A stretch of 64,000 nt of DNA, taken from positions 573-64,572 of the forward strand of contig JBAZHB010000003.1 of NCBI GenBank assembly GCA_041652535.1, in the 5' to 3' direction. Each line of letters opens with the position of its first letter. Position 1 is the stretch's first letter. Positions 1 through 64,000 of this stretch are shown piece after piece. The translations under genes and the position numbers were made by a program. The notes under the pieces were generated by a model. It made no database searches and was not told the origin of the DNA. It worked only from the letters and a program-made list of their open reading frames with translations. The DNA comes from Candidatus Babeliales bacterium (GTDB lineage Bacteria > Babelota > Babeliae > Babelales > RVW-14).

Positions 1-105
1 CTTATCAAGAGAGTTTTCCAGCACGACGCTTACATTAATGCCACGCTCTTTCGCTTTGTTGAACTTCTCTGTATCAACGTAGACACTATGCTTCTCGCGC
101 ACCAT
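1..105 (-). CDS. Partial CDS (first 35 codons; continues past window start), ribbon-helix-helix/antitoxin-like N-terminus
   Basis: ATG 103-105 overlaps upstream stop (TAATG). Translates MVREKHSVYVDTEKFNKAKERGINVSVVLENSLDK. RHH-like by recollection only. Confidence 0.35.
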   Translation of the reverse strand, partial: MVREKHSVYVDTEKFNKAKERGINVSVVLENSLDK

Positions 106-455
106 TATAAGCACCTCGCAAGAACAGGAATGGCTTCGAGTATATCATCGATGTCTTTCACTGTGACATACTTATAGTCAAGCGTTTCACTTGCAAATGT
201 CGTTTCGTCTTTCATAAAGACACATGACATAGGCTTCACCATTATAACGCCACGCGCCTCATGTCCATGTTCGCTTCGTTCTTTTAAATTTTTACGAAGG
301 CGAATCAATTCAGGAACCATACTTAATAGATGGTTGATTTCTTCTCTGGTGTAAATCTCACCACGTAGATGTTCTACCTGTGTGCTTCCGCACATACGAA
401 GAATAGAACGGCTCTCATCAACGAACATTACATCGTCGTTAATTAATCGAATCAT
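105..455 (-). CDS. Hypothetical protein (116 aa)
   Basis: ORF track. Start overlaps stop of the MCM-like gene by 4 nt. Confidence 0.55.
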   Translation of the reverse strand: MIRLINDDVMFVDESRSILRMCGSTQVEHLRGEIYTREEINHLLSMVPELIRLRKNLKERSEHGHEARGVIMVKPMSCVFMKDETTFASETLDYKYVTVKDIDDILEAIPVLARCL

Positions 456-1579
456 TTTGCCAACTCCACTTTGTTACCAACACGACTTATCATGTTGTAT
501 CTCTGCATGTCATTCAACACGCTGTTCATCTGCTCTGCGTTCCATCCGACCATCGTACACTCTGCTGCGAGCATCTGTGTGTTCGTCTTACCACCGAGTA
601 TGCGAATCATATTCTTCATAAGCCCAAGATCAACACCGAGGTTAATCTCCAATCTCCATTCCTTTTCAAGCGTGAGGAGTCCTTTCAATTCATCGTTGAT
701 AACGAGATCGATTTTCTTCTTCGCTCCAAACTTTGCAAGGTTGTATCCGAGAATCAACTGGTCGTAGAGTGCTGCCTCGAAACTGAATATTCCCATCTTC
801 TCATAGAGAGTGAGAACTTCATCAGGATAGTTCACGCGCTCGATTGTATTCAGACTTGCGATGAAACTTTTGTTCATGTTGTTGATCTTCAGCATTTCAG
901 TCGGGTCAGGTTGGATGTTCTTCGCATTGTGACGTGCTTGCATAATCATCTTGTTATCCTTCCTCGTCGGCATGAAAAGCATGTAACAGAACCTTCGTCC
1001 TAAACCGCTAGCCATATCAATCTTCGCTGGCTGAACTCCCGTCCAAAGTGTGACACTTGTATCGAACTCGTGCATACCACAAGCCAACCGTTTCACGACA
1101 TGACCACCATCAAGGATCGTCAGTAATTGAGAATCCATCTGGTTATTAGTCGTGGACTTCATCGCTTGGGTGATACCACTGAACTCATCGACAAGCATTA
1201 ATCCGTCCTTGTAAATTTCTGCTGCTCCTGGGATAGAGCGCTGTTCTCCAAATCCATCCTTTCCCAGAGTTCCGACCAGGCCTGCTTCAGTCATTGATTG
1301 TTCATATCCAACTTTCATACCAGCGTTATTAAAGATACCAACATCTTTGTCACCAGCCATGTTCGTCAGATAATACGACTTCATAAAACCTGCTGGACTC
1401 ACGAATAGAATCGGCAGCCGAGCGTTAAGAATTTTCTTACCCTCATAGTATATCCTTCTCTTGCGATTCATGATGTTGAAATTATGAACTGCGAAGGATA
1501 TAGTGTAGAACGGGGAATACTTCTCGTAGAGGTATGCCTTCCTGTCTTTGAGTTCTTCAAGCACCATATCATAAATCAT
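452..1579 (-). CDS. mcm: MCM-like AAA+ ATPase (mini-MCM, lacks N-terminal OB/Zn domain)
   Basis: 375 aa. P-loop LFVSPAGFMKS, SMTEAGLVG, Walker B LMLVDEF and SGLGRRF Arg-finger region occur in MCM order. Confidence 0.65.
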   Translation of the reverse strand: MIYDMVLEELKDRKAYLYEKYSPFYTISFAVHNFNIMNRKRRIYYEGKKILNARLPILFVSPAGFMKSYYLTNMAGDKDVGIFNNAGMKVGYEQSMTEAGLVGTLGKDGFGEQRSIPGAAEIYKDGLMLVDEFSGITQAMKSTTNNQMDSQLLTILDGGHVVKRLACGMHEFDTSVTLWTGVQPAKIDMASGLGRRFCYMLFMPTRKDNKMIMQARHNAKNIQPDPTEMLKINNMNKSFIASLNTIERVNYPDEVLTLYEKMGIFSFEAALYDQLILGYNLAKFGAKKKIDLVINDELKGLLTLEKEWRLEINLGVDLGLMKNMIRILGGKTNTQMLAAECTMVGWNAEQMNSVLNDMQRYNMISRVGNKVELAK

Positions 1580-1597
1580 TGTTCCATCTCCTTAAAA

Positions 1598-2224
1598 TTA
1601 AATTGTATTGAGCATGGTGAGAATTTTCTTGGCTTTAATCGCACCAATGCCTTTAGTCGTTGCAAGTTCCGTTGCTGAAACTTTCGCTATCTTTGTTAAA
1701 CATCCATGCTTCAGATGGAGTTCGTTATATTGTGGTATGGTGATTCCAAGATACCTGGCGATGAGTGCTTCGGGGTGCGCCTTTGTTGGCACATTCCTAT
1801 TACCTTCATCGACATTTTCCATGTAGCCAACCATTACATTGAGAGCGTTCTTCTCATCCTCAATCCACATAATTTCAAAGTCATAACGACATGCAATATC
1901 ATCAATACACGAGTAGATAATCTTCTCGTTAATGAACTTCTTGTATCGCCGCATGGTCTTAATATAGTCTGGCAGCGAGCCAGTAATCAAGAGCATGAGT
2001 TTCATGTCGTCGAATTGGGCCATACGATTAACCTGTGACCAGATGCGTTTGTCCATGATTGAACCATAGAGGTCGCCAATCTTTTTGCGTTCACAGAGAA
2101 CTTTTGTGCTTCGGTAGTCACCCTCTTTTAATGTTTCGAGGGCGAAGGTATCTTTGGGAAAAGTTTTTTGGAGATATTTTATAATTGTCTTTGGCTCACG
2201 AGTATCTACTGCGATGTCTGTCAC
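1598..2224 (-). CDS. ERCC4 (XPF/Hef/Mus81-type) nuclease with C-terminal HhH
   Basis: VDTRE ... GDYRSTKVLCERKKIGDL matches GDxnERKx3D. C-terminal TTKGIGAIKAKKIL is HhH-like. Confidence 0.7.
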   Translation of the reverse strand: MTDIAVDTREPKTIIKYLQKTFPKDTFALETLKEGDYRSTKVLCERKKIGDLYGSIMDKRIWSQVNRMAQFDDMKLMLLITGSLPDYIKTMRRYKKFINEKIIYSCIDDIACRYDFEIMWIEDEKNALNVMVGYMENVDEGNRNVPTKAHPEALIARYLGITIPQYNELHLKHGCLTKIAKVSATELATTKGIGAIKAKKILTMLNTI

Positions 2225-2472
2225 AGAAATTCTCCAATGAGTTCATCGACTTTGGACTTGATATATCCTTCGAGGACACCCTCTTTGTATGTTGCGAATG
2301 ATTCATCACTGATGATAAATCGCAGATACTTTGGAGCGTCTGGATCAGTCCATGCTTTCAGATAATATTTATATCCGATACCGATAACTCGTTTCTCTTG
2401 GAAGTCGAGATCAATTCCTCGCTCCTCTTTAACGCTTTTAATAAGCGTCCTCATATATTCACCGACTTTCAT
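2221..2472 (-). CDS. Hypothetical protein (83 aa; start moved to internal ATG)
   Basis: AGGAAGTGA Shine-Dalgarno lies before ATG 2472. ATGA overlap with the upstream mini-ORF. Confidence 0.5.
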   Translation of the reverse strand: MKVGEYMRTLIKSVKEERGIDLDFQEKRVIGIGYKYYLKAWTDPDAPKYLRFIISDESFATYKEGVLEGYIKSKVDELIGEFL

Positions 2473-2615
2473 TCTTTCACTTCCTTTACATAATATGAGT
2501 TCATCTCTCCACACATAGGACAGAGGTACGACACACACTTGCCTTCTTGTTTCTTCACGATGGAGCCACATTTAAGGCATTTGTATTTCTGTTTGCTTTT
2601 AGTTCCTTTTGCCAC
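2469..2615 (-). CDS. Zinc-ribbon mini-protein (48 aa, GTG start)
   Basis: Hand translation VAKGTKSKQKYKCLKCGS..CPMCGEMNSYYVKEVKE. GAGGTG lies 5 nt before GTG. Stop forms ATGA with the next gene. Confidence 0.35.
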   Translation of the reverse strand: MAKGTKSKQKYKCLKCGSIVKKQEGKCVSYLCPMCGEMNSYYVKEVKE

Positions 2616-2847
2616 AGAACACCTCGACAAAGTTCAAATAGAATCCATACGCCATCGTAGGAATAATAATGAACCATGAATAAAATTCAAGCATCTTCTC
2701 ACCGAGATCATTGATAGTAACAATGACTGCATCATAGCCACCGAAGTAAGCCATATACCATATGACAAACATTAGGGCTGCGAAAAGTGCTGTCGCTAAC
2801 AACGAATAAAGGCGTATCAAATACTTGACTTGCTTCCACGTTATCAT
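2599..2847 (-). CDS. Small membrane protein (82 aa, 2 TM)
   Basis: ORF track. Two long hydrophobic segments. Confidence 0.55.
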   Translation of the reverse strand: MITWKQVKYLIRLYSLLATALFAALMFVIWYMAYFGGYDAVIVTINDLGEKMLEFYSWFIIIPTMAYGFYLNFVEVFCGKRN

Positions 2848-3443
2848 TATATCTTACCCTTTCCTAGATAGTAATTACCATCTGCGAAGATGATAACATT
2901 GGCGAGAATGAGTTCTTCTACCAGACTGTATAAGAGATTGTCCAACTGTGCATGGACGTTTCCGTGTTCACTCGGAGAGTGACAGGGAAATAGATTCTTC
3001 GGATGGTTGTCTTTCTTATTGAGGTTTATGTGATGCACATGCTCGTCGCTCGATAACTTTCTACCGATGACTTCCTCAACAACTTTACGGTATGGACGCA
3101 TCGCACCAGTGGCAACGAAGTCATGTTCGTTATAAGGAACTGGATGTGTCAATCCTTTACGGAGTTTCTCCTTCATCTTCCTCACGGAAGTAGTCGTCCG
3201 TTTCATCTCTTTTGCTATCTCCTTATTCGGAAGGTGCATCAGAGATTTGAGCATACGGATATTCGCGTATGTCCAGAACTTTGTATTGGTTGCAATACGA
3301 CGACCATTCTTTTTCAGTTTGAGAAACTTCAATCTCGTTTCGACTGACTCCTCGCTGTGACCAACCCACTTCGACAACTCGTATGGATTCATATGAGCAT
3401 ACTGTTCTCGAAGAAAAGTATCTTGGGTTTCAGTCCACTTCAT
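2847..3443 (-). CDS. HNH endonuclease with N-terminal HTH-like domain
   Basis: HVHHINLNKKDNHPKNL...HGNVH is a His-Me finger pattern. Confidence 0.7.
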   Translation of the reverse strand: MKWTETQDTFLREQYAHMNPYELSKWVGHSEESVETRLKFLKLKKNGRRIATNTKFWTYANIRMLKSLMHLPNKEIAKEMKRTTTSVRKMKEKLRKGLTHPVPYNEHDFVATGAMRPYRKVVEEVIGRKLSSDEHVHHINLNKKDNHPKNLFPCHSPSEHGNVHAQLDNLLYSLVEELILANVIIFADGNYYLGKGKI

Positions 3444-3445
3444 TG

Positions 3446-3676
3446 TTACACCCGTAAGTTCAGCACGTCAAACATATATTCAACGGTGCGGATTTTATAA
3501 ACTTTGTAAAGATACTTCTGGAAATCCATCACAGAGAATTTAGTTGAGTCGTCGATTTTGAAGTCACGAATGAAATCATCGAGAACCTTCTGAACCTGGA
3601 AGGGAGTGAGGTCAGACATACTGACATCGACCATTCCGATAGTAAAGCCGCGCTTATCCTTCACTAGATATTTCAT
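3446..3676 (-). CDS. Hypothetical protein (76 aa)
   Basis: ORF track frame. First ATG is at 3676 (track start 3682 is TTG). Confidence 0.5.
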   Translation of the reverse strand: MKYLVKDKRGFTIGMVDVSMSDLTPFQVQKVLDDFIRDFKIDDSTKFSVMDFQKYLYKVYKIRTVEYMFDVLNLRV

Positions 3677-3905
3677 CCTCAACCACCACTGGTTTCAACG
3701 TATAGTCCATTGCCTCATACGTTACAATTCCATTGTGGAACTTGAACCATCCCTTGACGCTACCATCAATGAGGATGTATTCATAAATCACTCCATCAGC
3801 ACCATCGCGGCGCTTAAGGAGAACATGCTGTGCAACGAGAGCATTGATGTGTTTATTCTTAAACGCCTCGTATGCTCGCTGCCTCTGTTTCATTGGGTTA
3901 GCCAT
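3654..3905 (-). CDS. Hypothetical protein (83 aa)
   Basis: ORF track, in the operon. Confidence 0.5.
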   Translation of the reverse strand: MANPMKQRQRAYEAFKNKHINALVAQHVLLKRRDGADGVIYEYILIDGSVKGWFKFHNGIVTYEAMDYTLKPVVVEDEISSEG

Positions 3906-4110
3906 TGTTGTTCATCTCCTTCCTTATCTTTCTCGCTGTTTCATCGAGTGCTTTCATCAAGCAGTTGATAGAACAGTAGTCAGTTTCACGGAGATAACTT
4001 TTATTAACTCCGTTGCCAACACGCGCTTGTAGACCATCGACATAGATTGTTTTCTCTGTCGGATGTTCCATACCGCAAACATTACAGATTGCTCTTTGAA
4101 CTCTTACCAT
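3898..4110 (-). CDS. Cys-containing hypothetical protein (70 aa)
   Basis: Internal ATG 4110 is preceded by GGGAG. CNVCG ... CSINC motifs. Confidence 0.45.
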   Translation of the reverse strand: MVRVQRAICNVCGMEHPTEKTIYVDGLQARVGNGVNKSYLRETDYCSINCLMKALDETARKIRKEMNNNG

Positions 4111-4240
4111 GATATGATACTCCCTGAATGATACAACGCCTGGACTTCTGCTGCTGACATGAAGTGACCACATCGAACACAGGTCAGACCTTCAGGCGAC
4201 CACTTCATCAGATGGATTCCAATGAAGCATAAAAATTTTC

Positions 4241-6406
4241 CTATGAGCATTTGCTCGCGCCACAGTTTAGGCATACTTGGCAACCTTCTTGTAAAGCATA
4301 CTTGGGGTTGTCACAACACGCTTTCTTTGATTCTGGCAGGGTCTTATTAGATGCTGCTGGAATAAAAGTTGGAGGTGTGGTACAATTCAGTTCATTGATA
4401 CAATTCAAGCGATTGATCACGTTATTAATGCTCTTGCCAATTATATCTGAACAAGATTTTCCACCAGAGGTTTTACTGGTCATCGCTGTGTTACATTTCA
4501 CACGGCTGAACTGACGCACGTAGTTCTCTGCTGGTGTGCCGTAATCAAGACCTGTGCTGATTGAACGCCCAAGACCTGCCATACTCGCAGCGCATCCACC
4601 ATTACCAGCGCCTTCGACAAACACCTTTGTTGGTGCTTCACCATCATGACCGACGATAACATAGAATGAACCGCATCCAGAGCGCACCTTATAGATGTAT
4701 GCTGGAATGACAGCCTCATAGAACTCATCCTCAACCCAGTCGATAATACCATCACCATTAATGGGAGTGGTAATCATCTGCTGCTTTGGGGATTCCTGCT
4801 TCGTCAGACAAAGCACTTCAGTTTCTCTCGAACCCGAACGATAGATAGTCAGACCTTTACATCCAAGTTTCCATGCTTCGATGATGACGGCTTTGATGTC
4901 GTCCTTCGTTGCATTGGGTTTGAGATTGATGGTTTTGCTGACTGCATTATCGGTGTGCTTCTGGAAAGCGGCTTGCATCTTGACATGGGTTAATGGTGAG
5001 ATGTCGAGCGCACTCTTGAACAACGCCTTAAACTCTTTGCAGAGTCCGACTACATCCTGTATCGTTCCCTTCTCCATGACGTGTGCTATCACTTCATCGT
5101 GAAGCACCTGATCTTCCATCGTTGCATCCCACAGAGCCGCTTCAAACAGTGGGTTGATTATGATGTGTTCTCCGAGAGTATCCTTTCTCTTATACGCCCA
5201 TGAGAACACTGGCTCAATACCACTCGACACGTTGGCAAGGATGCTGATTGTTCCTGTCGGTGCAATAGTGGTCCTGGTTGCATTGCGGTATCCTTCCTTT
5301 GCATTGAGCGCTGGATAGAAGCCGCGAGAGATTGCAAGCACCATAGACTGTCTATCTGCAATCTGTGAGATGAAACCCATAACTGAATCTGCTATCTCAA
5401 TTGCTTCCTTTGAGTCGTATGGAATCCCCATCTTTATGAGCATGTCGTGGAATCCCATAACACCAAGACCAATCTTACGAGTGGCATTGGATGCTTCTTT
5501 GATTGCTTCCAGTGGATACTTATTAGCGGTTATGACATTATCCAAGAACACAACTGCATCACGAACCACTGGTTCAAGACGGTTGTAATCAATGATACCT
5601 GAAGCAGTCACGAAGTTTGAGAGATTGATACTTCCGAGGTTGCATGATTCATTCGGAAGAAGTGGCTGCTCACCACATGGATTAGTCGCAACCATATCTC
5701 CAAGTTGAGGAGTTGGGTTGAACTTATTAATTGTATCCTTAAAGAGAATACCTGGTTCTCCGTTATTATAGATACCATCGACGATAGCATTAAGGATGTC
5801 AGAGTTTTTATTTCCTAATCCTCGCTTGTCGAGATCAAGAATCTCATTCATGAATATGTCATCAACCATGACGGAGATGTTGAAATTCTTGATTGTTCCT
5901 TCGACTGTTTTACATTTAATGAAATTGAGAATCTCTGGATGAGTGTATTCAAGCACACCCATGTTTGCACCACGACGTTTGCCACCTTGCTTGATAGCAT
6001 CAGTCGCAGCATCGAACACTTGCATGAATGAAACTACACCAGACGCAACACCACTCGTAGATTTAACTACGCTTCCTGAAGGACGAAGTGCTGTGAATGA
6101 GAAGCCAGTTCCACCACCTGTCTTGTGGACAAGAGCAGCGTTCTTAACTGCTGTGAATATACTGTCGATGCTGTCATTCACTGGAAGGACGAAGCAAGCA
6201 GATAACTGCCCATTGTCTGTGCCAGCGTTCATCAGAGTTGGTGAGTTCGGTATGAAATCCTTGTTAATCATCAAATCATAGAACATCTTCTGTTCTTTAG
6301 CGTCTGTTGCGATTGCGTTCATAACTCGCTCCACGACATCCTTCCAAGAGGATTCGTTGCCAATGCAATACCGTTCCTTCAATAGTTTATCTTCAAACTC
6401 TCCCAT
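4241..6406 (-). CDS. nrdJ: Class II (adenosylcobalamin-dependent) ribonucleotide reductase
   Basis: 721 aa. NPCGEQPL active-site loop, TIAPTGTISI, GGCAASMAGLGR (TSCPD-like) and Cys-rich C-terminal tail. Confidence 0.9.
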   Translation of the reverse strand: MGEFEDKLLKERYCIGNESSWKDVVERVMNAIATDAKEQKMFYDLMINKDFIPNSPTLMNAGTDNGQLSACFVLPVNDSIDSIFTAVKNAALVHKTGGGTGFSFTALRPSGSVVKSTSGVASGVVSFMQVFDAATDAIKQGGKRRGANMGVLEYTHPEILNFIKCKTVEGTIKNFNISVMVDDIFMNEILDLDKRGLGNKNSDILNAIVDGIYNNGEPGILFKDTINKFNPTPQLGDMVATNPCGEQPLLPNESCNLGSINLSNFVTASGIIDYNRLEPVVRDAVVFLDNVITANKYPLEAIKEASNATRKIGLGVMGFHDMLIKMGIPYDSKEAIEIADSVMGFISQIADRQSMVLAISRGFYPALNAKEGYRNATRTTIAPTGTISILANVSSGIEPVFSWAYKRKDTLGEHIIINPLFEAALWDATMEDQVLHDEVIAHVMEKGTIQDVVGLCKEFKALFKSALDISPLTHVKMQAAFQKHTDNAVSKTINLKPNATKDDIKAVIIEAWKLGCKGLTIYRSGSRETEVLCLTKQESPKQQMITTPINGDGIIDWVEDEFYEAVIPAYIYKVRSGCGSFYVIVGHDGEAPTKVFVEGAGNGGCAASMAGLGRSISTGLDYGTPAENYVRQFSRVKCNTAMTSKTSGGKSCSDIIGKSINNVINRLNCINELNCTTPPTFIPAASNKTLPESKKACCDNPKYALQEGCQVCLNCGASKCS

Positions 6407-6507
6407 TAAAACAACTCCTCGAATAAATCTTTTTCTTCTTCTTCATTCTGTTCAATAACTTCCAAACCGAGGAAGTCATAGACGAACACAAATAATGCGT
6501 CGAACAT
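6406..6507 (-). CDS. Acidic mini-protein (33 aa)
   Basis: Hand translation MFDALFVFVYDFLGLEVIEQNEEEEKDLFEELF. TAATG coupling to the nrdJ start. Confidence 0.3.
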   Translation of the reverse strand: MFDALFVFVYDFLGLEVIEQNEEEEKDLFEELF

Positions 6508-6523
6508 ACTCCCTCTAAAAAAT

Positions 6524-6766
6524 TTAGAAGTCGATCCGACCTGACGATGGGAGTCCGAATGACACACTGTAATCAGTGTATTTGTTCATCCAGTTTACGA
6601 AGTGAGGAATGTTGTAAGGCTTCTTCATGGTGATACAATATGTCTTAAACTCTGACACGTATCCACGAATCTCACGGACGACTTCATTCTTCATATCGCT
6701 GCACCTGCATTGGAAGTAAACATCGCTGTCATACATTCCATCATTTACTTTCAGTTTTATCATCAT
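6524..6766 (-). CDS. Hypothetical protein (80 aa)
   Basis: ORF track. 4-nt overlap with the upstream gene. Confidence 0.5.
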   Translation of the reverse strand: MMIKLKVNDGMYDSDVYFQCRCSDMKNEVVREIRGYVSEFKTYCITMKKPYNIPHFVNWMNKYTDYSVSFGLPSSGRIDF

Positions 6767-7548
6767 AGTTCTACCTCTTTAATATCACAAAGACCACAGT
6801 ACGAATACATTACCATCGAGCATGACCGCGGCCAGATGTTCATATCGAGAGCATCTCGAAGTGCTGCAATCTGTCGGTCAATTGTTGTCATGCTTCTCTT
6901 TGGAATGTCGTAGACCTCTGCCTTCTGAAGCACAGGGTTGATAACGCTGCACGTTGTTGCTGGAAGCGTTGGGTTTACTTCATCCCAGAGTTTCTTATAA
7001 AGCGCTGACTGCAATTTAATCTCGGCTGGCTTTATCTTCGCTCCTGTTTTGTATTCGACAATATTTACAGACTCTCCATCCTCATTCATATCAACACGGT
7101 CAATGAAACCAGTGAGATACTGCGTCGGACTTTTGAGTTTCTTTTCAACGCACAGTGGTTTCCATAATGCGTGTCCGAGTTTGTTATAGCGCTCCCATTC
7201 GTAGTCAATAAACCAACGGGCATTTTCTTTTTCTGCCTCGGTGAATTGCTTTGGGATACATTCATGCCATGCGCCAGGTTGAAGCATGTCGTTATTGATA
7301 ACGAACTTCTCCGCAAACTCATGGAACCTTGTTCCCAACTCCATCGCTGGTGTCGGAGGACTTCGGATTTTCAGAATGTAACGCTTGTAAAACTGCATCG
7401 GACAAATCGAATAGGTTGCCAACTGCGATTTACTTATGTACCACGTCGCTGAAATGTTCTTCACTTCATCTGACTTCTTATCAGTGAAGGATTCCAGCGT
7501 CGGTGGCTTTGTAAGTTTCTTCTTGAAAGCCAAATTAATCATCCTCAA
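6763..7548 (-). CDS. Cas4/RecB-family PD-(D/E)XK nuclease with 4-Cys cluster
   Basis: CPMQFY, GFIDRVD, IVEYKTG and C-terminal CSMVMYSYCGLC. Confidence 0.7.
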   Translation of the reverse strand: MRMINLAFKKKLTKPPTLESFTDKKSDEVKNISATWYISKSQLATYSICPMQFYKRYILKIRSPPTPAMELGTRFHEFAEKFVINNDMLQPGAWHECIPKQFTEAEKENARWFIDYEWERYNKLGHALWKPLCVEKKLKSPTQYLTGFIDRVDMNEDGESVNIVEYKTGAKIKPAEIKLQSALYKKLWDEVNPTLPATTCSVINPVLQKAEVYDIPKRSMTTIDRQIAALRDALDMNIWPRSCSMVMYSYCGLCDIKEVEL

Positions 7549-8266
7549 TTCTCGGTGCTACGAGTAAGGTCATTGAGAGATACTCGTTTTCCATGCTTAT
7601 CTGACATGGGAAATTAGTACCGATAGAGATTTTGATTTTCTCTGCTTTTGTTTTCTTGATAATCTTCGCAATCTTCAGAAGATAATCAAAACTGAATCCA
7701 GACCGATGCTTCGACTTCTCTCCTTTCTCGACGCTTATCATGTCGAATTCACTTTTAGTTTTCTCACGCAATTCATTCAGGGAATACAGCGTGAACTTCT
7801 TGTTATCGTATTCCAAGAATACCTTAACTGGTAAGGTTCCCTCATCGGCTCCCATCTTCTCAATGGATTCAAGGAACTCGATGTAGTCAACAGCCTGTAC
7901 CTCGATGATTGCAGGATACTCCAATGGTGGTGGGTCTTTCTGCGCTCGAAGAACTGCTTCGACGAGTGACATTATATCCCGTTCAATCTTCCCGCCTTTG
8001 AAGTGGCAATGCTGTCCGAAGTCAATCGTTATGGTTTTGGTTTTCAAAGCATTGAGTGTGCTGTAAAATTTCTGCACATCTATCGCCATACGCAGAGTTT
8101 CAGGTGTTTCAACTTTAAACTCCGCAGCGATGAATCCGACGTTTGCTACATCGGAAGAATGGAATGAAAGTTTACCATTGCCGATAACGAGTAATCCCTC
8201 GTCTGCTTGCTCTTTCAATGCGAAGAAAAACTGAAGTAATTTCTCTCGCTCAAACTCAATCTTCAT
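7535..8266 (-). CDS. pcna: PCNA-type sliding clamp
   Basis: 243 aa. FSFDYLLKIAK and C-terminal LLVAPRIEDD match the archaeal/eukaryal PCNA C-terminus. Confidence 0.75.
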   Translation of the reverse strand: MKIEFEREKLLQFFFALKEQADEGLLVIGNGKLSFHSSDVANVGFIAAEFKVETPETLRMAIDVQKFYSTLNALKTKTITIDFGQHCHFKGGKIERDIMSLVEAVLRAQKDPPPLEYPAIIEVQAVDYIEFLESIEKMGADEGTLPVKVFLEYDNKKFTLYSLNELREKTKSEFDMISVEKGEKSKHRSGFSFDYLLKIAKIIKKTKAEKIKISIGTNFPCQISMENEYLSMTLLVAPRIEDD

Positions 8267-9035
8267 ACATGACCACTTCCATCAGTTCTTCCCTCGTGAT
8301 ATACTTGGCTGCTCCTGCATATACTTTGTTAGCATCATCCATTCGCTGCTCGTAGATATGAGGGAAACCCGAATAGACTTCGATGTATCCACATTCAACT
8401 TCGAGGGCTTCAGCCATAATCTTTTGTAACGCATGGAGTCCATTGTTATTCGACAGTGACGCATCGAGCATGTCATTGCTTCGGAAGTGAGCGTTCATCC
8501 TCAACTTTCCATCGAGGATTGAGAACTGTATATCCTGAAGGCAGGGGCAATGTTCCATGAATATGTCAGTCATTGGAACCCAAGTGTGCGCCATACATCG
8601 ACGAGTGATTGGTGATTCCTTAAGGTTCTCATAGATTTGTTTTATCTGATCGAATCCTTTGTTGTCACCATTACCGACTGTTGCGATGTCATCTTCCCAA
8701 TGATAGCCACCAAGTCCTTCTTCACCCGCGACTTTTACTTTCTTCGTCACAGGATAATCGAACAAACGGTTTGGGTATGTATAGGAGTGACCAGTATTCT
8801 CAACGGTGAGAAACTTATCACAGTATTCGATGATGGACTTGCTCTTGAATTTACTCAACGCATCGCAAGTCTTTGGTTCCATGAAGGGTTTATTAATGTG
8901 TACCACGAGTGGCTCGTATAGAGTCATGGCGTTGTTCCCATATTCGGTAGGAATCAATACACCATGAGTCTTAACCATTACGACGGCTTTAATCCATGCT
9001 TGTGCAATTGAATCTGCCGTCACCATATACGCCAT
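8256..9035 (-). CDS. Thymidylate-synthase (ThyA) superfamily enzyme; dTMP synthase versus pyrimidine hydroxymethylase unresolved
   Basis: ITRRCMAHTWVP, catalytic CPCLQDIQFSI, FRSNDM..SLSNNN, PHIYE. Confidence 0.7.
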   Translation of the reverse strand: MAYMVTADSIAQAWIKAVVMVKTHGVLIPTEYGNNAMTLYEPLVVHINKPFMEPKTCDALSKFKSKSIIEYCDKFLTVENTGHSYTYPNRLFDYPVTKKVKVAGEEGLGGYHWEDDIATVGNGDNKGFDQIKQIYENLKESPITRRCMAHTWVPMTDIFMEHCPCLQDIQFSILDGKLRMNAHFRSNDMLDASLSNNNGLHALQKIMAEALEVECGYIEVYSGFPHIYEQRMDDANKVYAGAAKYITREELMEVVMYED

Positions 9036-9044
9036 TGGGCCACC

Positions 9045-9338
9045 TCAATAATGAATCTCGACTGCGCCTACGCCCTGGTCTTTGATGTATTCGATGATGA
9101 GTTCCTTAACTTCACCGAAGGATTCCAACTGCTCTGGACAACTGACTCCCATGAATATATCATCTTTGATGAAGATGTCCACGAAGATTTTCATGAATGT
9201 GAATGTCTGCTCGGTTGGCTCACCGTAGTCAATCTCGATAATAAATTCATCATTCAGTTTCTCGATGACTACATCTTCTGGGTTCATGTAGACGTGCGTT
9301 ACTGTTTCTCCAATTTTGTTCTTTAAGTGTTCTGTCAT
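9045..9338 (-). CDS. Acidic hypothetical protein (97 aa)
   Basis: ORF track. Confidence 0.55.
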   Translation of the reverse strand: MTEHLKNKIGETVTHVYMNPEDVVIEKLNDEFIIEIDYGEPTEQTFTFMKIFVDIFIKDDIFMGVSCPEQLESFGEVKELIIEYIKDQGVGAVEIHY

Positions 9339-9340
9339 AA

Positions 9341-9709
9341 TTACTCTCCTTCATATGTAGATTTGAACTTTTCTGTAATCGATTTACAGTAGTCATAAAA
9401 TTCTTTCATCGTTCTATCAGATTTAGTTGAGTTACATTTACGACAGACAATCCAAATATTGTCATATCGTATTTCATCTTCGTTATCAATTCTATCCATC
9501 GATGGAGAATTGGAAGAATATCCAGTTCCCAATTCATGATTTAACTCGCAACCACATATAGAACAATGTGTCGATCCGACGAGTAAACCTTCTAAATAAG
9601 AAGTGGGAATTAAAGTTCTGATACCGCACGAAGCATGTTCTCTTAAGATAGCACCCGCCCTACATCTATCAGGGTTGTTTTTGCGCCAGGCTTTTATGTT
9701 ATCCTTCAT
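9341..9709 (-). CDS. HNH endonuclease (122 aa)
   Basis: CSICGC ... SMDRIDN ... NIWIVCRKCNSTK. Start moved to ATG 9709 (11-nt overlap with the ligase stop). Confidence 0.65.
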   Translation of the reverse strand: MKDNIKAWRKNNPDRCRAGAILREHASCGIRTLIPTSYLEGLLVGSTHCSICGCELNHELGTGYSSNSPSMDRIDNEDEIRYDNIWIVCRKCNSTKSDRTMKEFYDYCKSITEKFKSTYEGE

Positions 9710-10637
9710 CGTAAACACAATCTTTGGGTTGCTTATCTTCACGAATACGAATGAATCTAGGATGCCTAAACATTCCCGTTTCAAATCGTTCCATGTATTC
9801 AACTTCAATCACAATTTTAGGTGCGACTTTACGAAGGATGTGTCCAAGTTCTCCTTTGGTAGATGGATATGTTGAGAACTCTGGTTCTTTCATCACAGCA
9901 GCATGTAATAACGCTCTGGTAGCATCATCGAATCCACTTGTCGCACCAACAACTTTGACATTCCCTTTGGTGTCGTATTGACCCATAATAAGACTGCCAA
10001 ATAGATTCTCGAATTTACCCTCGCCTTTCATTAGACCTATCACAAAGCAGTCTGCGGTATCCTGCTTCTTAACCTTCAGCCAATCAGCACTCCGCTTACC
10101 ATCTTTGTAGATCGAGGACTTTTTCTTCAGGACAATGCCTTCACCACCAGCAGCGATAACAGTATCGAACAACTCATTGAATCGTTCTTTGTAGTTTTTC
10201 ACTTGCTGGATATTCTTGAATGAATTAACATCGAAGAATGTGTATAGCAATTCATCACGTTTGTAATGAGGATGACTTCGCATGTTCACATCATTGTATT
10301 CGAGGATGTCGAACACCATGAATTTAACATCGTAGTCCTTGCGCGTTTCCACGGCCAGGCCGGTGAGAAACTCCTCTTTACCATCTGACTTGCGGAAGAA
10401 TACTAACTCACCATCAAGGACAAACTTCCTGACATGAGTGAGTTTCAATTCATCAACGATGTCTGGATACTCCGAGGAGAGTTCATTCTTCCCACTTCGA
10501 GTCTGGAGTTCTACTCCATTCTCATCTCGCTTTGCGATGATACGAGTGCCGTCATGCTTGCGCTGTGCGATGAAACTGCCTTCATATTTTTTGAGATCAG
10601 TATCTTTGCACGACTTAAGCAGCATTGGCTCAATCAT
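9699..10637 (-). CDS. lig: ATP-dependent DNA ligase
   Basis: Motifs KHDGTR, FVLDGELV, VFDILEY, EGIVLKK, DWLKVKK. ATG 10637 follows GGAGAG. Confidence 0.85.
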   Translation of the reverse strand: MIEPMLLKSCKDTDLKKYEGSFIAQRKHDGTRIIAKRDENGVELQTRSGKNELSSEYPDIVDELKLTHVRKFVLDGELVFFRKSDGKEEFLTGLAVETRKDYDVKFMVFDILEYNDVNMRSHPHYKRDELLYTFFDVNSFKNIQQVKNYKERFNELFDTVIAAGGEGIVLKKKSSIYKDGKRSADWLKVKKQDTADCFVIGLMKGEGKFENLFGSLIMGQYDTKGNVKVVGATSGFDDATRALLHAAVMKEPEFSTYPSTKGELGHILRKVAPKIVIEVEYMERFETGMFRHPRFIRIREDKQPKDCVYDEG

Positions 10638-10881
10638 TCTTCTCTCCTGGCACAGTAATGTTACCAGTTTCACAAAACTCGACAAGCCAGTTTGTATAGA
10701 CTTGCGCTTTCTTAACATCTTCGATACCGTTCTTGAATCCCTCACGCATGACATACTTTACGATGTTGCCTTTGAGGAATCCCTTAAAGGCTTCAGGTGA
10801 AAGACTTGCTTGCATGAACCGAATTGGTTGTATCTTCTGAACCATATAATGATTCAGTTCTGCTACATTTTTCTCTACCAT
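10630..10881 (-). CDS. DUF3310-like phage protein
   Basis: GNIVKYVMREGFKNG..DVKKAQVY pattern, by recollection. Confidence 0.5.
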   Translation of the reverse strand: MVEKNVAELNHYMVQKIQPIRFMQASLSPEAFKGFLKGNIVKYVMREGFKNGIEDVKKAQVYTNWLVEFCETGNITVPGEKND

Positions 10882-11084
10882 GATGAACCTCTTGATTTCG
10901 GTTTCTGTTTGTATTTTGTTTCACCAGTTCTCTCGAAGTACGCTTTGTCCTCTGCCTTTTGGGATTGTCGCATACCTTTAAGAATTGGAGTGATGTCGTG
11001 ATGACAGAATTTACTGGCATCTTTATCCTGTATCTTCTGTCCTTTCACTCTTGTTCTACGGATTGTTCTGCTCATCTTCATCAT
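10875..11084 (-). CDS. Small basic protein (about 66-69 aa; start uncertain)
   Basis: In-frame ATGs at 11084, 11081 and 11075 overlap the polB stop. MSRTIRRTRVKGQK... Confidence 0.3.
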   Translation of the reverse strand: MMKMSRTIRRTRVKGQKIQDKDASKFCHHDITPILKGMRQSQKAEDKAYFERTGETKYKQKPKSRGSSW

Positions 11085-13323
11085 CTCTATCGTAAGTGTT
11101 GATGAACTGATCGAATGAAGTCTGACCAAGAATGACGCTGTTCCAATTAACACCGAGAGATTCAACCAGACTTCTCATCTTCTGCGTGACGGTTTTATCA
11201 CACATGATTGACCAGTCGATTGTGATGCGGTTGATAACATCCTCGTGCTTCGTATCATCCCTGAAACAAATCATCTTCACTGGTGCTTTACAGTAGAGCA
11301 GTTTAGGTTTATCACTCTGGTCGAAACGTATGCCGAGATATTGTTCACCAGCACGTCGCCCTTTTCCCCATGCAGTTTCTTTCTTGTCTGCCTTTACTGC
11401 TTTCGGGATTGCAACCTGATGAATGTCAATCTTTCCTGCCTGAACATCTTTAATTGCTTTGCTGACGAGAGCAACGGCTCCTTCAACATCGGCTCTGATG
11501 AGAACCATCTCAAAGAAATCTTCCATGAGTTTTTTAGTGAGAGGCGCAGTATCGGAACGATTGATTTCAATACCAGTGTAAGCGAGTTCGTCTTTGTCAT
11601 GTCCATCTTTCCATACGAGGTGACCAGCATACTTCTTCTTTGCTGCTTCTTCACTCCCGATTTTCTTTTTGAACATCACACGGTCATAGAGTTTCTCAAA
11701 CTTAATCGTCGGAGCAAACTCTGGTTTGACGTGATGCCGAACCGCCCACTGTTTCAGGTATTCATTGACGAGTCGTTGAATTTCAAGTCCTTCTGCCACC
11801 GTTTTAACTGTGCTAATGAAGGTTGAATCTGTGTCACCGTATTCGATGTGATACCCCAATCCGATAAGGTAGTTGCGTAACTCCTCGGCGATTTCTCGCC
11901 CAACTCTGGTAATTTGTTTAGCACCTTCAGGGTAATACAACCTGGCGTAGATACTTCCAAGATAACCATAAAAGGCGTTTGCCACGTATTTGAGTGACTG
12001 CTCACTAGTTTCAGTTGAATCATCTGCTTCTCCTGACATCCTCAATGCACGTAATTTCTCACGCTCGTTGAGGACGTATGTGATTGTCTTTGGAATCATC
12101 CCGTCAATGTCGGGTGAGATGTTGAACGCAAGAATGATTGAAGGATACAACGCTTTTAAGTCCAGACACGCCACCCATTGCTTCATGCCAGGCGTTGGCT
12201 GGTGAACGTATGCACCCTCGAATGTTTCGCGCTCTCTATCTTTCTTCACTGGTATGGGTTTGATTCCTTTGCGCATGAGTAGAGTTTCGACGAGGACAGT
12301 TCTCTTAATGATGTCGTCCATCTTTACGCCGATTAATTTACGGAGTGATTCGTGATACTTCCATAGTCCGAAGCGCGCATCGATTTTTTCCAGAGCGATA
12401 ATATCATTCTCTAGGTATTCGACGATGGCTTCCCATTTATCTGCGGCGATTAACTCACAGATATGCGCTCCTTGTTCTTCATACTTGAAGTCACAGAATG
12501 TCCTGGCGATATACTTCAAACCATACGACGGCTGCTGACCCATTGGCTTTGACCAATCTTTGAACAGCAGATACATATCAGCATGGCTTCGTCCAGGAAT
12601 CTCCCATTCATTTGGTGGCATCTTCCTCATACGAGAAATACCAGAGATGTCAGCGTGAACTAACTTCGCTCGGTTTCTTATATAGGGAAAATCAAAATCA
12701 TCGCTGCACCAACCAGTAACGATGTCTGGGTCAAGAGCGTGGATATATTCTGCAAAAGCCACCAATAACTCTCGCTCTGTTTTATAGTCTGTATGATGGT
12801 CATTGATTTTTCTCCCTGCTCCGAATGTGTATATGGTGCGTTCTTTAGTGAACGAATCACTCATGCCGATTGCGACGATAGGATACTCTTGATGTGCCTC
12901 GTCTATACCTTTCTCCGAAGGAATCGCAACTTCAATATCGAACATTACGATACGTGGCATTAAGAATGGAACCTCGATGGGTTTTAAGTTCTCATCGAAG
13001 CCATACGATATGCCTTTATCAATGACGAATTTGTAATCCAGCGATATATCGGACTCGAAAGTTTCAATCTTCTGACGCTTATACTGTGTGCGTTCAAGGC
13101 GTGATAACTTTACCGAGTCGAATGTAACCTTCGAGATAGGTTGTCCGTAGCAGTTCAAGAGGTCGCCTTGTGCGTCCTCAATGTAGTAATACGGCTTGTA
13201 AGTATTGACACCGAATCGTTTTACTTCTCCTGTGTCCACGTCGCGTCCAAAAATTAATACCATTGGAGGCTTGTTGGCTACCTCATGATAGGTGGAGGAT
13301 TCCCATACATAACGTGCCATCAT
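11056..13323 (-). CDS. polB: Family B DNA polymerase
   Basis: FDIEV, GWCSDDFDFPY, YLENDI, DLKALYPS, KYVANAFYGYLG, YGDTDS. Confidence 0.92.
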   Translation of the reverse strand: MMARYVWESSTYHEVANKPPMVLIFGRDVDTGEVKRFGVNTYKPYYYIEDAQGDLLNCYGQPISKVTFDSVKLSRLERTQYKRQKIETFESDISLDYKFVIDKGISYGFDENLKPIEVPFLMPRIVMFDIEVAIPSEKGIDEAHQEYPIVAIGMSDSFTKERTIYTFGAGRKINDHHTDYKTERELLVAFAEYIHALDPDIVTGWCSDDFDFPYIRNRAKLVHADISGISRMRKMPPNEWEIPGRSHADMYLLFKDWSKPMGQQPSYGLKYIARTFCDFKYEEQGAHICELIAADKWEAIVEYLENDIIALEKIDARFGLWKYHESLRKLIGVKMDDIIKRTVLVETLLMRKGIKPIPVKKDRERETFEGAYVHQPTPGMKQWVACLDLKALYPSIILAFNISPDIDGMIPKTITYVLNEREKLRALRMSGEADDSTETSEQSLKYVANAFYGYLGSIYARLYYPEGAKQITRVGREIAEELRNYLIGLGYHIEYGDTDSTFISTVKTVAEGLEIQRLVNEYLKQWAVRHHVKPEFAPTIKFEKLYDRVMFKKKIGSEEAAKKKYAGHLVWKDGHDKDELAYTGIEINRSDTAPLTKKLMEDFFEMVLIRADVEGAVALVSKAIKDVQAGKIDIHQVAIPKAVKADKKETAWGKGRRAGEQYLGIRFDQSDKPKLLYCKAPVKMICFRDDTKHEDVINRITIDWSIMCDKTVTQKMRSLVESLGVNWNSVILGQTSFDQFINTYDRDDEDEQNNP

Positions 13324-13721
13324 GTCCTCTTACAATAGAAGTCGAGAATGTGTTTAATCATCCTCGAACAATGTTTTTCAAGCATTTCATTTTGGACTTC
13401 GAGTTCGATGCTGTGTTTTATTGCTGCATCTCTATCTTCACGAAGTTCTTCCTTCTCTTTTATACACTTCTGAAGATCGGTAAGAACTTTGGTCATGTGG
13501 AATGATAGGTTATTATACTTCTCCTGAAGTGTGAGAACCTTACCAAGTATTTCACGACCAGAGATACGAACCAATGCTCCATTAAACTCCATGATGTAGT
13601 TTCCATCATCATCTTCAATAGAAGTGATACGACATGGGAACGAACAATCTAATCTCTGCCCAACCAGGACTAAATCGCCTATCCCATAATGATTCTGTTT
13701 CAGAATGTCGGTCGGAGCCAT
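13320..13721 (-). CDS. Hypothetical protein, N-terminal small beta-barrel-like plus coiled coil
   Basis: ORF track. 4-nt overlap with the polB start. Confidence 0.55.
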   Translation of the reverse strand: MAPTDILKQNHYGIGDLVLVGQRLDCSFPCRITSIEDDDGNYIMEFNGALVRISGREILGKVLTLQEKYNNLSFHMTKVLTDLQKCIKEKEELREDRDAAIKHSIELEVQNEMLEKHCSRMIKHILDFYCKRT

Positions 13722-14404
13722 AAAACTTTCACCATTTTCCTTTTTATCAGAGGGTATTCATTGAGTGCATCGAGAGTTTTACCAGTGTTATGCCTAAACA
13801 TTTTGGTAAATTCCTCTCTGATTCTCTCATCGCTCACAGTATTGAATAAATTCTCAACGTAAAGCGGATGATAGAGAATTGTTTCTGTGTCAGGTGCTAT
13901 TGTGAACCCAAGAGTGATGGAGAACCGAAGGATACGAAGCACCCTTAAGTAATCTTCAGCACAACGAGTTTCAACATCACCAACAGCACGAATAGTTCGA
14001 TTCTTTATGTCTGCCAGACCATTATAAGGGTCTACGAGCGACTGATCATAAGGATTCATGGCAATAGCATTGATTGTTAGATCACGCCTTGCCAAATCTT
14101 CCTCGATAGTGCCTACTTCAACGCTTTCAGGGTGTCGTCCATCTTTGTAGATGCCTTCTTTACGACAGAGAGTGTAGTCGATAGGAACTTTGTCAACGAT
14201 GGCTCTGATGGTAAAGAATTTAGGAGTTTCGACTTTGATGTCTGCTCCTTTTTCGAGGACAAAGGCTCGCATTTCCTCGTAAGAGGATGCTTCAACAGCA
14301 ATATCAACGTCACTGTGCTTTGAGATAGGTGTGCCGTGAACTCTGTTGATGAGCATATCTCGAACCATGCCACCGACGTAGTATTCGTTTACCATTTGAA
14401 CCAC
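13700..14404 (-). CDS. Truncated class II nucleotidyltransferase (CCA-adding/poly(A) polymerase family head-neck only)
   Basis: 234 aa. GGMVRDML, DVDIAV, RRDLTINA, EDYLRVLRILRF. Body and tail domains are absent. Confidence 0.75.
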   Translation of the reverse strand: MVQMVNEYYVGGMVRDMLINRVHGTPISKHSDVDIAVEASSYEEMRAFVLEKGADIKVETPKFFTIRAIVDKVPIDYTLCRKEGIYKDGRHPESVEVGTIEEDLARRDLTINAIAMNPYDQSLVDPYNGLADIKNRTIRAVGDVETRCAEDYLRVLRILRFSITLGFTIAPDTETILYHPLYVENLFNTVSDERIREEFTKMFRHNTGKTLDALNEYPLIKRKMVKVLWLRPTF

Positions 14405-15220
14405 CTAGATGTATTTCAGACCTGAACGCTTTTCAAGGAGATTGATAATGTCAACCCATGCTGGATTAACAACGACATCCTTCTCTGGATTGGGGAGTGG
14501 GCCGTCACGAGTCTTGATGAGAATGAAATTGTTTCCACCCTTACCATCCTTGCGGAGTTCTCCGACGTTATTCCACAGGAACTTGGTGTCCTTGTGCCAA
14601 ACGCCATCGCGCTCCTCGGTCTTTTCTCCTTTGTCGTTATAGATTGAAACGGTTTTGAATGTGAGGACAACGTGCCATGAACATGCTCGCAGCGTCGTAA
14701 GGAAATCTGCCCAACGTCTGTTACGCTTTGAGTATTCAGTCTGCATGAGGAAACCAGAGTTCGTGTATTTCAAGTCCTTCTGCTCATACAACCACTGTGT
14801 CAGCCATGTCCATACATCGGTAGCGCTGTCGATGACAATTGTTCCTTCCTCGCCTTCAGGAGTGTTGTGAATCTTCTCATCGAGGAGATTAATTGCACTC
14901 ATTACTGCTTCGAGGCTCTCACCGTAATCGATTTTCTCTTTGCTACCTTTGACCTTAATGAACTTAAGAACTTCGAGGATATGAATATCTTTCTGTTCAT
15001 CTTCGGGGAAGTTCTTTGCAATCATACGTGCGCTGTTCTCTGTGTCAATGAAGTAAATTGGTTTCTTGGCGGTACATGCGAGGTGAGTTTTACCCACACC
15101 AGCGTCAGCCATGACACCGAGTTTACATCCTGGCACACGAGATAATTCGTTGGAAGGAGTGAACAAATCTGCGAGAGATGTTCCCTTCTCAACTGCTTGT
15201 TTCTTTCCGAAAGCCGCCAT
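14405..15220 (-). CDS. RecA-superfamily P-loop ATPase (AAA_24/Sak4-like)
   Basis: GVMADAGVGKTHLA, FIDTE, IVIDSATD. Start set to ATG 15220 (TAATG coupling); track start 15235 is the alternative. Confidence 0.6.
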   Translation of the reverse strand: MAAFGKKQAVEKGTSLADLFTPSNELSRVPGCKLGVMADAGVGKTHLACTAKKPIYFIDTENSARMIAKNFPEDEQKDIHILEVLKFIKVKGSKEKIDYGESLEAVMSAINLLDEKIHNTPEGEEGTIVIDSATDVWTWLTQWLYEQKDLKYTNSGFLMQTEYSKRNRRWADFLTTLRACSWHVVLTFKTVSIYNDKGEKTEERDGVWHKDTKFLWNNVGELRKDGKGGNNFILIKTRDGPLPNPEKDVVVNPAWVDIINLLEKRSGLKYI

Positions 15221-15393
15221 TATAACACCATACATGCAAGGGCGATAGCGAGCATAATCAGGCCTGCAAATATCTCCGTTGCTTGTTTCTTTGTATCGTG
15301 TTCAAACGCGCCGACAATTACATTGGCGACACCGCTAAACACCCAGATGTAGAAGATTAACTGCAAAAATAAATTATAGTTTACAGTTATCAT
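15220..15393 (-). CDS. Small membrane protein (57 aa, 2 TM)
   Basis: Hand translation MITVNYNLFLQLIFYIWVFSGV...LIMLAIALACMVL. Confidence 0.4.
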   Translation of the reverse strand: MITVNYNLFLQLIFYIWVFSGVANVIVGAFEHDTKKQATEIFAGLIMLAIALACMVL

Positions 15394-15394
15394 T

Positions 15395-16396
15395 CTACGC
15401 CTCGACCATTTCTACATCATCGTCGAGGAAACTGTCTGATGTCGATTCAGGGTTGGTGAACATACCTACCCATGACGGGCTTGCATCCCACTCGCCCTTC
15501 GGCGTTCCCTGAACGAACAGGAGAATTGTTTCGGTTGTTGGTTCGGCGAGTTCTGTTGCTGCTGCAACGTCCTCGTTTCCTGCGAAACCAGTGACACCTT
15601 TCATATTGTCAGCGTCATATACTCCGAGTCTCCAGCCGCCGTTGGAACATTGCATCTTCGACTTAACGAAGGCGTTAGTGATACCAAACGTATAGGGCTT
15701 GAGTTCTCCCATCTCGTCGAGAGATACAGAGCGTGGATCTTCTGCTGCTACATCGTAGAGCATATCCCACATCTCGCCCTTTGCGAGTGTGCGGAGCGAT
15801 GAGATACCAGACTTGCCGACACGAATCATTCCGTTCGGTTTCTTCTTGCCGTATATCTGATACTCCCTGCCGAGTTGTGCGTCGTAGTCACCGACTACTT
15901 CGACAATCTCACTGTCAACGATGAAGTATCCCTGGCGTTCATTCGAGTGGCGCAGAGGTTTACCGAACCCGAAGTTGGTAATCTTTCCTGCCTTGTCGAT
16001 GAACTCACGGTTATCGATGATTGCGTAACCGATTGCACCAGTGTTGTCGTCAGTGACTTCCTTGATGTCGCCCTTCTCAATGAGTTTCTTAAGAAGTGCT
16101 TTGTTGGCTGGCAACTGTGCGTTCTCGGCGATGGGCTTGAACGTATCAAATATCCGTCCATTCCTGTCGCGCTTGCGTCCATATCCGACACATACACCAG
16201 TGAATTTCTCACCTGATGCTGCTGTCAGTTTCATCTTTACGAGGTGCTGTGTGATGACTGCGGTAATCTTATCGTCAGTGACATCTTCACCGTACTTCTC
16301 GCGTGTCTTTGCAACCCACTCTTTTACTTTTGCTTCGGCTGCTTTCTTCTCAACACCAGACCCAACGAGGTCTGCAACAAATTTCTTTATATCCAT
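15395..16396 (-). CDS. Putative ssDNA-binding protein (333 aa)
   Basis: Acidic C-terminal tail DSFLDDDVEMVEA. Position next to the recombinase-like ATPase. No motif recognised. Confidence 0.4.
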   Translation of the reverse strand: MDIKKFVADLVGSGVEKKAAEAKVKEWVAKTREKYGEDVTDDKITAVITQHLVKMKLTAASGEKFTGVCVGYGRKRDRNGRIFDTFKPIAENAQLPANKALLKKLIEKGDIKEVTDDNTGAIGYAIIDNREFIDKAGKITNFGFGKPLRHSNERQGYFIVDSEIVEVVGDYDAQLGREYQIYGKKKPNGMIRVGKSGISSLRTLAKGEMWDMLYDVAAEDPRSVSLDEMGELKPYTFGITNAFVKSKMQCSNGGWRLGVYDADNMKGVTGFAGNEDVAAATELAEPTTETILLFVQGTPKGEWDASPSWVGMFTNPESTSDSFLDDDVEMVEA

Positions 16397-16427
16397 AGTT
16401 AGTTCTCTCCTTAATCAATTGTTTTGT

Positions 16428-16682
16428 TCACGTTATCTTTACATCATCGAGTGCGTTATACTGTCGGAGTTGTGCATACCACTCCGCTTTTGCGTAATAG
16501 ATAGAATTTTCTATCTTGATTTTACACAACTTGCCTTTGTCTACGAACTTCTGGCAATAGTATCTTGCTTCTCGATTGGTCAAGACAAACTTCTTCGAGA
16601 TGAAGGCGGGATCGTATATGACGTGTAAATCCCATTCATTCTCTATCCAGTTTGCTATCATCCCCTCTCGCTCATTAATCAT
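16428..16682 (-). CDS. Hypothetical protein (84 aa)
   Basis: ORF track. Confidence 0.55.
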   Translation of the reverse strand: MINEREGMIANWIENEWDLHVIYDPAFISKKFVLTNREARYYCQKFVDKGKLCKIKIENSIYYAKAEWYAQLRQYNALDDVKIT

Positions 16683-16941
16683 AAATCCTCATATCCTCAT
16701 CGGAATGTCTTAACATTTTACCGTAGTTAAACAGAAATGCTTTAACATTATCAGGATTTTCTACGAGTGGTGTAAGGAATACAATGTGATAGGTTACAAA
16801 GTGTTCCCGACATGCAGCCTTGAAAGCCGCCCACTTGATCTCGAATGACTTCGGTGATATTACAAAGAAGTAAGCGTTTGTAACGTCAGTCAATACAATC
16901 TCACCATCGTAATTGTTCGATGTCAATACTACCAGCGACAT
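16675..16941 (-). CDS. Hypothetical protein (88 aa)
   Basis: ORF track. Confidence 0.55.
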   Translation of the reverse strand: MSLVVLTSNNYDGEIVLTDVTNAYFFVISPKSFEIKWAAFKAACREHFVTYHIVFLTPLVENPDNVKAFLFNYGKMLRHSDEDMRIYD

Positions 16942-17366
16942 AATTTATCACGCTCGCTACTGACTATCAAACAACACTTGCCATTTTCATCGACCAGTGT
17001 ATTCCAATTCGATTCAATGAGTTTCATGAAATACTGATACGAGAAAGCGCAACCCTTCTCTTTGGTTAACACGATATAGATAGGTCTTACTGGCGTATGT
17101 GGCTTGCGAGTAATGAGTATCTGTTCACGTATCAAATCCAAATAGTGTTCTGTCTTGGCGCGCCTAGCATTTCGCTTTTCGAGTTTGTCCTCGAAGAATT
17201 TGATTAAATCCAAGATGTTCAAAACACACTTCCTATATAAGATTGTTTTAAAAGTATTTAAATGCTCGTTTTCAGGCGTTATTTTGAACGCCATCACCAT
17301 ACATTTCTTCACAGTCACAGCAGTCTGCCATATCGAGTGGCCAAGGGCATGGTTCACCACGCTCAC
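16929..17366 (-). CDS. Hypothetical protein (start uncertain: GTG 17366 or ATG 17300)
   Basis: ORF track. Contains an internal TTTAAATA box at 17255-17262. Confidence 0.45.
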   Translation of the reverse strand: MSVVNHALGHSIWQTAVTVKKCMVMAFKITPENEHLNTFKTILYRKCVLNILDLIKFFEDKLEKRNARRAKTEHYLDLIREQILITRKPHTPVRPIYIVLTKEKGCAFSYQYFMKLIESNWNTLVDENGKCCLIVSSERDKLCRW

Positions 17367-17372
17367 ATGGGG

Positions 17373-17822
17373 TCATTCATTCACTACCATTGTGAAAGTT
17401 CCGATGAGAAGTTTCTTCACTTCATCATAGATACCAGGCGACGTAGACTCTCTGTTGCCAGCGATATTTACAATCTTGTAACTACCGATAGCGCATCGAA
17501 TCTGATACGCTGTACTTCCCGTCATATCCATGAGAGGTTTGTGATACTGCGCGCACTTACGCTTTGTCGCTATGAATCCTGGCGTATCACCCTTACCAAA
17601 CCAGAGAGTGATGTCAGAATTATAGACGTTAAGTGCTGTTCTCACTGGATACCCTGAACCTGAATCAATCAGTCCAAACTCACGGAGTGAACGGTCACGT
17701 CCATTCTCTGTGAGGTAGCCGCATGGTGCATACCCACCAGTTTCAAGACCACACTCCTTTGCAGCCTCTAGTCCAGCGCGGTCAACACCAGTTTGCCCAC
17801 CTGAAATAATTTTAATCATCAT
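17373..17822 (-). CDS. SLOG-fold YpsA / Mo-cofactor-carrier-like protein
   Basis: IISGGQTGVDRAGLEAAKECGL..GGYAPCG. ATGA overlap with the kinase stop. Confidence 0.6.
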   Translation of the reverse strand: MMIKIISGGQTGVDRAGLEAAKECGLETGGYAPCGYLTENGRDRSLREFGLIDSGSGYPVRTALNVYNSDITLWFGKGDTPGFIATKRKCAQYHKPLMDMTGSTAYQIRCAIGSYKIVNIAGNRESTSPGIYDEVKKLLIGTFTMVVNE

Positions 17823-18367
17823 GGTATCATCCCTGGAAGCATATAAGCATGGTTCCATTGAGGCGACACATAATAATAAATCTCATCGACAGAAGTATCA
17901 GAATGTATCGTCTTAAATTTAATACGATTTTCTTGAAGAACTTTGATGAGTGCCTCACCAATTTTATCCGATTCCGATTCAGTCTGGTTACGTCCAGCAG
18001 GATTATACTCCTTCGTCCTCGTGATATAGAGATTGATGTTGTCGAACTCATCCCACTTTTCTCTGACGAGATACTTGAAATTACGACTCTGCTTCTCCCC
18101 ATAATAGAGTGAGAGAATGAGAGGCGAGTCGGTAATGATATACTCGACTTTATCTTTCAGACGGAACTGTGCGTTGTATTGCTTTGCAAACACATACAGT
18201 TGGTCTGTCAGAATGTTCTGCGCTCCACGCCAAGTTACTCCTTTAGCATACTCGGCAACCAGTTCACAGTTAACGCCTTTGCGTTTGAGATATGTGAACA
18301 TCGCTGCTGCATGAGTGGACTTACCAGCACCAGGCGCTCCAACAAAGTTGATTACTTTCTGTTTCAT
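17819..18367 (-). CDS. P-loop nucleotide/polynucleotide kinase-like protein
   Basis: Walker A GAPGAGKST, EYAK, ITDSP. 182 aa. Confidence 0.6.
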   Translation of the reverse strand: MKQKVINFVGAPGAGKSTHAAAMFTYLKRKGVNCELVAEYAKGVTWRGAQNILTDQLYVFAKQYNAQFRLKDKVEYIITDSPLILSLYYGEKQSRNFKYLVREKWDEFDNINLYITRTKEYNPAGRNQTESESDKIGEALIKVLQENRIKFKTIHSDTSVDEIYYYVSPQWNHAYMLPGMIP

Positions 18368-18390
18368 TGCATCACCAAAATCAAAACTAC

Positions 18391-18411
18391 TGTTCCAGCA
18401 GCATGTTATTA
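18391..18411 (-). promoter_or_regulatory. TAATAA-N4-CTGCTGGAACA promoter/leader element
   Basis: On the minus strand reads TAATAACATGCTGCTGGAACA, 38 nt before the kinase ATG. Near-identical copy at 54227-54247. Confidence 0.4.
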
Positions 18412-18420
18412 GACCCTACC

Positions 18421-18433
18421 AGAAAAAATAATT
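18421..18433 (-). terminator. Oligo-T tract after the rtcB operon
   Basis: Minus strand reads ATTATTTTTTCT between the rtcB stop and the next promoter. Confidence 0.3.
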
Positions 18434-18475
18434 ATCGTTCTGCATAATTGTGCATGGCATATTGCCAATGCCTTA

Positions 18476-19651
18476 TTACGCTTTCAGATTATAGACAGGT
18501 TTCAGGTAGTAGAGAATCTTTGCTGTCGGTTCAATGGCTGCACTTATCATCTGATAGTCTTTGTAACAATCAGGACACTCATCGAGAGTGCTTGCATTAA
18601 CACTCGTTGAACAAATACCTTTCATGTCAGCAACATACTTATCGAGTGAGAGATTCTTCTTCGCCTGTGTTCTACTCATTACTCGACCAGCACCATGAGG
18701 CGCAGAGAAGTTCCATTCAGGATTACTCTTGCCCTCTGCTATGATAGTTCCATCACGCATGTTGAATGGTATAACCATCTTCTCTCCCTCGTAAGAACGG
18801 ATGGCTCCCTTACGGATAACCATATCATTCGGGTCAACGTAGTTGTGAATGGACTCAACAATCTCTGTGATGCTGCACGAAAGAGTATCAGAGATTACAT
18901 CAGCAATTAAACGACGGTTCGATGCTGCATACTGCTGTGCAAAGAACATATCGACGAAATATTCGTATGCTGCTTCTCCTTCGAGGTAGGCCAGGTCAGA
19001 CTTTCCTGCTTTCTTCTGGTGGTAGTTTGCAATCTTAAGTCCGAAGTTACGAGAGCCAGAGTGAACGACGAGCCATACTTTATTCTCCCTGTCAATATCA
19101 ACCTCAATGAAATGGTTTCCACCACCGAGTGTTCCCATTGCGTTAATCACTTGTGCTTCACTTGCTATTACTTTCTTACAGAGGTTAGTGAAGAACCCAT
19201 GTTCATAATAATCAACGGGAGTGTAGTCAGTTCCAAGCATGTCATTGTAATGTTTAGTGAAAGTGTTTAACTGTCGCTGTGCTTGGACGGTGATATATGA
19301 AGTGAGGAATGTTTTACCATTGTGAATGTTGAATCCAAGAGGAATATTTGAACGAATCTGCTCGTCAAGAATCTCAAAGGTAAAGTCTGCTTCATCGAAA
19401 TCCAAGTCGTATTTATATGCGTCCACACCACAGCCAATATCTACGCCGATGGTATTAGGACATACCTTTCCATTGCACTTCTCGGTGAATCCAATTACTG
19501 AACCCTTACCTTCGTGAGTATCGGGCATAATACGAACTGGATTCGTGAATGGAGGCGTGTTCAACATCGAAAGAGTTTGAGAGATAACGCCTTCCTCGAC
19601 GTTATCAATCATTATGAGTGCTTCCCCATACTTTCCTGTCAGTGGTATCAT
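18476..19651 (-). CDS. rtcB: RtcB RNA ligase (3'-phosphate/5'-OH)
   Basis: PDTHEGKG, GVDIGCG, GGGNHFIE, HSGSRNFG, HNY, APHGAGR. Confidence 0.9.
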   Translation of the reverse strand: MIPLTGKYGEALIMIDNVEEGVISQTLSMLNTPPFTNPVRIMPDTHEGKGSVIGFTEKCNGKVCPNTIGVDIGCGVDAYKYDLDFDEADFTFEILDEQIRSNIPLGFNIHNGKTFLTSYITVQAQRQLNTFTKHYNDMLGTDYTPVDYYEHGFFTNLCKKVIASEAQVINAMGTLGGGNHFIEVDIDRENKVWLVVHSGSRNFGLKIANYHQKKAGKSDLAYLEGEAAYEYFVDMFFAQQYAASNRRLIADVISDTLSCSITEIVESIHNYVDPNDMVIRKGAIRSYEGEKMVIPFNMRDGTIIAEGKSNPEWNFSAPHGAGRVMSRTQAKKNLSLDKYVADMKGICSTSVNASTLDECPDCYKDYQMISAAIEPTAKILYYLKPVYNLKA

Positions 19652-20562
19652 AATTGATCCCTCAATGCGATGGCAATTGCTTCAGCGAACCTCACTGGAA
19701 CAGCATTGCCTATCATCTTATAGACGTTATCAAGCGTCGTCGATTTGAACTTGAATGAATCACGGAACGTCTGAATCCTGGCGCACTCGTGAGTCGATAG
19801 ACGGAACGCTTTAGATGGGTTGTCAAATTCCCATACGTCAGTGTCAACTTTGTGCATCGGTGATGAGTCTGGATGCAATGGTGTCTGCCTTCCACTTGCC
19901 ATGATGGTAAACGATGGCTGATTCCATGTGCGTCTGCGATTACGCGCCATATAAATTGGTGAGTAACTTCCCTTCCATCGGAGAGGATCGTCAATGTTCA
20001 CTGGTAAATCTTTAAGCGCGTCTTTGAGAACGAATGAAACTGGAATGTTATGTGGGAATGAAAACAACTGTTTGTCTTTCATCCCGACGATGATTACTCG
20101 CTTGCGGTCCTGGGGTACGCCATAGTCTGCGGCGTTTAAGAGTTTGTATGCGACGGTATATCCAAGTTTCTCAAACTGGTTGATGATGTCATTGAACGCA
20201 TCACCGTGATGCTTTGAGAGAATCCCTGCGACATTTTCTGCGACAAAGAAGCGAGGAGATTTATCTTTGAGGACACGGATATACTGATTGAATAACTGTC
20301 CTCGTTCATCTTTGATACCACGCATCTCACCAGCAGTAGACCACGACTGACACGGCGGGCCACCAATGATACCATCACTGTCAGGTATCTCATACGATGG
20401 TATGTCTTGAATCTTCGCTGTATTTAAAACGCAGCGATGATTAAGTCCATAAGTAGTTGCAACGCTACTCTCGCAATCGTTAGCGAAAGAGATAAAAAAG
20501 CCAGCATTTTCAAACCCTGTATCCAGACCACCGCATCCTGAAAATAAGGATACTAATCTCAT
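19648..20562 (-). CDS. dcm: DNA (cytosine-5) methyltransferase
   Basis: LFSGCGGLDTGF, GGPPCQSWS, ENV, QDRKRVIIVG, GNAVP. Confidence 0.9.
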   Translation of the reverse strand: MRLVSLFSGCGGLDTGFENAGFFISFANDCESSVATTYGLNHRCVLNTAKIQDIPSYEIPDSDGIIGGPPCQSWSTAGEMRGIKDERGQLFNQYIRVLKDKSPRFFVAENVAGILSKHHGDAFNDIINQFEKLGYTVAYKLLNAADYGVPQDRKRVIIVGMKDKQLFSFPHNIPVSFVLKDALKDLPVNIDDPLRWKGSYSPIYMARNRRRTWNQPSFTIMASGRQTPLHPDSSPMHKVDTDVWEFDNPSKAFRLSTHECARIQTFRDSFKFKSTTLDNVYKMIGNAVPVRFAEAIAIALRDQL

Positions 20563-20966
20563 TTCTTCTTCCTCATATCAGGACGTTCTTTCCTCAACTT
20601 TGCTGGCGTTGGGTTGTATGGATGGAACGGATAGAGAGGACAGTTCTTACAGCCACAGTCACCAATTCCATCGACGTAGTACGCCATACATTCATAGCAT
20701 TTTGCCTCAATGGATTCACGCAGATTGAGATGCTCTCCCTGAATGAACGCAACGAATGAGGTCTTTCCTGCTGCCTTCGTTTCATCTTCCATGTTTGCAA
20801 GCGTAGGATAGTCTGGCTCATAGACGCGCTTTGCTGGCGCTTTAACTTCGACCTTCTTCTCTGTTTTCTTTGACGCTTCGACAATGGTTTGTTTCTTCAC
20901 TGGATTTGGTGCGTCCAAATCTTTTCTAGGAGTTTTCATCATCCTATCATTTTTCTTGACAAACAT
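20559..20966 (-). CDS. Basic N-terminus plus Cys-rich C-terminus protein (135 aa)
   Basis: CYECMAYYVDGIGDCGCKNCPLYPF. Confidence 0.55.
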   Translation of the reverse strand: MFVKKNDRMMKTPRKDLDAPNPVKKQTIVEASKKTEKKVEVKAPAKRVYEPDYPTLANMEDETKAAGKTSFVAFIQGEHLNLRESIEAKCYECMAYYVDGIGDCGCKNCPLYPFHPYNPTPAKLRKERPDMRKKK

Positions 20967-21415
20967 TATTCCACCTCGTACATTTTCCTTCCAAGTTGGT
21001 CAACAATACGTCTTACGATTCCACCAAGAGAACCATCGCTGAAATACCCGATATAGAATCTAGTTCTATCAGCGAAAATAATCTCATCAACACGATGGTA
21101 TCCTCTGTAAATCTCATTTAACTGATGAGGTTTCTTAAGGTTGTTCACGATGGTTTTCTGTTCACATCTAAAGCAAACCCAGTCCTTATAGACGAGGGCG
21201 TTCTTTAAATACTTCTCGAAGTGAATGAGATACATCTCACCACAGCAAGAACACTTGACATACACCCATGTTGCGTGTTCGATTTCATGAAGTTCTTTCT
21301 CGTTAATTTTATTCTGCGCGAGAATCTTCGCATGTTTCTTTTTGAAACACTCGTCTTTGAACCGCATGTAGTTATAGGTGCGCGTCGCTTTATCGACTGT
21401 TAATCCTTTGCTCAT
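20966..21415 (-). CDS. Zn-binding hypothetical protein (149 aa)
   Basis: CSCCGE ... CFRCEQK. Confidence 0.55.
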   Translation of the reverse strand: MSKGLTVDKATRTYNYMRFKDECFKKKHAKILAQNKINEKELHEIEHATWVYVKCSCCGEMYLIHFEKYLKNALVYKDWVCFRCEQKTIVNNLKKPHQLNEIYRGYHRVDEIIFADRTRFYIGYFSDGSLGGIVRRIVDQLGRKMYEVE

Positions 21416-21537
21416 TCTTCATCCTCTCCTGGGCATCTACCATAAGGTTCGAGGTGAACTTGGCAGACGCAATCTTTATATCGATGTTCGCAGTCCTTTT
21501 CTTGAAATCCACATTCAACGAGAAGTTCATCAGACAT
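21412..21537 (-). CDS. Cys-rich mini-protein (41 aa)
   Basis: MSDELLVECGFQEKDCEHRYKDCVCQVHLEPYGRCPGEDEE. ATGA coupling at its stop; its ATG lies 8 nt inside the end of the upstream gene. Confidence 0.35.
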   Translation of the reverse strand: MSDELLVECGFQEKDCEHRYKDCVCQVHLEPYGRCPGEDEE

Positions 21538-21907
21538 ACCTTCCCAACTCCGTCGTGTTACAAACTATTCCATCCCAATACTTTGGAAGATTCTTCGTCC
21601 ACATTGGATCGTCATCGACGTAGACATCTGCAAGCAACACCCGTAAATAGTTCGCCTTCATCATATATAAATACTTGGGTTCCGTTATACCAAGAGGATT
21701 CATTAAAAGAACCTTCGGTGTTACACCAAGTTCTTTCAGATGTGCAAGAGTTAATTCACGTCTTGTTTCAGGACGACCAGTGATAACATACTTGACCTTC
21801 ACTGGGTTGACGCATGGATTAAGGAACCTTCTTCCCGTCGGTTGATGAGTCCATGCTCCCCAAAGATTGAGGTCAACTGTTCCATCAATATCGTAAACTA
21901 TTCTCAT
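21530..21907 (-). CDS. Small HAD-superfamily phosphatase
   Basis: DIDGT, VITGR, DVYVDDD. Confidence 0.55.
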   Translation of the reverse strand: MRIVYDIDGTVDLNLWGAWTHQPTGRRFLNPCVNPVKVKYVITGRPETRRELTLAHLKELGVTPKVLLMNPLGITEPKYLYMMKANYLRVLLADVYVDDDPMWTKNLPKYWDGIVCNTTELGRYV

Positions 21908-22077
21908 TTAACATACCCCAATCTTTTTCTCTGTGCTTTCTTCTCTGATTCTGTGAGTGCTATCCCCGTTTGATAATGGTAATTGTTTCCATTAAACATC
22001 TGGAACCAACACTCCTCGGAGCAACACCCATCTTGGTGATGCTCCATCTCTTTACCACAGATAATGCAGTAAGGCAT
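21904..22077 (-). CDS. Zn-binding mini-protein (57 aa)
   Basis: MPYCIICGKEMEHHQDGCCSEECW... ATGA coupling. Confidence 0.4.
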   Translation of the reverse strand: MPYCIICGKEMEHHQDGCCSEECWFQMFNGNNYHYQTGIALTESEKKAQRKRLGYVK

Positions 22078-22235
22078 TATAATACCACAGTAAGGATAAA
22101 GAGAAACGCAATTGTCGTTACAAATATACCAGAGAAAAACCCTCGTGTGAAGGCTTTATTAACCTCTGGCTTTGGAACATACTCCACGCATGGAGATGAA
22201 CCTGCTTGTGCTGCTACGAAATCTTCGTCACTCAT
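22077..22235 (-). CDS. Tail-anchored membrane mini-protein (52 aa)
   Basis: MSDEDF...GFFSGIFVTTIAFLFILTVVL. TAATG coupling. Confidence 0.35.
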   Translation of the reverse strand: MSDEDFVAAQAGSSPCVEYVPKPEVNKAFTRGFFSGIFVTTIAFLFILTVVL

Positions 22236-22336
22236 ACTGGCATCAGTCCGAATAATATATTAATAATATATACGTGATACTTCACACCAACGCCTATGAA
22301 AAACATGAATACAATGAAGTAAACGATGTATCTCAT
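22232..22336 (-). CDS. Membrane mini-protein (34 aa)
   Basis: MRYIVYFIVFMFFIGVGV... ATGA coupling. Confidence 0.3.
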   Translation of the reverse strand: MRYIVYFIVFMFFIGVGVKYHVYIINILFGLMPV

Positions 22337-22352
22337 GGATATTTCTGTCGCA

Positions 22353-22514
22353 TCATACTCCATAAATCTTGTCCTGGCAGGTCTGACAGTATCCCGCTAT
22401 TCTAAATTCACGTCGGCTCAATTCATCTCTGAATGAATTAACATCGACGAACTGTTCACAACGAGGGCATTTGCCTTCTCGTCTTAACTCAAACTTTCTT
22501 GCTAGACTCACCAT
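22353..22514 (-). CDS. Zinc-ribbon protein (53 aa)
   Basis: Internal ATG 22514 follows GGAGA. CPRCEQ ... CQTCQD. Confidence 0.45.
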   Translation of the reverse strand: MVSLARKFELRREGKCPRCEQFVDVNSFRDELSRREFRIAGYCQTCQDKIYGV

Positions 22515-22743
22515 CGAAGTATCTCCATGACCATCCGACAAGTTTACCAAGTCCGAAGAATCTCTGTCGTCCATCTGGAACTTTACCATAGCATGTATGC
22601 ACTACGTCACGATGATACATATTGAACACGACGATAGGTGGCTGTTCAAGAATGTCCTCACCAAAATTAGTGACACACATCACGTCGAAGTATTCTCCAC
22701 ATTGAGAACACTTATAACGAAGGCAGATATTAACTTCTCTCAT
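22489..22743 (-). CDS. Zn-binding hypothetical protein (84 aa)
   Basis: CSQCGEYF ... motif. ORF track. Confidence 0.5.
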   Translation of the reverse strand: MREVNICLRYKCSQCGEYFDVMCVTNFGEDILEQPPIVVFNMYHRDVVHTCYGKVPDGRQRFFGLGKLVGWSWRYFDGESSKKV

Positions 22744-23076
22744 TCACTCACCTTTGAGATTACGAAGTAGTTCCTTCGGTTTCATTCCGAGGTCGAGTTG
22801 TTCTGAACGAGGACAGTGATTGCATATGCTATCCTTAATAAACTCGTCACACATAGGGATGAGGTCACACTTCTTTACTACTGCGCTTACCCATTGACAG
22901 AGAACTACTTCTCCGTCGCAGGTTCCATTACATTTTGAACACATGATTTCACTTCTTTGCTCTTGGGCATCGTTCCTTCGTACAATACTCCGTCCGTTTG
23001 GAGTGGTGACAAAATGCACCACCTCGGACGATACCAATAACTTTGCATTTGGAAGAAAATTCATTCCATTCGTCAT
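22744..23076 (-). CDS. Cys-rich hypothetical protein (110 aa)
   Basis: ORF track. Multiple Cys pairs. Confidence 0.5.
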   Translation of the reverse strand: MTNGMNFLPNAKLLVSSEVVHFVTTPNGRSIVRRNDAQEQRSEIMCSKCNGTCDGEVVLCQWVSAVVKKCDLIPMCDEFIKDSICNHCPRSEQLDLGMKPKELLRNLKGE

Positions 23077-23228
23077 CAGTCATCATCTCTTTTCACCTTC
23101 ATCAAAATCTTCTGTCTTGCAACGATGCGCTTTAACACATCTTGTTTCTGTTCTATTGTCGCTTCATCGAGAAACAATTTGGTTTGCTCTGCGACGAGTG
23201 CTTCAAGTTCTTTGTCATGAATTGTCAT
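23076..23228 (-). CDS. Helical mini-protein (50 aa)
   Basis: MTIHDKELEALVAEQTKLFLDEATIEQKQDVLKRIVARQKILMKVKRDDD. Stop overlaps the next ATG. Confidence 0.35.
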   Translation of the reverse strand: MTIHDKELEALVAEQTKLFLDEATIEQKQDVLKRIVARQKILMKVKRDDD

Positions 23229-23508
23229 ACTTATCATCTTCGATTAACTTCTTAAGAAAATCGCCATGACATCTCTTGGGCTTGCACCAACAACCTAGAC
23301 GCTTCGCCGTGAATAACTCGGAGATGTCGAGATGCCCGTCCTTTAACATACGCATGATATAAAGAGCGTAAGCATCGCAGACTGCATCTCGTTCAGATTC
23401 ATTGTGCATGAAAAAAGGATTACCCCAAGAGGTAGTCCTGTCAATTTTTACATCGCCAGGTTGACCCCATCGAGGAGAGCAACTGCGAATGTTTACGACT
23501 TCAACCAT
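23215..23508 (-). CDS. DUF4326-like protein
   Basis: SWGNPF ... LGCWCKPKRCHGDFL. Confidence 0.55.
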   Translation of the reverse strand: MVEVVNIRSCSPRWGQPGDVKIDRTTSWGNPFFMHNESERDAVCDAYALYIMRMLKDGHLDISELFTAKRLGCWCKPKRCHGDFLKKLIEDDKYDNS

Positions 23509-23652
23509 TTATTCTTCCTCTAACTCCTCAATCTGTGAGAGTAGTTCTTCAACATCAACCACTTGTCGATACTGACAATCCTCTGGTCTAGCATCGAATG
23601 AATTGTTTCCAATCCATATACGTAAGGCGTTGGTCATGTCGTGTGCGCTCAT
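23509..23652 (-). CDS. Acidic mini-protein (47 aa)
   Basis: MSAHDMTNALRIWIGNNSF...EELEEE. ATGA overlap with the RNA ligase stop. Confidence 0.35.
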   Translation of the reverse strand: MSAHDMTNALRIWIGNNSFDARPEDCQYRQVVDVEELLSQIEELEEE

Positions 23653-24926
23653 GATTCTTCTTCCATATCCGACGAGCCTTCGAGTTTAATGTTGTCCTCT
23701 AGCACGTCGAACTCATAGGACTTATACTTCCATGCTTGCCACTGGTTGCAATCATTACGAATAACGACACCCTCTTTGATGTGGTGACCATCGAGAGTTG
23801 AACATCCGTTTGCATTTCCTTTACAGATTTCAACAAGTCTGTCGATGTCTCCACTAAACTCAAATGATTCGAGAATGGGAACTACATTTACACCAATCTG
23901 GTTACAACGAGTTACCATTTCTTCGGTGGTATAATCAACTTCATTACCATCCTCACCAGTGATAGACATACGATAGACATAGACTTCGTGCTGTCCTTCT
24001 TGACAACCATAGGTGAAGTTCATGTCCTTCCCGTAGCGTTTCGTCAGTTCTTTATCCTGAATCTTCTCTGTCTTACCACTCGGCATGATGAGAGAACTTC
24101 CGAGAGTGTAACCGACGATTTCATAGTAGACAGTTTCGCCTGGTTTGAGTTTACCGTCGAAGTATTTGTCATGCAGTTCTTTACGGAAGCCTTCTTTCTC
24201 CTGATAGAAACCAGTGTGTCGCTCCCAATCCTTTATTACGGTGTTGCGAGTGCCGCATACATACTTCCATGTGATTGTAGGCTTGATGAGTGTTCGTTTG
24301 CAGCAACGGTTTATTAAGGCTCCCCACCAAGTTTGCTGCGACATTAGTGCATGTGCTGAACGCTGTGATGTTCCATGAAGTTTCTCGGTTATCACAAGGT
24401 TCATGCCCTTCTCAATGTCGTCGAGTTTGTAGAGGATACGCTCTGTGTCGTGGTGCTTACGGAAGAATAAGAACTTCTCCTTCTGTGTTTCTGGTGCTGG
24501 ATTCGTGCCAGTGTATGCGTTACGTTTAACGACGTACTTCTCACAGAACGGATGCCCATGAAATGTGTTTAGTTCTTCTCCTTCGTTGAGGTCGTCGATA
24601 TTACCAGCATATTCAAGCGTCTTTAACGCTGTGAAGAAACCATTCGACTTCTGACCTCGGAGTTTCTGAACGCGCACCTTACCATTCTCGGCAAAGATAC
24701 CACCTGATTTTGTTCCATCTTCTGCAACCTTACGAACCAAGTCGTTGTATTGCAGATACTCTGGAAGCAGTCGTCCATCGGCAGGGAAGTAAAGTCCTAA
24801 CTGTCCTTCTCTTGTATCCTTACCGACGACAACTTCTTGTCCGAACACATCACCGACGACAAGATTGTCGGCTTTGGGTATAGGACGAAGGTTTTTAATC
24901 CTCGTCACATAAGCAAAGTAAGTCAT
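23649..24926 (-). CDS. ATP-dependent RNA ligase, DRB0094/Rnl5-like
   Basis: N-terminal OB-like IKNLRPIPKADNL. Motif I EKLHGTS, IV EGVVIR, V WKYKS. Confidence 0.65.
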   Translation of the reverse strand: MTYFAYVTRIKNLRPIPKADNLVVGDVFGQEVVVGKDTREGQLGLYFPADGRLLPEYLQYNDLVRKVAEDGTKSGGIFAENGKVRVQKLRGQKSNGFFTALKTLEYAGNIDDLNEGEELNTFHGHPFCEKYVVKRNAYTGTNPAPETQKEKFLFFRKHHDTERILYKLDDIEKGMNLVITEKLHGTSQRSAHALMSQQTWWGALINRCCKRTLIKPTITWKYVCGTRNTVIKDWERHTGFYQEKEGFRKELHDKYFDGKLKPGETVYYEIVGYTLGSSLIMPSGKTEKIQDKELTKRYGKDMNFTYGCQEGQHEVYVYRMSITGEDGNEVDYTTEEMVTRCNQIGVNVVPILESFEFSGDIDRLVEICKGNANGCSTLDGHHIKEGVVIRNDCNQWQAWKYKSYEFDVLEDNIKLEGSSDMEEES

Positions 24927-24928
24927 AA

Positions 24929-25177
24929 TTACAGGCGGTGAAGTTGCTTCTTGTTCTTCTTGCTTGCGTCAGCAAAGAATATCTGCTTTGCTATCTGACG
25001 TATAGCGACTGCACCACAATGCTCGGAGTGAGTCAGTTCATCAATCATGTCAGATGCTTTACTATCCGTAATGTTAAACGGACATGATGAACATGGGTGT
25101 TCACAGTTCCAGGTGGCGGCCAGGCCTGTAATCATCTTGTTGAATTTCTTCTGGTTTAACTTCAGTTTTGCAGTCAT
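24929..25177 (-). CDS. Cys-containing hypothetical protein (82 aa)
   Basis: ORF track. Confidence 0.5.
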   Translation of the reverse strand: MTAKLKLNQKKFNKMITGLAATWNCEHPCSSCPFNITDSKASDMIDELTHSEHCGAVAIRQIAKQIFFADASKKNKKQLHRL

Positions 25178-25467
25178 GTATTATCTCCCCTTTCATTTAC
25201 CTTTATAACGTGCGATGCCCAATCATTGTAAGCATCGACGAACTCACATGCCATACGATACTCATAACCATTCTCGACGAGAGCATTTTTAATGTCCTCA
25301 CTACTAACACCGAACTGGTTTATGAGATTGTCCATGAGGTAATAGAAACTAAACCTCACACATTTGAGTGTTTCTTTTTTGTCCTCGTTGCGCTCACTGT
25401 CAATCAAGTCTTTCATCTCGACGACAGATACAACACCGAAGGCAACACTCTCATTGATTTTCTTCAT
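25174..25467 (-). CDS. Hypothetical protein (97 aa)
   Basis: ORF track. Confidence 0.5.
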   Translation of the reverse strand: MKKINESVAFGVVSVVEMKDLIDSERNEDKKETLKCVRFSFYYLMDNLINQFGVSSEDIKNALVENGYEYRMACEFVDAYNDWASHVIKVNERGDNT

Positions 25468-25634
25468 AGTAATCTTCCAGTGTTTAACATCTTAAGACTA
25501 ACGATTGACATCTCCCATTGCGCCATCGTTATATTCGTATCTCGAATCAACCCATAATGAGGCGGGTCGTTGAGAGTGATGTGAAGCAGACGATAACTCT
25601 CCATGAAATCATCCCTCACATGAGCAACTCTCAT
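25464..25634 (-). CDS. Mini-protein (56 aa)
   Basis: Hand translation MRVAHVRDDFMESYRLLHITLND... ATGA coupling at both ends. Confidence 0.35.
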   Translation of the reverse strand: MRVAHVRDDFMESYRLLHITLNDPPHYGLIRDTNITMAQWEMSIVSLKMLNTGRLL

Positions 25635-25876
25635 TCCTTAACACCAACGACTTTCATCTTAAGATACGTGACGGTATCATTAACGTCGTTGACATGATGC
25701 GTTGCTTTGTTTCCAAGCCGAACCTCACGCTGATAAACATCGTCTATCATATCCGATAGTTCCTGCTTGTTATCCTTGAAAGTCTCAAGATTTTTCGCTA
25801 CATCATCCTCGACAGTGACATCATAAACTTCCTCTGTCACACTCTGCCGAGCAAGCATAATCGTAACTCGTTTCAT
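25631..25876 (-). CDS. Hypothetical protein (81 aa)
   Basis: ORF track. Confidence 0.5.
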   Translation of the reverse strand: MKRVTIMLARQSVTEEVYDVTVEDDVAKNLETFKDNKQELSDMIDDVYQREVRLGNKATHHVNDVNDTVTYLKMKVVGVKE

Positions 25877-26031
25877 ATTCGCTTCTCCCTATCTCCTCGA
25901 TTCAATGCTGCGGGTCTACCACAGAAACGACATGAGAGAACTTCATCTTCGTCCTCACCATCTTCAACAAACTTCAATCCTTTGGGGTCGAACACCATGC
26001 CACAATACGGACAGCGTAAGTATTCAACCAC
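25873..26031 (-). CDS. Zinc-ribbon mini-protein (52 aa, GTG start)
   Basis: VVEYLRCPYCGMVF...SCRFCGRPAAL. ATGA coupling downstream. Confidence 0.35.
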   Translation of the reverse strand: MVEYLRCPYCGMVFDPKGLKFVEDGEDEDEVLSCRFCGRPAALNRGDREKRI

Positions 26032-26389
26032 TGTAAACCATGCCTTCATTACTTTCCTCTGTCGTAATGTTGTTCGCTTTCACGAAACACTTCAATGCTT
26101 CGAGAGATATAAAGGCATGAGAGTAGTAATACACCGAATCAATCGTCATATCTTTGACGCTTGGGTCGTCTAAATCAATGTCATATTTAGACTTGATTAC
26201 CTCTTTAAACTTTTCCTCGTCGAAATATTTCTTCGAGTAATAAGCAAATTCAGATTGCAGTTCAGAGTTGAAAGCAGACACATCATAAGTCTGCATCCTC
26301 TCGGTGATATTGTTATACTCATCGATAAATTTATCACGAATTTTATCGAGGTGTTCATTGAAAAGTTTTATGTCCTTCGTGCTACTCAT
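26024..26389 (-). CDS. Hypothetical protein (121 aa)
   Basis: ORF track. Confidence 0.5.
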   Translation of the reverse strand: MSSTKDIKLFNEHLDKIRDKFIDEYNNITERMQTYDVSAFNSELQSEFAYYSKKYFDEEKFKEVIKSKYDIDLDDPSVKDMTIDSVYYYSHAFISLEALKCFVKANNITTEESNEGMVYSG

Positions 26390-26913
26390 AGAAGTTTCAC
26401 CTTCTCGATGTAATACTTCTGACTTCCCTTATCAACCACTCGACACCCACCTATTTCAACTGCATTACCCTCGGTAAGATTATACACACCGAAGTATTGT
26501 TCAGTTAAACCTGGCGTATTAACCTCGAAGATACCATAACCAATGTGGGTGACAGTAATATTCGGAGCCAATAGTGGTGAACCTTGAAGGAAGTCCAGAA
26601 GTATCAACCTTTTTTCTTCTGTGTTCTGAACGAATCTCATGAATCGTTTATTGCGAGTGATGATTGCATCGACTGACTTCTTACGTTTATCGAAGTATTC
26701 TTTCATCACTTCAACACCAGCATCAGAGATACGCATGTTAGATGGCACATTCTGAATCGCTCTGTCTGTTTCGATGTAGCCAGTTTTATAGAATGACTTC
26801 ATCGTCGAAGAAGATATGCCTTTCGTTGCTACGAATGTATCTCTCCTTCCAGTTTCAACATAACGTCGATAGAGTGAAACAAGAATCGCCCTTTGTTTAG
26901 GTGTAAGATTCAT
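26386..26913 (-). CDS. Putative winged-helix DNA-binding protein (175 aa); first gene of an operon
   Basis: N-terminal LTPKQRAILVSLYRRYVETG. TATA box upstream. Confidence 0.45.
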   Translation of the reverse strand: MNLTPKQRAILVSLYRRYVETGRRDTFVATKGISSSTMKSFYKTGYIETDRAIQNVPSNMRISDAGVEVMKEYFDKRKKSVDAIITRNKRFMRFVQNTEEKRLILLDFLQGSPLLAPNITVTHIGYGIFEVNTPGLTEQYFGVYNLTEGNAVEIGGCRVVDKGSQKYYIEKVKLL

Positions 26914-26951
26914 TAATTTCGCTTCTCCTCTTATTATTATGTTCGCAAAAC

Positions 26952-26959
26952 TATTTAAA
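26952..26959 (-). promoter_or_regulatory. TTTAAATA box (archaeal TATA-like)
   Basis: Lies 38 nt upstream of ATG 26913, in an intergenic gap. Confidence 0.45.
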
Positions 26960-27026
26960 TGTTTGTATCAGTCTGCATCACCGAGGAAATCATCGACGGT
27001 ATCATCAGTATAAGGTGATGGTGGCA

Positions 27027-27929
27027 TCATAAACTTATCTCTTGTTCGAGGGCGAGTTTCAACTGATAGATGGCTGTCGTGCAGTCAACATATGTTCGCT
27101 TCGTGGCAACCTTTGTCTGCACACCCTTTGCTAGTGAATAGATTTTATTAACTGCGTTGAGGGTAGCAGTTGCAGATTGTAGAGGTTTCTGCTGAATCTT
27201 TCCAAGTTCGAGGGCGAACCATTTGGTGATAGCGTCCGATGCTTCCTTCTCTGCTTGCTTACATGCGGCGAGTGTTCCCCGCAGCATCTTATTATATATC
27301 GGCAACACATACGAATTGTGATTGATATATACTGATGATGAACTACTGCCTATATAGTTGGTTACTTCGAGAGATGGGTTCTCTGCTTTCAGACGGTTAA
27401 CCATATCGCTCATCATCTGCTGACGCATGAATGTGCATGTATCGGTGAGCAGGTCAGAGGTTTTCCAATCTGGTATGATGTATTTACTGTTATTCTTTGG
27501 CAGAGTGACTACCTCGAACTTAAGATACTCACCGTATTGAACGATAGGTTTATCAATGCGAGTGAACTTGTTAGTCAGACGATAGAATTCCTTCTCTGCG
27601 TTCTTATCTTTCCAGATACAGACGTTCATCTTATATCCATCGTCGTCGAACTTCTCATCAATCTTCTCTTTGTATGTAGATTGAAGTTCGGCAAGCCTGG
27701 TGTCGTAGTCCTTCGCCTTCATGTGTTCATCGCCATAGATATATAACGATGGAACATTTGTCCTCGTGGCCAGACGCATTGAACTTATCTGTGTCGAAGC
27801 AATATACTTCGATGATGTTGGGTTCTCAATCAATGCGCCGTTAATTTCAATGAACGCACCATATCCGATGATGTTCGTCGGTACATAATACGTCTTTCCG
27901 TCTTTGTAAATAATGATTTTGTCCGTCAT
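27027..27929 (-). CDS. Hypothetical protein (300 aa)
   Basis: Start moved to MTDKIIIY (ATG 27929), just after the upstream mini-ORF stop. Confidence 0.55.
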   Translation of the reverse strand: MTDKIIIYKDGKTYYVPTNIIGYGAFIEINGALIENPTSSKYIASTQISSMRLATRTNVPSLYIYGDEHMKAKDYDTRLAELQSTYKEKIDEKFDDDGYKMNVCIWKDKNAEKEFYRLTNKFTRIDKPIVQYGEYLKFEVVTLPKNNSKYIIPDWKTSDLLTDTCTFMRQQMMSDMVNRLKAENPSLEVTNYIGSSSSSVYINHNSYVLPIYNKMLRGTLAACKQAEKEASDAITKWFALELGKIQQKPLQSATATLNAVNKIYSLAKGVQTKVATKRTYVDCTTAIYQLKLALEQEISL

Positions 27930-27930
27930 A

Positions 27931-28080
27931 TTAACCACTAAATTCTCCGTCCTCTGGTTCTTGAAAGTTGTGCTTCTCTGCACAAGCGATGCAATAAATC
28001 TTTCCGTTCTTGTGAAAAAATACAGACGTAAAATCTATGTCCATAAGTTCTTCACACTCGTCACACATTGTCATTGACAT
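27931..28080 (-). CDS. Zinc-ribbon mini-protein (49 aa)
   Basis: MSMTMCDECEELMD...KIYCIACAEKHNF. Confidence 0.4.
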   Translation of the reverse strand: MSMTMCDECEELMDIDFTSVFFHKNGKIYCIACAEKHNFQEPEDGEFSG

Positions 28081-28085
28081 ATGAA

Positions 28086-28448
28086 TCAACAACAGCAGAT
28101 ACTCCGAGGTCTACGGCAGATACGACAGACGTTTCCTGTCTTTAAATCTTCCTCGACTTGCTTTACTCTATCCTCGATACATGCGACGCACAGAAGTTCA
28201 GCGAACTGTCCGAATTTAAACTCGGACTTCGCGCCTTCCCATCCACACTTTGAACAACGTGCCACGCCCTTCATTACTTTATGGTGCATGAACTTAAGCG
28301 CACGTTCAGGGTCGAAGCGATACATATCTTTCTCGGTGGGTTTAATATACCATGCCGATGAACCTTTGTCTATCCATGCCGATACATCTTTCTTATCATC
28401 GCTGACGTGGATGATACATACTCCGTCTGATGTTTTGTATTCTGTCAT
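28086..28448 (-). CDS. Zn-binding hypothetical protein (120 aa)
   Basis: CSKCGW ... CVAC ... CRICRRPRSICCC. Confidence 0.5.
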   Translation of the reverse strand: MTEYKTSDGVCIIHVSDDKKDVSAWIDKGSSAWYIKPTEKDMYRFDPERALKFMHHKVMKGVARCSKCGWEGAKSEFKFGQFAELLCVACIEDRVKQVEEDLKTGNVCRICRRPRSICCC

Positions 28449-28452
28449 GATT

Positions 28453-28725
28453 TCACTCCAAGCAATTGCCTTTGTTCATAAACTGTTTGTAGTTGTAACC
28501 GTTGAAATATACATCGGCTACCGATGACGCATCGAGATTCGCAGCCATGTTAGCCACGATGGTTTTGATAAACTTCTTCTGCGTTACCACTTTCTCACTC
28601 GTCATAATATCCTGGCGAGGATACAACCGATACTCTCGGATAAAGCATCGTCCATTCTCGACGGTGAGTTTCATCTGTCTGTCCACGAAATAATTCCGAA
28701 CCGTCATAATAAAGAGTTTACTCAT
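28453..28725 (-). CDS. Hypothetical protein (90 aa)
   Basis: ORF track. Confidence 0.5.
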   Translation of the reverse strand: MSKLFIMTVRNYFVDRQMKLTVENGRCFIREYRLYPRQDIMTSEKVVTQKKFIKTIVANMAANLDASSVADVYFNGYNYKQFMNKGNCLE

Positions 28726-29339
28726 TTCAGCATCTCCACAATGAACTTCGTTGTGTTCCTCTTACTGTAACACAGACGGCATGAATCACATGCCATCTTG
28801 CATGTCGCCTTATACTCTGGATGAATCTCCAGATATTCAGGAGTGACCACGTTGAAAACCATATCGGCTACTGATGAACGTGGGAACTCAATCACGGCGT
28901 TGATTAACGGATTGCTCTCGATAATCTTAAGGTTGTCGGGCTTAAGATGAATCATATCTTCGAGCATATCACAGCGCTTCGAGTAGATTACATGCTGTGT
29001 CTGCGGGTTATTATAGCAGATGTTGAAGATATTTACGACGTGAGTGTGGTTGATAATCTCACCGAAGGAATGAAACCTCATGAGATAGTCGCCATACTTC
29101 GGCAGTTCTTCGAGAGCGAGGACGCGCTCACTTAAGATGCGTCCATTTTCCTCGACGTGATTCCTCAATGACTGACGGAATCCAACGAGGGCAGTCGCAT
29201 AACATTTCGTGCAGATAATTCTGTCGTTGTTGCAGTTGTGCATCGCCTGACAGAACTCATTGCTCAACGGATTGGTAGAGATGGAACGAATACCTTCCAT
29301 CTTTCCCTCGTGTTTCGTTATCCAAACTTGGGATTTCAT
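28722..29339 (-). CDS. Cys-rich hypothetical protein (205 aa); first gene of an operon
   Basis: ORF track. GAGG lies 4 nt before the ATG. TATA box upstream. Confidence 0.55.
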   Translation of the reverse strand: MKSQVWITKHEGKMEGIRSISTNPLSNEFCQAMHNCNNDRIICTKCYATALVGFRQSLRNHVEENGRILSERVLALEELPKYGDYLMRFHSFGEIINHTHVVNIFNICYNNPQTQHVIYSKRCDMLEDMIHLKPDNLKIIESNPLINAVIEFPRSSVADMVFNVVTPEYLEIHPEYKATCKMACDSCRLCYSKRNTTKFIVEMLK

Positions 29340-29367
29340 GGTGCCTCAAATTGTTTTGCTTTGAAAG

Positions 29368-29375
29368 TATTTAAA
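29368..29375 (-). promoter_or_regulatory. TTTAAATA box
   Basis: Lies 28 nt upstream of ATG 29339. Confidence 0.45.
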
Positions 29376-29451
29376 TGTTTTCTTCTCGCCTAACACCAGG
29401 GCTAGGCTGACCTCGTATGTCGGATTGAACCGCACGTCTGATAACGCACAC

Positions 29452-29456
29452 AAAAA
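29452..29456 (-). terminator. T5 run directly after an operon-final stop codon
   Basis: Minus strand reads CAATTTTTGTG just 3' of the stop at 29461. Confidence 0.3.
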
Positions 29457-29460
29457 TTGA

Positions 29461-29688
29461 TTAGTCTTTCCGCACACGCTCATAGGCATATGCGTTGAAA
29501 TACATGATGCAAGTTACTGAATTATCAACGAGATGATGCCTCATACCATCGAGTGCTGCCTTCGTTACAATTCTACCTCGCTTGTCATTGTCCATAGACA
29601 TGCGCACTCTCTTATCTTTTGTCAATGTCCACTTCATGAATCCATTTGAGTGCGTCCACCTGAACGACATAATAATTTTTTCTGTCAT
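29461..29688 (-). CDS. Hypothetical protein (75 aa); paralogue of the next gene
   Basis: MTEKIIMSFRWTHSNGFMKWTL versus MTDKLVMKFKSTNKYGGEMTWF. Confidence 0.5.
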   Translation of the reverse strand: MTEKIIMSFRWTHSNGFMKWTLTKDKRVRMSMDNDKRGRIVTKAALDGMRHHLVDNSVTCIMYFNAYAYERVRKD

Positions 29689-29906
29689 TATTTCACCAAC
29701 GCAAAGTTCTGCGGATAGAAGTGAAGTTCCCACTTGTCGGCGTTCGGTTTATACAACTCGAACATATCGAGAATCTGTTCCCTCGTGCGAGTGTCATGTT
29801 TTGTCCACTCACCACGATATGCGATACCTTTTTTGTCGACGAACCAAGTCATTTCTCCACCGTATTTATTCGTCGATTTAAATTTCATTACGAGTTTGTC
29901 TGTCAT
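29688..29906 (-). CDS. Hypothetical protein (72 aa); paralogue of the previous gene
   Basis: ORF track. Confidence 0.5.
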   Translation of the reverse strand: MTDKLVMKFKSTNKYGGEMTWFVDKKGIAYRGEWTKHDTRTREQILDMFELYKPNADKWELHFYPQNFALVK

Positions 29907-30085
29907 TCAATAATCACCACTGAATTTACATCTGGTTTAGAGATACTTACAATCGTATCCATGTTCTGCCACTTTGCAACGTCAGACATTGATAATGGTT
30001 TCTTACTGACGTATAAATATTTACCACCACTCTTATGTGTAGCGATAAAACACCATCCATTATGAGGGATGCAAGTTTCCGTCAT
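29903..30085 (-). CDS. Hypothetical protein (60 aa)
   Basis: Internal ATG 30085 forms ATGA with the upstream stop. Confidence 0.45.
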   Translation of the reverse strand: MTETCIPHNGWCFIATHKSGGKYLYVSKKPLSMSDVAKWQNMDTIVSISKPDVNSVVIIE

Positions 30086-30324
30086 GGTTCCACCTGTTGC
30101 ATTACCCTTAACTCCGATTGAACATACGCCCATTCATTACAGCGCGCATATTCAACATCTTCCTCGGTAGTATAGAGGTTGAATACCTCACCATCGTTGA
30201 GGATAAAGGTGACACAAGTGCCATCACTACCGAGATACATATCCTTCAAACCATGTTCGAGGATACGCGCTCTCAACTTGTCGAATGATACCAAGTCAGT
30301 TTCTCCCATGTTAATCAACCTCAT
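30082..30324 (-). CDS. Hypothetical protein (80 aa)
   Basis: ORF track. Confidence 0.5.
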   Translation of the reverse strand: MRLINMGETDLVSFDKLRARILEHGLKDMYLGSDGTCVTFILNDGEVFNLYTTEEDVEYARCNEWAYVQSELRVMQQVEP

Positions 30325-30544
30325 ATTCTACGGAGTAATAACACCCATCAATCATGGCACTCGCACCACACGACGAGTATGTGCATACCCTCGTAAAGAA
30401 TGATGGTATAGATTCATCGGGGAATGTAAGTAGATTATCGACGAGATAATGCAAGTCGAAACTACTGAAAGGAACTCTCTCCGTATCTTGTCTGATATGG
30501 TCGAGAGTAACTCCGTCCTTCTTAAGATAGTAATATACTGTCAT
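30311..30544 (-). CDS. Hypothetical protein (77 aa)
   Basis: ORF track. Confidence 0.5.
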   Translation of the reverse strand: MTVYYYLKKDGVTLDHIRQDTERVPFSSFDLHYLVDNLLTFPDESIPSFFTRVCTYSSCGASAMIDGCYYSVEYEVD

Positions 30545-30762
30545 TAGTCCACCGTGATGTCGATTGCTTCGACGTGCATTGTTGTTCGCTTAATCGGCAT
30601 TGCGTCGAGCGCTTCATACGTAAGTTTCTTCTTCGAGAAGAACCATATGAGTTTCCATGCGTCAGTCGTAACCCATACATTTGCCGCCGTTAAGAATTTA
30701 CGGGTGCATTTACCAAGAAAATAGTGGTTGTCCACTATCATCCACATCGTTAGTTTAGTCAT
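30544..30762 (-). CDS. Hypothetical protein (72 aa)
   Basis: ORF track. Confidence 0.5.
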   Translation of the reverse strand: MTKLTMWMIVDNHYFLGKCTRKFLTAANVWVTTDAWKLIWFFSKKKLTYEALDAMPIKRTTMHVEAIDITVD

Positions 30763-31363
30763 GCCAGCCTCTTATTACAGCCTCGTAGACGTGCTTCGTC
30801 AGTTCTTCGGGTATTACTGAACGTGACACGCTACCATGCGTGAGTTGGAACGAGCGATGTCCATTCCTCGCGTGATTGCATCGACGAAACTCAATCGGAA
30901 TGTTCGTCCATAAATCAGTCGGCTTCATCGACGTGCATCCATACATACAGTAGTCCACTCTCATTGGTGGTGTGAGTTTACCTAGGATGAATGGTTCAGG
31001 GAAGTAATACCTCGCACCTCGAACCCATGAGGGATTCTCGATGAGAAAGAACTTCGGCTTTACTGTATTGATTACAGAGATTGCCTTACCAAACCATGCC
31101 CTCGATAACTCCATCTGTTCAGGAGTGGTTGCCTTTGGTGTATTGTTAAACACTTGACGAGCAACACTGAAGTATGTGCATGGCGGTGACGCCAGGACCA
31201 CGTCGTAATGTCGCTTCGGCTCAAAGTCCAAAGCATCCATTGTAAAGGTGCATTTAAACTTCGGTACAATATCGAGAGTTTCCACATCGTGACCACCCTC
31301 GATGAAAGGACGTTCCCACGACTGCTTCCCCGAATATAGTCCTAAAACTTTTAGTCGTTTCAT
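30755..31363 (-). CDS. Compact C5-cytosine-methyltransferase-like protein (202 aa)
   Basis: VLGLYSG, ASPPCTYFS (PC motif), FLIENP. Start moved to ATG 31363 because a TATA box lies inside the longer track ORF. Confidence 0.55.
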   Translation of the reverse strand: MKRLKVLGLYSGKQSWERPFIEGGHDVETLDIVPKFKCTFTMDALDFEPKRHYDVVLASPPCTYFSVARQVFNNTPKATTPEQMELSRAWFGKAISVINTVKPKFFLIENPSWVRGARYYFPEPFILGKLTPPMRVDYCMYGCTSMKPTDLWTNIPIEFRRCNHARNGHRSFQLTHGSVSRSVIPEELTKHVYEAVIRGWHD

Positions 31364-31395
31364 GTCAGTCACCAATATAACTTTGTTCGCAATAC

Positions 31396-31403
31396 TATTT
31401 AAA
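31396..31403 (-). promoter_or_regulatory. TTTAAATA box
   Basis: Lies 32 nt upstream of ATG 31363. Confidence 0.4.
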
Positions 31404-31450
31404 TCTGCTGCCCATATCGGGCTACACTTCGACAACGGTTTGACCCGCCG

Positions 31451-31455
31451 AAAAA
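31451..31455 (-). terminator. T5 run after an operon-final stop
   Basis: Minus strand reads TTACTTTTTCGG 3' of the stop at 31460. Confidence 0.3.
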
Positions 31456-31459
31456 GTAA

Positions 31460-31738
31460 TTAAAGTTTCTCCGCAATATGACGTGCCAAATATTTTATAG
31501 CGATGATAGCGCATTGAGTTTCTCCCGTCGTTGGAACATTCTTGATTGCCTTTTTTATAGGGAGATACATCTTACATTTCGTACAGTCAGAACCTTTGAC
31601 GTAATTTGAGCAGCAATATAACACGCCGCCATCAAATTCATCGGCGAGAGTTTTGAATATACGCGCTGCAAATTCTTTGTCGTTCTCTTTCTCCTCAACA
31701 ATAACGGTTTTCTTCGTAATAATTCTTTCAAACTTCAT
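31460..31738 (-). CDS. Hypothetical Cys-containing protein (92 aa); paralogue of 35542-35844
   Basis: ENDKEFAARI ... DCTKCKMY versus ENDEEYLARL ... DCFHCKLY. Confidence 0.5.
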   Translation of the reverse strand: MKFERIITKKTVIVEEKENDKEFAARIFKTLADEFDGGVLYCCSNYVKGSDCTKCKMYLPIKKAIKNVPTTGETQCAIIAIKYLARHIAEKL

Positions 31739-31953
31739 GATTTCACTCCTTCAAGTCTGCGCTTTTCGAGGTAAACTTCCCGTAGCACTTCACGGTTTTT
31801 CTTCAACTCAACGAGGGCTTTATCGATGGTAACTTTAACTTCATCCATCGACATATCCAAGTCACGGATACAATGAAGCCAATTCTCTGCGATACACGTC
31901 GGCATGATTGCGTCGTGCCACCATAAGTCCGACTGCTTATCATCGTGAGGCAT
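31735..31953 (-). CDS. Hypothetical protein (72 aa)
   Basis: ORF track. Confidence 0.5.
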   Translation of the reverse strand: MPHDDKQSDLWWHDAIMPTCIAENWLHCIRDLDMSMDEVKVTIDKALVELKKNREVLREVYLEKRRLEGVKS

Positions 31954-31954
31954 A

Positions 31955-32116
31955 TTACTTTAACACCACTGTTCCGTTAAGTCTTTCTGCTAAACCTTTG
32001 GCGCAATGAGGGAGCATAAAGGCGTATGCTTCCTCTTTGTTATCGGTGAGAACACCATGAGATTTGTAGTATTGCTTACCGACTTTCACGAGATAGAAAC
32101 CGTCAAGCGTAGCCAT
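31955..32116 (-). CDS. Mini-protein (53 aa)
   Basis: MATLDGFYLVKVGKQYYKSHGVLTDNKEEAYAFMLPHCAKGLAERLNGTVVLK. Confidence 0.4.
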   Translation of the reverse strand: MATLDGFYLVKVGKQYYKSHGVLTDNKEEAYAFMLPHCAKGLAERLNGTVVLK

Positions 32117-32231
32117 CGACTGCACCCTCGTTCATTACCATCTGTCCATTCTCGATACTGTCAGGGAAATAACCGTATTCATAGTTATCTCCCATTGGTT
32201 CATCGTCATTGACGTAAGGCATCTCAATCAT
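32103..32231 (-). CDS. Acidic mini-protein (42 aa)
   Basis: MIEMPYVNDDEPMGDNYEYGYFPDSIENGQMVMNEGAVDGYA. Confidence 0.35.
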   Translation of the reverse strand: MIEMPYVNDDEPMGDNYEYGYFPDSIENGQMVMNEGAVDGYA

Positions 32232-32232
32232 A

Positions 32233-32529
32233 TTACCAGTCCTCGAATGAAACTTCGAGATAATCCTCGATGTATTTCATGTTGTTCTTCTCGCAGAACT
32301 CTTTGATTATAGAGGTTTCGGAAGGATACTTCACGATAACTCCCGTAACGTGTCGCCTCGCTTCTTCTTCCGCTTCACGCGCCTCATGATGCAGACGTGT
32401 GTATTCTGTGTGCGCCTCGGTGATTACGTCCTGGACTCTGGCCTTATCCTTCTTATTCACGAGGACAATTCCTTTAATGCCGTAGTCAGAATAGCAACCG
32501 CCATTATTTACGAGGACGATTTCCTTCAT
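32233..32529 (-). CDS. Hypothetical protein (98 aa)
   Basis: ORF track. Confidence 0.5.
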   Translation of the reverse strand: MKEIVLVNNGGCYSDYGIKGIVLVNKKDKARVQDVITEAHTEYTRLHHEAREAEEEARRHVTGVIVKYPSETSIIKEFCEKNNMKYIEDYLEVSFEDW

Positions 32530-32708
32530 AAGCGCACCTCTAATGTCCTCATGTGTTCCAATGCGCGCTTCATGAGTGTCGCGTATTCGTGAAGATACTT
32601 CAGACGGTTCCCCAATTCTGTCGCGCTCATCTCGTTGTTACGATACTTCACCGATATACTCTCGGCGAGATGCAATTCTGTCTTGTCAATGTCTGCGTCT
32701 GTAATCAT
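32526..32708 (-). CDS. Hypothetical protein (60 aa)
   Basis: ORF track. Confidence 0.45.
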   Translation of the reverse strand: MITDADIDKTELHLAESISVKYRNNEMSATELGNRLKYLHEYATLMKRALEHMRTLEVRL

Positions 32709-32905
32709 GCTTTCACCTTTGTTACGATGTAGTTCTCATACTCTACTTCGGCATACCACCGATGATAATCGGCGGGTGCTTCAACACATGCGCGCCCTGA
32801 TGATGCGAGGGGAAACATAGTATTAAATACCTCGACCTTTACGCCCTGGGCTACGGCCTCTTTGAAGGCTTTCTTCGTCTTAAAATCAGGATGAATGTGA
32901 ACCAT
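32705..32905 (-). CDS. Hypothetical protein (66 aa)
   Basis: ORF track. Confidence 0.5.
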   Translation of the reverse strand: MVHIHPDFKTKKAFKEAVAQGVKVEVFNTMFPLASSGRACVEAPADYHRWYAEVEYENYIVTKVKA

Positions 32906-33078
32906 TACTCCTCACCACCAACCATAAACCATCCGATGTCGTTACCGTTTAAGTCACGAACATCGCCGTCTTGTTCTCCTGCTACGATACGATTTCTGAT
33001 GTTAAGGAGTATCTCTCCTATATCATCACGGTTCTGGAAGGCAGAACCACCACCGTTAAGGCATATGTCGCAATACAT
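32905..33078 (-). CDS. 57-aa protein ending in GGEE (candidate ligatable tag)
   Basis: Hand translation MYCDICLNGGGSAFQNRDDIGEILLNIRNRIVAGEQDGDVRDLNGNDIGWFMVGGEE. ATG lies 1 nt after the stop of the upstream gene. Confidence 0.45.
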   Translation of the reverse strand: MYCDICLNGGGSAFQNRDDIGEILLNIRNRIVAGEQDGDVRDLNGNDIGWFMVGGEE

Positions 33079-33079
33079 C

Positions 33080-33805
33080 TTAACACATCTCGTTAATTGC
33101 GTCGTCCATATCTCTGTCGTCGTCCTTAAAGGCTTTGTCGCCCTTAAGGAACTCGATTTCAGAGGCGTTCAACTTCTCATACTCGTCGAGGAACGGGCAT
33201 CCCTCGCATGTCTGCGACGTACATTCGTTGCACATCTTAAGCATGTCGTCCTCTAAACTGTCGGGGATATACTTATGAACCTCTTTGTAGTCGTCGTTGG
33301 AATAGAAGATACCCTCGTTGTAGAGGAACTCACCGATGATATACGCTTGCTTCTCCGTGAACACACAGAATTTTCCGTCGTCTTTGAGGAGTTGGTGTTC
33401 GATTTTCTTCGACTTGTCCATCGTCTTAATGAACATCATCGTATCGGAGATATACTTCGAGGCTTTCATGCCGTGAATAATCCCATTGTGAGCGACGGCA
33501 ACCTTACAATGCGCCCTCGTATTCTGCATCTCGTGAACGTCGTCAGTGATAGGGAACGGGTGGCAGTTACCTCGATTGACTGCGCCGTGTGTCGCCCATC
33601 GGAAGTGTATGCACACGTCTGCTTCCTTCACGGCTTGAAGGGATTTCCAGAGAGCATCCACGTCGAAGAATCCTTTGACGATATGAATCGTCTTACCTCG
33701 GCGATACATATATCCAGCGCCGTCTGGATTGTTCTCGAAGCAATTCTGGATGATGGTTTTCGACGGAAGGTTTGATTCTTTCGGCTTGACCACGATGATA
33801 CACAT
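33080..33805 (-). CDS. Class-II glutamine-amidotransferase-like Ntn hydrolase/thiol peptidase
   Basis: Start MCIIVV (Cys2 nucleophile), NPDGAG, HFRWATHG, NCHPF, HNG. C-terminal CNEC..CEGC. Confidence 0.7.
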   Translation of the reverse strand: MCIIVVKPKESNLPSKTIIQNCFENNPDGAGYMYRRGKTIHIVKGFFDVDALWKSLQAVKEADVCIHFRWATHGAVNRGNCHPFPITDDVHEMQNTRAHCKVAVAHNGIIHGMKASKYISDTMMFIKTMDKSKKIEHQLLKDDGKFCVFTEKQAYIIGEFLYNEGIFYSNDDYKEVHKYIPDSLEDDMLKMCNECTSQTCEGCPFLDEYEKLNASEIEFLKGDKAFKDDDRDMDDAINEMC

Positions 33806-33999
33806 TACTTGTTCCCCCATATTTTAACGGTGATAAATGCTATCGTGATGATGATAAGTCCGAAGCCTTCTTGGATTATCCATCCCATTAACATCCCCGC
33901 TACGAAGATGTTATAAGGGTACACGAGAAACGCTGCGATGGTGAGAACGCCCTTAAGAACGACGTTCATTGCGATTTGCTGTTTGGTAATTTTCTCCAT
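33805..33999 (-). CDS. Small membrane protein (64 aa)
   Basis: Hydrophobic throughout. 1-nt overlaps with both neighbours. Confidence 0.5.
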   Translation of the reverse strand: MEKITKQQIAMNVVLKGVLTIAAFLVYPYNIFVAGMLMGWIIQEGFGLIIITIAFITVKIWGNK

Positions 34000-35438
34000 T
34001 ACAATCCCCTCTCTGCGAGGTATTTCAGAAGTTCAGGGTAATCCTGAACGGCGTATTCCTTAATCTGCGCCCATGTCATATGCTCGATGGTATCCACGTC
34101 GAACACAGAGAGGCTGTGAAATAGACGGATTAACTGTATCGAGGCGATGATAGTGTTCACGTTTAACGTGCCTTTGAAGATACGAACCTCGATAGTTTCG
34201 GAGTTGGTGAGGTTTACGCATGTGTATCTGTCGTAGCGCTTCTCTGACTTTGCCTCATCTACAACCTTATGAGTTATCGGCGTGGCTTCGGATACCTCAC
34301 ACATGCGCTTGGCGTATGCGTCGATTTCGTTCAAGACCTCGTCGTAGATGGTGAAGTCATGCTTCCGTCGTGAGAACTTGACGATTTCAGTCCAGAACTT
34401 CTCGAAGAAGTAGATGAACGAGGTTATACGTTCCTCGGTTTTGCTGTCGTAGCAATCGCCGAAGGCTCGCCTGGACATATGAACGTGTAAACCACACGTC
34501 TTTGTTTCGTGTGAACGGTATCCCGCCGCCTTTGCGAGTTCGCAGACGTGTTCGTATGGACGGTGTTCCATTATCCACTCATACGTCATTGGGTGAGAGA
34601 TAATCTCGAAGCCCTTCCATCCGAGTGAACCATCGTGGCAGCAGTAGAAATTGTCGGAGAGTTTCGACATATCGAATCGTGAAACGTCGCCCTCGTCGAT
34701 TTCCATCTCTGTTCCGAAGTAAAGCAATCCGTCGCCTTTGAAGTCGAGTTCAGGGCGGTAGCCGTATTTATGAATACCGTTCTCGTCTGGCCTACCATCG
34801 CGTCCACTTGTTTCCCAACACGACTGACAGTAGCAACCGTCGTTGTCGTCATTGTCGTCGCAGCACATATCGTCGCTGTGAACGAAGTTGCCACAGTCAT
34901 TGCACCTCGTCCAATTATGGTTGTAACAACGGGTGCAGAGGGAACTATCGTTCTCGTCGTGATACATCTCGCGGTTGTTGAAATACTCACCGCAGTCGAT
35001 ACAGACTGAATAGTTATCCTCGTAGCAACCATCGCATACGCATCCATCCTCGACGGAGTGCGCGTCGTCCATGTGGATAATTCTGTCGCACATATAACAC
35101 GAGGTATAGTCGTCGTCAAAACACTTCTGACAGATGGCTGTTCCCTCGTATATGTGGCGCTCACCGTCAATGTCGTCGGTCATGAAGTCGCCACAGTCGT
35201 TGCACATCCAGAACTCGAAGATACTCCCGTCGAATATTTCCTCATACTCGAACCATGCGAGCAGTCTGGCGATGTCCTCGTCGTAGAATACGCGAGCGTT
35301 CAATTCGCAGTCCTCACTATCGTCACGTAGATAGTGTCTGACGAAATCGCAGTCGAGCGTTCCGTCTGCTTTCCTCGTCCAGACGAGTTCATGGGTGTAT
35401 CTGCGCCCACTCTCGTCGATGTAAACCATGTCTGTCAT
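33999..35438 (-). CDS. Amidoligase_2-family carboxylate-amine ligase fused to an N-terminal multi-zinc-ribbon array
   Basis: YFGTEMEI, GFEIISHP, CGLHVHMS, IEVRIFKGTL. At least 8 CxxC pairs in the first ~230 aa. ATG 35438 (track start 35444 is TTG). Confidence 0.7.
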   Translation of the reverse strand: MTDMVYIDESGRRYTHELVWTRKADGTLDCDFVRHYLRDDSEDCELNARVFYDEDIARLLAWFEYEEIFDGSIFEFWMCNDCGDFMTDDIDGERHIYEGTAICQKCFDDDYTSCYMCDRIIHMDDAHSVEDGCVCDGCYEDNYSVCIDCGEYFNNREMYHDENDSSLCTRCYNHNWTRCNDCGNFVHSDDMCCDDNDDNDGCYCQSCWETSGRDGRPDENGIHKYGYRPELDFKGDGLLYFGTEMEIDEGDVSRFDMSKLSDNFYCCHDGSLGWKGFEIISHPMTYEWIMEHRPYEHVCELAKAAGYRSHETKTCGLHVHMSRRAFGDCYDSKTEERITSFIYFFEKFWTEIVKFSRRKHDFTIYDEVLNEIDAYAKRMCEVSEATPITHKVVDEAKSEKRYDRYTCVNLTNSETIEVRIFKGTLNVNTIIASIQLIRLFHSLSVFDVDTIEHMTWAQIKEYAVQDYPELLKYLAERGL

Positions 35439-35460
35439 GCTCAATCATACTCCTTCAAAG

Positions 35461-35468
35461 TATTTAAA
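35461..35468 (-). promoter_or_regulatory. TTTAAATA box
   Basis: Lies 22 nt upstream of ATG 35438. Confidence 0.5.
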
Positions 35469-35524
35469 CCTTATGCCCAGGCGTTCCATCGTCGGGCTAT
35501 GCGCTTCCTCGGTAATGAGCCGAT

Positions 35525-35529
35525 AAAAA
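35525..35529 (-). terminator. T5 run after an operon-final stop
   Basis: Minus strand reads CGCTTTTTATCGG 3' of the stop at 35542. Confidence 0.3.
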
Positions 35530-35541
35530 GCGTGGGATAGG

Positions 35542-35844
35542 TTACGGTTTCCCCGTAACGATGAGATTTCTGATGCTGTTCAGTTGGTTTATCGCCAGCC
35601 GCACTTCACACTTTTCAGGGTATTTCTTGCCGAGATTGGTGAAGTCCTCGACGTTCTGCGCTGCGTAGAGTTTACAGTGGAAACAGTCGTGAAATTCTTT
35701 GTTCGTCTTGAAACTCTCACATGAAACGTCGGAGAAAGCCTTCTCTAACGCCATTGCGCTCTCATTGGCTAACCGAGCGAGGTATTCTTCGTCGTTCTCT
35801 TGTCGTGACTGCACGACTTTTATCGTCTGTCTTTCGTAGTTCAT
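35542..35844 (-). CDS. Hypothetical protein (100 aa); paralogue of 31460-31738
   Basis: ORF track. Shared ENDxE[FY]xAR and DCxxCK[ML]Y motifs. Confidence 0.5.
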   Translation of the reverse strand: MNYERQTIKVVQSRQENDEEYLARLANESAMALEKAFSDVSCESFKTNKEFHDCFHCKLYAAQNVEDFTNLGKKYPEKCEVRLAINQLNSIRNLIVTGKP

Positions 35845-35933
35845 GGTAACACCATAATTATACCGAGTAGTCCGAACGCGATACTGATTGTCGAGATTGA
35901 CACAATTGCATTGAACGTGGTTTGATACTTCAT
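35841..35933 (-). CDS. Membrane mini-protein (30 aa)
   Basis: MKYQTTFNAIVSISTISIAFGLLGIIMVLP. ATGA coupling. Confidence 0.3.
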   Translation of the reverse strand: MKYQTTFNAIVSISTISIAFGLLGIIMVLP

Positions 35934-35958
35934 GTTTTAACCTTCCAGCAACCCTTTA

Positions 35959-36120
35959 TTACGCTCTGCGAGAAATGGTCGGCAGTATTCTGCATGGATA
36001 CGCTATGGCAAAGAATGAACGTATGAGCATCTGCGACGCGCATACGAAGATGGTCGATAGTGCCACAGAGATTAAAACGACGTAGCCGATACAGGCCACG
36101 ACGAGAATCACGTCTATCAT
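35959..36120 (-). CDS. Membrane mini-protein (53 aa)
   Basis: MIDVILVVACIGYVVLISVALSTIFVCASQ... ATGA overlap with the upstream stop. Confidence 0.35.
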   Translation of the reverse strand: MIDVILVVACIGYVVLISVALSTIFVCASQMLIRSFFAIAYPCRILPTISRRA

Positions 36121-36266
36121 GGGATTTCCTTCACGCTTATCGTCAGTTGAATGTGCTTACCCTCGTGACGTGCGATGAGTTCACCGAAAGAAAGAGAACC
36201 CGCGTCGTAGACTAACGACGGCAGTTCTCCGTATTTCTCGACTTTCCCACGTATGCTGACGGGCAT
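36117..36266 (-). CDS. Hypothetical protein (49 aa)
   Basis: Internal ATG 36266 lies 1 nt after the upstream stop. Confidence 0.4.
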   Translation of the reverse strand: MPVSIRGKVEKYGELPSLVYDAGSLSFGELIARHEGKHIQLTISVKEIP

Positions 36267-36267
36267 G

Positions 36268-36630
36268 TTAATGCTCCGACGGGAGGATGATAATGCCGCC
36301 CTCAACCCATACCGAGAACTCGCCTTCAGGGAAGTCCGTCATTGAATACGACTGTTTGTAGAGGAGATTGTCGTTGCCATCCTCGATGTATGACGTTGCT
36401 TTCCCGCCTTTGACGACGAGTTTCCAGACCTGAAAGTTGTGTGCGCGCACCTTCGGCTTCATGCGAGCGACGACGCTCATATCCGAAATCCACCAATGAC
36501 ACGAGGCTATCTCGATAAGGTCGGCAACTCCGTCTGTATGTGGCAGACAGAATCCGTTGCGGTGATACTGCGTCGTTCCGATGTGTCCTCGAAGCGCCGC
36601 CTTAAGTTCGTCAGTATTTTTGAATTGCAT
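36268..36630 (-). CDS. DUF6876-like protein (plasmid/phage leading-region family)
   Basis: GTTQYHRNGF..HTDGVADLIEIASCHWWISD pattern, by recollection. Confidence 0.5.
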   Translation of the reverse strand: MQFKNTDELKAALRGHIGTTQYHRNGFCLPHTDGVADLIEIASCHWWISDMSVVARMKPKVRAHNFQVWKLVVKGGKATSYIEDGNDNLLYKQSYSMTDFPEGEFSVWVEGGIIILPSEH

Positions 36631-36651
36631 AATACTACTTCTCCTTATTAG

Positions 36652-36659
36652 TATTTAAA
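36652..36659 (-). promoter_or_regulatory. TTTAAATA box
   Basis: Lies 21 nt upstream of ATG 36630. Confidence 0.5.
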
Positions 36660-36668
36660 GCCATCGGC

Positions 36669-36971
36669 TTAATACAGTCCACCCTCGGTGGCTCCCATGA
36701 ATCCGCACGTCGGGCATACGAACTCTCCGTCGCCTTTGCGCGCTACGTCCTCGTCAGTTTCCGTCTTACAGTTCGGGCATATGAGGAAAAGTTTCCCCGT
36801 TAATACACCTGGGTTCGGTGTTCCTGCTGTCGCTATGCCGTCACCGACCTTTAGAACGCTACCGCACGATGTGCATGTAGTGGTGTCGTCGGTGCTATCG
36901 TATTCCCCGTCTATTTCCTCGCCGCAGTTAGGGCAGTAATAGCGGAATACATCGGTAAAAGTTTTCTTCAT
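36669..36971 (-). CDS. Triple zinc-ribbon protein (100 aa)
   Basis: CPNCGE..CTSCGS, CPNCKT..CPTCGF. Start moved to MKKTF (ATG 36971). Confidence 0.5.
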   Translation of the reverse strand: MKKTFTDVFRYYCPNCGEEIDGEYDSTDDTTTCTSCGSVLKVGDGIATAGTPNPGVLTGKLFLICPNCKTETDEDVARKGDGEFVCPTCGFMGATEGGLY

Positions 36972-37047
36972 AAAATCCTTCTGCACTCGATGGTGCGACA
37001 CGTCGTAGAGGCATTGAACCTCTAAAAATAGGGAGCAATCTCCGACG

Positions 37048-37353
37048 TTACTCGTGGCGCTTGAACGTGAAGTTGTTCGCCTCAAGTTCCTTCTTGATAC
37101 GTCTGGCCTCGTCGATGAGCGTGTTGAACGAACAATGTCCGTCGTAGATGCAGTTGTCGCAACGAACGCCAGCGCATACACAGCCCGACGATATTACTTC
37201 GAGTGCGGCGTAGAATTTGTTGTCCTCGATACGCTTGAGGATAATCTCTGCGTCGGTGATAGCGACTGTGTTATCCCGTATTTCTGCTCGCAATACATCG
37301 TTCTTCGCCTTTCTCTCGGCGACAAACGCAGTTAACTCTTTGACTCTCGACAT
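37048..37353 (-). CDS. Hypothetical protein (101 aa)
   Basis: ORF track. Confidence 0.5.
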   Translation of the reverse strand: MSRVKELTAFVAERKAKNDVLRAEIRDNTVAITDAEIILKRIEDNKFYAALEVISSGCVCAGVRCDNCIYDGHCSFNTLIDEARRIKKELEANNFTFKRHE

Positions 37354-37361
37354 GATTCACC

Positions 37362-37622
37362 TTAACAAGTGGTTTCGCTCTGGACGAGTACAGACGTTGA
37401 CTCACCCGCGTCCATTGGGAAGCCGAGTTCTTTTGGCACGTCGTCGTACATCTCAACACCCATCTCGGTGGAGATACGGCAGATGAGAGCAATACGCTTG
37501 CCATGCGCGTCTACTGCCTCGACGGCAACGGAGTTCTTATAGGTCGATGCCTCAACGAGCCGAAGGAAGAATGGTAACTGCTGCTTCGGCGTTGCTTTAG
37601 TGAATATTCCTTTGAGTTTCAT
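37362..37622 (-). CDS. Hypothetical protein (86 aa); first gene of the leftward arm
   Basis: Internal ATG 37622 follows GAGGA. Confidence 0.45.
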   Translation of the reverse strand: MKLKGIFTKATPKQQLPFFLRLVEASTYKNSVAVEAVDAHGKRIALICRISTEMGVEMYDDVPKELGFPMDAGESTSVLVQSETTC

Positions 37623-37704
37623 GATATTACCTGTCCTCGGTGATACGAGGTAGACGAACGTGTGGATATGAACCACTTAAGACGAATACGCTATACGCGT
37701 TCGT

Positions 37705-37736
37705 TTAATATATAATATATATTACGCGCGTTCTGA
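37705..37736. repeat. Left copy of an imperfect inverted repeat (AT-rich box + CGCGCG + TTCTG)
   Basis: TTAATATATAATATATATTACGCGCGTTCTGA. Partner lies at 40739-40773. Confidence 0.6.
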
Positions 37737-37752
37737 CAACGAGGTGAAATTT

Positions 37753-37950
37753 ATGGTATGGTTTGAGGGTTGGTTGATTTTGATGCTGCTTTTTTACGTC
37801 GAACATCGACTGACACCCACCAAAATCCCAAACCTACGCATATGCAAACCCATGTGGCATAAATTGGAACGTGCAGAAGGCTTAATTTGTCGAAAGAAAC
37901 CGTTAAAAACCTTTGAATACCACCATTTCCTGTGCAAATATGCCGATTAA
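37753..37950 (+). CDS. Possible small membrane protein (65 aa)
   Basis: GAGGTGA lies 5 nt before ATG 37753. N-terminal WFEGWLILMLLFYV. It is an isolated plus-strand ORF in the control region. Confidence 0.25.
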   Translation: MVWFEGWLILMLLFYVEHRLTPTKIPNLRICKPMWHKLERAEGLICRKKPLKTFEYHHFLCKYAD

Positions 37951-38133
37951 TCTGCGTTTATTTCGCAAATCTAACCGTTTTTCACGCTTTAAATTTTTAA
38001 GCGGGTAACGTGCGTTTAATGCTCAAAATCGCGTTTATAACGGTAGAGATTTCTACACGTCGATGCAACGCCCTTTGAGTAATGCCACTCCGAGGAACGA
38101 ACCTCGTAGAATTGACGCTTCAAAAGTGGTAGT

Positions 38134-38146
38134 TTTCCAGTGGAAA
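38134..38146. promoter_or_regulatory. ORB-like dyad TTTCCAGTGGAAA (candidate Orc1/Cdc6 origin recognition box)
   Basis: Matches the TCCAGTGGAAA core of archaeal ORB elements as I recall them. The dyad loop is too short for a hairpin. Confidence 0.4.
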
Positions 38147-38149
38147 TGC

Positions 38150-38461
38150 TTAAATCTCAATCACGTCTGGTAGCCTCGAAGAAATCGTGGACTTTTTTGT
38201 TAATGCTTTTTGATTAACTACGGTTGCTTTGCACTTCTCTGCGCCTTTTAAGCGACTGACGTGATGCGCGCATACACGCTTCGGCTTTACTACGTCGATT
38301 GTGACGTTCTCATAGGCGACAGTTTCGTCTTTTAACGTGATGCTCACGACGTTTCCGAGGTTAATCGCCCTCGAATTGAAGTAAACACGACTGTTTTTCA
38401 GACGATACGCATGACACTTGTATGTATCAAAGAGGGTTTTAATGACGATATACTGCGCCAT
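38150..38461 (-). CDS. Hypothetical protein (103 aa)
   Basis: ORF track. Coupled to two upstream mini-ORFs. Confidence 0.5.
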   Translation of the reverse strand: MAQYIVIKTLFDTYKCHAYRLKNSRVYFNSRAINLGNVVSITLKDETVAYENVTIDVVKPKRVCAHHVSRLKGAEKCKATVVNQKALTKKSTISSRLPDVIEI

Positions 38462-38592
38462 TAAAGCATCCCCGTTAATACGTCGAACTTTTTCACGCTC
38501 ATGTGCGCTATCGCGCTTTTTATGCGAGCCGCTACGCTATACGCCTGGGCCTGCGTTCGTACATCGTCTTTAAGAACGTCGAAGCGCTTCAT
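38461..38592 (-). CDS. Mini-protein (43 aa)
   Basis: MKRFDVLKDDVRTQAQAYSVAARIKSAIAHMSVKKFDVLTGML. TAATG and ATGA coupling. Confidence 0.35.
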   Translation of the reverse strand: MKRFDVLKDDVRTQAQAYSVAARIKSAIAHMSVKKFDVLTGML

Positions 38593-38765
38593 ATGTGAAC
38601 CATCCAGCCACCGAAGGCATTTGTGTCGAGCATCTCGTATGGCACGAGGATTTTGTTGGCGAGTCTGACGTATTTAACGTCGTTCAGTTCGACGATTTCC
38701 ATGACGATACTGCGCTCGTGAATGTTTAACTTCACAACGTCGTATTTCTGTGGTGTGTATTCCAT
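38589..38765 (-). CDS. Mini-protein (58 aa)
   Basis: MEYTPQKYDVVKLNIHERSIVMEIVELNDVKYVRLANKILVPYEMLDTNAFGGWMVHI. GAGGT lies 7 nt before the ATG. Confidence 0.45.
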   Translation of the reverse strand: MEYTPQKYDVVKLNIHERSIVMEIVELNDVKYVRLANKILVPYEMLDTNAFGGWMVHI

Positions 38766-38782
38766 GTTCTTACCTCTGCTAC

Positions 38783-38797
38783 GCCCTTATTAAGGGC
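38783..38797 (-). promoter_or_regulatory. Palindrome GCCCTTATTAAGGGC containing a TTAATAAG box
   Basis: The AT core lies about 20 nt upstream of ATG 38765. Confidence 0.3.
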
Positions 38798-39611
38798 TAC
38801 GAGAACACGACGTTTGACCGTCGCTGTTCCCCATAGTTGCTACGGAACGCTGCGCCCTTATAACACAATGCGCTCACACGCCGTAGATAAGTGAAAGAGA
38901 TTCATCCGTCGTTGGTTACGTCGCAGTCGAGATTGGGCAACGTCGTAACCGCTGACGGCAATTTGTTTCACGTCGTTCTGTCGGCGTTGCACCCACACTA
39001 CGATGTAATGTCCAGATGTCAAGGGCGATTTCAGACGTGTTCTCCGACGACATTCACGACGGTTCATACGAGGGAACGCATCTGGCACTCTCCTCATCTT
39101 CGTCGTTGCAGTCGTCAGCACATCGTTGTCGCCGATTGAGCCGACGGTTTACAGACGAGAGCGACGAAGCCACTGAAGGCTCACGAGATACAACGAAAGG
39201 TGTCTACGTCGAAACTCTGACGGCTCACTCCGCGCTGCTATCCGTTCTCACGGTAGACGGTGTTGGGTAGTTTACCCCGTCAGTTACCTCGACGCATTTG
39301 ATGCACCGCCTTTGTTCCCGTTGATTAACGCCTTAACCCCCCTGATTGACGATACAATCGCGGCATAGATTGTGTGCCGACTGTATCCCGAAGGCTTCGA
39401 CGTTGCTCACGAGGGTGTCCGAAGATAACAAGGATGCCACCCGACGAGAACTCCGACGGCTTTCACGACGCATCTCTCGTCGCTGTCGTCTGTTCCACCG
39501 ATTGCTTCGTCATACGAGAACCTCGGATTTGGGATTCATCTCGTATCCATCGCCGTTTTAACGGCAAACCCTTCGACGGTGGTGAACCGTCTTATCCGTC
39601 GTCGGAAAGGG

Positions 39612-39767
39612 TTATGCGAGGATAAGTGCTTCCTCGGTGCAGTAGTGCAGATTCATGCTGTCGTCGGCTATTACGACGAGGGTTGGTATGCGAGGGCTGT
39701 AACCTATGACGGTAGCCATCTCGGTAGCCATGTAGATTACCCTCTGTCCTGCGACGTATGGTTCCAT
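39612..39767 (-). CDS. Mini-protein (51 aa)
   Basis: MEPYVAGQRVIYMATEMATVIGYSPRIPTLVVIADDSMNLHYCTEEALILA. AGGGTG lies before the ATG. Confidence 0.4.
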   Translation of the reverse strand: MEPYVAGQRVIYMATEMATVIGYSPRIPTLVVIADDSMNLHYCTEEALILA

Positions 39768-39770
39768 TGC

Positions 39771-39968
39771 TTACACCCTCTGTGCCATTGTGCAGCGAAC
39801 ATCTACCTTCTGTCCACGCTCATACTGCCTTACTGCGGCAGTCGTCATTAGGTTGCTCATACACTGTGCGCGTTCTGTTATCGACGTGCAGAGAACTACA
39901 CTCCGAGGGAGAACGACGTATTTGCTCTCGTTGCTGTTCGTTTTTGGGCTTGCTTCGATTTTTTGCAT
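39771..39968 (-). CDS. Hypothetical protein (65 aa)
   Basis: ORF track. A TTTAAATA box lies exactly 21 nt upstream of its ATG. Confidence 0.45.
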   Translation of the reverse strand: MQKIEASPKTNSNESKYVVLPRSVVLCTSITERAQCMSNLMTTAAVRQYERGQKVDVRCTMAQRV

Positions 39969-39989
39969 GATGGAACATCGACTCCCAAG

Positions 39990-39997
39990 TATTTAAA
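39990..39997 (-). promoter_or_regulatory. TTTAAATA box
   Basis: Lies 21 nt upstream of ATG 39968, the same spacing as at 36652 and 35461. Confidence 0.5.
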
Positions 39998-39999
39998 CC

Positions 40000-40380
40000 T
40001 TTCGCTCTGACGAGAAACACGTCGGTGACGTCTGACCTCACGAGAGAGCCATCGACCTGCCCATCGTCCTTCTTCTCCCCGAACATCGACGTGACCTCCG
40101 AGGTGTTCAGGCGTGGAGTGCCTTGCCCTCCCACGTCGTACCAGACGAGCCACACGTCAGTAGCCACCTCGACCCATCGACGTGAGCGCACCACCCCGCC
40201 CGCACCGTCGAAGAATCGAACGCGAAGGCACACGTCAGTGTCACCCCGAAGCCAACGTCAGTGTCCGAGGTGCGTCCTCTACGCGCACATCTACGCTATG
40301 CCTATGCGCATACGTCACATCTATGTGCCTACGAGTGTGTTATTACGTGCTACGAGCATACGTGTGTGTTACTTATGGGT
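40000..40380. repeat. ORF-free block of degenerate direct repeats
   Basis: GACGT(CT)GACCTC(A)CGAG at 40027 and 40088. (CAC)ACGTCAGTG at 40151, 40229 and 40254. CACATCTAyG..TGCCTAyG at 40286 and 40316. CTACGAG at 40329 and 40350. Confidence 0.55.
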
Positions 40381-40430
40381 GTTACTACCAACTATGGCGT
40401 ATGGCTTTCTCTTATTAGTAAGGTCCTGGA

Positions 40431-40467
40431 GATAAGTATATATAGTATAAGTATTAGTATATCAATC
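40431..40467. other. AT-rich AGTATA-repeat tract (candidate DNA-unwinding element)
   Basis: GATAAGTATATATAGTATAAGTATTAGTATATCAATC. Confidence 0.35.
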
Positions 40468-40480
40468 TTTCTATCCTTCT

Positions 40481-40518
40481 ATCAGACGAGAACATAGACG
40501 AACATCAGACGAGAACAT
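40481..40518. repeat. Tandem 15-nt iteron ATCAGACGAGAACAT x2 (23-bp period)
   Basis: Exact copies at 40481-40495 and 40504-40518. Confidence 0.6.
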
Positions 40519-40738
40519 CGACGTTACTTTCCTCTTGCTTATCTACCTTTGGGCATAAGTATTTATACCAGGACTTACTTACTTATGTGTATATAAGGCT
40601 TACGGCGAAAAATCAGGCCTGATAGGCGGCTTACATATAAAAGCAGCCACTTACGCAAAATTTTTCAGAAATTTCAACTCTCGTCCTCGTAGACCTATCG
40701 CATTTTAGTGATACCTTTATATACCTATCAGTGATAAT

Positions 40739-40773
40739 CAGAACGCACACGCGCGAATATATTATATATTATT
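40739..40773. repeat. Right copy of the imperfect inverted repeat
   Basis: CAGAACGCACACGCGCGAATATATTATATATTATT. Its reverse complement aligns to 37705-37736. Confidence 0.6.
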
Positions 40774-40880
40774 CAGTGTTTCCTCGATCCAATTACTAAA
40801 ATGCCTCAATTTAGTTCTCATTAGTAGTCCTTCGGACAAATTTCATGTACGGACTTTCTATCATAGTATTAACCAATCTC

Positions 40881-40888
40881 TATAAATG
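40881..40888 (+). promoter_or_regulatory. TATAAATG box upstream of the structural arm
   Basis: Lies 32 nt before ATG 40921. AAGGAA SD lies in between. Confidence 0.3.
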
Positions 40889-40920
40889 CAGAGAAAAACC
40901 TTACATATTAAGGAATTACT

Positions 40921-41292
40921 ATGACCGAATTCACATGCAAAGCCTGTATCCACGCCGGAGAACCGCACACTTTTGGCGACTCCGAAGTTGTAGAGTGCAG
41001 ATGCGCAGCAGTTACCATCAGCGGATTTCCTATCGTCAGAGCCGACTCATGGTGTACGCCGGGCAAACACGACTCGGTTGCGAACAATGGCGCTTCTGGT
41101 GAGGAAATGGTTGATGAGGGCGAAGAATCAATGCACCCTGGCGACTACATAACCATGAACAATGGCGATGGTTCCTCAACTGTGCTACACGTTCCGACGA
41201 CAATCATGAATCTGCACAGCAAAGTTAAGACGCTCGAACACGAAGTCGAACATTTAAGGAGCCGATCCCTGTGGCATCTAATAAAGCGCTGA
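40921..41292 (+). CDS. Hypothetical protein (123 aa); first gene of the rightward arm
   Basis: ORF track. Confidence 0.55.
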   Translation: MTEFTCKACIHAGEPHTFGDSEVVECRCAAVTISGFPIVRADSWCTPGKHDSVANNGASGEEMVDEGEESMHPGDYITMNNGDGSSTVLHVPTTIMNLHSKVKTLEHEVEHLRSRSLWHLIKR

Positions 41293-41822
41293 TAGAACCA
41301 AAGAAGCCGTGTATGATGTGTGCCAAGAAAACACTTGGTAAGAAATGGACACAGGCTGTCATCACAGGCGAGAAAACATCAGTAGATGCAGCAGCCGCGT
41401 TCAAATGTTCCATCGATGAAGTAGAGGAACACGTCTACAAACACGCCAAAGACACGACTGAAGTGGTCGCCGTCACAATCGTGCGCGACAAAGAATACTT
41501 CCTCACACAACTCGACGACATCAACGTCAAACTTCAAGAAGCCCTCGAAATTGTAGCCGAGGACATGGAACTTGACACGCGCAAACTCACGAGCGTCACC
41601 AAAGAGATTCGTGAAACACTCAAACTCCTCGCTGAAGTATCAGGAGTCATCGGTGCTGACAACAGCGCTGCAATGGCGCAGCAACTCACAGAGATGCAGC
41701 AGAAGTATCTGACCCTCACTGGACTTATCCTCGAAGAATGTTGTCCGGTCTGTCAGAAGAAAATCGTAGACCGACTCAAAGGTGAACAGAATGTCCAGCC
41801 GAAAGAAATTACTTCAGCATGA
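41271..41822 (+). CDS. Putative small terminase subunit
   Basis: GTG start 9 nt after AAGGAG. HTH-like N-terminus plus coiled coil. Lies immediately upstream of terL. Confidence 0.4.
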   Translation: MASNKALIEPKKPCMMCAKKTLGKKWTQAVITGEKTSVDAAAAFKCSIDEVEEHVYKHAKDTTEVVAVTIVRDKEYFLTQLDDINVKLQEALEIVAEDMELDTRKLTSVTKEIRETLKLLAEVSGVIGADNSAAMAQQLTEMQQKYLTLTGLILEECCPVCQKKIVDRLKGEQNVQPKEITSA

Positions 41823-41887
41823 AGGGCATCTGTTTGAGTCTGAAATGACAAAAGAACAAACCATCACAGAGATTAACAATATGGAGA

Positions 41888-43378
41888 ATGAAGATGGCAG
41901 TAAAAACAAAAGTAGACCGAAGCGAGTATTTTTCTAAAGACGGCTATGAATACGCCTCTGTAATTCTCCGTATGCGCCAGGACCCAATCTGGTTTCTGCG
42001 AGAACACTGTGGCGTGGAGCCGTTTCCAGCACAGGAAGAAATGATTCGTGAGTTCTATCGAGCCAAATACAACCCAACTCTCCCGCCTTACCGTCATCTT
42101 GTCCTTGCACTTGGTATGCGGTCAGGTAAAACGGCGATGAGTGGGATGTTTGGAGCCATCGAACTCATGGACATATGCACTATTTCCAACCCATCGAAGC
42201 ATTATAAACTGCTGAAAGGACAGGGCATTGCGCTTCTTGCGTTAGCCACTTCACTTGACCAGGCCCTCGAAGGAGTGTTCGGCAACACAGTGAATCTCCT
42301 TGAAGGCTCCGAATTTGTGCAGACGTGGATGGATTTCAAATTTAAATCGGACACAATCGAATGTCCAGACAAGAATGTGTTCTTCAAGGCTCTCGGGTCT
42401 TGGGCAAGCACAGCAGTTGGACGTTCAGCAAAGGCGGTTTTCTTTGACGAACTTGATAACTTTGAAGATACAACATCTAAACGAGGTGCAACCGAGGTTT
42501 ACTCGCGTGTTATTAAAGCCACCGATACGCTCGGTGCCGATGGACATACCTTCGCTCTGTCCTCACTCAAATCTCCAAACGGAATAATGATGAACCTCTG
42601 TAAAGATGCAGAGGATCAGAAGCGTCGTCTTGGAAATGCTTGCAACACCCTTGCATACATCCGACCAACGTGGGAAGTGAATCCTTTCTTCAATAAAGAA
42701 ACGCTGATGAAGGAGCATGAGAACAATCTGGCAGCATTTTGGAGAGATTTCGGATGTCAGCCGTCAATCTGGAACGCACTAGCGTTTCCAAATGGTGTTG
42801 TCCTCTCGAAGATGGACAATGTGCTTCTTGCACCGCCAGCAAGTGTCATCAACCAACCCTACCGTGTAATGGCAATCGATCCTGCCGTAAAGAAAGATGC
42901 CTTCGGTATCGCTTGTGGCTATCGTCATCGTTCAGGGAAGATAATTGTTGATGGTGTGCATCGTTTCCAGAAGAAAGAGGGTAACATCATGATTATGCCG
43001 TCAGAAATTAAGGCATATCTCAATCGTGTGCTGCCAACTCTTAACGTCAAAGTGTTCCTCCATGATACTTGGATGTATTCTGACATCATAGAGGAGATAA
43101 TCCACAAAGGAATAAAGACCGAGCAGCATATAGTCAACTACGATGATTACTCTACATGGCTCGATCTTGAATCCAGTGGAAAAGTGACCGTTGTTTATGA
43201 TGATGTCCTTCGTTTAGAATGTGACAAACTCATCGTGACACCAGGACAGAAGCCAAAGATAGACCACCCATCGGCTGGTTCTAAAGATATGGCTGATTCT
43301 GTCGCAAATTGTATGAGATATATTAATGAAAACAAATTGAATACGCTCCCGAAAATGACGGGATATATGGGGTTTTAA
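41888..43378 (+). CDS. terL: Terminase large subunit
   Basis: Walker A GMRSGKT, Walker B FFDELD, C-terminal nuclease-like AIDPA. Followed by the portal gene. Confidence 0.85.
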   Translation: MKMAVKTKVDRSEYFSKDGYEYASVILRMRQDPIWFLREHCGVEPFPAQEEMIREFYRAKYNPTLPPYRHLVLALGMRSGKTAMSGMFGAIELMDICTISNPSKHYKLLKGQGIALLALATSLDQALEGVFGNTVNLLEGSEFVQTWMDFKFKSDTIECPDKNVFFKALGSWASTAVGRSAKAVFFDELDNFEDTTSKRGATEVYSRVIKATDTLGADGHTFALSSLKSPNGIMMNLCKDAEDQKRRLGNACNTLAYIRPTWEVNPFFNKETLMKEHENNLAAFWRDFGCQPSIWNALAFPNGVVLSKMDNVLLAPPASVINQPYRVMAIDPAVKKDAFGIACGYRHRSGKIIVDGVHRFQKKEGNIMIMPSEIKAYLNRVLPTLNVKVFLHDTWMYSDIIEEIIHKGIKTEQHIVNYDDYSTWLDLESSGKVTVVYDDVLRLECDKLIVTPGQKPKIDHPSAGSKDMADSVANCMRYINENKLNTLPKMTGYMGF

Positions 43379-43380
43379 AA

Positions 43381-43536
43381 ATGAAATTGGACTATGGTAA
43401 GATTACTGATGAAATAATCGCCGAGTTTCCTGACCTCAAAAGACAGGAAGCGGTAGTGTTTGAAGTTGTGAAAAAAGTATCTCTCGCATATGGATGTGCA
43501 TTAAATGACTGCTTCAAAGAAAAAGACGACAACTAA
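43381..43536 (+). CDS. Possible mini-protein (51 aa) overlapping the annotated portal start
   Basis: MKLDYGKITDEIIAEFPDLKRQEAVVFEVVKK... Confidence 0.3.
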   Translation: MKLDYGKITDEIIAEFPDLKRQEAVVFEVVKKVSLAYGCALNDCFKEKDDN

Positions 43537-45079
43537 ATCGACTGCGCTGACAACCACAGAGAAGCATGAGTTCATGAATTCAGATGTCAATTCTTTTACT
43601 CTGCCAAACTCTAATAAGATCATCGCAGGACAAATGATTACAGGAAACCTAACAGCATACATCATGGGAATGTCTAACTTCGACGCTCTCACTGACTGTC
43701 AGGTTTTCGAGCAGATGTATAAGCATGAGGCTGACATCGGCTCTGGTATAGACCGAGTATCTACCCTCGTATCAGAGGCGTTCAAAGGAATTGTTCCAAA
43801 GGACATCGGAACTAAACTCGAAAAGAAAGAGGAGCGCTGCCTGAAGGATGCAAAGAAAATCTATGAGGCAATGCGCATTGATAATCTCGCTGAAGCATAC
43901 ACCGAAATTATAATGACACAGGGAAATCTATTTATCGACTACCGAAACAAACTCGCTCCGTCGATTCTTCCCAACAATCTTGTTACATTCATTCCTGATA
44001 TGCAGTATCGTAACAATGCGGCTATCGTTCTATTCACAGACCCGAAGTATCTTGTCGTCAATGAGCAGTTGAAACCACAGTCGCCAAGTTACGTCATCGA
44101 GCGCGAGAACTATATTCATATCAAGTATAAAGATTCACCCGTTATGGCGATGGACAATCTCTCCAGGACCACATTCGGCATCTACTCAATCTCTCCTCTA
44201 CATCGCTGTATTATTCCCGTCTGGTGGAAACGTCAGATCACAATGATTGATATTCTGCTTCGTGCAAAGATGATACCTAGAGAACACCACCAGATCAACG
44301 CTGAAATCTTCAGTCTGGAAGGTTATCAGGGTACTCCTGACCAGCAACGCGCTGCACAGGCCGCAGATGTTCAATTGTTTATCTCGAACTACATCAACAC
44401 CATCAAGAATCAGGCAGTTGATCAGGGATACATCACACTTGACACAGTGGACATCAAATCCGTCGGTGGAGATAGTAAGTATCTTCAGAGCAACGATCTC
44501 CTGAAACAACTTCAGGGCGACATCTACACTGGACTGAACGTTCCTGCATCAATCGTCAATGGTAAAGATGCTGGTTCCTATGCTAGCGAACTAGTAGTAT
44601 CCAATTACGTGTCAGCAAAGGTAATACAGATAGCCAAGAAGATTAAGTTCGTGCTTCTCAACATGATTCGTGACAGACTCTTATTAATAGATCCCACGTA
44701 TCCAATAGAGATTGTAGACATCAAACTCGAACTGATCCTCTCAATGAACCGTCTTGAATCCTTCCGTCAGTTATCCCTCATGGTTGCTGCTGGTGTCTTT
44801 ACACAGGACGAGATTCGTGCTATCGTGGCATACGACGCGCTGACTGATGAACAGAAGAAGAACATTGTTTCGACGGGTAAACTTGTCATTGGTGATCCAG
44901 GTGAGGAGCCAGAGGAACCAGAGTTTCCAAAGGCGCCTGGTGAAAAGATAGGTGTAACCGCCAACAATGTCGCTGCTAATGCAGCAAGAGGTGGCAACGG
45001 AGAAGATGCTGCCTATCCTGATACCGACGAAAGTGCTGGTTCTCATACCAGAGATGCGTCGCAAAACATTTTGAGATAG
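43505..45079 (+). CDS. Portal protein (start may be ATG 43574)
   Basis: 524 aa, directly after terL. Call rests on size and position only. Confidence 0.6.
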   Translation: MTASKKKTTTKSTALTTTEKHEFMNSDVNSFTLPNSNKIIAGQMITGNLTAYIMGMSNFDALTDCQVFEQMYKHEADIGSGIDRVSTLVSEAFKGIVPKDIGTKLEKKEERCLKDAKKIYEAMRIDNLAEAYTEIIMTQGNLFIDYRNKLAPSILPNNLVTFIPDMQYRNNAAIVLFTDPKYLVVNEQLKPQSPSYVIERENYIHIKYKDSPVMAMDNLSRTTFGIYSISPLHRCIIPVWWKRQITMIDILLRAKMIPREHHQINAEIFSLEGYQGTPDQQRAAQAADVQLFISNYINTIKNQAVDQGYITLDTVDIKSVGGDSKYLQSNDLLKQLQGDIYTGLNVPASIVNGKDAGSYASELVVSNYVSAKVIQIAKKIKFVLLNMIRDRLLLIDPTYPIEIVDIKLELILSMNRLESFRQLSLMVAAGVFTQDEIRAIVAYDALTDEQKKNIVSTGKLVIGDPGEEPEEPEFPKAPGEKIGVTANNVAANAARGGNGEDAAYPDTDESAGSHTRDASQNILR

Positions 45080-45112
45080 ACTTATACAACCTATCTCTAT
45101 TTAACGAAAGAA

Positions 45113-45122
45113 AAATATATAC
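45113..45122 (+). promoter_or_regulatory. AAATATATAC box
   Basis: Lies 24 nt upstream of ATG 45147. Confidence 0.3.
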
Positions 45123-45146
45123 ATAGGAATAGTGTTTGGTGATATT

Positions 45147-46505
45147 ATGTTTAACTTTGGGGATGTAGTATGGATTGACTCTACGAATCTCAAAGTCCAA
45201 GGCGCAGCCATCACTAAAGGAATCTGTCGTTCAGCAGAAGGTAAGGAATTTGACTTTACTAACGAACTGATGACAAAAATCCTTTCGCATTTTGATAGTG
45301 CCGTACCAATTAAGATTGGGCATGGCGACACACCAGAAGTAGGACGTGCTTTCAAGATGGGATATGACTCAACTTCAAAGAGTCTACCATTTGTAGGACA
45401 CATCTACGGCGATGATAAACGTGATGAAATTGAATCTCATGGAAAGAACAAGATCAGTCCAGAGATCGACTTCACTTTTGACGCAACTGGTTTACCTATT
45501 GATGGTGTCATAACTGCTCTTGCCCTCGTTCCAATACCAGCAATGGAAGGAACACAGGTAAGTTGTATGCCTATGACATTTAGCGCTCCCTCTCATCCTT
45601 GGGATTACGGTAAGGACGCAACTGGTTCTTGGGATAAGCCAAGCCTCGGCGACTTTACTAGTAAGAACTGGGGAGAGTTGGATGAGAAAGAGAAGTCAAA
45701 TATTGCAGGCCACTTTGCTTATTCTGCCGAACTACCTGCGACATCTTTCGGTGATTTCAAGTTCCCACATCACAACCCCAAATCACACGCGGTTGTATGG
45801 GCGGCTGTTGCTAACGCAATGGCTCGATTGAAACAGTCATCGCTTGATTCGTCTGATAGAAAGACAGTATATAATCATTTAGTTAAACACTACAAAGAGT
45901 TTGACAAACCTGTTCCTGCGATGTTTGAGAGTGACCATATGAAACAAGAAGGAATCATGGTATTCTACCCGAAGGGAACAGAAGTAGTCGAACCGATTAC
46001 TCCTCCCGTCGTGGAACCAACTGGCTCTGCAAACTTTGAAGCAGAGATCAGTAAATATAAAGAGATGAGCGCTCGCTTCGAGGCTGAAGCAGTAGCAGCA
46101 AAGGCTGAAGTTGCATCCGCACACGCTGATGTAGCAGGTCTTAAGGCTGTTGCCGATGCTAAAACCGCAGAGAACGCAACTCTTGCTGCACAGATAAATG
46201 ACTACAAGAGCAAGGTTGACGCACTCACGGCAGAGAACTCTGGTTTCATTCAAGAGAAAACAGATGTTGTCGTAGCGGAACTCAAAACGCTCGGATTCAA
46301 AGCGCCTGAAACTATCGCCGCAGATTTACCAGCGAAGCAGCGCATTGAAGTACTGAAGCAGATGAAAAGCAACTTTGTTGTAAATGCTCCAGGTGAAACT
46401 CCCACGACTCCAGTAGTCGTTCCTCCCGCGAAGAAAACGGGTAAGGCCGCTGTGATCGAGAGCATGCCCGAAGAATTAAGAAAATATATTAAATCAGGTG
46501 AATAA
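45147..46505 (+). CDS. Scaffolding protein, possibly with an N-terminal protease-like domain
   Basis: Long Ala/Glu/Lys coiled coil EAEISKYKEMSARFEAEAVAAKAEV... Lies between portal and capsid. GTG 45132 is the alternative start. Confidence 0.5.
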   Translation: MFNFGDVVWIDSTNLKVQGAAITKGICRSAEGKEFDFTNELMTKILSHFDSAVPIKIGHGDTPEVGRAFKMGYDSTSKSLPFVGHIYGDDKRDEIESHGKNKISPEIDFTFDATGLPIDGVITALALVPIPAMEGTQVSCMPMTFSAPSHPWDYGKDATGSWDKPSLGDFTSKNWGELDEKEKSNIAGHFAYSAELPATSFGDFKFPHHNPKSHAVVWAAVANAMARLKQSSLDSSDRKTVYNHLVKHYKEFDKPVPAMFESDHMKQEGIMVFYPKGTEVVEPITPPVVEPTGSANFEAEISKYKEMSARFEAEAVAAKAEVASAHADVAGLKAVADAKTAENATLAAQINDYKSKVDALTAENSGFIQEKTDVVVAELKTLGFKAPETIAADLPAKQRIEVLKQMKSNFVVNAPGETPTTPVVVPPAKKTGKAAVIESMPEELRKYIKSGE

Positions 46506-46507
46506 AC

Positions 46508-46954
46508 ATGTCAGGTGGATTTGTTAATGGTATCGAATATCCCGGCCGCAGGTTTACTGCTCATCAGGCAATAACCTATGCTGGATCGCTCGTGAAGTTT
46601 GTTGCAGGTGTAGCAGACGAAGTTGACCTCGCAGTTGAAGGCGATATGCCCATTGGTTACGTCCATATGGGTTCTCTGTCGCTCGCTACTGGCGCAGTTG
46701 CATACGCGGCTGACGCATCCGTCGCAGTTAAAGGACTCGTTCCCGGAACTGTTGTTGAGATGCCCGTCGTAGCAGGTAACATTGAGATCACCATTGGTGC
46801 AGAAGTCGAAACCGCCGCAGGTGGCTGTGTCGATGGTTCTGACGCTGGTGCAGGATCAATGGTTGTCGGTAAGGCACTTGAACTTGTTGCCGCAGGACAG
46901 GCAGCAGGAACGTTTGTGAAAGTGTGGGTAGCACCGAGGTTCGTCCTCTCGTAG
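46508..46954 (+). CDS. Putative head decoration protein (Gly/Ala/Val-rich, DUF2190-like)
   Basis: Call rests on position between scaffold and capsid genes and on composition. Confidence 0.4.
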   Translation: MSGGFVNGIEYPGRRFTAHQAITYAGSLVKFVAGVADEVDLAVEGDMPIGYVHMGSLSLATGAVAYAADASVAVKGLVPGTVVEMPVVAGNIEITIGAEVETAAGGCVDGSDAGAGSMVVGKALELVAAGQAAGTFVKVWVAPRFVLS

Positions 46955-46962
46955 ATTAATTA

Positions 46963-47850
46963 ATGGAGATGAATAACATGACAAAATACAATTTTTCAAG
47001 CGGTTACAACACCTCTGATGCAGACGCAATGCGCGCGATGCTGACTACCGAGATCGTCTACAACCTTGCAGACACTCTGTATGTTGGTGGACTGCTCATG
47101 CCAACCAGCACGACCCCTAACCTTCTGTACAAACTTGCAACCCCGACGACCAACACATTCGAGATGCAGGAAATTGTAGAAGGCGGTAAGGCTGATCTGT
47201 CTGACTTCCAGTGGTACGGACAGTACATCGAACTGAAAAAGAACCAGGTTCGCTACATCATTGACGATGAAGTCAAGGCAGTCGAGCAGGGTGCAGAGCA
47301 GGAAACTCTCAACGCACAGTATTCCGCACAGGCCCTCGCATACAAGAAAGACCGTCAGATTTTCACCGCAGCCCTCGCTGGTGCAGGTGACACGGTTGCC
47401 GCCGGTGGATTCTGGGATGCAGCCGCAAGCCAGCCCCAGGACGACATCCTGAAAGCAATCGCCAAGATCGTCAACAACACGACCATTACCGACAGCGATC
47501 TTAAGAACATGGTTCTTCTGTATCCCGCAAAGGTATTCGGTCAGTTGTCCAAGCCGATTCAGATCGGTGAGATCCAGCAATCAGTTGAGGAATTTATCGG
47601 CAAGAAAGGCCTGAAGATCGCGTTCACTCGCGCACTCACGACCTCCGCAATTGTCGGTATCAACACTCCCCGTATGGGCCGCCACATGGTTCACGATGGA
47701 TCAAAGATCCCCGGTGCCGAAACCTGGCGTGAAGTCGGTGTTGGTCAGGGATTCCTCGTCACCCAGTACTTCAACACGGCAATCATACCGTATGCGTCTG
47801 GGCAGTCAACCTCCAAGTATCTCTGTACCATCACAGGCGTATCAGCATAA
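46963..47850 (+). CDS. Major capsid protein (HK97-fold by position); start may be ATG 46978
   Basis: About 290 aa after scaffold and decoration genes. GC-rich codon usage. Followed by an oligo-T run. Confidence 0.6.
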   Translation: MEMNNMTKYNFSSGYNTSDADAMRAMLTTEIVYNLADTLYVGGLLMPTSTTPNLLYKLATPTTNTFEMQEIVEGGKADLSDFQWYGQYIELKKNQVRYIIDDEVKAVEQGAEQETLNAQYSAQALAYKKDRQIFTAALAGAGDTVAAGGFWDAAASQPQDDILKAIAKIVNNTTITDSDLKNMVLLYPAKVFGQLSKPIQIGEIQQSVEEFIGKKGLKIAFTRALTTSAIVGINTPRMGRHMVHDGSKIPGAETWREVGVGQGFLVTQYFNTAIIPYASGQSTSKYLCTITGVSA

Positions 47851-47866
47851 TCCTGATACAAATTTA

Positions 47867-47871
47867 TTTTT
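47867..47871 (+). terminator. T5 run after the capsid gene
   Basis: AAATTTATTTTTGAGG. Confidence 0.3.
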
Positions 47872-47883
47872 GAGGCGTTAATT

Positions 47884-48303
47884 ATGGCAATCGATCTAGC
47901 AAGACTTATCCTCGATGTTCAGGTTAGTTTGTCTGATATTCCCGACAACTACGCCACTGATGAACAATTATATGACAGCCTCAAAATGGCACAAGGTTAT
48001 ATCGACACACTCATTGATGATAGTGTCACAGAGGATTTAGAGGCTAAAGCAATTAGAGCGCTTGCCACGTATTTTGCGTATGTCAATTATACAAGTTTAG
48101 TTGAACGCACTCGCGGCGAAGTATCACAAGCATCCTCTATTAAACTCGCTGCACTTCAACGCATAGCAGTTTCTTTTCTACGACGTATAACGACTCTCGC
48201 AATAAACGATGATACAACGGTTGACCAGTCGGCAGGAGCAAAGAAATTATGGGCAGCAGTAGGCATGTCCGTTTCAACTCTTGATTCCAACATCTCAACC
48301 TAA
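47884..48303 (+). CDS. Head-tail connector/adaptor (gp6-like)
   Basis: LILDVQVSLSDIPDNYATDEQLYDSLKMAQGYIDTLI pattern, plus position. Confidence 0.45.
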   Translation: MAIDLARLILDVQVSLSDIPDNYATDEQLYDSLKMAQGYIDTLIDDSVTEDLEAKAIRALATYFAYVNYTSLVERTRGEVSQASSIKLAALQRIAVSFLRRITTLAINDDTTVDQSAGAKKLWAAVGMSVSTLDSNIST

Positions 48304-48340
48304 CTCTTTTGTATCATATGAGAACGTGGCTTCTCTTGCT

Positions 48341-48358
48341 CTAGCAGCATCTAATAAG
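48341..48358 (+). promoter_or_regulatory. CTAGCAGCATCTAATAAG element
   Basis: 17 of 18 nt identical to 54216-54233. Its TAATAA core (48352-48357) lies 38 nt before GTG 48396. Confidence 0.35.
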
Positions 48359-48395
48359 AGTCTAGTAGAAATAATAATATGCTTGATGGACAAGT

Positions 48396-49028
48396 GTGGG
48401 TGTTACTGTGATTCGATTGAAGTGGAAGCCTAATAAGTCTGTATCAAGACAGTTCAATAAAATTTTCAAAGGTAATCAACCAGCAATCAACGAAGTCATG
48501 GAGAAGGCAGAAGCACAAATTCAAGAGTATTGGAAGGATAACGTCTATTCATACTTCGATGCTCGCGCAAAAGCAGGACTTCCAAACACAGGTCAATTAG
48601 GCAGGTCTTTAAGAATAAAAGTTTCAGGAACTAAATTACAGTTCTTCATGGTTCCCATGCACAATGACAGGACGAAGAAAGTTGAGTTTGATTTTCGTAT
48701 CCCAATGTTCTCTGGTAAGATGTCTTTTAAAGCATTTGTCATGCCAAGCATGGGAGTAGGTCGTATAAAAGATTACGACTATGGTGAACTATTAAGAAAT
48801 GGTTTCAGCGCATCTAATAGTGGTGCATACAGTTACGAAAAGGACTGTAAGGTTGGCGTTTATACAGGCGGCTACCATCCTGGTTATGATGCCAAGACCC
48901 GTTGGGTTCCTTGGTATGAGGACTTCTCTGGTGAAGCAAGACAAATCCTTGCCGATTTAATGATAGAAAAACTTAAAGCGGCAGGAGCAACTATTAAAGG
49001 ACAGTGGAGAGTTGATATTGTAATATGA
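48396..49028 (+). CDS. Head-tail joining/neck protein (hypothetical, 210 aa, GTG start)
   Basis: ORF track. Call rests on position. Confidence 0.4.
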   Translation: MGVTVIRLKWKPNKSVSRQFNKIFKGNQPAINEVMEKAEAQIQEYWKDNVYSYFDARAKAGLPNTGQLGRSLRIKVSGTKLQFFMVPMHNDRTKKVEFDFRIPMFSGKMSFKAFVMPSMGVGRIKDYDYGELLRNGFSASNSGAYSYEKDCKVGVYTGGYHPGYDAKTRWVPWYEDFSGEARQILADLMIEKLKAAGATIKGQWRVDIVI

Positions 49029-49378
49029 TTATCGCTGACATCGCAAAGGCACTCCAATCACACAAATACAAAGTAGATACGATGCTGATGAATAAAGAGG
49101 CGACGAATCATGTTTCTGTCGTTCTCGCTGGCTTTGACCCAATGCTCGAAACTGGTTCAACGTATCTTCCTGAAGTAGAGGTGCATATAATATTTTATAT
49201 GACTGATGGAGATCTCGCAATCGCACAGATAAAAGACATTATTGAGATCATACACGAAGATGTTGTTCTCACGAACTATCATCATTTCAGATTTGATTCA
49301 GTAAATATAAATGCTACCAACAACGATCTTGAAATCAAAATGGTAATTAAATACAGGGATGTGATTAATCTTGGTTAA
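49025..49378 (+). CDS. Tail completion-like protein (hypothetical, 117 aa)
   Basis: ORF track. Call rests on position. Confidence 0.4.
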   Translation: MIIADIAKALQSHKYKVDTMLMNKEATNHVSVVLAGFDPMLETGSTYLPEVEVHIIFYMTDGDLAIAQIKDIIEIIHEDVVLTNYHHFRFDSVNINATNNDLEIKMVIKYRDVINLG

Positions 49379-50258
49379 CTATGTTAAAGTCGGTAATGAA
49401 TCCAATTTTGGAACACATGTTGCTACGACAGGTATCAATGTGTCTGATGTAAGTGTCGATGTTGATCGTTCACTTCTTATTGAGGAGAATATTGATAACT
49501 TCATCGCTGCAACTGCATACGGTGGCCCACTTAAAATCAGTGGTTCTATTGAGGGAACGCTTCGTCCGAAGCAACTCGAACTTATGCTGAAAGCATTTAT
49601 GGGTGATGCAACTGGCCCATATACATTCAGTGTTCCAACGTCGATGTCAATAGACATTGGTGAGGAACTGATGAACCAGGAAATGCAATGTGTTGGTTGT
49701 GGTATCTCGAAACTCTCACTGACATTCGCGGCAAAAGAGTTTGCAACATTCACGGCTGACTTCTTCGCAAAGAACTACTCACTCGTTGCTTTCTCCGAAC
49801 CAACTATCACCGCCGAAGATCCAGCAGTATTCTACAATGCGAGTCTTACAATAGGAGGCACTCCATCAACCGAGATTAAAGAAATCACAGTTGACCTCGA
49901 TAGAAAACTCGATGATGATAACTTCGTCCTTAACGACTTCACTCTCCATCGTCTTGCACGAACTGGTGTGACTAGCGTTACTGGTTCAATTACATTCGCT
50001 GAAACTGCGTTTGATGAGTATAGACGCGCACTCACTGGAACAACTTCTGGTACTGCCGTAGATGCTAATAACACCGTGGGAAGTGCAGCACTCATTATTA
50101 TCTGTACTAACATGGCAGGAACCGAATCATTCAGACTATCCATGCCTGTATCCGTATATGGAAAGGGTGGCAAGAAAATCTCAAAGGTTTCAGAAATTGA
50201 AAAGATTGTAGACTTCACCGCAACAGGTAGTGGAGTTACATTCACGGTGGCGGCTTAA
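49371..50258 (+). CDS. Major tail (tube) protein, TTG start
   Basis: 295 aa immediately upstream of the chaperone pair and tape measure gene. Confidence 0.5.
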   Translation: MVNYVKVGNESNFGTHVATTGINVSDVSVDVDRSLLIEENIDNFIAATAYGGPLKISGSIEGTLRPKQLELMLKAFMGDATGPYTFSVPTSMSIDIGEELMNQEMQCVGCGISKLSLTFAAKEFATFTADFFAKNYSLVAFSEPTITAEDPAVFYNASLTIGGTPSTEIKEITVDLDRKLDDDNFVLNDFTLHRLARTGVTSVTGSITFAETAFDEYRRALTGTTSGTAVDANNTVGSAALIIICTNMAGTESFRLSMPVSVYGKGGKKISKVSEIEKIVDFTATGSGVTFTVAA

Positions 50259-50260
50259 GT

Positions 50261-50608
50261 ATGATATTCATTAATGTCGAAGTGAAAAGTGGAGTGTATA
50301 AAATCCGCAAGCCAATGGGCAGGATGGGCGCACTCCACTTTGGTATTATCACAAAATACATGCCAGCAAATAAGAAGGCAGAAGGCGACCCAATGTCGCC
50401 AATGGAACAGGAACGTATCGGCGAAGGATTTGAACAGTGGGCGCAGAAAGTCCTGCCAAATCTCCTCATTTCTTTTACTCCCAAAGATTCAGCAGCACCG
50501 AAGGATTCAATAACAATCGACGATGTAAGTGGTGAAGATCAATACTCGTTATTCCTTGCTGTGTGTTCGACGATGGAAACGTCGGAAACATTCTTTCGGA
50601 TTGTTTAA
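50261..50608 (+). CDS. Tail assembly chaperone (G-like)
   Basis: 115 aa between the tube and tape measure genes. Confidence 0.5.
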   Translation: MIFINVEVKSGVYKIRKPMGRMGALHFGIITKYMPANKKAEGDPMSPMEQERIGEGFEQWAQKVLPNLLISFTPKDSAAPKDSITIDDVSGEDQYSLFLAVCSTMETSETFFRIV

Positions 50609-50789
50609 AAAGGAAATGAAAGTTGCCCTCGGTATAGTAGCAATTGACACTGGTCAACGTCCATCAACTCTTTTAACTTGGACTGAAGAAGAAGATTGGA
50701 TGGCTCGTTTACTTTTTGATTTTGATGTAATAAATACATATCATACCGAAGAAAACAAAGAGCAAAAGAAAGCGATGAAAAGGAGGTGA
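50529..50789 (+). CDS. Tail chaperone frameshift extension (T-like), +1 frame relative to 50261-50608
   Basis: Open frame overlaps the G stop and ends 3 nt before the tape measure ATG. Candidate shift site TTC TTT CGG at 50591-50599. Confidence 0.4.
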   Translation: MVKINTRYSLLCVRRWKRRKHSFGLFKKEMKVALGIVAIDTGQRPSTLLTWTEEEDWMARLLFDFDVINTYHTEENKEQKKAMKRR

Positions 50790-50792
50790 ACT

Positions 50793-52067
50793 ATGGCAGA
50801 CCCAATCGGAACTCTTACAGTGGTCGTCGATGCAAGTGCATTGGATAAAGTGACGAAGAAATATCAAGGACAAGGTCTTGATGTTACTCAACGTATGGGT
50901 GGTGTTGCTGGTAAACCTGGGCAAGCAGCGCTGCAAATAAGTGGTGCGGCTAGTAAAATTGCAGCAGCAACAGCCGCGTTGCCAGGTGGCACTCGATATG
51001 GTGCTAGAGTTCAGACGGCAGGTGCTGGTGTCACGCCTGGTATAACAGGATTTGCTAATCGTCTTAAAAATACATTCACGATGAAGAACGCTAAAGATAT
51101 GAATAAGTCATTGTTCATGCTTCAGATGTCATCGTTGGGTGTTGCATTTTCATTCATGTCTATCATCGGACAGATGTTAGGATTGTTCTCTGGTCTACAA
51201 GATTTAGGAACAATGATTTCAACTGGTGCAATAGGAACAGCATTTGCTGGTATTGCAACAGGTGGTGAAGGTACAAACATCGCGGCATCAATGGGTGTAA
51301 CAACTGAAATGCAGACGGCTGCATGGGCAGGATTTACAGCAATAGTCAATCAGTTCAAAGCCGTGTTCGATGCACTTGCAGTTAAAGTATTATCACCCGA
51401 AATGGTGGCAGCAATCCTCGCTGTCATAGATGCAATAGCAATTACTCTCGCCGATCCAGCAGTCGTGAAAGCATTACAGGAAATTATTAAGGCAGTCCTC
51501 GAAATTGTGTTGGCTTTCTTACCACTGATTCCAGTTATTGCCAACGTAGTTAATTGGCTCGGAGATACAGGGTTACTGAAATTCTTACTACTCATAATCG
51601 TCGCAGCAGAAATATTACTCCCGACACTCGCATATCTTCAGTTTGCATTTACTGGAATAATGACGATAGTAACATTCTTACAGGCGGCAGCAGCATTGCT
51701 ACTTATACCGATGAGTACATTGATTATTATTATCGGTGTAATAATTATAGTAGTTGATTTCCTGATTCACTTCTTCGAGAATCTTGCTATGGGTATGGAT
51801 GTCGCAAGCGCATTTACAAATGCTCTCGGTCAGACCCTCGCTGATTTCGTCAATGTAATAATTGGTATCTATAATACAATCGCTTCGATCATACCTGGAT
51901 TACCAAAGGCCCAACAGTGGTCAACCAGTACAGGAAGCGAAAATCCAGCGACGACAAAAGCAACAACAATCGTCAACAACATTAACTTCAATAAGAATGT
52001 TGGTGTTGGTGATGGTAAGACGGCAGCAAAAATAGCAAATGATGCGGCGAACGCATCGATGGGGTGA
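50793..52067 (+). CDS. Tape measure protein
   Basis: 424 aa. Gly/Ala-rich with several hydrophobic helices. Canonical position. Confidence 0.7.
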   Translation: MADPIGTLTVVVDASALDKVTKKYQGQGLDVTQRMGGVAGKPGQAALQISGAASKIAAATAALPGGTRYGARVQTAGAGVTPGITGFANRLKNTFTMKNAKDMNKSLFMLQMSSLGVAFSFMSIIGQMLGLFSGLQDLGTMISTGAIGTAFAGIATGGEGTNIAASMGVTTEMQTAAWAGFTAIVNQFKAVFDALAVKVLSPEMVAAILAVIDAIAITLADPAVVKALQEIIKAVLEIVLAFLPLIPVIANVVNWLGDTGLLKFLLLIIVAAEILLPTLAYLQFAFTGIMTIVTFLQAAAALLLIPMSTLIIIIGVIIIVVDFLIHFFENLAMGMDVASAFTNALGQTLADFVNVIIGIYNTIASIIPGLPKAQQWSTSTGSENPATTKATTIVNNINFNKNVGVGDGKTAAKIANDAANASMG

Positions 52068-52071
52068 TTGA

Positions 52072-52443
52072 ATGTCAGTCGTATTAACTGATTACACAAC
52101 GCCCTTTACTACAATAACTTTTTATTCTAATGGTATCACTCTCACAAAAAAGAGTAATAACAAAATCACGCCAGTTAAAGGTTCCAATCCTGTTATCGTA
52201 AGACTAGGACGAACTACCCAAGTCCAGATGACTGGTCGTGTATATTCAGCAGCAGACTTCAATATCCTCAATGCTTGGGGTGGAGAAACTGTTGTCGTCG
52301 TATCTAGTTCTTCATACCTTCAATTACCAAATGCGTCGAAGTGGCTTATTAAGAATCTTGAAATCAAAGAAGCCAAAGGAAACCTCGGTTACTACGATGT
52401 TAAGTTCGATCTTGAATACTACTTCGCTGGTGCGGTGATATAA
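52072..52443 (+). CDS. Distal tail protein-like (hypothetical, 123 aa)
   Basis: Call rests on position after the tape measure gene. Confidence 0.35.
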   Translation: MSVVLTDYTTPFTTITFYSNGITLTKKSNNKITPVKGSNPVIVRLGRTTQVQMTGRVYSAADFNILNAWGGETVVVVSSSSYLQLPNASKWLIKNLEIKEAKGNLGYYDVKFDLEYYFAGAVI

Positions 52444-54161
52444 TGGCAGCATATACAGTCACAGTCAGTTCTGTTGATTATCCTCTTGCTGAATTTGAAG
52501 CAAGTTACACAGGTACAGAACTTGATAAATGTGAATTTGTATCGGCTGCATCATTCGCATTAAACGCAGCAATCACGATTGACGCAGATGGTTCTCCTCA
52601 ATTCATCGGATACATCAAGGAGAAAGAAGAAATAGAACAGGGAGCATTGTATAAATATACTGCATACGAGGAAGCAGTCACATTAAAAACAATGCCCTAT
52701 TTAAGTAGCAGCGCTGATGTATTTATCAAATCATCAATCTCTGTATTCAATCTCGCAACAGATATAGTAACCAGCACACCAGCATCGGGTTGGACTATTG
52801 ATGGAACAATGTCCGATGCGACTGTTGTTACCATGAATTTCTACATGGTTAACCGTCTACAAGCACTTAATAAGGTGCTGCGAGAGATGAGAGGTTACTA
52901 TGTCATATTCAACTCCTTAACAAAAACAATTAAGTGGTTGAACGCAACTGGTATCAACGTAAACAGAGTCAGTGAAGGTAACATCGTTTATCAGAGTAAA
53001 ACAATTCTATCATCGTCAATGCTACGTGGTATAACCCAAGTAGTTGTGATAGGAAAGGATTCAACGATACGAGGAGAGGCTGGCTCCAGCACATCATCAA
53101 GAGTTTACTATCAGATTGACGACATAGATACCAACGCACAAGCAGCATCAATCGCTGCGCAGATACTTGCAGACGTCGGTGTTTCATATACAAAATACAA
53201 AGTAACAGTTGACCCGTCACAAACTCAATTCGACGTTCGAGATAAAGTTTTGGTTGACGGTGTTCAGTATTGGGTTCAATCACTCATTCAAGGAATGGAC
53301 GGTATTGAACTTATTATTGATGACGGACGCACTTCAGTAGTCGATTCATTCGGCTCACGTATCCATCTCATCGAGGGCGATTTCCCATCTGGTTCTGACC
53401 AACAGTGGAGCAACGCCTCACAGAATGTTTCAGGAACACAGAGCATCGTCACCAAATTCATATTCAACTGCAAGGACGCTTCCATTCTCACAGCCTTCAA
53501 TCTCAAAATAAACATCGGTAAATGGAAAGCGGGAGTAACAGATTCAACTCTTTATCTCTCTGAAGTTGATACAGTTTCATCATCAGCAGAAGATTCTAGT
53601 GAATATTCTGATGCAACTACCCACACCTTTCCCGTCACTTTAACAGCAATGACCAATGGATGGCAGCATGGGATGTATGCTTTTGAATTCTGGCCTATAA
53701 GATCATCTGCTGGCTATGTATATGTTTACATAGAATTGGCTAACAACCCATCATTCAGTGGTGCAACTACATTACGAGGAATATCATATTATATGACAGG
53801 TGATGATGGTCGTCATTTTGTCAGTGGTTTATTCTCTGGTTCGACTTCATCAGCAACATGGTATTGTCGTGCAAGAGTTTATTCATCAGCAGTTCATCGT
53901 ATATTGGGTTACAGTTTCATCGTTGATAGAAACACACGACACAAACACACACTGACCCGTGAAACATCGGAACCCGAAGTAGCACCTGCATCAGTTGAAT
54001 ACAGTTGGAATGGTGGCGCCTGGACTGAAGTTGCCAGTGATGCAGTTCTTACACCGACTGTTATAACTGGTGACAACACACTCGAAGTTCGTACTCATAC
54101 AGATAATGTTCGGAGTTCAGTAATTCCAACCGCGAACTATCAAACCTTTGGCAAGTCCTAA
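52443..54161 (+). CDS. Tail hub/tip protein (hypothetical, 572 aa)
   Basis: Call rests on position and size. Confidence 0.4.
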   Translation: MAAYTVTVSSVDYPLAEFEASYTGTELDKCEFVSAASFALNAAITIDADGSPQFIGYIKEKEEIEQGALYKYTAYEEAVTLKTMPYLSSSADVFIKSSISVFNLATDIVTSTPASGWTIDGTMSDATVVTMNFYMVNRLQALNKVLREMRGYYVIFNSLTKTIKWLNATGINVNRVSEGNIVYQSKTILSSSMLRGITQVVVIGKDSTIRGEAGSSTSSRVYYQIDDIDTNAQAASIAAQILADVGVSYTKYKVTVDPSQTQFDVRDKVLVDGVQYWVQSLIQGMDGIELIIDDGRTSVVDSFGSRIHLIEGDFPSGSDQQWSNASQNVSGTQSIVTKFIFNCKDASILTAFNLKINIGKWKAGVTDSTLYLSEVDTVSSSAEDSSEYSDATTHTFPVTLTAMTNGWQHGMYAFEFWPIRSSAGYVYVYIELANNPSFSGATTLRGISYYMTGDDGRHFVSGLFSGSTSSATWYCRARVYSSAVHRILGYSFIVDRNTRHKHTLTRETSEPEVAPASVEYSWNGGAWTEVASDAVLTPTVITGDNTLEVRTHTDNVRSSVIPTANYQTFGKS

Positions 54162-54215
54162 TAAGCCACTTGCATAGTTGCTATGAACAATTATGCAGAA
54201 ACATAATTACTTTTT

Positions 54216-54247
54216 CTAGCAGCATGTAATAAGCATCTGCTGGAACA
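54216..54247 (+). promoter_or_regulatory. CTAGCAGCATGTAATAAG + CTGCTGGAACA composite promoter/leader element
   Basis: Shares its 5' half with 48341-48358 and its 3' half with 18391-18411 (minus strand). Confidence 0.4.
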
Positions 54248-54272
54248 TACAAATTGAAGTTTGGTGATCAAG

Positions 54273-54434
54273 TTGGCAGCAATAACTCAACCAGCAAAAG
54301 TTGAAGTCACTTGTGATATTTATCACTATCGCAACGGTGTACTACTGGAGCATGTTAGACCATACTCCGAGGCATCGCTATTTGACAAAGTCCTTTTCCA
54401 TGTTGGACTGAAAAACTTAACACGGAGCGCATAA
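54273..54434 (+). CDS. Mini-protein (53 aa, TTG start)
   Basis: GGTGAT + 4 nt + TTG mirrors the kinase leader. AAITQPAKVEVTCDIYHYRNGVLLEHVRPYSEASLFDKVLFHVGLKNLTRSA. Confidence 0.35.
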   Translation: MAAITQPAKVEVTCDIYHYRNGVLLEHVRPYSEASLFDKVLFHVGLKNLTRSA

Positions 54435-54435
54435 T

Positions 54436-54789
54436 ATGTTATTGTTAAAAGGTATTCAGAATAGTGCGATTGCACTCGGAGCGACATACCTCGGAGTTGC
54501 GATTGGTACAGATGATACCGCCGAGAACATTAACCAGAACGCGCTGATAGCAGAGGCGCAACGTGTTGCTTCCACAAATACTATCGGCACGACAACTGTG
54601 GCAAATGATACCTCGGAGCATGAAGGTGATTTCACCATTTCAGCAGTATCTCTTGCAGTCAAAGAAGCAGGAGTTTGCACTACCGCAGATGTCGGTGGAG
54701 ATTTCTGTGCAAGACAGATATTTGCTGTAATGAACTTTGTACAGAACGATAACGTCATTATTGTGTTTAAGTTTAAGACGAGTGGATAA
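54436..54789 (+). CDS. Hypothetical virion protein (117 aa)
   Basis: ORF track. Confidence 0.5.
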   Translation: MLLLKGIQNSAIALGATYLGVAIGTDDTAENINQNALIAEAQRVASTNTIGTTTVANDTSEHEGDFTISAVSLAVKEAGVCTTADVGGDFCARQIFAVMNFVQNDNVIIVFKFKTSG

Positions 54790-54791
54790 AC

Positions 54792-55097
54792 ATGGCAGAA
54801 CTTGGTGATGCCGTAGTCATCGTACCGACTTCAGTGAACGCTGCTGCAAGCCTCACCGTAAGACCGGCGAGTGGTGATGAATGGATCATTCATAATATAT
54901 TCTCCGAAGATGGATACCCCATTGAGGTGTATATTACGGATGGCACAAACACCATCAAGATAGATGCCAACGCATCTGGTGGTCTTTTAGGTTATGCTTT
55001 CCACTTAACTTACGCAGTATATATGACGATTAAGAATACTGATGCGAGCGCCCGTTATATATCATACAACGGAATCGTTTCCAAGGTCACAGCATAA
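54792..55097 (+). CDS. Hypothetical virion protein (101 aa)
   Basis: ORF track. Confidence 0.5.
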   Translation: MAELGDAVVIVPTSVNAAASLTVRPASGDEWIIHNIFSEDGYPIEVYITDGTNTIKIDANASGGLLGYAFHLTYAVYMTIKNTDASARYISYNGIVSKVTA

Positions 55098-55116
55098 TTT
55101 TTCAGGAGATATTGAC

Positions 55117-55716
55117 ATGTCTTTAGATCACATTTTAAGAGCATTAAAACTTGACAGTGGCGCGACTATCACGAAGATCGACGCAACTGGAACCCTCGCA
55201 GCGAACTCGGACTCGAATCTGGCTACACAGAAGGCAGTCAAGACTTACGTGGATGCACATGCAACTGCGGGTGTTGATACCGATGGTACTCTGGCGGCTG
55301 ACAGTGATGTACTCGTTCCGTCGCAGAAAGCAGTAAACACATTTGTCGAAACATCTGTGGCTGCCGCTACTGGTGCGAAAGGAGTAATTGCATTCCCTCT
55401 GTCGTTTGAAACCAACGAGCAGATGCAGACGCTTATCTACTTCCCGATGAAAGTTACTGTCAACAAGATTCGTTCAACTGTGACGAAGGCTCTTGCAGGA
55501 ACCAGCAATGGTACGATTACTTGTGGTAACGTCGGTGGAGCATCTGCAAACGGTGTAGTTACTGTTGCCCTTTCTGCGGCACTTGAAGATGACGACACGG
55601 CATCACCCACGACCAACAATGTGGTCCTGGCTGACGGCTATTACTACCTGACAACCGCAAAGGCTGACGCAGGTGGTAAGGTTCTCGTTACTCTCGAATA
55701 TACAGTAACAGCATAA
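55117..55716 (+). CDS. Tail fibre protein with fibre-repeat motifs
   Basis: AGGAG SD before ATG 55117. LATQKAVKTYVD and VPSQKAVNTFVE repeats. Confidence 0.55.
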   Translation: MSLDHILRALKLDSGATITKIDATGTLAANSDSNLATQKAVKTYVDAHATAGVDTDGTLAADSDVLVPSQKAVNTFVETSVAAATGAKGVIAFPLSFETNEQMQTLIYFPMKVTVNKIRSTVTKALAGTSNGTITCGNVGGASANGVVTVALSAALEDDDTASPTTNNVVLADGYYYLTTAKADAGGKVLVTLEYTVTA

Positions 55717-55730
55717 GACTAATTCATTTA

Positions 55731-55736
55731 TTTTTT
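55731..55736 (+). terminator. T6 run
   Basis: CATTTATTTTTTGAGGTG after the stop at 55716. Confidence 0.3.
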
Positions 55737-55747
55737 GAGGTGAAAAC

Positions 55748-56830
55748 ATGCCAGCAAAAATCGAAGGAAGAAGTACAAAGGATATTGGGATAGACTGTAT
55801 CGGCAGGCCCACTTACGATAATCTAGATAAATTTCTAGATGCTACCAATAGTGCTGGTTTCTTCGAGGGTGGCACTATTACTGATTCAGGTAGTGGGCAA
55901 ATTGATATTGCTTCGGCGAAAGGTGTAATAAGGACAACCAACTCTGGTGTCGGTAATTTAGTCGCATTTGATATAGATGCTACTACAAATGTTTCACTCA
56001 CTGATAACTCAATGAATTATATCTATGTTGATTACAACAGTGGCTCACCAATTTGGGCAGTAACAACAACTTATACAGATATTAACTTACAATCTAAAAT
56101 TATAGTTGGTAGGGTTTATCGTCTTGGAAATGTTTTATTCATTGGTAACTTTGGACAAGACATTCAAGATTCTGTATTGAGGGATCTTTATAGACTTCAA
56201 ACATTAAGACGACTTGAATGGGCTAGTGGAGCAATGCTCTCATTCACAACAGCAACTCGTCAACCAACTGTTACCGAGGGAATGTTCTTTGCTAACTATG
56301 AAAAGATTATAACAGCAGCCTTTAATGCAAGTGGCGCTGATAGATTCGTTGCTTGGTATAGAAATGGTTCTGGTGGATGGTTATATGTTACCGCACTCCA
56401 AGATATAGATAATACTTATTGGGATGATGGAACTGGAACTCTCAATGATTTAACTACTGGTGATTACGGGGTTCATTGGTTCTTTATTTTATCAGATGGT
56501 TCTATTCATTCTGTATATGGACAAGCCAACTATGGAACTCTCGCAAACGCAAGAGCAGCAACATTCCCGACTACAATACCTCCTGCACTTCAAGGACTTG
56601 GTATCTTTATCGGAAGAATAATTATAAAGAAATCAGCAACAGTATGCACAGAAGCATCGTCTGCATTTGATTACACATTTTCTGGAACTACTACTGTAAA
56701 CCACAATGAACTTGGTGGACTTCAGGGTGGAACCGTTGCTGAATATTATCATGCAACTTCAGCACAGCAAGCATGGCTCGCTATTGAAGCAGCAAAGAAC
56801 AGACAAGTATTAATATATCTGGGGTTATAA
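55748..56830 (+). CDS. Tail fibre/receptor-binding-like protein (360 aa)
   Basis: ORF track. GAGGTGA SD. Lies in the fibre cluster. Confidence 0.5.
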   Translation: MPAKIEGRSTKDIGIDCIGRPTYDNLDKFLDATNSAGFFEGGTITDSGSGQIDIASAKGVIRTTNSGVGNLVAFDIDATTNVSLTDNSMNYIYVDYNSGSPIWAVTTTYTDINLQSKIIVGRVYRLGNVLFIGNFGQDIQDSVLRDLYRLQTLRRLEWASGAMLSFTTATRQPTVTEGMFFANYEKIITAAFNASGADRFVAWYRNGSGGWLYVTALQDIDNTYWDDGTGTLNDLTTGDYGVHWFFILSDGSIHSVYGQANYGTLANARAATFPTTIPPALQGLGIFIGRIIIKKSATVCTEASSAFDYTFSGTTTVNHNELGGLQGGTVAEYYHATSAQQAWLAIEAAKNRQVLIYLGL

Positions 56831-56832
56831 TC

Positions 56833-57159
56833 ATGACAGCAATCACAGTTAAAAATCTTGCTAATGGGCAACTCGCTGGTTCCATTGGAGATTTATATAC
56901 AGCGCCAGCAGTAACCACGACGATTATTAAATCAATCACTCTGGTTAATACTCACTCGGCAGAACTCGGTGTGAATCTCTATGTTCTCAAAGCAGGTGGA
57001 ACTGCGAGGAAGATTATTCCAAGTAACATGACATTAGGTATTGGATACCTTTTAGTCTATGACGATGTATTGACGCTCGGTGCGGGAGATAAAATTCAAG
57101 GTGACGCAGGAACAGCCGCAAAAGTGGACTACGTTATTTCAGGTGTTGAGGAAGCATGA
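56833..57159 (+). CDS. Hypothetical tail-associated protein (108 aa)
   Basis: ORF track. Confidence 0.5.
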   Translation: MTAITVKNLANGQLAGSIGDLYTAPAVTTTIIKSITLVNTHSAELGVNLYVLKAGGTARKIIPSNMTLGIGYLLVYDDVLTLGAGDKIQGDAGTAAKVDYVISGVEEA

Positions 57160-58043
57160 GAGTATATGATGCAAGCGGGAAACTTCTGCAAATCAATGTT
57201 CCCAACAAACTTGCAGAATATACCGTCATTACTTATCTTGGTACGACTGATAGTACCATCTCTACATCCAAAGCAGTTAAGGATGTTACTGACACTCTTG
57301 CTACTAAAGCCGAGATCACTGACCTGGCCCCACTCGCTGACCCAACATTTACGGGAGTACCAGCAGCACCAACGGCTGCACCTGGAACAAACACGACACA
57401 GATTGCCACGACTGCACACGTCAAAGCAGCAGATGATTTAAAAGCAAATCTCGCTTCTCCTGCATTAACAGGAACACCAACTGCTCCGACAGCAGCACCG
57501 GGTACAAATACAACGCAGATTGCGACAACTGCACATGTTAAAGCAGCAAATGATTTAAAGGCTAATCTTGCCTCGCCTGGTTTAACTGGCGTTCCAACTG
57601 CTCCGACTGCGGCTGTGGGAACTAACACCACACAACTTGCGACGACAGCATTTGTTAAAGCAGAGATAGCAGCAGGTTCAGCAGTTCCGTCGGGTCTTAT
57701 TGCGATGTGGTATTCAAGTATCGCATCGATTCCATCTGGATGGGTTCTTTGTAATGGTTCGAGTTCCACTCCTGATCTTCGTGATAAGTTCGTTGTTGGT
57801 GCTGGTTCAACATACGCCGTCGCCGATGAAGGTGGAGAAGCCACACATACATTGACCACAGCAGAAATGCCAGCGCATACTCATGGTGTTCCAAACGTCT
57901 TTGGTACTGGTACAGCGTTTGGTATTTTAGTTGGTGGAAGTCATATCGACCAGACACCAATAACTTCAGGTAGTGCTGGTTCAGGAAGCGCACATGAGAA
58001 CCGACCACCATATTATGCAATCGTATTTATGATGAAAACATAG
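57156..58043 (+). CDS. Tail fibre with tandem fibre repeats and C-terminal tail-collar domain
   Basis: WVLCNGSSSTPDLRDKFVVGAG...GGEATHTLTTAEMPAHTHG...NRPPYY is a tail-collar pattern. Confidence 0.7.
   Translation: MRVYDASGKLLQINVPNKLAEYTVITYLGTTDSTISTSKAVKDVTDTLATKAEITDLAPLADPTFTGVPAAPTAAPGTNTTQIATTAHVKAADDLKANLASPALTGTPTAPTAAPGTNTTQIATTAHVKAANDLKANLASPGLTGVPTAPTAAVGTNTTQLATTAFVKAEIAAGSAVPSGLIAMWYSSIASIPSGWVLCNGSSSTPDLRDKFVVGAGSTYAVADEGGEATHTLTTAEMPAHTHGVPNVFGTGTAFGILVGGSHIDQTPITSGSAGSGSAHENRPPYYAIVFMMKT
57342..57671 (+). repeat. 117-bp (39-aa) tandem repeat, about 2.8 copies
   Basis: P[TAG][FL]TG[VT]P[AT]APTAAPGTNTTQIATTAHVKAA[DN]DLKANLAS repeated. Copies differ mostly at synonymous positions. 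Confidence 0.8.
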
Positions 58044-58050
58044 GTGACTT

Positions 58051-58257
58051 ATGCAAGCGAAGATTCAATCGGCAGCCAAACCTTTCACATTCACTTGTGC
58101 TAGGTGTGGCAAGCCCTTATTAAACCCTGTGGAAGAAACAAGTGTGTATGTCTTTGAAGTAGAAGATGTGCATGAGATTGACCCGAAGTTAATATGTGTA
58201 GATTGCGTAAGACCAACAGACCGTTATATATGGGGAACTAAAGAGGTGCTAGCATGA
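58051..58257 (+). CDS. Zinc-ribbon protein (68 aa) between fibre genes
   Basis: CARCGK ... CVDCVRP. Confidence 0.5.
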   Translation: MQAKIQSAAKPFTFTCARCGKPLLNPVEETSVYVFEVEDVHEIDPKLICVDCVRPTDRYIWGTKEVLA

Positions 58258-60164
58258 AAGTTTACAACGCAAGTGGTGTCCTATTAACGAGTGATCCTGA
58301 TGCAGCACCACTCGATAGTCCAGACTTCACTGGTATTCCAACGGCAGATACAGCAGCAGATGGAACGGATACCTGTCAACTCGCAACGACTGAATTTGTC
58401 CAGAACGCATTAGTGGATACGGCCTTAACTGGGAATCCAACTGCGCCCACTCCTGCTGATAATGACAATGACACATCAATTGCTACGTCAGCATTTGTTC
58501 AGGGTTCAAAGAATCTTCCTCACCCGACTTTAATACCATTAACAGTTGCATCTAAAGGTGGAATATACAACGGTGATTTTGAAACTGCACCGCCATTTAC
58601 CGCCGCGCAAACTTCAAACGGTTATATTGTTGGTACTGCCGCCGGAAGTGCAACAGATGATAGATATGGATGGTATGCCTATGCACCATCAGCAGCAATT
58701 TCAGTTCAGTTTGATACAGGTGTCACACACAATGGTCTTGTTTCATTGAAAGTATCTATGACAAATACAACTGGTCGTTGTGTAGTAGATCAGCCATATC
58801 AACGTCATTGGATGAAACTACAACCTTCCACTAAATATCGTTTATCAGTATGGGTAAAAACAAATAATGTTGCTACCGATGCAATTTATTGTACTTTATT
58901 ACAATATACATCTACATTTGGTGCAATAGGTTTTATTTACACACCAAAACTTTCTGGTACAAATGATTGGACATTATTATCTGTCGAGTTTACTTCTGAC
59001 GCAACAGCATATTGCGGTCGTGTTCAGATGTATAACTACGTTGCTGGTAATGTAAGTGACGCATGGTTTGATGATTTAATTATCGAAGAAGTAGTTGAGG
59101 ATACTGGTTACACAGGAACTTCACCAACACCATTACTAACGACAATCACTGGAAAATCAGATTACGTCGATATATATGATAATTATAAATTGGGTGGAGA
59201 TACAGATGCTACTTACTCCACTACTTATTGGCGTTCACAGCAATTCATACCGATACGACCAAAGATGGCGACTGCATCAGTGGTTTTGAAGAAAGTGGGT
59301 TCACCAACTGGTAACTTAACTTTTACAGTCGAAATCGATAATGGTTCAAATCTTCCAAATGGTGTTCCGATTGCTGCTACGACCCTGGATGTTTCGACAT
59401 TAACAACTTCATACCTCGAATATACAATAAATCTTCCATGTAATTTGACTGTTGGTGCGAAATATTTTGTTACATTTAAAAGACCATCAGCAGATGGTGT
59501 AACAAACTATGTCGTTATAAGATATAAAACTACTGGTGCGCCATTCACTGATTATACAGCAAACGGTGCTGGTTCGTGGGTTGCAAATAATGGTATTCAA
59601 TATGATTTGAAAACCAATTTTGTAAAGCATACTGAAAACCCAACAATCATTTGTAATGGAGAGAAACTTTCTTTACAATCATCAGAGGAAGGAGTATTCA
59701 ATAATGCAGTAATTGATCTCGATAAAGGAAAATATCTTTGGCAAAATGTTCCAACAACTGGTATTCCTCTTGAAGCAATCAATGTGTATGAAGCAAGTCA
59801 AGGAGGTCGTACAGATTCAGTATTGGCTGTAAATGGTTGGTATATGACCATGCTTGCCAGTGATACAAATGAATATCTAGCAACTAACGATGCAGTAATA
59901 AGATACTTAACTTTCAAAGTAGATACTTTACTGCCTATAAAACATTTGAAATTTAAATTTTTATTGTATTCAAATAGTGCTTCGGCAGAAAAACTAATAC
60001 AAATATCAACTGATAACACCACTTGGACAACGATGAAAACTCTTGTTGGCGTTGGTCTTGGACGAACATTTTTTACTTGTGAGTCAGATGTAGCAAATGG
60101 TTATAGTGTTTTCTTCATCCGTTTCTATAAGCAGCAGTCGCCGATTATCTTGCTGGTGGTATAA
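58254..60164 (+). CDS. Large tail fibre/receptor-binding protein
   Basis: N-terminus MKVYNASGVLL plus fibre repeats are paralogous to 57156. 636 aa. Confidence 0.6.
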   Translation: MKVYNASGVLLTSDPDAAPLDSPDFTGIPTADTAADGTDTCQLATTEFVQNALVDTALTGNPTAPTPADNDNDTSIATSAFVQGSKNLPHPTLIPLTVASKGGIYNGDFETAPPFTAAQTSNGYIVGTAAGSATDDRYGWYAYAPSAAISVQFDTGVTHNGLVSLKVSMTNTTGRCVVDQPYQRHWMKLQPSTKYRLSVWVKTNNVATDAIYCTLLQYTSTFGAIGFIYTPKLSGTNDWTLLSVEFTSDATAYCGRVQMYNYVAGNVSDAWFDDLIIEEVVEDTGYTGTSPTPLLTTITGKSDYVDIYDNYKLGGDTDATYSTTYWRSQQFIPIRPKMATASVVLKKVGSPTGNLTFTVEIDNGSNLPNGVPIAATTLDVSTLTTSYLEYTINLPCNLTVGAKYFVTFKRPSADGVTNYVVIRYKTTGAPFTDYTANGAGSWVANNGIQYDLKTNFVKHTENPTIICNGEKLSLQSSEEGVFNNAVIDLDKGKYLWQNVPTTGIPLEAINVYEASQGGRTDSVLAVNGWYMTMLASDTNEYLATNDAVIRYLTFKVDTLLPIKHLKFKFLLYSNSASAEKLIQISTDNTTWTTMKTLVGVGLGRTFFTCESDVANGYSVFFIRFYKQQSPIILLVV

Positions 60165-61117
60165 ATACAATTGAAGCAGATTTAGATATTTCATCTGTTC
60201 CAATACCATTAGTTTATCCTCTTGGGATTAACCAGTTCACAGAAGAAATAAATACTCAAAATGCAGTTACTCGTATTTATTATAGAAAAAATAAATTCTG
60301 TAATAAAAATGAAATTGTAGTTCCTCATTTGGAATTTACAAATTCAACGGGAGTCTTTATTAAATCTCTCGCAATACCAATTGATAATTCTTACGAGGCT
60401 GATCCATCAATTAATATTATTATTGCTGAAACTACAAATGGACAACAGGTGGGAACTGGTAGTGCGGATTCAACAACTGGATATATCCTAAATGATGGAG
60501 AGTATATGACACTCTCATCTGCTGTTTCACAATTGAAAATAACATATCGTGTTGGTACTGGAACAACTTCATTTGGTAACATCACTAAAAATTTAATTTT
60601 GTTATCGAATAACAGTCATAAATTGTCAGCAACCAAAGATGGTTCATCTCTTTGTACTTATAATTTCTGGTATAAAGTTCAATCACTTATACGAACCATC
60701 ACTGATTTAACCCAGAAAGTAAATTATTTATCAACTAAATGCAAAGAAGGAGTATGGCAACCATGGTATCCAACTGTGGCTTGGCAGACAGCAACACCAA
60801 CTATTACTTCAGAAAGTTATCGTTGGACTAAAATAGGCAACACAGTGTTTGTCAATATAGGAGTTGTTTGTTCTGACGGTAACGGTTGTACTGGTGTAAT
60901 AATACCATTACCAGTAAATGTTAGTGGTTCTTTGACATCTTCTTACTTTGCAGAAGTAGTCGGTAGGCAACGTGTTGACGCAACACAGAACGTAACATAC
61001 CCATACATCGGTGTTAATGTATCATATATCAGATGTTACCCAACAGAAGGATTTGCTGTGATGACCGATACGAAAACCAGTTTATTGATTTTCCAAATGT
61101 TCTATGAGGTGGACTAA
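60131..61117 (+). CDS. Open frame continuing the fibre gene in the -1 frame (no ATG/GTG; first TTG at 60329)
   Basis: Frame opens at 60131, 34 nt before the upstream stop. No SD. Confidence 0.4.
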   Translation, partial: AAVADYLAGGINTIEADLDISSVPIPLVYPLGINQFTEEINTQNAVTRIYYRKNKFCNKNEIVVPHLEFTNSTGVFIKSLAIPIDNSYEADPSINIIIAETTNGQQVGTGSADSTTGYILNDGEYMTLSSAVSQLKITYRVGTGTTSFGNITKNLILLSNNSHKLSATKDGSSLCTYNFWYKVQSLIRTITDLTQKVNYLSTKCKEGVWQPWYPTVAWQTATPTITSESYRWTKIGNTVFVNIGVVCSDGNGCTGVIIPLPVNVSGSLTSSYFAEVVGRQRVDATQNVTYPYIGVNVSYIRCYPTEGFAVMTDTKTSLLIFQMFYEVD

Positions 61118-61438
61118 ATGCCTGAAACCATTGAAGTTGGCGACCTTGCCAAACCGATTGCAGTCAGCGCGCTCACGAAAGATGAGTTTATCGCTATGAC
61201 TGAAGCCGACAAGATTAAAGTTCTCGTCGCAGAAAAGGAAGAAGTCCTCGCAAAACAAGATGAGCAGAAAATGAAATCTGCTTTTTATATAGCGCGAGAT
61301 GTTGAACTCAAAGCCTTTGATGAACAAGCAAAGATTCGTCTTGGAGATTTCCAAACTCAACTCTCCAATGAACGCACCATCATAGAAAAGAAATGGATGG
61401 ATGCTGAAGCACTTGGCACATTCGTTATTCCACAGTAG
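61118..61438 (+). CDS. Hypothetical protein (106 aa)
   Basis: ORF track. Confidence 0.5.
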   Translation: MPETIEVGDLAKPIAVSALTKDEFIAMTEADKIKVLVAEKEEVLAKQDEQKMKSAFYIARDVELKAFDEQAKIRLGDFQTQLSNERTIIEKKWMDAEALGTFVIPQ

Positions 61439-61484
61439 GGTGTAATAACACTCTGCTAGAACATTACTTTTGAGGATTGAAACT

Positions 61485-61841
61485 ATGTCAAACCCAGTTT
61501 GTAGTATGTATTCAGAAGGTGCAACCGAGATTCTCACATCCGTTGCATCTCCAGGAACCGCAACAAGTATTGATACTCGCGGATTCCGAACAGGTATGAT
61601 CGCCATTAGAAACTATGGTGGCGAGGATATGCACACGCTTCAGTACGTCATTAAAAGTTACGCTAACTATGCTGGTGCGACTGCGGGTGCAGAGGAAGTA
61701 TCAATCGCAGACATCGCTCCTAATGCAACTGTCACATTCGTATGGACAGAGAAAGCACGAGCGCGCTTTGAAGTGACCATCACTCCGAAGGTTGTCGGCG
61801 ATCAGAGTCAGTATAAGATTGAACACTGTCTTGCTCTTTAA
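61485..61841 (+). CDS. Hypothetical protein (118 aa)
   Basis: GAGGA SD before ATG 61485. Confidence 0.5.
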   Translation: MSNPVCSMYSEGATEILTSVASPGTATSIDTRGFRTGMIAIRNYGGEDMHTLQYVIKSYANYAGATAGAEEVSIADIAPNATVTFVWTEKARARFEVTITPKVVGDQSQYKIEHCLAL

Positions 61842-61852
61842 GGAGAACCTTT

Positions 61853-62278
61853 ATGGAAGTTAAATGTCTTGGTATGTATTTTAATGAAACGTCCATCGAC
61901 GAAGATGAAGAACCAAGCATAGACCTGACGATTAAGAAATATGATCTTGATCGCTCGTCTGGGTTTATCATTGGTCGTTTCAAATTTGATATTGAGAGTC
62001 GCTCGAAACTTGTTTTCAGCGTTACCCTCGATGGTAAGAAAGTAGATGACTATGGAACTAACCTTCCTTACTTCGAGAAGTCTGGCATCTACGACACAAC
62101 TCTGTTCCACTATCCTAATAGCGCGAGAGCCAACAAACCAGGTATCCACAGAGTCCACGTTGAATGTGGTCTGATTGATAAGATTGTTGAGTCTAGCGAC
62201 AGGATGAAATGGTATCCAGCAAAGGCAAAGAGCGTCGCTGATTTCGTAATCAGACTTCTTCCTAACGAAACTGAATGA
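61853..62278 (+). CDS. Hypothetical protein (141 aa)
   Basis: ORF track. Confidence 0.5.
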   Translation: MEVKCLGMYFNETSIDEDEEPSIDLTIKKYDLDRSSGFIIGRFKFDIESRSKLVFSVTLDGKKVDDYGTNLPYFEKSGIYDTTLFHYPNSARANKPGIHRVHVECGLIDKIVESSDRMKWYPAKAKSVADFVIRLLPNETE

Positions 62279-62288
62279 GGTGAACCAC

Positions 62289-62423
62289 ATGGTTCAATTT
62301 TTAATCGAAGAAAAGTTTGCAGAGAAACTCCTCGAATATCTAGCGAGCAAACCATACAGCGAAGTGGTTGAACTCGTCGAAGGTATGCGACTGCTCCGCA
62401 AATTTGAGGCTGATAAGAAATGA
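62289..62423 (+). CDS. Mini-protein (44 aa)
   Basis: GAGGTGA SD. MVQFLIEEKFAEKLLEYLASKPYSEVVELVEGMRLLRKFEADKK. ATGA coupling. Confidence 0.4.
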   Translation: MVQFLIEEKFAEKLLEYLASKPYSEVVELVEGMRLLRKFEADKK

Positions 62424-62902
62424 AAGTCGGTGATTTAGTCGAGGATGAATCACTGTATGAGGAACCAGTAGCCATCCCGAAAACAAATGTGATGGTAATA
62501 AATCCCGACGATCCATACGACACGCCCGATGAACGCGCAGAATGTAACGACTTCATCTTCCAGAAATTTTTCTGTTGGTCTGGTGTTGATGGAACATTCT
62601 CAACCTGGCGCGAGCGTCATGTATTCCTTCGTGGATTCCGTAATGGATTTGGAACCACGTTATTCTCGAAGTTTGAATGTACCCCTGCAATGTGGAACGA
62701 CGAGGCTCAATACTATGAGGCTGGTCAAGAGATGGGATACGTTATAAAGATTGGCTTCCAGATAAGCGCTGTATTCATCGCAACTCAACTCGGTGTCCTC
62801 ACGGCACTAACGGGTGGAGTTGATGTGACCACCGCAGTCGAACCGAGTAAAGAACTTGTTTCAAAAATCGTAGATGCAATACTCACTCGCATTGGTCTTT
62901 GA
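62420..62902 (+). CDS. Hypothetical protein with C-terminal TM segment (160 aa)
   Basis: ORF track. Confidence 0.5.
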   Translation: MKVGDLVEDESLYEEPVAIPKTNVMVINPDDPYDTPDERAECNDFIFQKFFCWSGVDGTFSTWRERHVFLRGFRNGFGTTLFSKFECTPAMWNDEAQYYEAGQEMGYVIKIGFQISAVFIATQLGVLTALTGGVDVTTAVEPSKELVSKIVDAILTRIGL

Positions 62903-62911
62903 GGTGTTACC

Positions 62912-63769
62912 GTGGCTGTCGATGGTAAAGGTAGAGTTATCATTGGAAGTAAGATCGACGAATTCGGTCTTATGATTTTTCAAGGTAACTTCAATGAGTT
63001 CGGTAACTTTGCCAAAGCGCAGAGATTGTTCCATGTTATATTGACAGAGATATTGACAATAACGCATGTGAAGCATACAACCTTCAAACGATACGTCGAT
63101 GAGCCAATACAGATTACAGTTTCCAGTGTGCGAGCGCTTTATAAGAGCCTTACAGAAACACTTACAATCACCACATCCAAATCACTACAAGTCACCCGCA
63201 CTATTGCTACCAGCATCTTATTAAGCATTGCTAGACACACAGAATTGAATCGTACGTACCAACAGATTGTGCATATCACTCCAAACTATTACAAGCGATT
63301 CTACATAGTAATGTCATTAGAGATACTGCATCTCACTCAAACTGTTTCACCAATAAAGGCGATCATCACACGACAGGTTCCTGTTATTATTTCTACGGTT
63401 AGAACTCTGTCCTTCAAACGCAATATATCTGAACCAGTAACAATATCAATATCGAGATATGTCAAGCGTCACTTCGATACAACGATACATATAATAGACG
63501 CTAAACGCCATACAACTGTTCGCCGTATAATGAATACTACCGTAACAATAACTGCCATTTACGAAGCAGCAATACCATACATCATGAGATACTTCTCGAC
63601 TAAAGTTCGAGAGGTTGACAAGGCTGTAAATATATATCAGAATATCAAATCATCCTTCGTCAATCGAATAAGACAATCAGAAGTCCGACGTGTGAAAACA
63701 CAGTCGCAGATTTATCCAGTTCATAAAAATTCCAACGTCGCGTTGGATGATGGTCGTGATGTGAAATGA
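62912..63769 (+). CDS. Basic protein built of ~18-aa beta-type repeats (285 aa, GTG start)
   Basis: GAGGTG SD. Recurring [KR]Rx[IV]xEP[IV]xI[ST][IV]S-like units. Confidence 0.5.
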   Translation: MAVDGKGRVIIGSKIDEFGLMIFQGNFNEFGNFAKAQRLFHVILTEILTITHVKHTTFKRYVDEPIQITVSSVRALYKSLTETLTITTSKSLQVTRTIATSILLSIARHTELNRTYQQIVHITPNYYKRFYIVMSLEILHLTQTVSPIKAIITRQVPVIISTVRTLSFKRNISEPVTISISRYVKRHFDTTIHIIDAKRHTTVRRIMNTTVTITAIYEAAIPYIMRYFSTKVREVDKAVNIYQNIKSSFVNRIRQSEVRRVKTQSQIYPVHKNSNVALDDGRDVK

Positions 63770-64000
63770 GAATGAAACAAGGAAATCTTTTTCCGTTTGA
63801 GTATATTCTTCAGTACGATGATGGTACTCCAATAGATTTATCTGGTGCAACTGTCACCATTACAATGACATTGGATGGAGCATCATCTCCTACCGTCGAT
63901 GCTGAAACGTGTGGTATCGTTGACGCTACTGCTGGTAAAATTAAATACACCTGGCAGAGTGGTGAAACTAATGATGTCGGAATGTATATCATAGAATTCT
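63766..64000 (+). CDS. Partial CDS, BppU_N-like baseplate/fibre protein N-terminus
   Basis: ATGA overlap. MRMKQGNLFPFEYILQYDDGTPIDLSGATVTITM... Confidence 0.45.
   Translation, partial: MRMKQGNLFPFEYILQYDDGTPIDLSGATVTITMTLDGASSPTVDAETCGIVDATAGKIKYTWQSGETNDVGMYIIEF

Follow-up and report, generated by a model that had tools for sequence, protein, structure and literature searches.

The window, by which the whole stretch of 64,000 nucleotides that was analysed is meant, carries a leftward operon of small genes which, downstream of a promoter-like motif, consists of a 65-aa ORF, a 51-aa ORF, a non-coding block and a 58-aa ORF. The block fills the whole interval between the 51-aa ORF, whose stop codon it follows immediately, and the start codon of the 58-aa ORF:

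39989-40004, minus strand: promoter-like motif CGAAAGGUUUAAAUAC, BRE/TATA-like, with similar copies at 35460-35475 and 36651-36666
39612-39767, minus strand: upstream ORF of 51 aa
38766-39611, minus strand: conserved non-coding block, very probably a large structured RNA gene as judged from homologues and consensus fold
38589-38765, minus strand: downstream ORF of 58 aa

The region 39937-40008 is 80-87.5% conserved in the relatives spanning it. The motif at 39989-40004 probably gives rise to the primary transcript of the window's virus, a virus in which neither a promoter-like motif immediately upstream of the block nor a terminator after it was found. In the related contig L002, a second copy of the promoter lies directly upstream of the RNA core. 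The flanking small ORFs, considered as partner proteins, gave no Pfam or PHROG match, and a further ORF of 137 aa upstream of the block (39820-40233) is not conserved and was judged spurious. The small-gene operon is presumably early. The cumulative GC skew has its minimum at ~40-42 kb, in the divergent intergenic region adjoining the block, and direct repeats are found nearby at 40485-40524.

Genes for RtcB, for an RNA ligase and for a nucleotidyltransferase with a PolyA_pol head (CCA/poly(A)-type) are present elsewhere in the virus. The relatives of its RtcB are of the bacterial type, with 43-49% identity, while a TFIIB-type zinc ribbon and the BRE/TATA-like promoter motif point away from a bacterial host; the clues to the host thus conflict, the promoter-like motifs being archaeal BRE/TATA-like and the RNA-repair enzymes bacterial-type. 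A search of the late proteins for a host clue yielded no lysin that would provide one.

The sequence-only reading, made from the letters of the window and a list of its ORFs, had described the block as free of ORFs, and this was borne out: the longest mechanical ORFs, of 82-87 aa, are unconvincing, as they mostly start with GTG, overlap one another and are rich in arginine. Stop-free stretches reach 104 codons. No conserved ORF exists in the homologues, and no stop-free segment of the block matched Pfam or PHROG at E up to 1. Stop-codon reassignment was considered and rejected, since TAA, TAG and TGA occur mixed in all six frames and no frame is opened; recoding therefore does not explain the missing ORF. 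In comparison with the related contig L013, the substitutions are distributed over the codon phases as 35/41/40, versus 11/8/21 in the adjacent gene, and the indel lengths of 9, 46, 5, 3, 1, 10, 1, 1, 3, 1 and 2 are not confined to multiples of three. Nothing points to a protein gene disrupted by frameshifts, and the suggestion of a pseudogenised remnant is contradicted by the absence of phase bias, of a conserved ORF and of Pfam or PHROG similarity. Lacking both a conserved ORF and codon periodicity, the block has the non-coding character of large ornate ncRNAs in general.

With respect to composition, the block has a G + C content of 53.5% as compared to ~43% for the window and a CpG observed/expected ratio of 1.54 as compared to ~1.0, and a recount of 39121-39180 returned the 35/60 G+C given before. 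The richness in GC and CpG reported earlier is thus real but not block-specific, because the bias spans ~33-40.3 kb of the window. Likewise, the CpGs do tend to occur in recurrent words, 45% of the 93 CpGs in the block lying in CGACG, CGTCG, ACGTC or GACGT versus 12% elsewhere, but "overwhelmingly", as it had been put, is too strong. The words CGACG and CGTCG are ~5-fold enriched over the rest of the window across ~33-40.3 kb and 10-fold in the block, and iterons or tandem repeats inside the block amount to short CGACG-type chance families only. As the GC, CpG and CGACG bias is regional, composition alone does not suffice to single out the block; what sets it apart is conservation, covariation and RNA abundance.

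By blastn and nhmmer, 11 distinct homologues of ~830-1000 nt were found on contigs from groundwater, landfill, wetland and sludge samples (L001/3/8, L002, L009/10, L013, L014, L015, L017, L018, L020 and L021/22), all of them in the same position, at a distance of ~2.3 kb from the terminase gene, which is encoded by the other strand. The block is present in every relative whose contig extends to it and is retained while the genes upstream and downstream vary, the flanking small genes being mostly unalignable and the upstream ORF of the window being non-homologous to that of L013. Its identity to the L013 copy is 86.2%, versus 77.4% for the adjacent gene, with conserved islands that are ~95% identical and entire inserts that have been exchanged. 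Conservation in related viruses, the absence of which had been named beforehand as an argument against a functional element, is thus evident. Several metagenome contigs break within the block. Some 40 DNA sequencing runs contain 5-22% of its sequence words.

The distribution is narrow in that the block was found only in viruses with a terminase at least 73% identical; in the contigs L169, L170 and L171, with a terminase identity of 45-47%, it was detected neither by nhmmer nor by the covariance model CM R1, which is built on the 5' core. Blastn against the INPHARED phages gave no match to the block, and the terminase has only distant relatives there (21-29% identity). A scan of IMG/VR with two degenerate DNA patterns returned three known contigs and 27 chance matches only, and the same pattern, too loose for the GTDB genomes, returned at least 119 stretches that are chance matches, nhmmer detecting no homologue in the loci fetched. 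Relatives of L170, sought in IMG/VR to test the gene-free gaps of that contig, were not found. The block is best described as a discrete conserved module, found at a fixed position in uncultivated tailed viruses that form a narrow clade.

The consensus fold comprises 201 pairs in 36 helices, the RNAalifold predictions ranging from 127 to 201 pairs. Both sides change in a compensatory manner at 94 of the 201 pairs, as compared to 50±4.4 in shuffled alignments (none of 500 shuffles reaches 94) and 25-40 in slid controls, a result that rests on 11 related sequences, few because the family is narrow, and on a MAFFT alignment that has flaws at the 5' end and wherever the sequence is variable. Pairing is seen in 88.4% of cells (76.9±0.6 in the shuffles, 31-47% in the slid controls), and a structure derived from four sequences is 79.8% canonical in five unseen ones (slid 33-44%), with 60 compensatory cells versus 12-26. 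The covariation check on homologues proposed by the sequence-only reading accordingly revealed strong covariation that passes both shuffles and hold-out, and the covarying fold, long-range helices included, is that expected of a large ornate ncRNA.

Many of the helices are supported by compensatory substitutions, and three sets of long-range helices build a multi-domain core. Conserved islands alternate with exchangeable peripheral hairpins that end in UACG and GNRA tetraloops. In the minus-strand reading, 164 cells are G·U and 45 are A·C, and the UACG, GAAA, GCAA and GUAA tetraloops are all on the minus strand, which assigns the RNA to this strand. The four local stem-loops listed earlier are all present and three belong to the covariation-supported fold, but the fourth, ACAATC..GATTGT, is part of a variable insert and lacks conservation. 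No palindromic loop with covariation was seen in the fold. A pairing of the 5' with the 3' end or a bulge-helix-bulge processing stem was rejected by eye, because in L014 and L002 the terminal hairpins change independently of each other. The many CGACG/CGUCG words permit alternative pairings, for example a local CGACGAG-N5-CGUCG hairpin in place of a long-range helix, and parts of the consensus fold may therefore be wrong or may switch. From 5' to 3', the parts of the fold are:

39568-39611, minus strand: 5' flanking hairpin CCCUUUCC...GACGGU-UCAC-CACCGUC...GAAGGG, immediately following the upstream stop codon
39505-39552, minus strand: most conserved hairpin of the 5' core (helix 8)
39444-39496, minus strand: 5' strands of three stacked long-range helices (helices 10-14)
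39146-39319, minus strand: 3' strands of the long-range helices and the conserved hairpins enclosed (helices 11-14, 19 and 24)
38980-39145, minus strand: second long-range domain (helices 25-26)
38906-38958, minus strand: hairpin of 18 pairs (helix 31), noted earlier as GGTTACG..CGTAACC
38801-38831, minus strand: 3' helix GGGGAAC.GCGACG-GUCAAA-CGUCGU.GUUCUC with a conserved GUCAAA loop (helix 34)
38773-38797, minus strand: terminal hairpin GCCC-UUAAUAA-GGGC (38783-38797, helix 36) and Shine-Dalgarno-like AGAGG (38773-38777)

The inner helix of the 5' flanking hairpin (39586-39591/39575-39580, helix 1) shows compensatory changes in four of six pairs, and in L002 an early promoter copy occupies the position of this hairpin. 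Instead of belonging to the mature RNA, the hairpin may serve as a boundary or processing element. Helix 8 has 11 pairs that are 100% paired across the homologues, four of them with both sides changed, an invariant U·G and a near-invariant CC-N-AAAUCC loop; CM R1 finds a single site in the window, at 39449-39567, with 127.9 bits. The strands at 39444-39496 pair with 39146-39166, 39185-39199 and 39306-39319 and close a domain of ~300 nt. Here, G-C pairs are exchanged for A-U, U-A or C-G at several positions, and in L002 one long-range helix has changed from ACAGACGA/UCGUCUGU to ACAGGACUG/CAGUCCUGU. The same long-range pairing was also detected as inverted repeat I7. The near-invariant AACCUU(C/U)CGUU is contained in 39146-39319.

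The second domain is closed by pairing of 39140-39145 with 38980-38985 and of 39130-39138 with 39020-39027, with both sides changed in 8 of 13 pairs and 95-96% of cells paired; its interior is variable and missing from L002, L020 and L022. Compensatory changes affect 11 of the 18 pairs of helix 31 and four pairs of helix 34, such as CGACG/CGUCG to CUACG/CGUAG in L002. The terminal hairpin, which has a conserved NUAAUAA loop and occurs only once in the window, is followed by the AGAGG that constitutes the Shine-Dalgarno-like site of the 58-aa ORF (start codon 38763-38765). The 38801-38831 helix may belong to the leader of the downstream mRNA rather than to the stable RNA, and the outermost hairpins (39568-39611 and 38783-38831) may altogether lie outside the latter.

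Evidence for such a stable RNA comes from the metatranscriptomes X28-X30, which yielded RNA contigs confined to the L001 block, at 6013-6853 (841 nt), 6035-6844 (810 nt), and 6099-6463 together with 6618-6839 (365 and 222 nt); these are low-depth assemblies with strandless contigs, and the result concerns the L001 homologue and not the virus of the window. The RNA depth is 4-10 over the L001 block, 2-6 in other viral regions and zero in the adjacent genes (zero to low downstream), whereas the metagenomes X38 and X39, used as DNA control, cover the same 14 kb of L001 evenly at a depth of 9-13. The stable transcript that had been called for earlier was thus encountered as a discrete and abundant one in three metatranscriptomes for this homologue, with even DNA, and it is in this form that the block behaves as the discrete RNA expected of a large ornate ncRNA. 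Relatives are also present in a wetland metatranscriptome. The RNA contigs start downstream of the 39568-39611 hairpin and end just upstream of the 38801-38831 helix, which in the window corresponds to:

38825-39564, minus strand: probable extent of the stable accumulating RNA, with ends that are approximate because they are projected from the L001 RNA contigs via alignment A3

In nature, the L001-type RNA of ~810-840 nt accumulates to levels that greatly exceed those of the flanking genes.

As to known RNAs, cmscan of the window against Rfam 15 gave nothing at gathering thresholds, and the interval 38300-40100 contains no family match at E up to 10. The same holds for six loci (three with the block and three from distant relatives) at gathering thresholds, and for the homologues at six loci at E up to 5; the sub-threshold matches are chance hits to miRNA and lncRNA models with E of 0.3-4. 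The search recommended in the sequence-only reading was thus carried out without recovering a known family, including GOLLD, ROOL, OLE, raiA, HEARO and the group I/II introns, and RNase P and other housekeeping RNAs have no Rfam model match in the block either. Because of this lack of an Rfam match, the RNA is not among the large phage RNAs already described. Neither a tRNA nor a tmRNA was found by ARAGORN in the 64 kb of the window, and L001, L009 and L014 are likewise devoid of tRNA calls; its call of a tRNA-Phe(aaa) inside the L002 copy is not conserved and was discarded as a false positive.

Taken together, the block is very probably the gene for a large, highly structured ncRNA of the minus strand, ~750-850 nt long here and 830-1000 nt in relatives, and it can be stated with high confidence that this RNA is functional, expressed and of a structured class absent from Rfam. 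Among the options considered at the outset, an ornate viral ncRNA is the one supported by conservation, covariation, a discrete transcript and the absence of a protein remnant. In the window's virus, transcription would be driven by the promoter-like motif at 39989-40004 and include two small ORFs, and the RNA might be released by processing near the flanking hairpins, while in L002 it apparently has its own copy of the promoter. By analogy with GOLLD and ROOL, the RNA might act in trans during infection as a stable architecture, that is, as a self-assembling or protein-binding scaffold, perhaps linked to the viral RtcB, RNA ligase and CCA/poly(A)-type nucleotidyltransferase; this mechanism is put forward as a speculative proposal. 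That the RNA is the founding member of an undescribed class of giant viral RNA machines, either a new self-assembling RNA-only cage or ring, comparable but not related to GOLLD and ROOL, or the core of a new large ribozyme or RNP of early infection, may likewise be suggested, although tentatively.

An alternative role in trans, which is rather improbable, would be that of a decoy or sponge that titrates or misdirects a host RNA-targeting or RNA-sensing defence factor, such as an anticodon nuclease, a CRISPR-type effector or an RNA-binding toxin, alongside the viral RNA-repair enzymes. In line with this, the RNA is abundant relative to the viral mRNAs, the block resides in the leftward small-gene operon by the divergent promoter region, RtcB, RNA ligase and CCA/poly(A)-type nucleotidyltransferase form a set typical of tRNA-damage repair, and ARAGORN called a tRNA-like fold in the L002 copy. 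However, that call concerns one homologue and has an aberrant anticodon position and a T-loop-like hairpin that is not conserved, there is no Rfam tRNA match at E up to 10, and the conserved architecture of 36 helices exceeds known decoys in elaboration; moreover, no defence system or host was identified.

It is unlikely that the block as a whole functions in cis as a leader or untranslated region that controls translation, stability or processing of the leftward transcript, for example of the 58-aa gene. The missing terminator, the distance of only 5 nt between the last hairpin and the ribosome-binding site of the next ORF, the lack of a promoter-like motif directly upstream of the block in the window's virus and the conservation of a 3' helix and hairpin that are yet outside the contigs of the RNA runs would all agree with such a function, and a cis-regulatory role does fit that part of the block which abuts the ribosome-binding site. 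However, with 750-1000 nt and 36 helices it would be larger than any known bacterial or phage leader, the RNA contigs end 63-85 nt short of the downstream start codon with the downstream genes at zero to low depth, the block remains constant while the genes on either side differ between relatives, and the promoter copy in L002 is positioned to transcribe the RNA alone.

A self-processing element, i.e. a new class of ribozyme or a very divergent, self-excising and possibly circularly permuted group I/II intron, is very unlikely, even though the size, the multi-domain layout, the long-range helices and the GNRA tetraloops resemble those of large ribozymes, a discrete RNA accumulates from a probably longer primary transcript, and the virus has an RtcB ligase. 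No intron or ribozyme model of Rfam matches the window (E up to 10) or the homologue loci (E up to 5), and the RNA contigs contain no joined or skipped form, nor is there an intron-encoded protein. In particular, the flanking ORFs are complete, with start and stop codons of their own, and non-homologous between relatives, and there are therefore no exons to join.

An element that acts as DNA, be it a replication origin, a packaging site or a protein-binding array in which the palindromes are incidental, is highly improbable. The block does adjoin the divergent region with the GC-skew minimum, lies near the direct repeats, is rich in short CGACG/CGTCG words and contains the break points of several metagenome contigs, but compensatory changes preserve pairs hundreds of nucleotides apart, the ratio of G·U to A·C is sensible for one RNA strand only, UNCG and GNRA tetraloops are present, an iteron-like repeat family is lacking, and over the L001 block RNA accumulates specifically while DNA coverage is flat. 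The cis-acting replication or packaging element envisaged before is thus contradicted. Finally, a decayed protein gene, to which the surrounding series of small genes, all of one strand, and the stop-free stretches might have pointed, can practically be dismissed in view of the coding analysis given above (conserved ORF, codon phase, indels, Pfam/PHROG similarity and stop reassignment) and of a degree of conservation above that of the neighbouring gene, which is intact.

To our knowledge, only a handful of large (>500 nt) and intricately folded ncRNAs exist beyond the ribosome, RNase P and self-splicing introns. Each of OLE, GOLLD, ROOL and raiA raised new questions, and cryo-EM has revealed RNA-only nanocages (PMC12286853). 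The structured RNA proposed here would add an unrelated class with unusually complete in-silico support, namely conservation above that of a gene, covariation that passes a hold-out, a strand call from G·U pairs and tetraloops, and abundance in natural metatranscriptomes. Its length suits in vitro transcription, its definition suits immediate structural work, and a virus with RNA-end repair enzymes offers a new system in which the role of large phage RNAs can be tested. In contigs of uncultivated viruses, ORF-free blocks of unusual composition are worth screening for RNA genes.

With the pRNA of phi29, a multimeric machine part of ~120-174 nt that is encoded near the packaging genes and restricted to phi29-like podoviruses, whose genomes are protein-primed, the RNA shares that it is structured and virus-encoded, but it is 5-7 times larger. 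The group I/II introns of phages are similar in size range, in domains closed by long-range helices and in GNRA tetraloops; in contrast, the block interrupts no gene, has no intron-encoded protein and no covariance-model match, and the RNA contigs over the L001 block contain no spliced junction. OLE and raiA are chromosomal and HEARO is transposon-associated with IscB, their partner genes being known. Like these, the RNA is large and highly conserved with a covariation-supported fold, but it is viral, has no recognisable partner among the flanking small ORFs and does not match them in Rfam.

ROOL (Rumen-Originating, Ornate, Large) is a phage and prophage RNA of ~580 nt with many helices and pseudoknots which has no known protein partner and forms an RNA-only nanocage (PMC12286853). 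The RNA described here is of the same general kind, a large ornate viral ncRNA, but it is longer, without an Rfam match, not situated by tRNA islands, and originates from groundwater, landfill, wetland and sludge. GOLLD, which is encoded by phages and prophages, is ~800 nt or longer, has an elaborate multi-helix fold found by covariation, and consists of a conserved and a variable part; its expression rises in phage infection and its function is not known (PMC12286853). The RNA of the block is like it in size, viral origin, ornateness, the layout of islands plus variable inserts and high natural abundance, but does not match the GOLLD covariance model even at E up to 10. GOLLD assembles into a homo-oligomeric nanocage (14-mer) via kissing loops and A-minor contacts, typically flanks or surrounds the tRNA genes of phages and prophages and has a conserved 3' domain. 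In contrast, there is no tRNA gene inside or near the RNA of the block, the conserved core of which comprises the 5' part and the middle and not the 3' half, and which resides in a small-gene operon by the terminase region. It thus looks like a new class of large ornate viral ncRNA that is nearest in kind to GOLLD and ROOL while being a member of neither.

The block at window positions 38766-39611 encodes, on the minus strand, a conserved, multi-domain and abundant non-coding RNA, and the leading proposal of the sequence-only reading, an ornate viral RNA, is borne out by conservation, covariation, lack of an ORF and RNA abundance. The window comes from the genome of a tailed virus, recovered in a groundwater metagenome, whose genes point leftward until about 40.3 kb and rightward beyond. 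Besides the genes listed here it carries a family-B DNA polymerase, a ribonucleotide reductase, an ATP-dependent DNA ligase and a thymidylate synthase. No close relative was found among deposited phages; related sequences come from landfill, wetland, soil, sediment, freshwater, wastewater or sludge samples.

1598-2224: ERCC4 nuclease
13700-14404: PolyA_pol-head (class II CCA/poly(A)) nucleotidyltransferase, RNA-end repair/modification
17373-17858: cpYpsA SLOG protein, same set
18476-19651: RtcB, same set
19648-20562: C5 cytosine DNA methylase
23649-24926: RNA ligase, same set as RtcB
36669-37181: TFIIB-type zinc-ribbon protein
38589-38765, minus strand: 58-aa ORF downstream of the block
39612-39767, minus strand: 51-aa ORF upstream of the block
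41888-43378: terminase large subunit
43505-45079: portal

Between the two small flanking ORFs, the block holds only mutually overlapping, arginine-rich mechanical ORFs of at most 82-87 aa, and with TAA, TAG and TGA marked separately no recoding opens a frame, so that its description as ORF-free holds. The G+C count of 35/60 at 39121-39180 proved exact and all four stem-loops named earlier are present. The block is indeed rich in G+C (53.5%) and CpG (observed/expected 1.54) when compared to the rest of the window (about 43% and 1.0); however, this anomaly is regional, starting to climb near 32-33 kb and reaching to 40.3 kb, and the relatives, too, peak around their own copy and the adjoining GC-rich spacer. 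Likewise, CGACG, CGTCG, ACGTC and GACGT words are enriched, holding 45% of the block's CpGs as against 12% elsewhere, but not "overwhelmingly" so; CGACG/CGTCG words are about 5-fold enriched across about 33-40.3 kb and 10-fold within the block. Regional enrichment of CpG and of these words (also ACGACG and ACGTCG) spans 33000-40300 in the window and 6000-8000, 7000-9000 and 1-3000 in the related virus contigs L001, L014 and L009, respectively. In the coding minus-sense transcripts of 34-39 kb CGACG far exceeds CGUCG (11:0, 9:2 and 11:3 per kb), while inside the RNA neither word prevails and most copies of one pair with the other. Candidate causes are codon bias, a site for a protein or methylase, and RNA-RNA interaction; the same virus encodes a C5 cytosine methylase.

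With terminase as anchor, related contigs were taken from IMG/VR, JGI metagenomes and Logan/ENA assemblies. Every contig extending far enough upstream of terminase has a homologue of the block in the same place and orientation, amounting to 11 distinct sequences of about 830-1000 nt, none with a conserved ORF, while the flanking small genes are mostly unalignable at the DNA level. Compared with the closest relative, L013, islands of about 95% identity alternate with wholesale-replaced inserts, and overall identity is 86.2% for the block and 77.4% for the adjacent 58-aa gene. Substitutions by phase number 11/8/21 in this gene, the expected third-position excess, versus 35/41/40 in the block, where indels measure 9, 46, 5, 3, 1, 10, 1, 1, 3, 1 and 2 nt. 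Since, in addition, Pfam and PHROG searches with the stop-free segments gave no match at E up to 1, the decayed gene that had also been considered is excluded. The distribution is narrow: nhmmer searches and a covariance model built on the 5' core recovered the block only in viruses with a terminase at least 73% identical, and neither in three more distant relatives nor in about 150 other fetched loci. Of note, the block or the roughly 100 nt next to it is where four independent metagenome contigs break off (L015, L018 and L021 at 1, L020 at 1-105), likely because strain-shared conserved islands with hypervariable inserts between them fragment assembly graphs, which is worth knowing when mining further copies. 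The distant relative L170 (terminase 47% identical) has gene-free gaps at 2192-4238 (about 2.0 kb) and 4594-5948 (about 1.35 kb) in a comparable position upstream of terminase, with no ORF above 101 aa, Rfam match, tRNA or homology to the block RNA, and with no relatives in IMG/VR; they could be the site of another unrecognised RNA gene.

An RNAalifold consensus derived from nine full-length homologues is a multi-domain fold in which 88.4% of cells are paired (shuffled alignments 76.9±0.6%; slid controls 31-47%) and 94 of the 201 pairs are changed on both sides (shuffled 50±4.4, reached in 0/500; slid 25-40). Because the structure came from the sequences on which it was scored, a hold-out test was run: a fold from four sequences was 79.8% canonical in five unseen ones (slid 33-44%), with 60 doubly changed cells as against 12-26. 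Even the minimum free energy fold of the window alone is kept to 61% in other homologues (slid 33-38%). The best-supported features are:

39505-39552, minus strand: invariant-looped hairpin
39444-39496 with 39146-39199 and 39306-39319, minus strand: three stacked long-range helices
39130-39145 with 38980-39027, minus strand: second long-range helix pair
38906-38958, minus strand: 18-pair hairpin
38801-38831, minus strand: 3' helix

Read on the minus strand, G·U cells outnumber A·C cells by 164 to 45, and optional peripheral hairpins carry UACG caps (five homologues) or GAAA, GCAA or GUAA tetraloops, which identifies this as the RNA strand; thermodynamic z-scores, negative on both strands (-4.6, -6.3), do not discriminate. 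The paired changes together with this strand evidence also rule out a double-stranded DNA element. As mutually complementary CGACG and CGUCG words abound, alternative pairings are possible, e.g., a local hairpin in competition with the long-range helix at 39478-39484: in the segment 39466-39484 (versus 39146-39166), CGACGAG can pair either locally with the following CGUCG, around a 5-7-nt loop that is GNNUA-like in most homologues, or distally with a CGUCGCU strand. Both are conserved, G-C to A-U covariation favours the long-range helix, and the element may be a conformational switch. ARAGORN called a tRNA-Phe(aaa) with aberrant anticodon position in the copy of the relative L002 (2648-2724, minus strand), overlapping the conserved hairpin equivalent to 39167-39182, and in no other homologue; it is probably a false positive.

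A discrete transcript was seen for the homologue in L001, which occurs almost word for word in three small activated-sludge metatranscriptomes (125-195 Mb). Placed on 14 kb of this virus, not the window's own, RNA contigs of 841 nt (6013-6853, depth 10.3) and 810 nt (6035-6844, depth 7.2) and, in the third sample, two pieces of 365 and 222 nt all fall inside the 965-nt block; the adjoining genes have zero depth and the remaining virus scattered 150-470-nt pieces of depth 2-6. Two DNA metagenomes labelled "activated sludge metagenome" cover the same 14 kb evenly at depth 9-13, with long contigs passing through the block. The block transcript is therefore discrete and the most abundant viral one in those three samples. 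Short contigs of further relatives occur in a wetland metatranscriptome and wastewater cDNA libraries. Projected onto the window, the RNA contigs extend from about 39564 to 38825. Outside this span lie the first hairpin (39568-39611), at one end, and the last helix with its hairpin (38783-38831), at the other; these may not belong to the RNA but be boundary or processing elements or the next gene's leader.

Candidate transcription signals and nearby repeats are:

39989-40004, minus strand: conserved promoter-like motif CGAAAGGTTTAAATAC, about 21 nt upstream of the leftward operon's first ORF
35460-35475 and 36651-36666, minus strand: further CGAAAGGTTTAAATAC-type copies upstream of other leftward genes
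40427-40444 and 40550-40567, minus strand: TATA-like repeats TATATATACTTATCTCCA and TATAAATACTTATGCCCA
40481-40523: tandem pair ATCAGACGAGAACAT(A/C)GACG

The first motif resembles an archaeal BRE+TATA box at that distance from a start codon, and 39937-40008 around it is 80-87.5% identical in relatives covering the region. For the window itself, co-transcription of the RNA with the 65-aa and 51-aa ORFs, followed by processing, is probable. L002 has a second copy, GCGAAGGTTTAAATAC (about 3130-3150), in place of the 5' hairpin, immediately upstream of the RNA core. This arrangement agrees with an RNA able to be its own transcription unit and with the 5' ends observed for the RNA contigs. The motif, the TFIIB-type zinc ribbon and the ERCC4 nuclease hint at an archaeal host, whereas RtcB is of bacterial type, as is the class II nucleotidyltransferase. 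A second long stretch without a convincing gene, 40005-40920, separates the divergent operons; its GC- and CGACG-rich part (40005-40420) holds only a non-conserved 137-aa ORF, and the two TATA-like repeats and the tandem pair listed above also fall in this stretch. Poorly conserved among relatives and silent in metatranscriptomes, it may be a regulatory or origin region.

As to function, GOLLD and ROOL serve as models for a proposal made with low confidence: the RNA would act in trans during infection as a stable architecture, either a self-assembling RNA or an RNP core. A role as decoy or sponge seems unlikely, a giant cis-acting leader more so, and a new self-processing ribozyme less likely still; a DNA element and a pseudogene each have next to nothing left in their favour. 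The RNA-end repair and modification genes, which resemble a tRNA or RNA damage-repair module, could be functionally tied to the large RNA and raise the possibility that an RNA-based conflict with the host is involved.

The Rfam comparison suggested by the sequence-only reading matched no family: none of the 4227 in Rfam 15 was found in the whole window at gathering thresholds, in the block at E up to 10, in six homologue loci at E up to 5, or in six loci (three with the block, three distant relatives) at gathering thresholds. The RNA is therefore not GOLLD, ROOL, OLE, HEARO, raiA, RNase P, a group I/II intron or a known small ribozyme, and we found no description of it in the literature. It is a new class within a known kind, the large ornate viral non-coding RNAs, with support good enough to justify experiments. 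While it lacks the sequence and structure signatures of GOLLD and ROOL and their association with tRNA genes, it resembles both in viral coding, size, ornateness, conserved-plus-variable layout and strong expression (PMC12286853).
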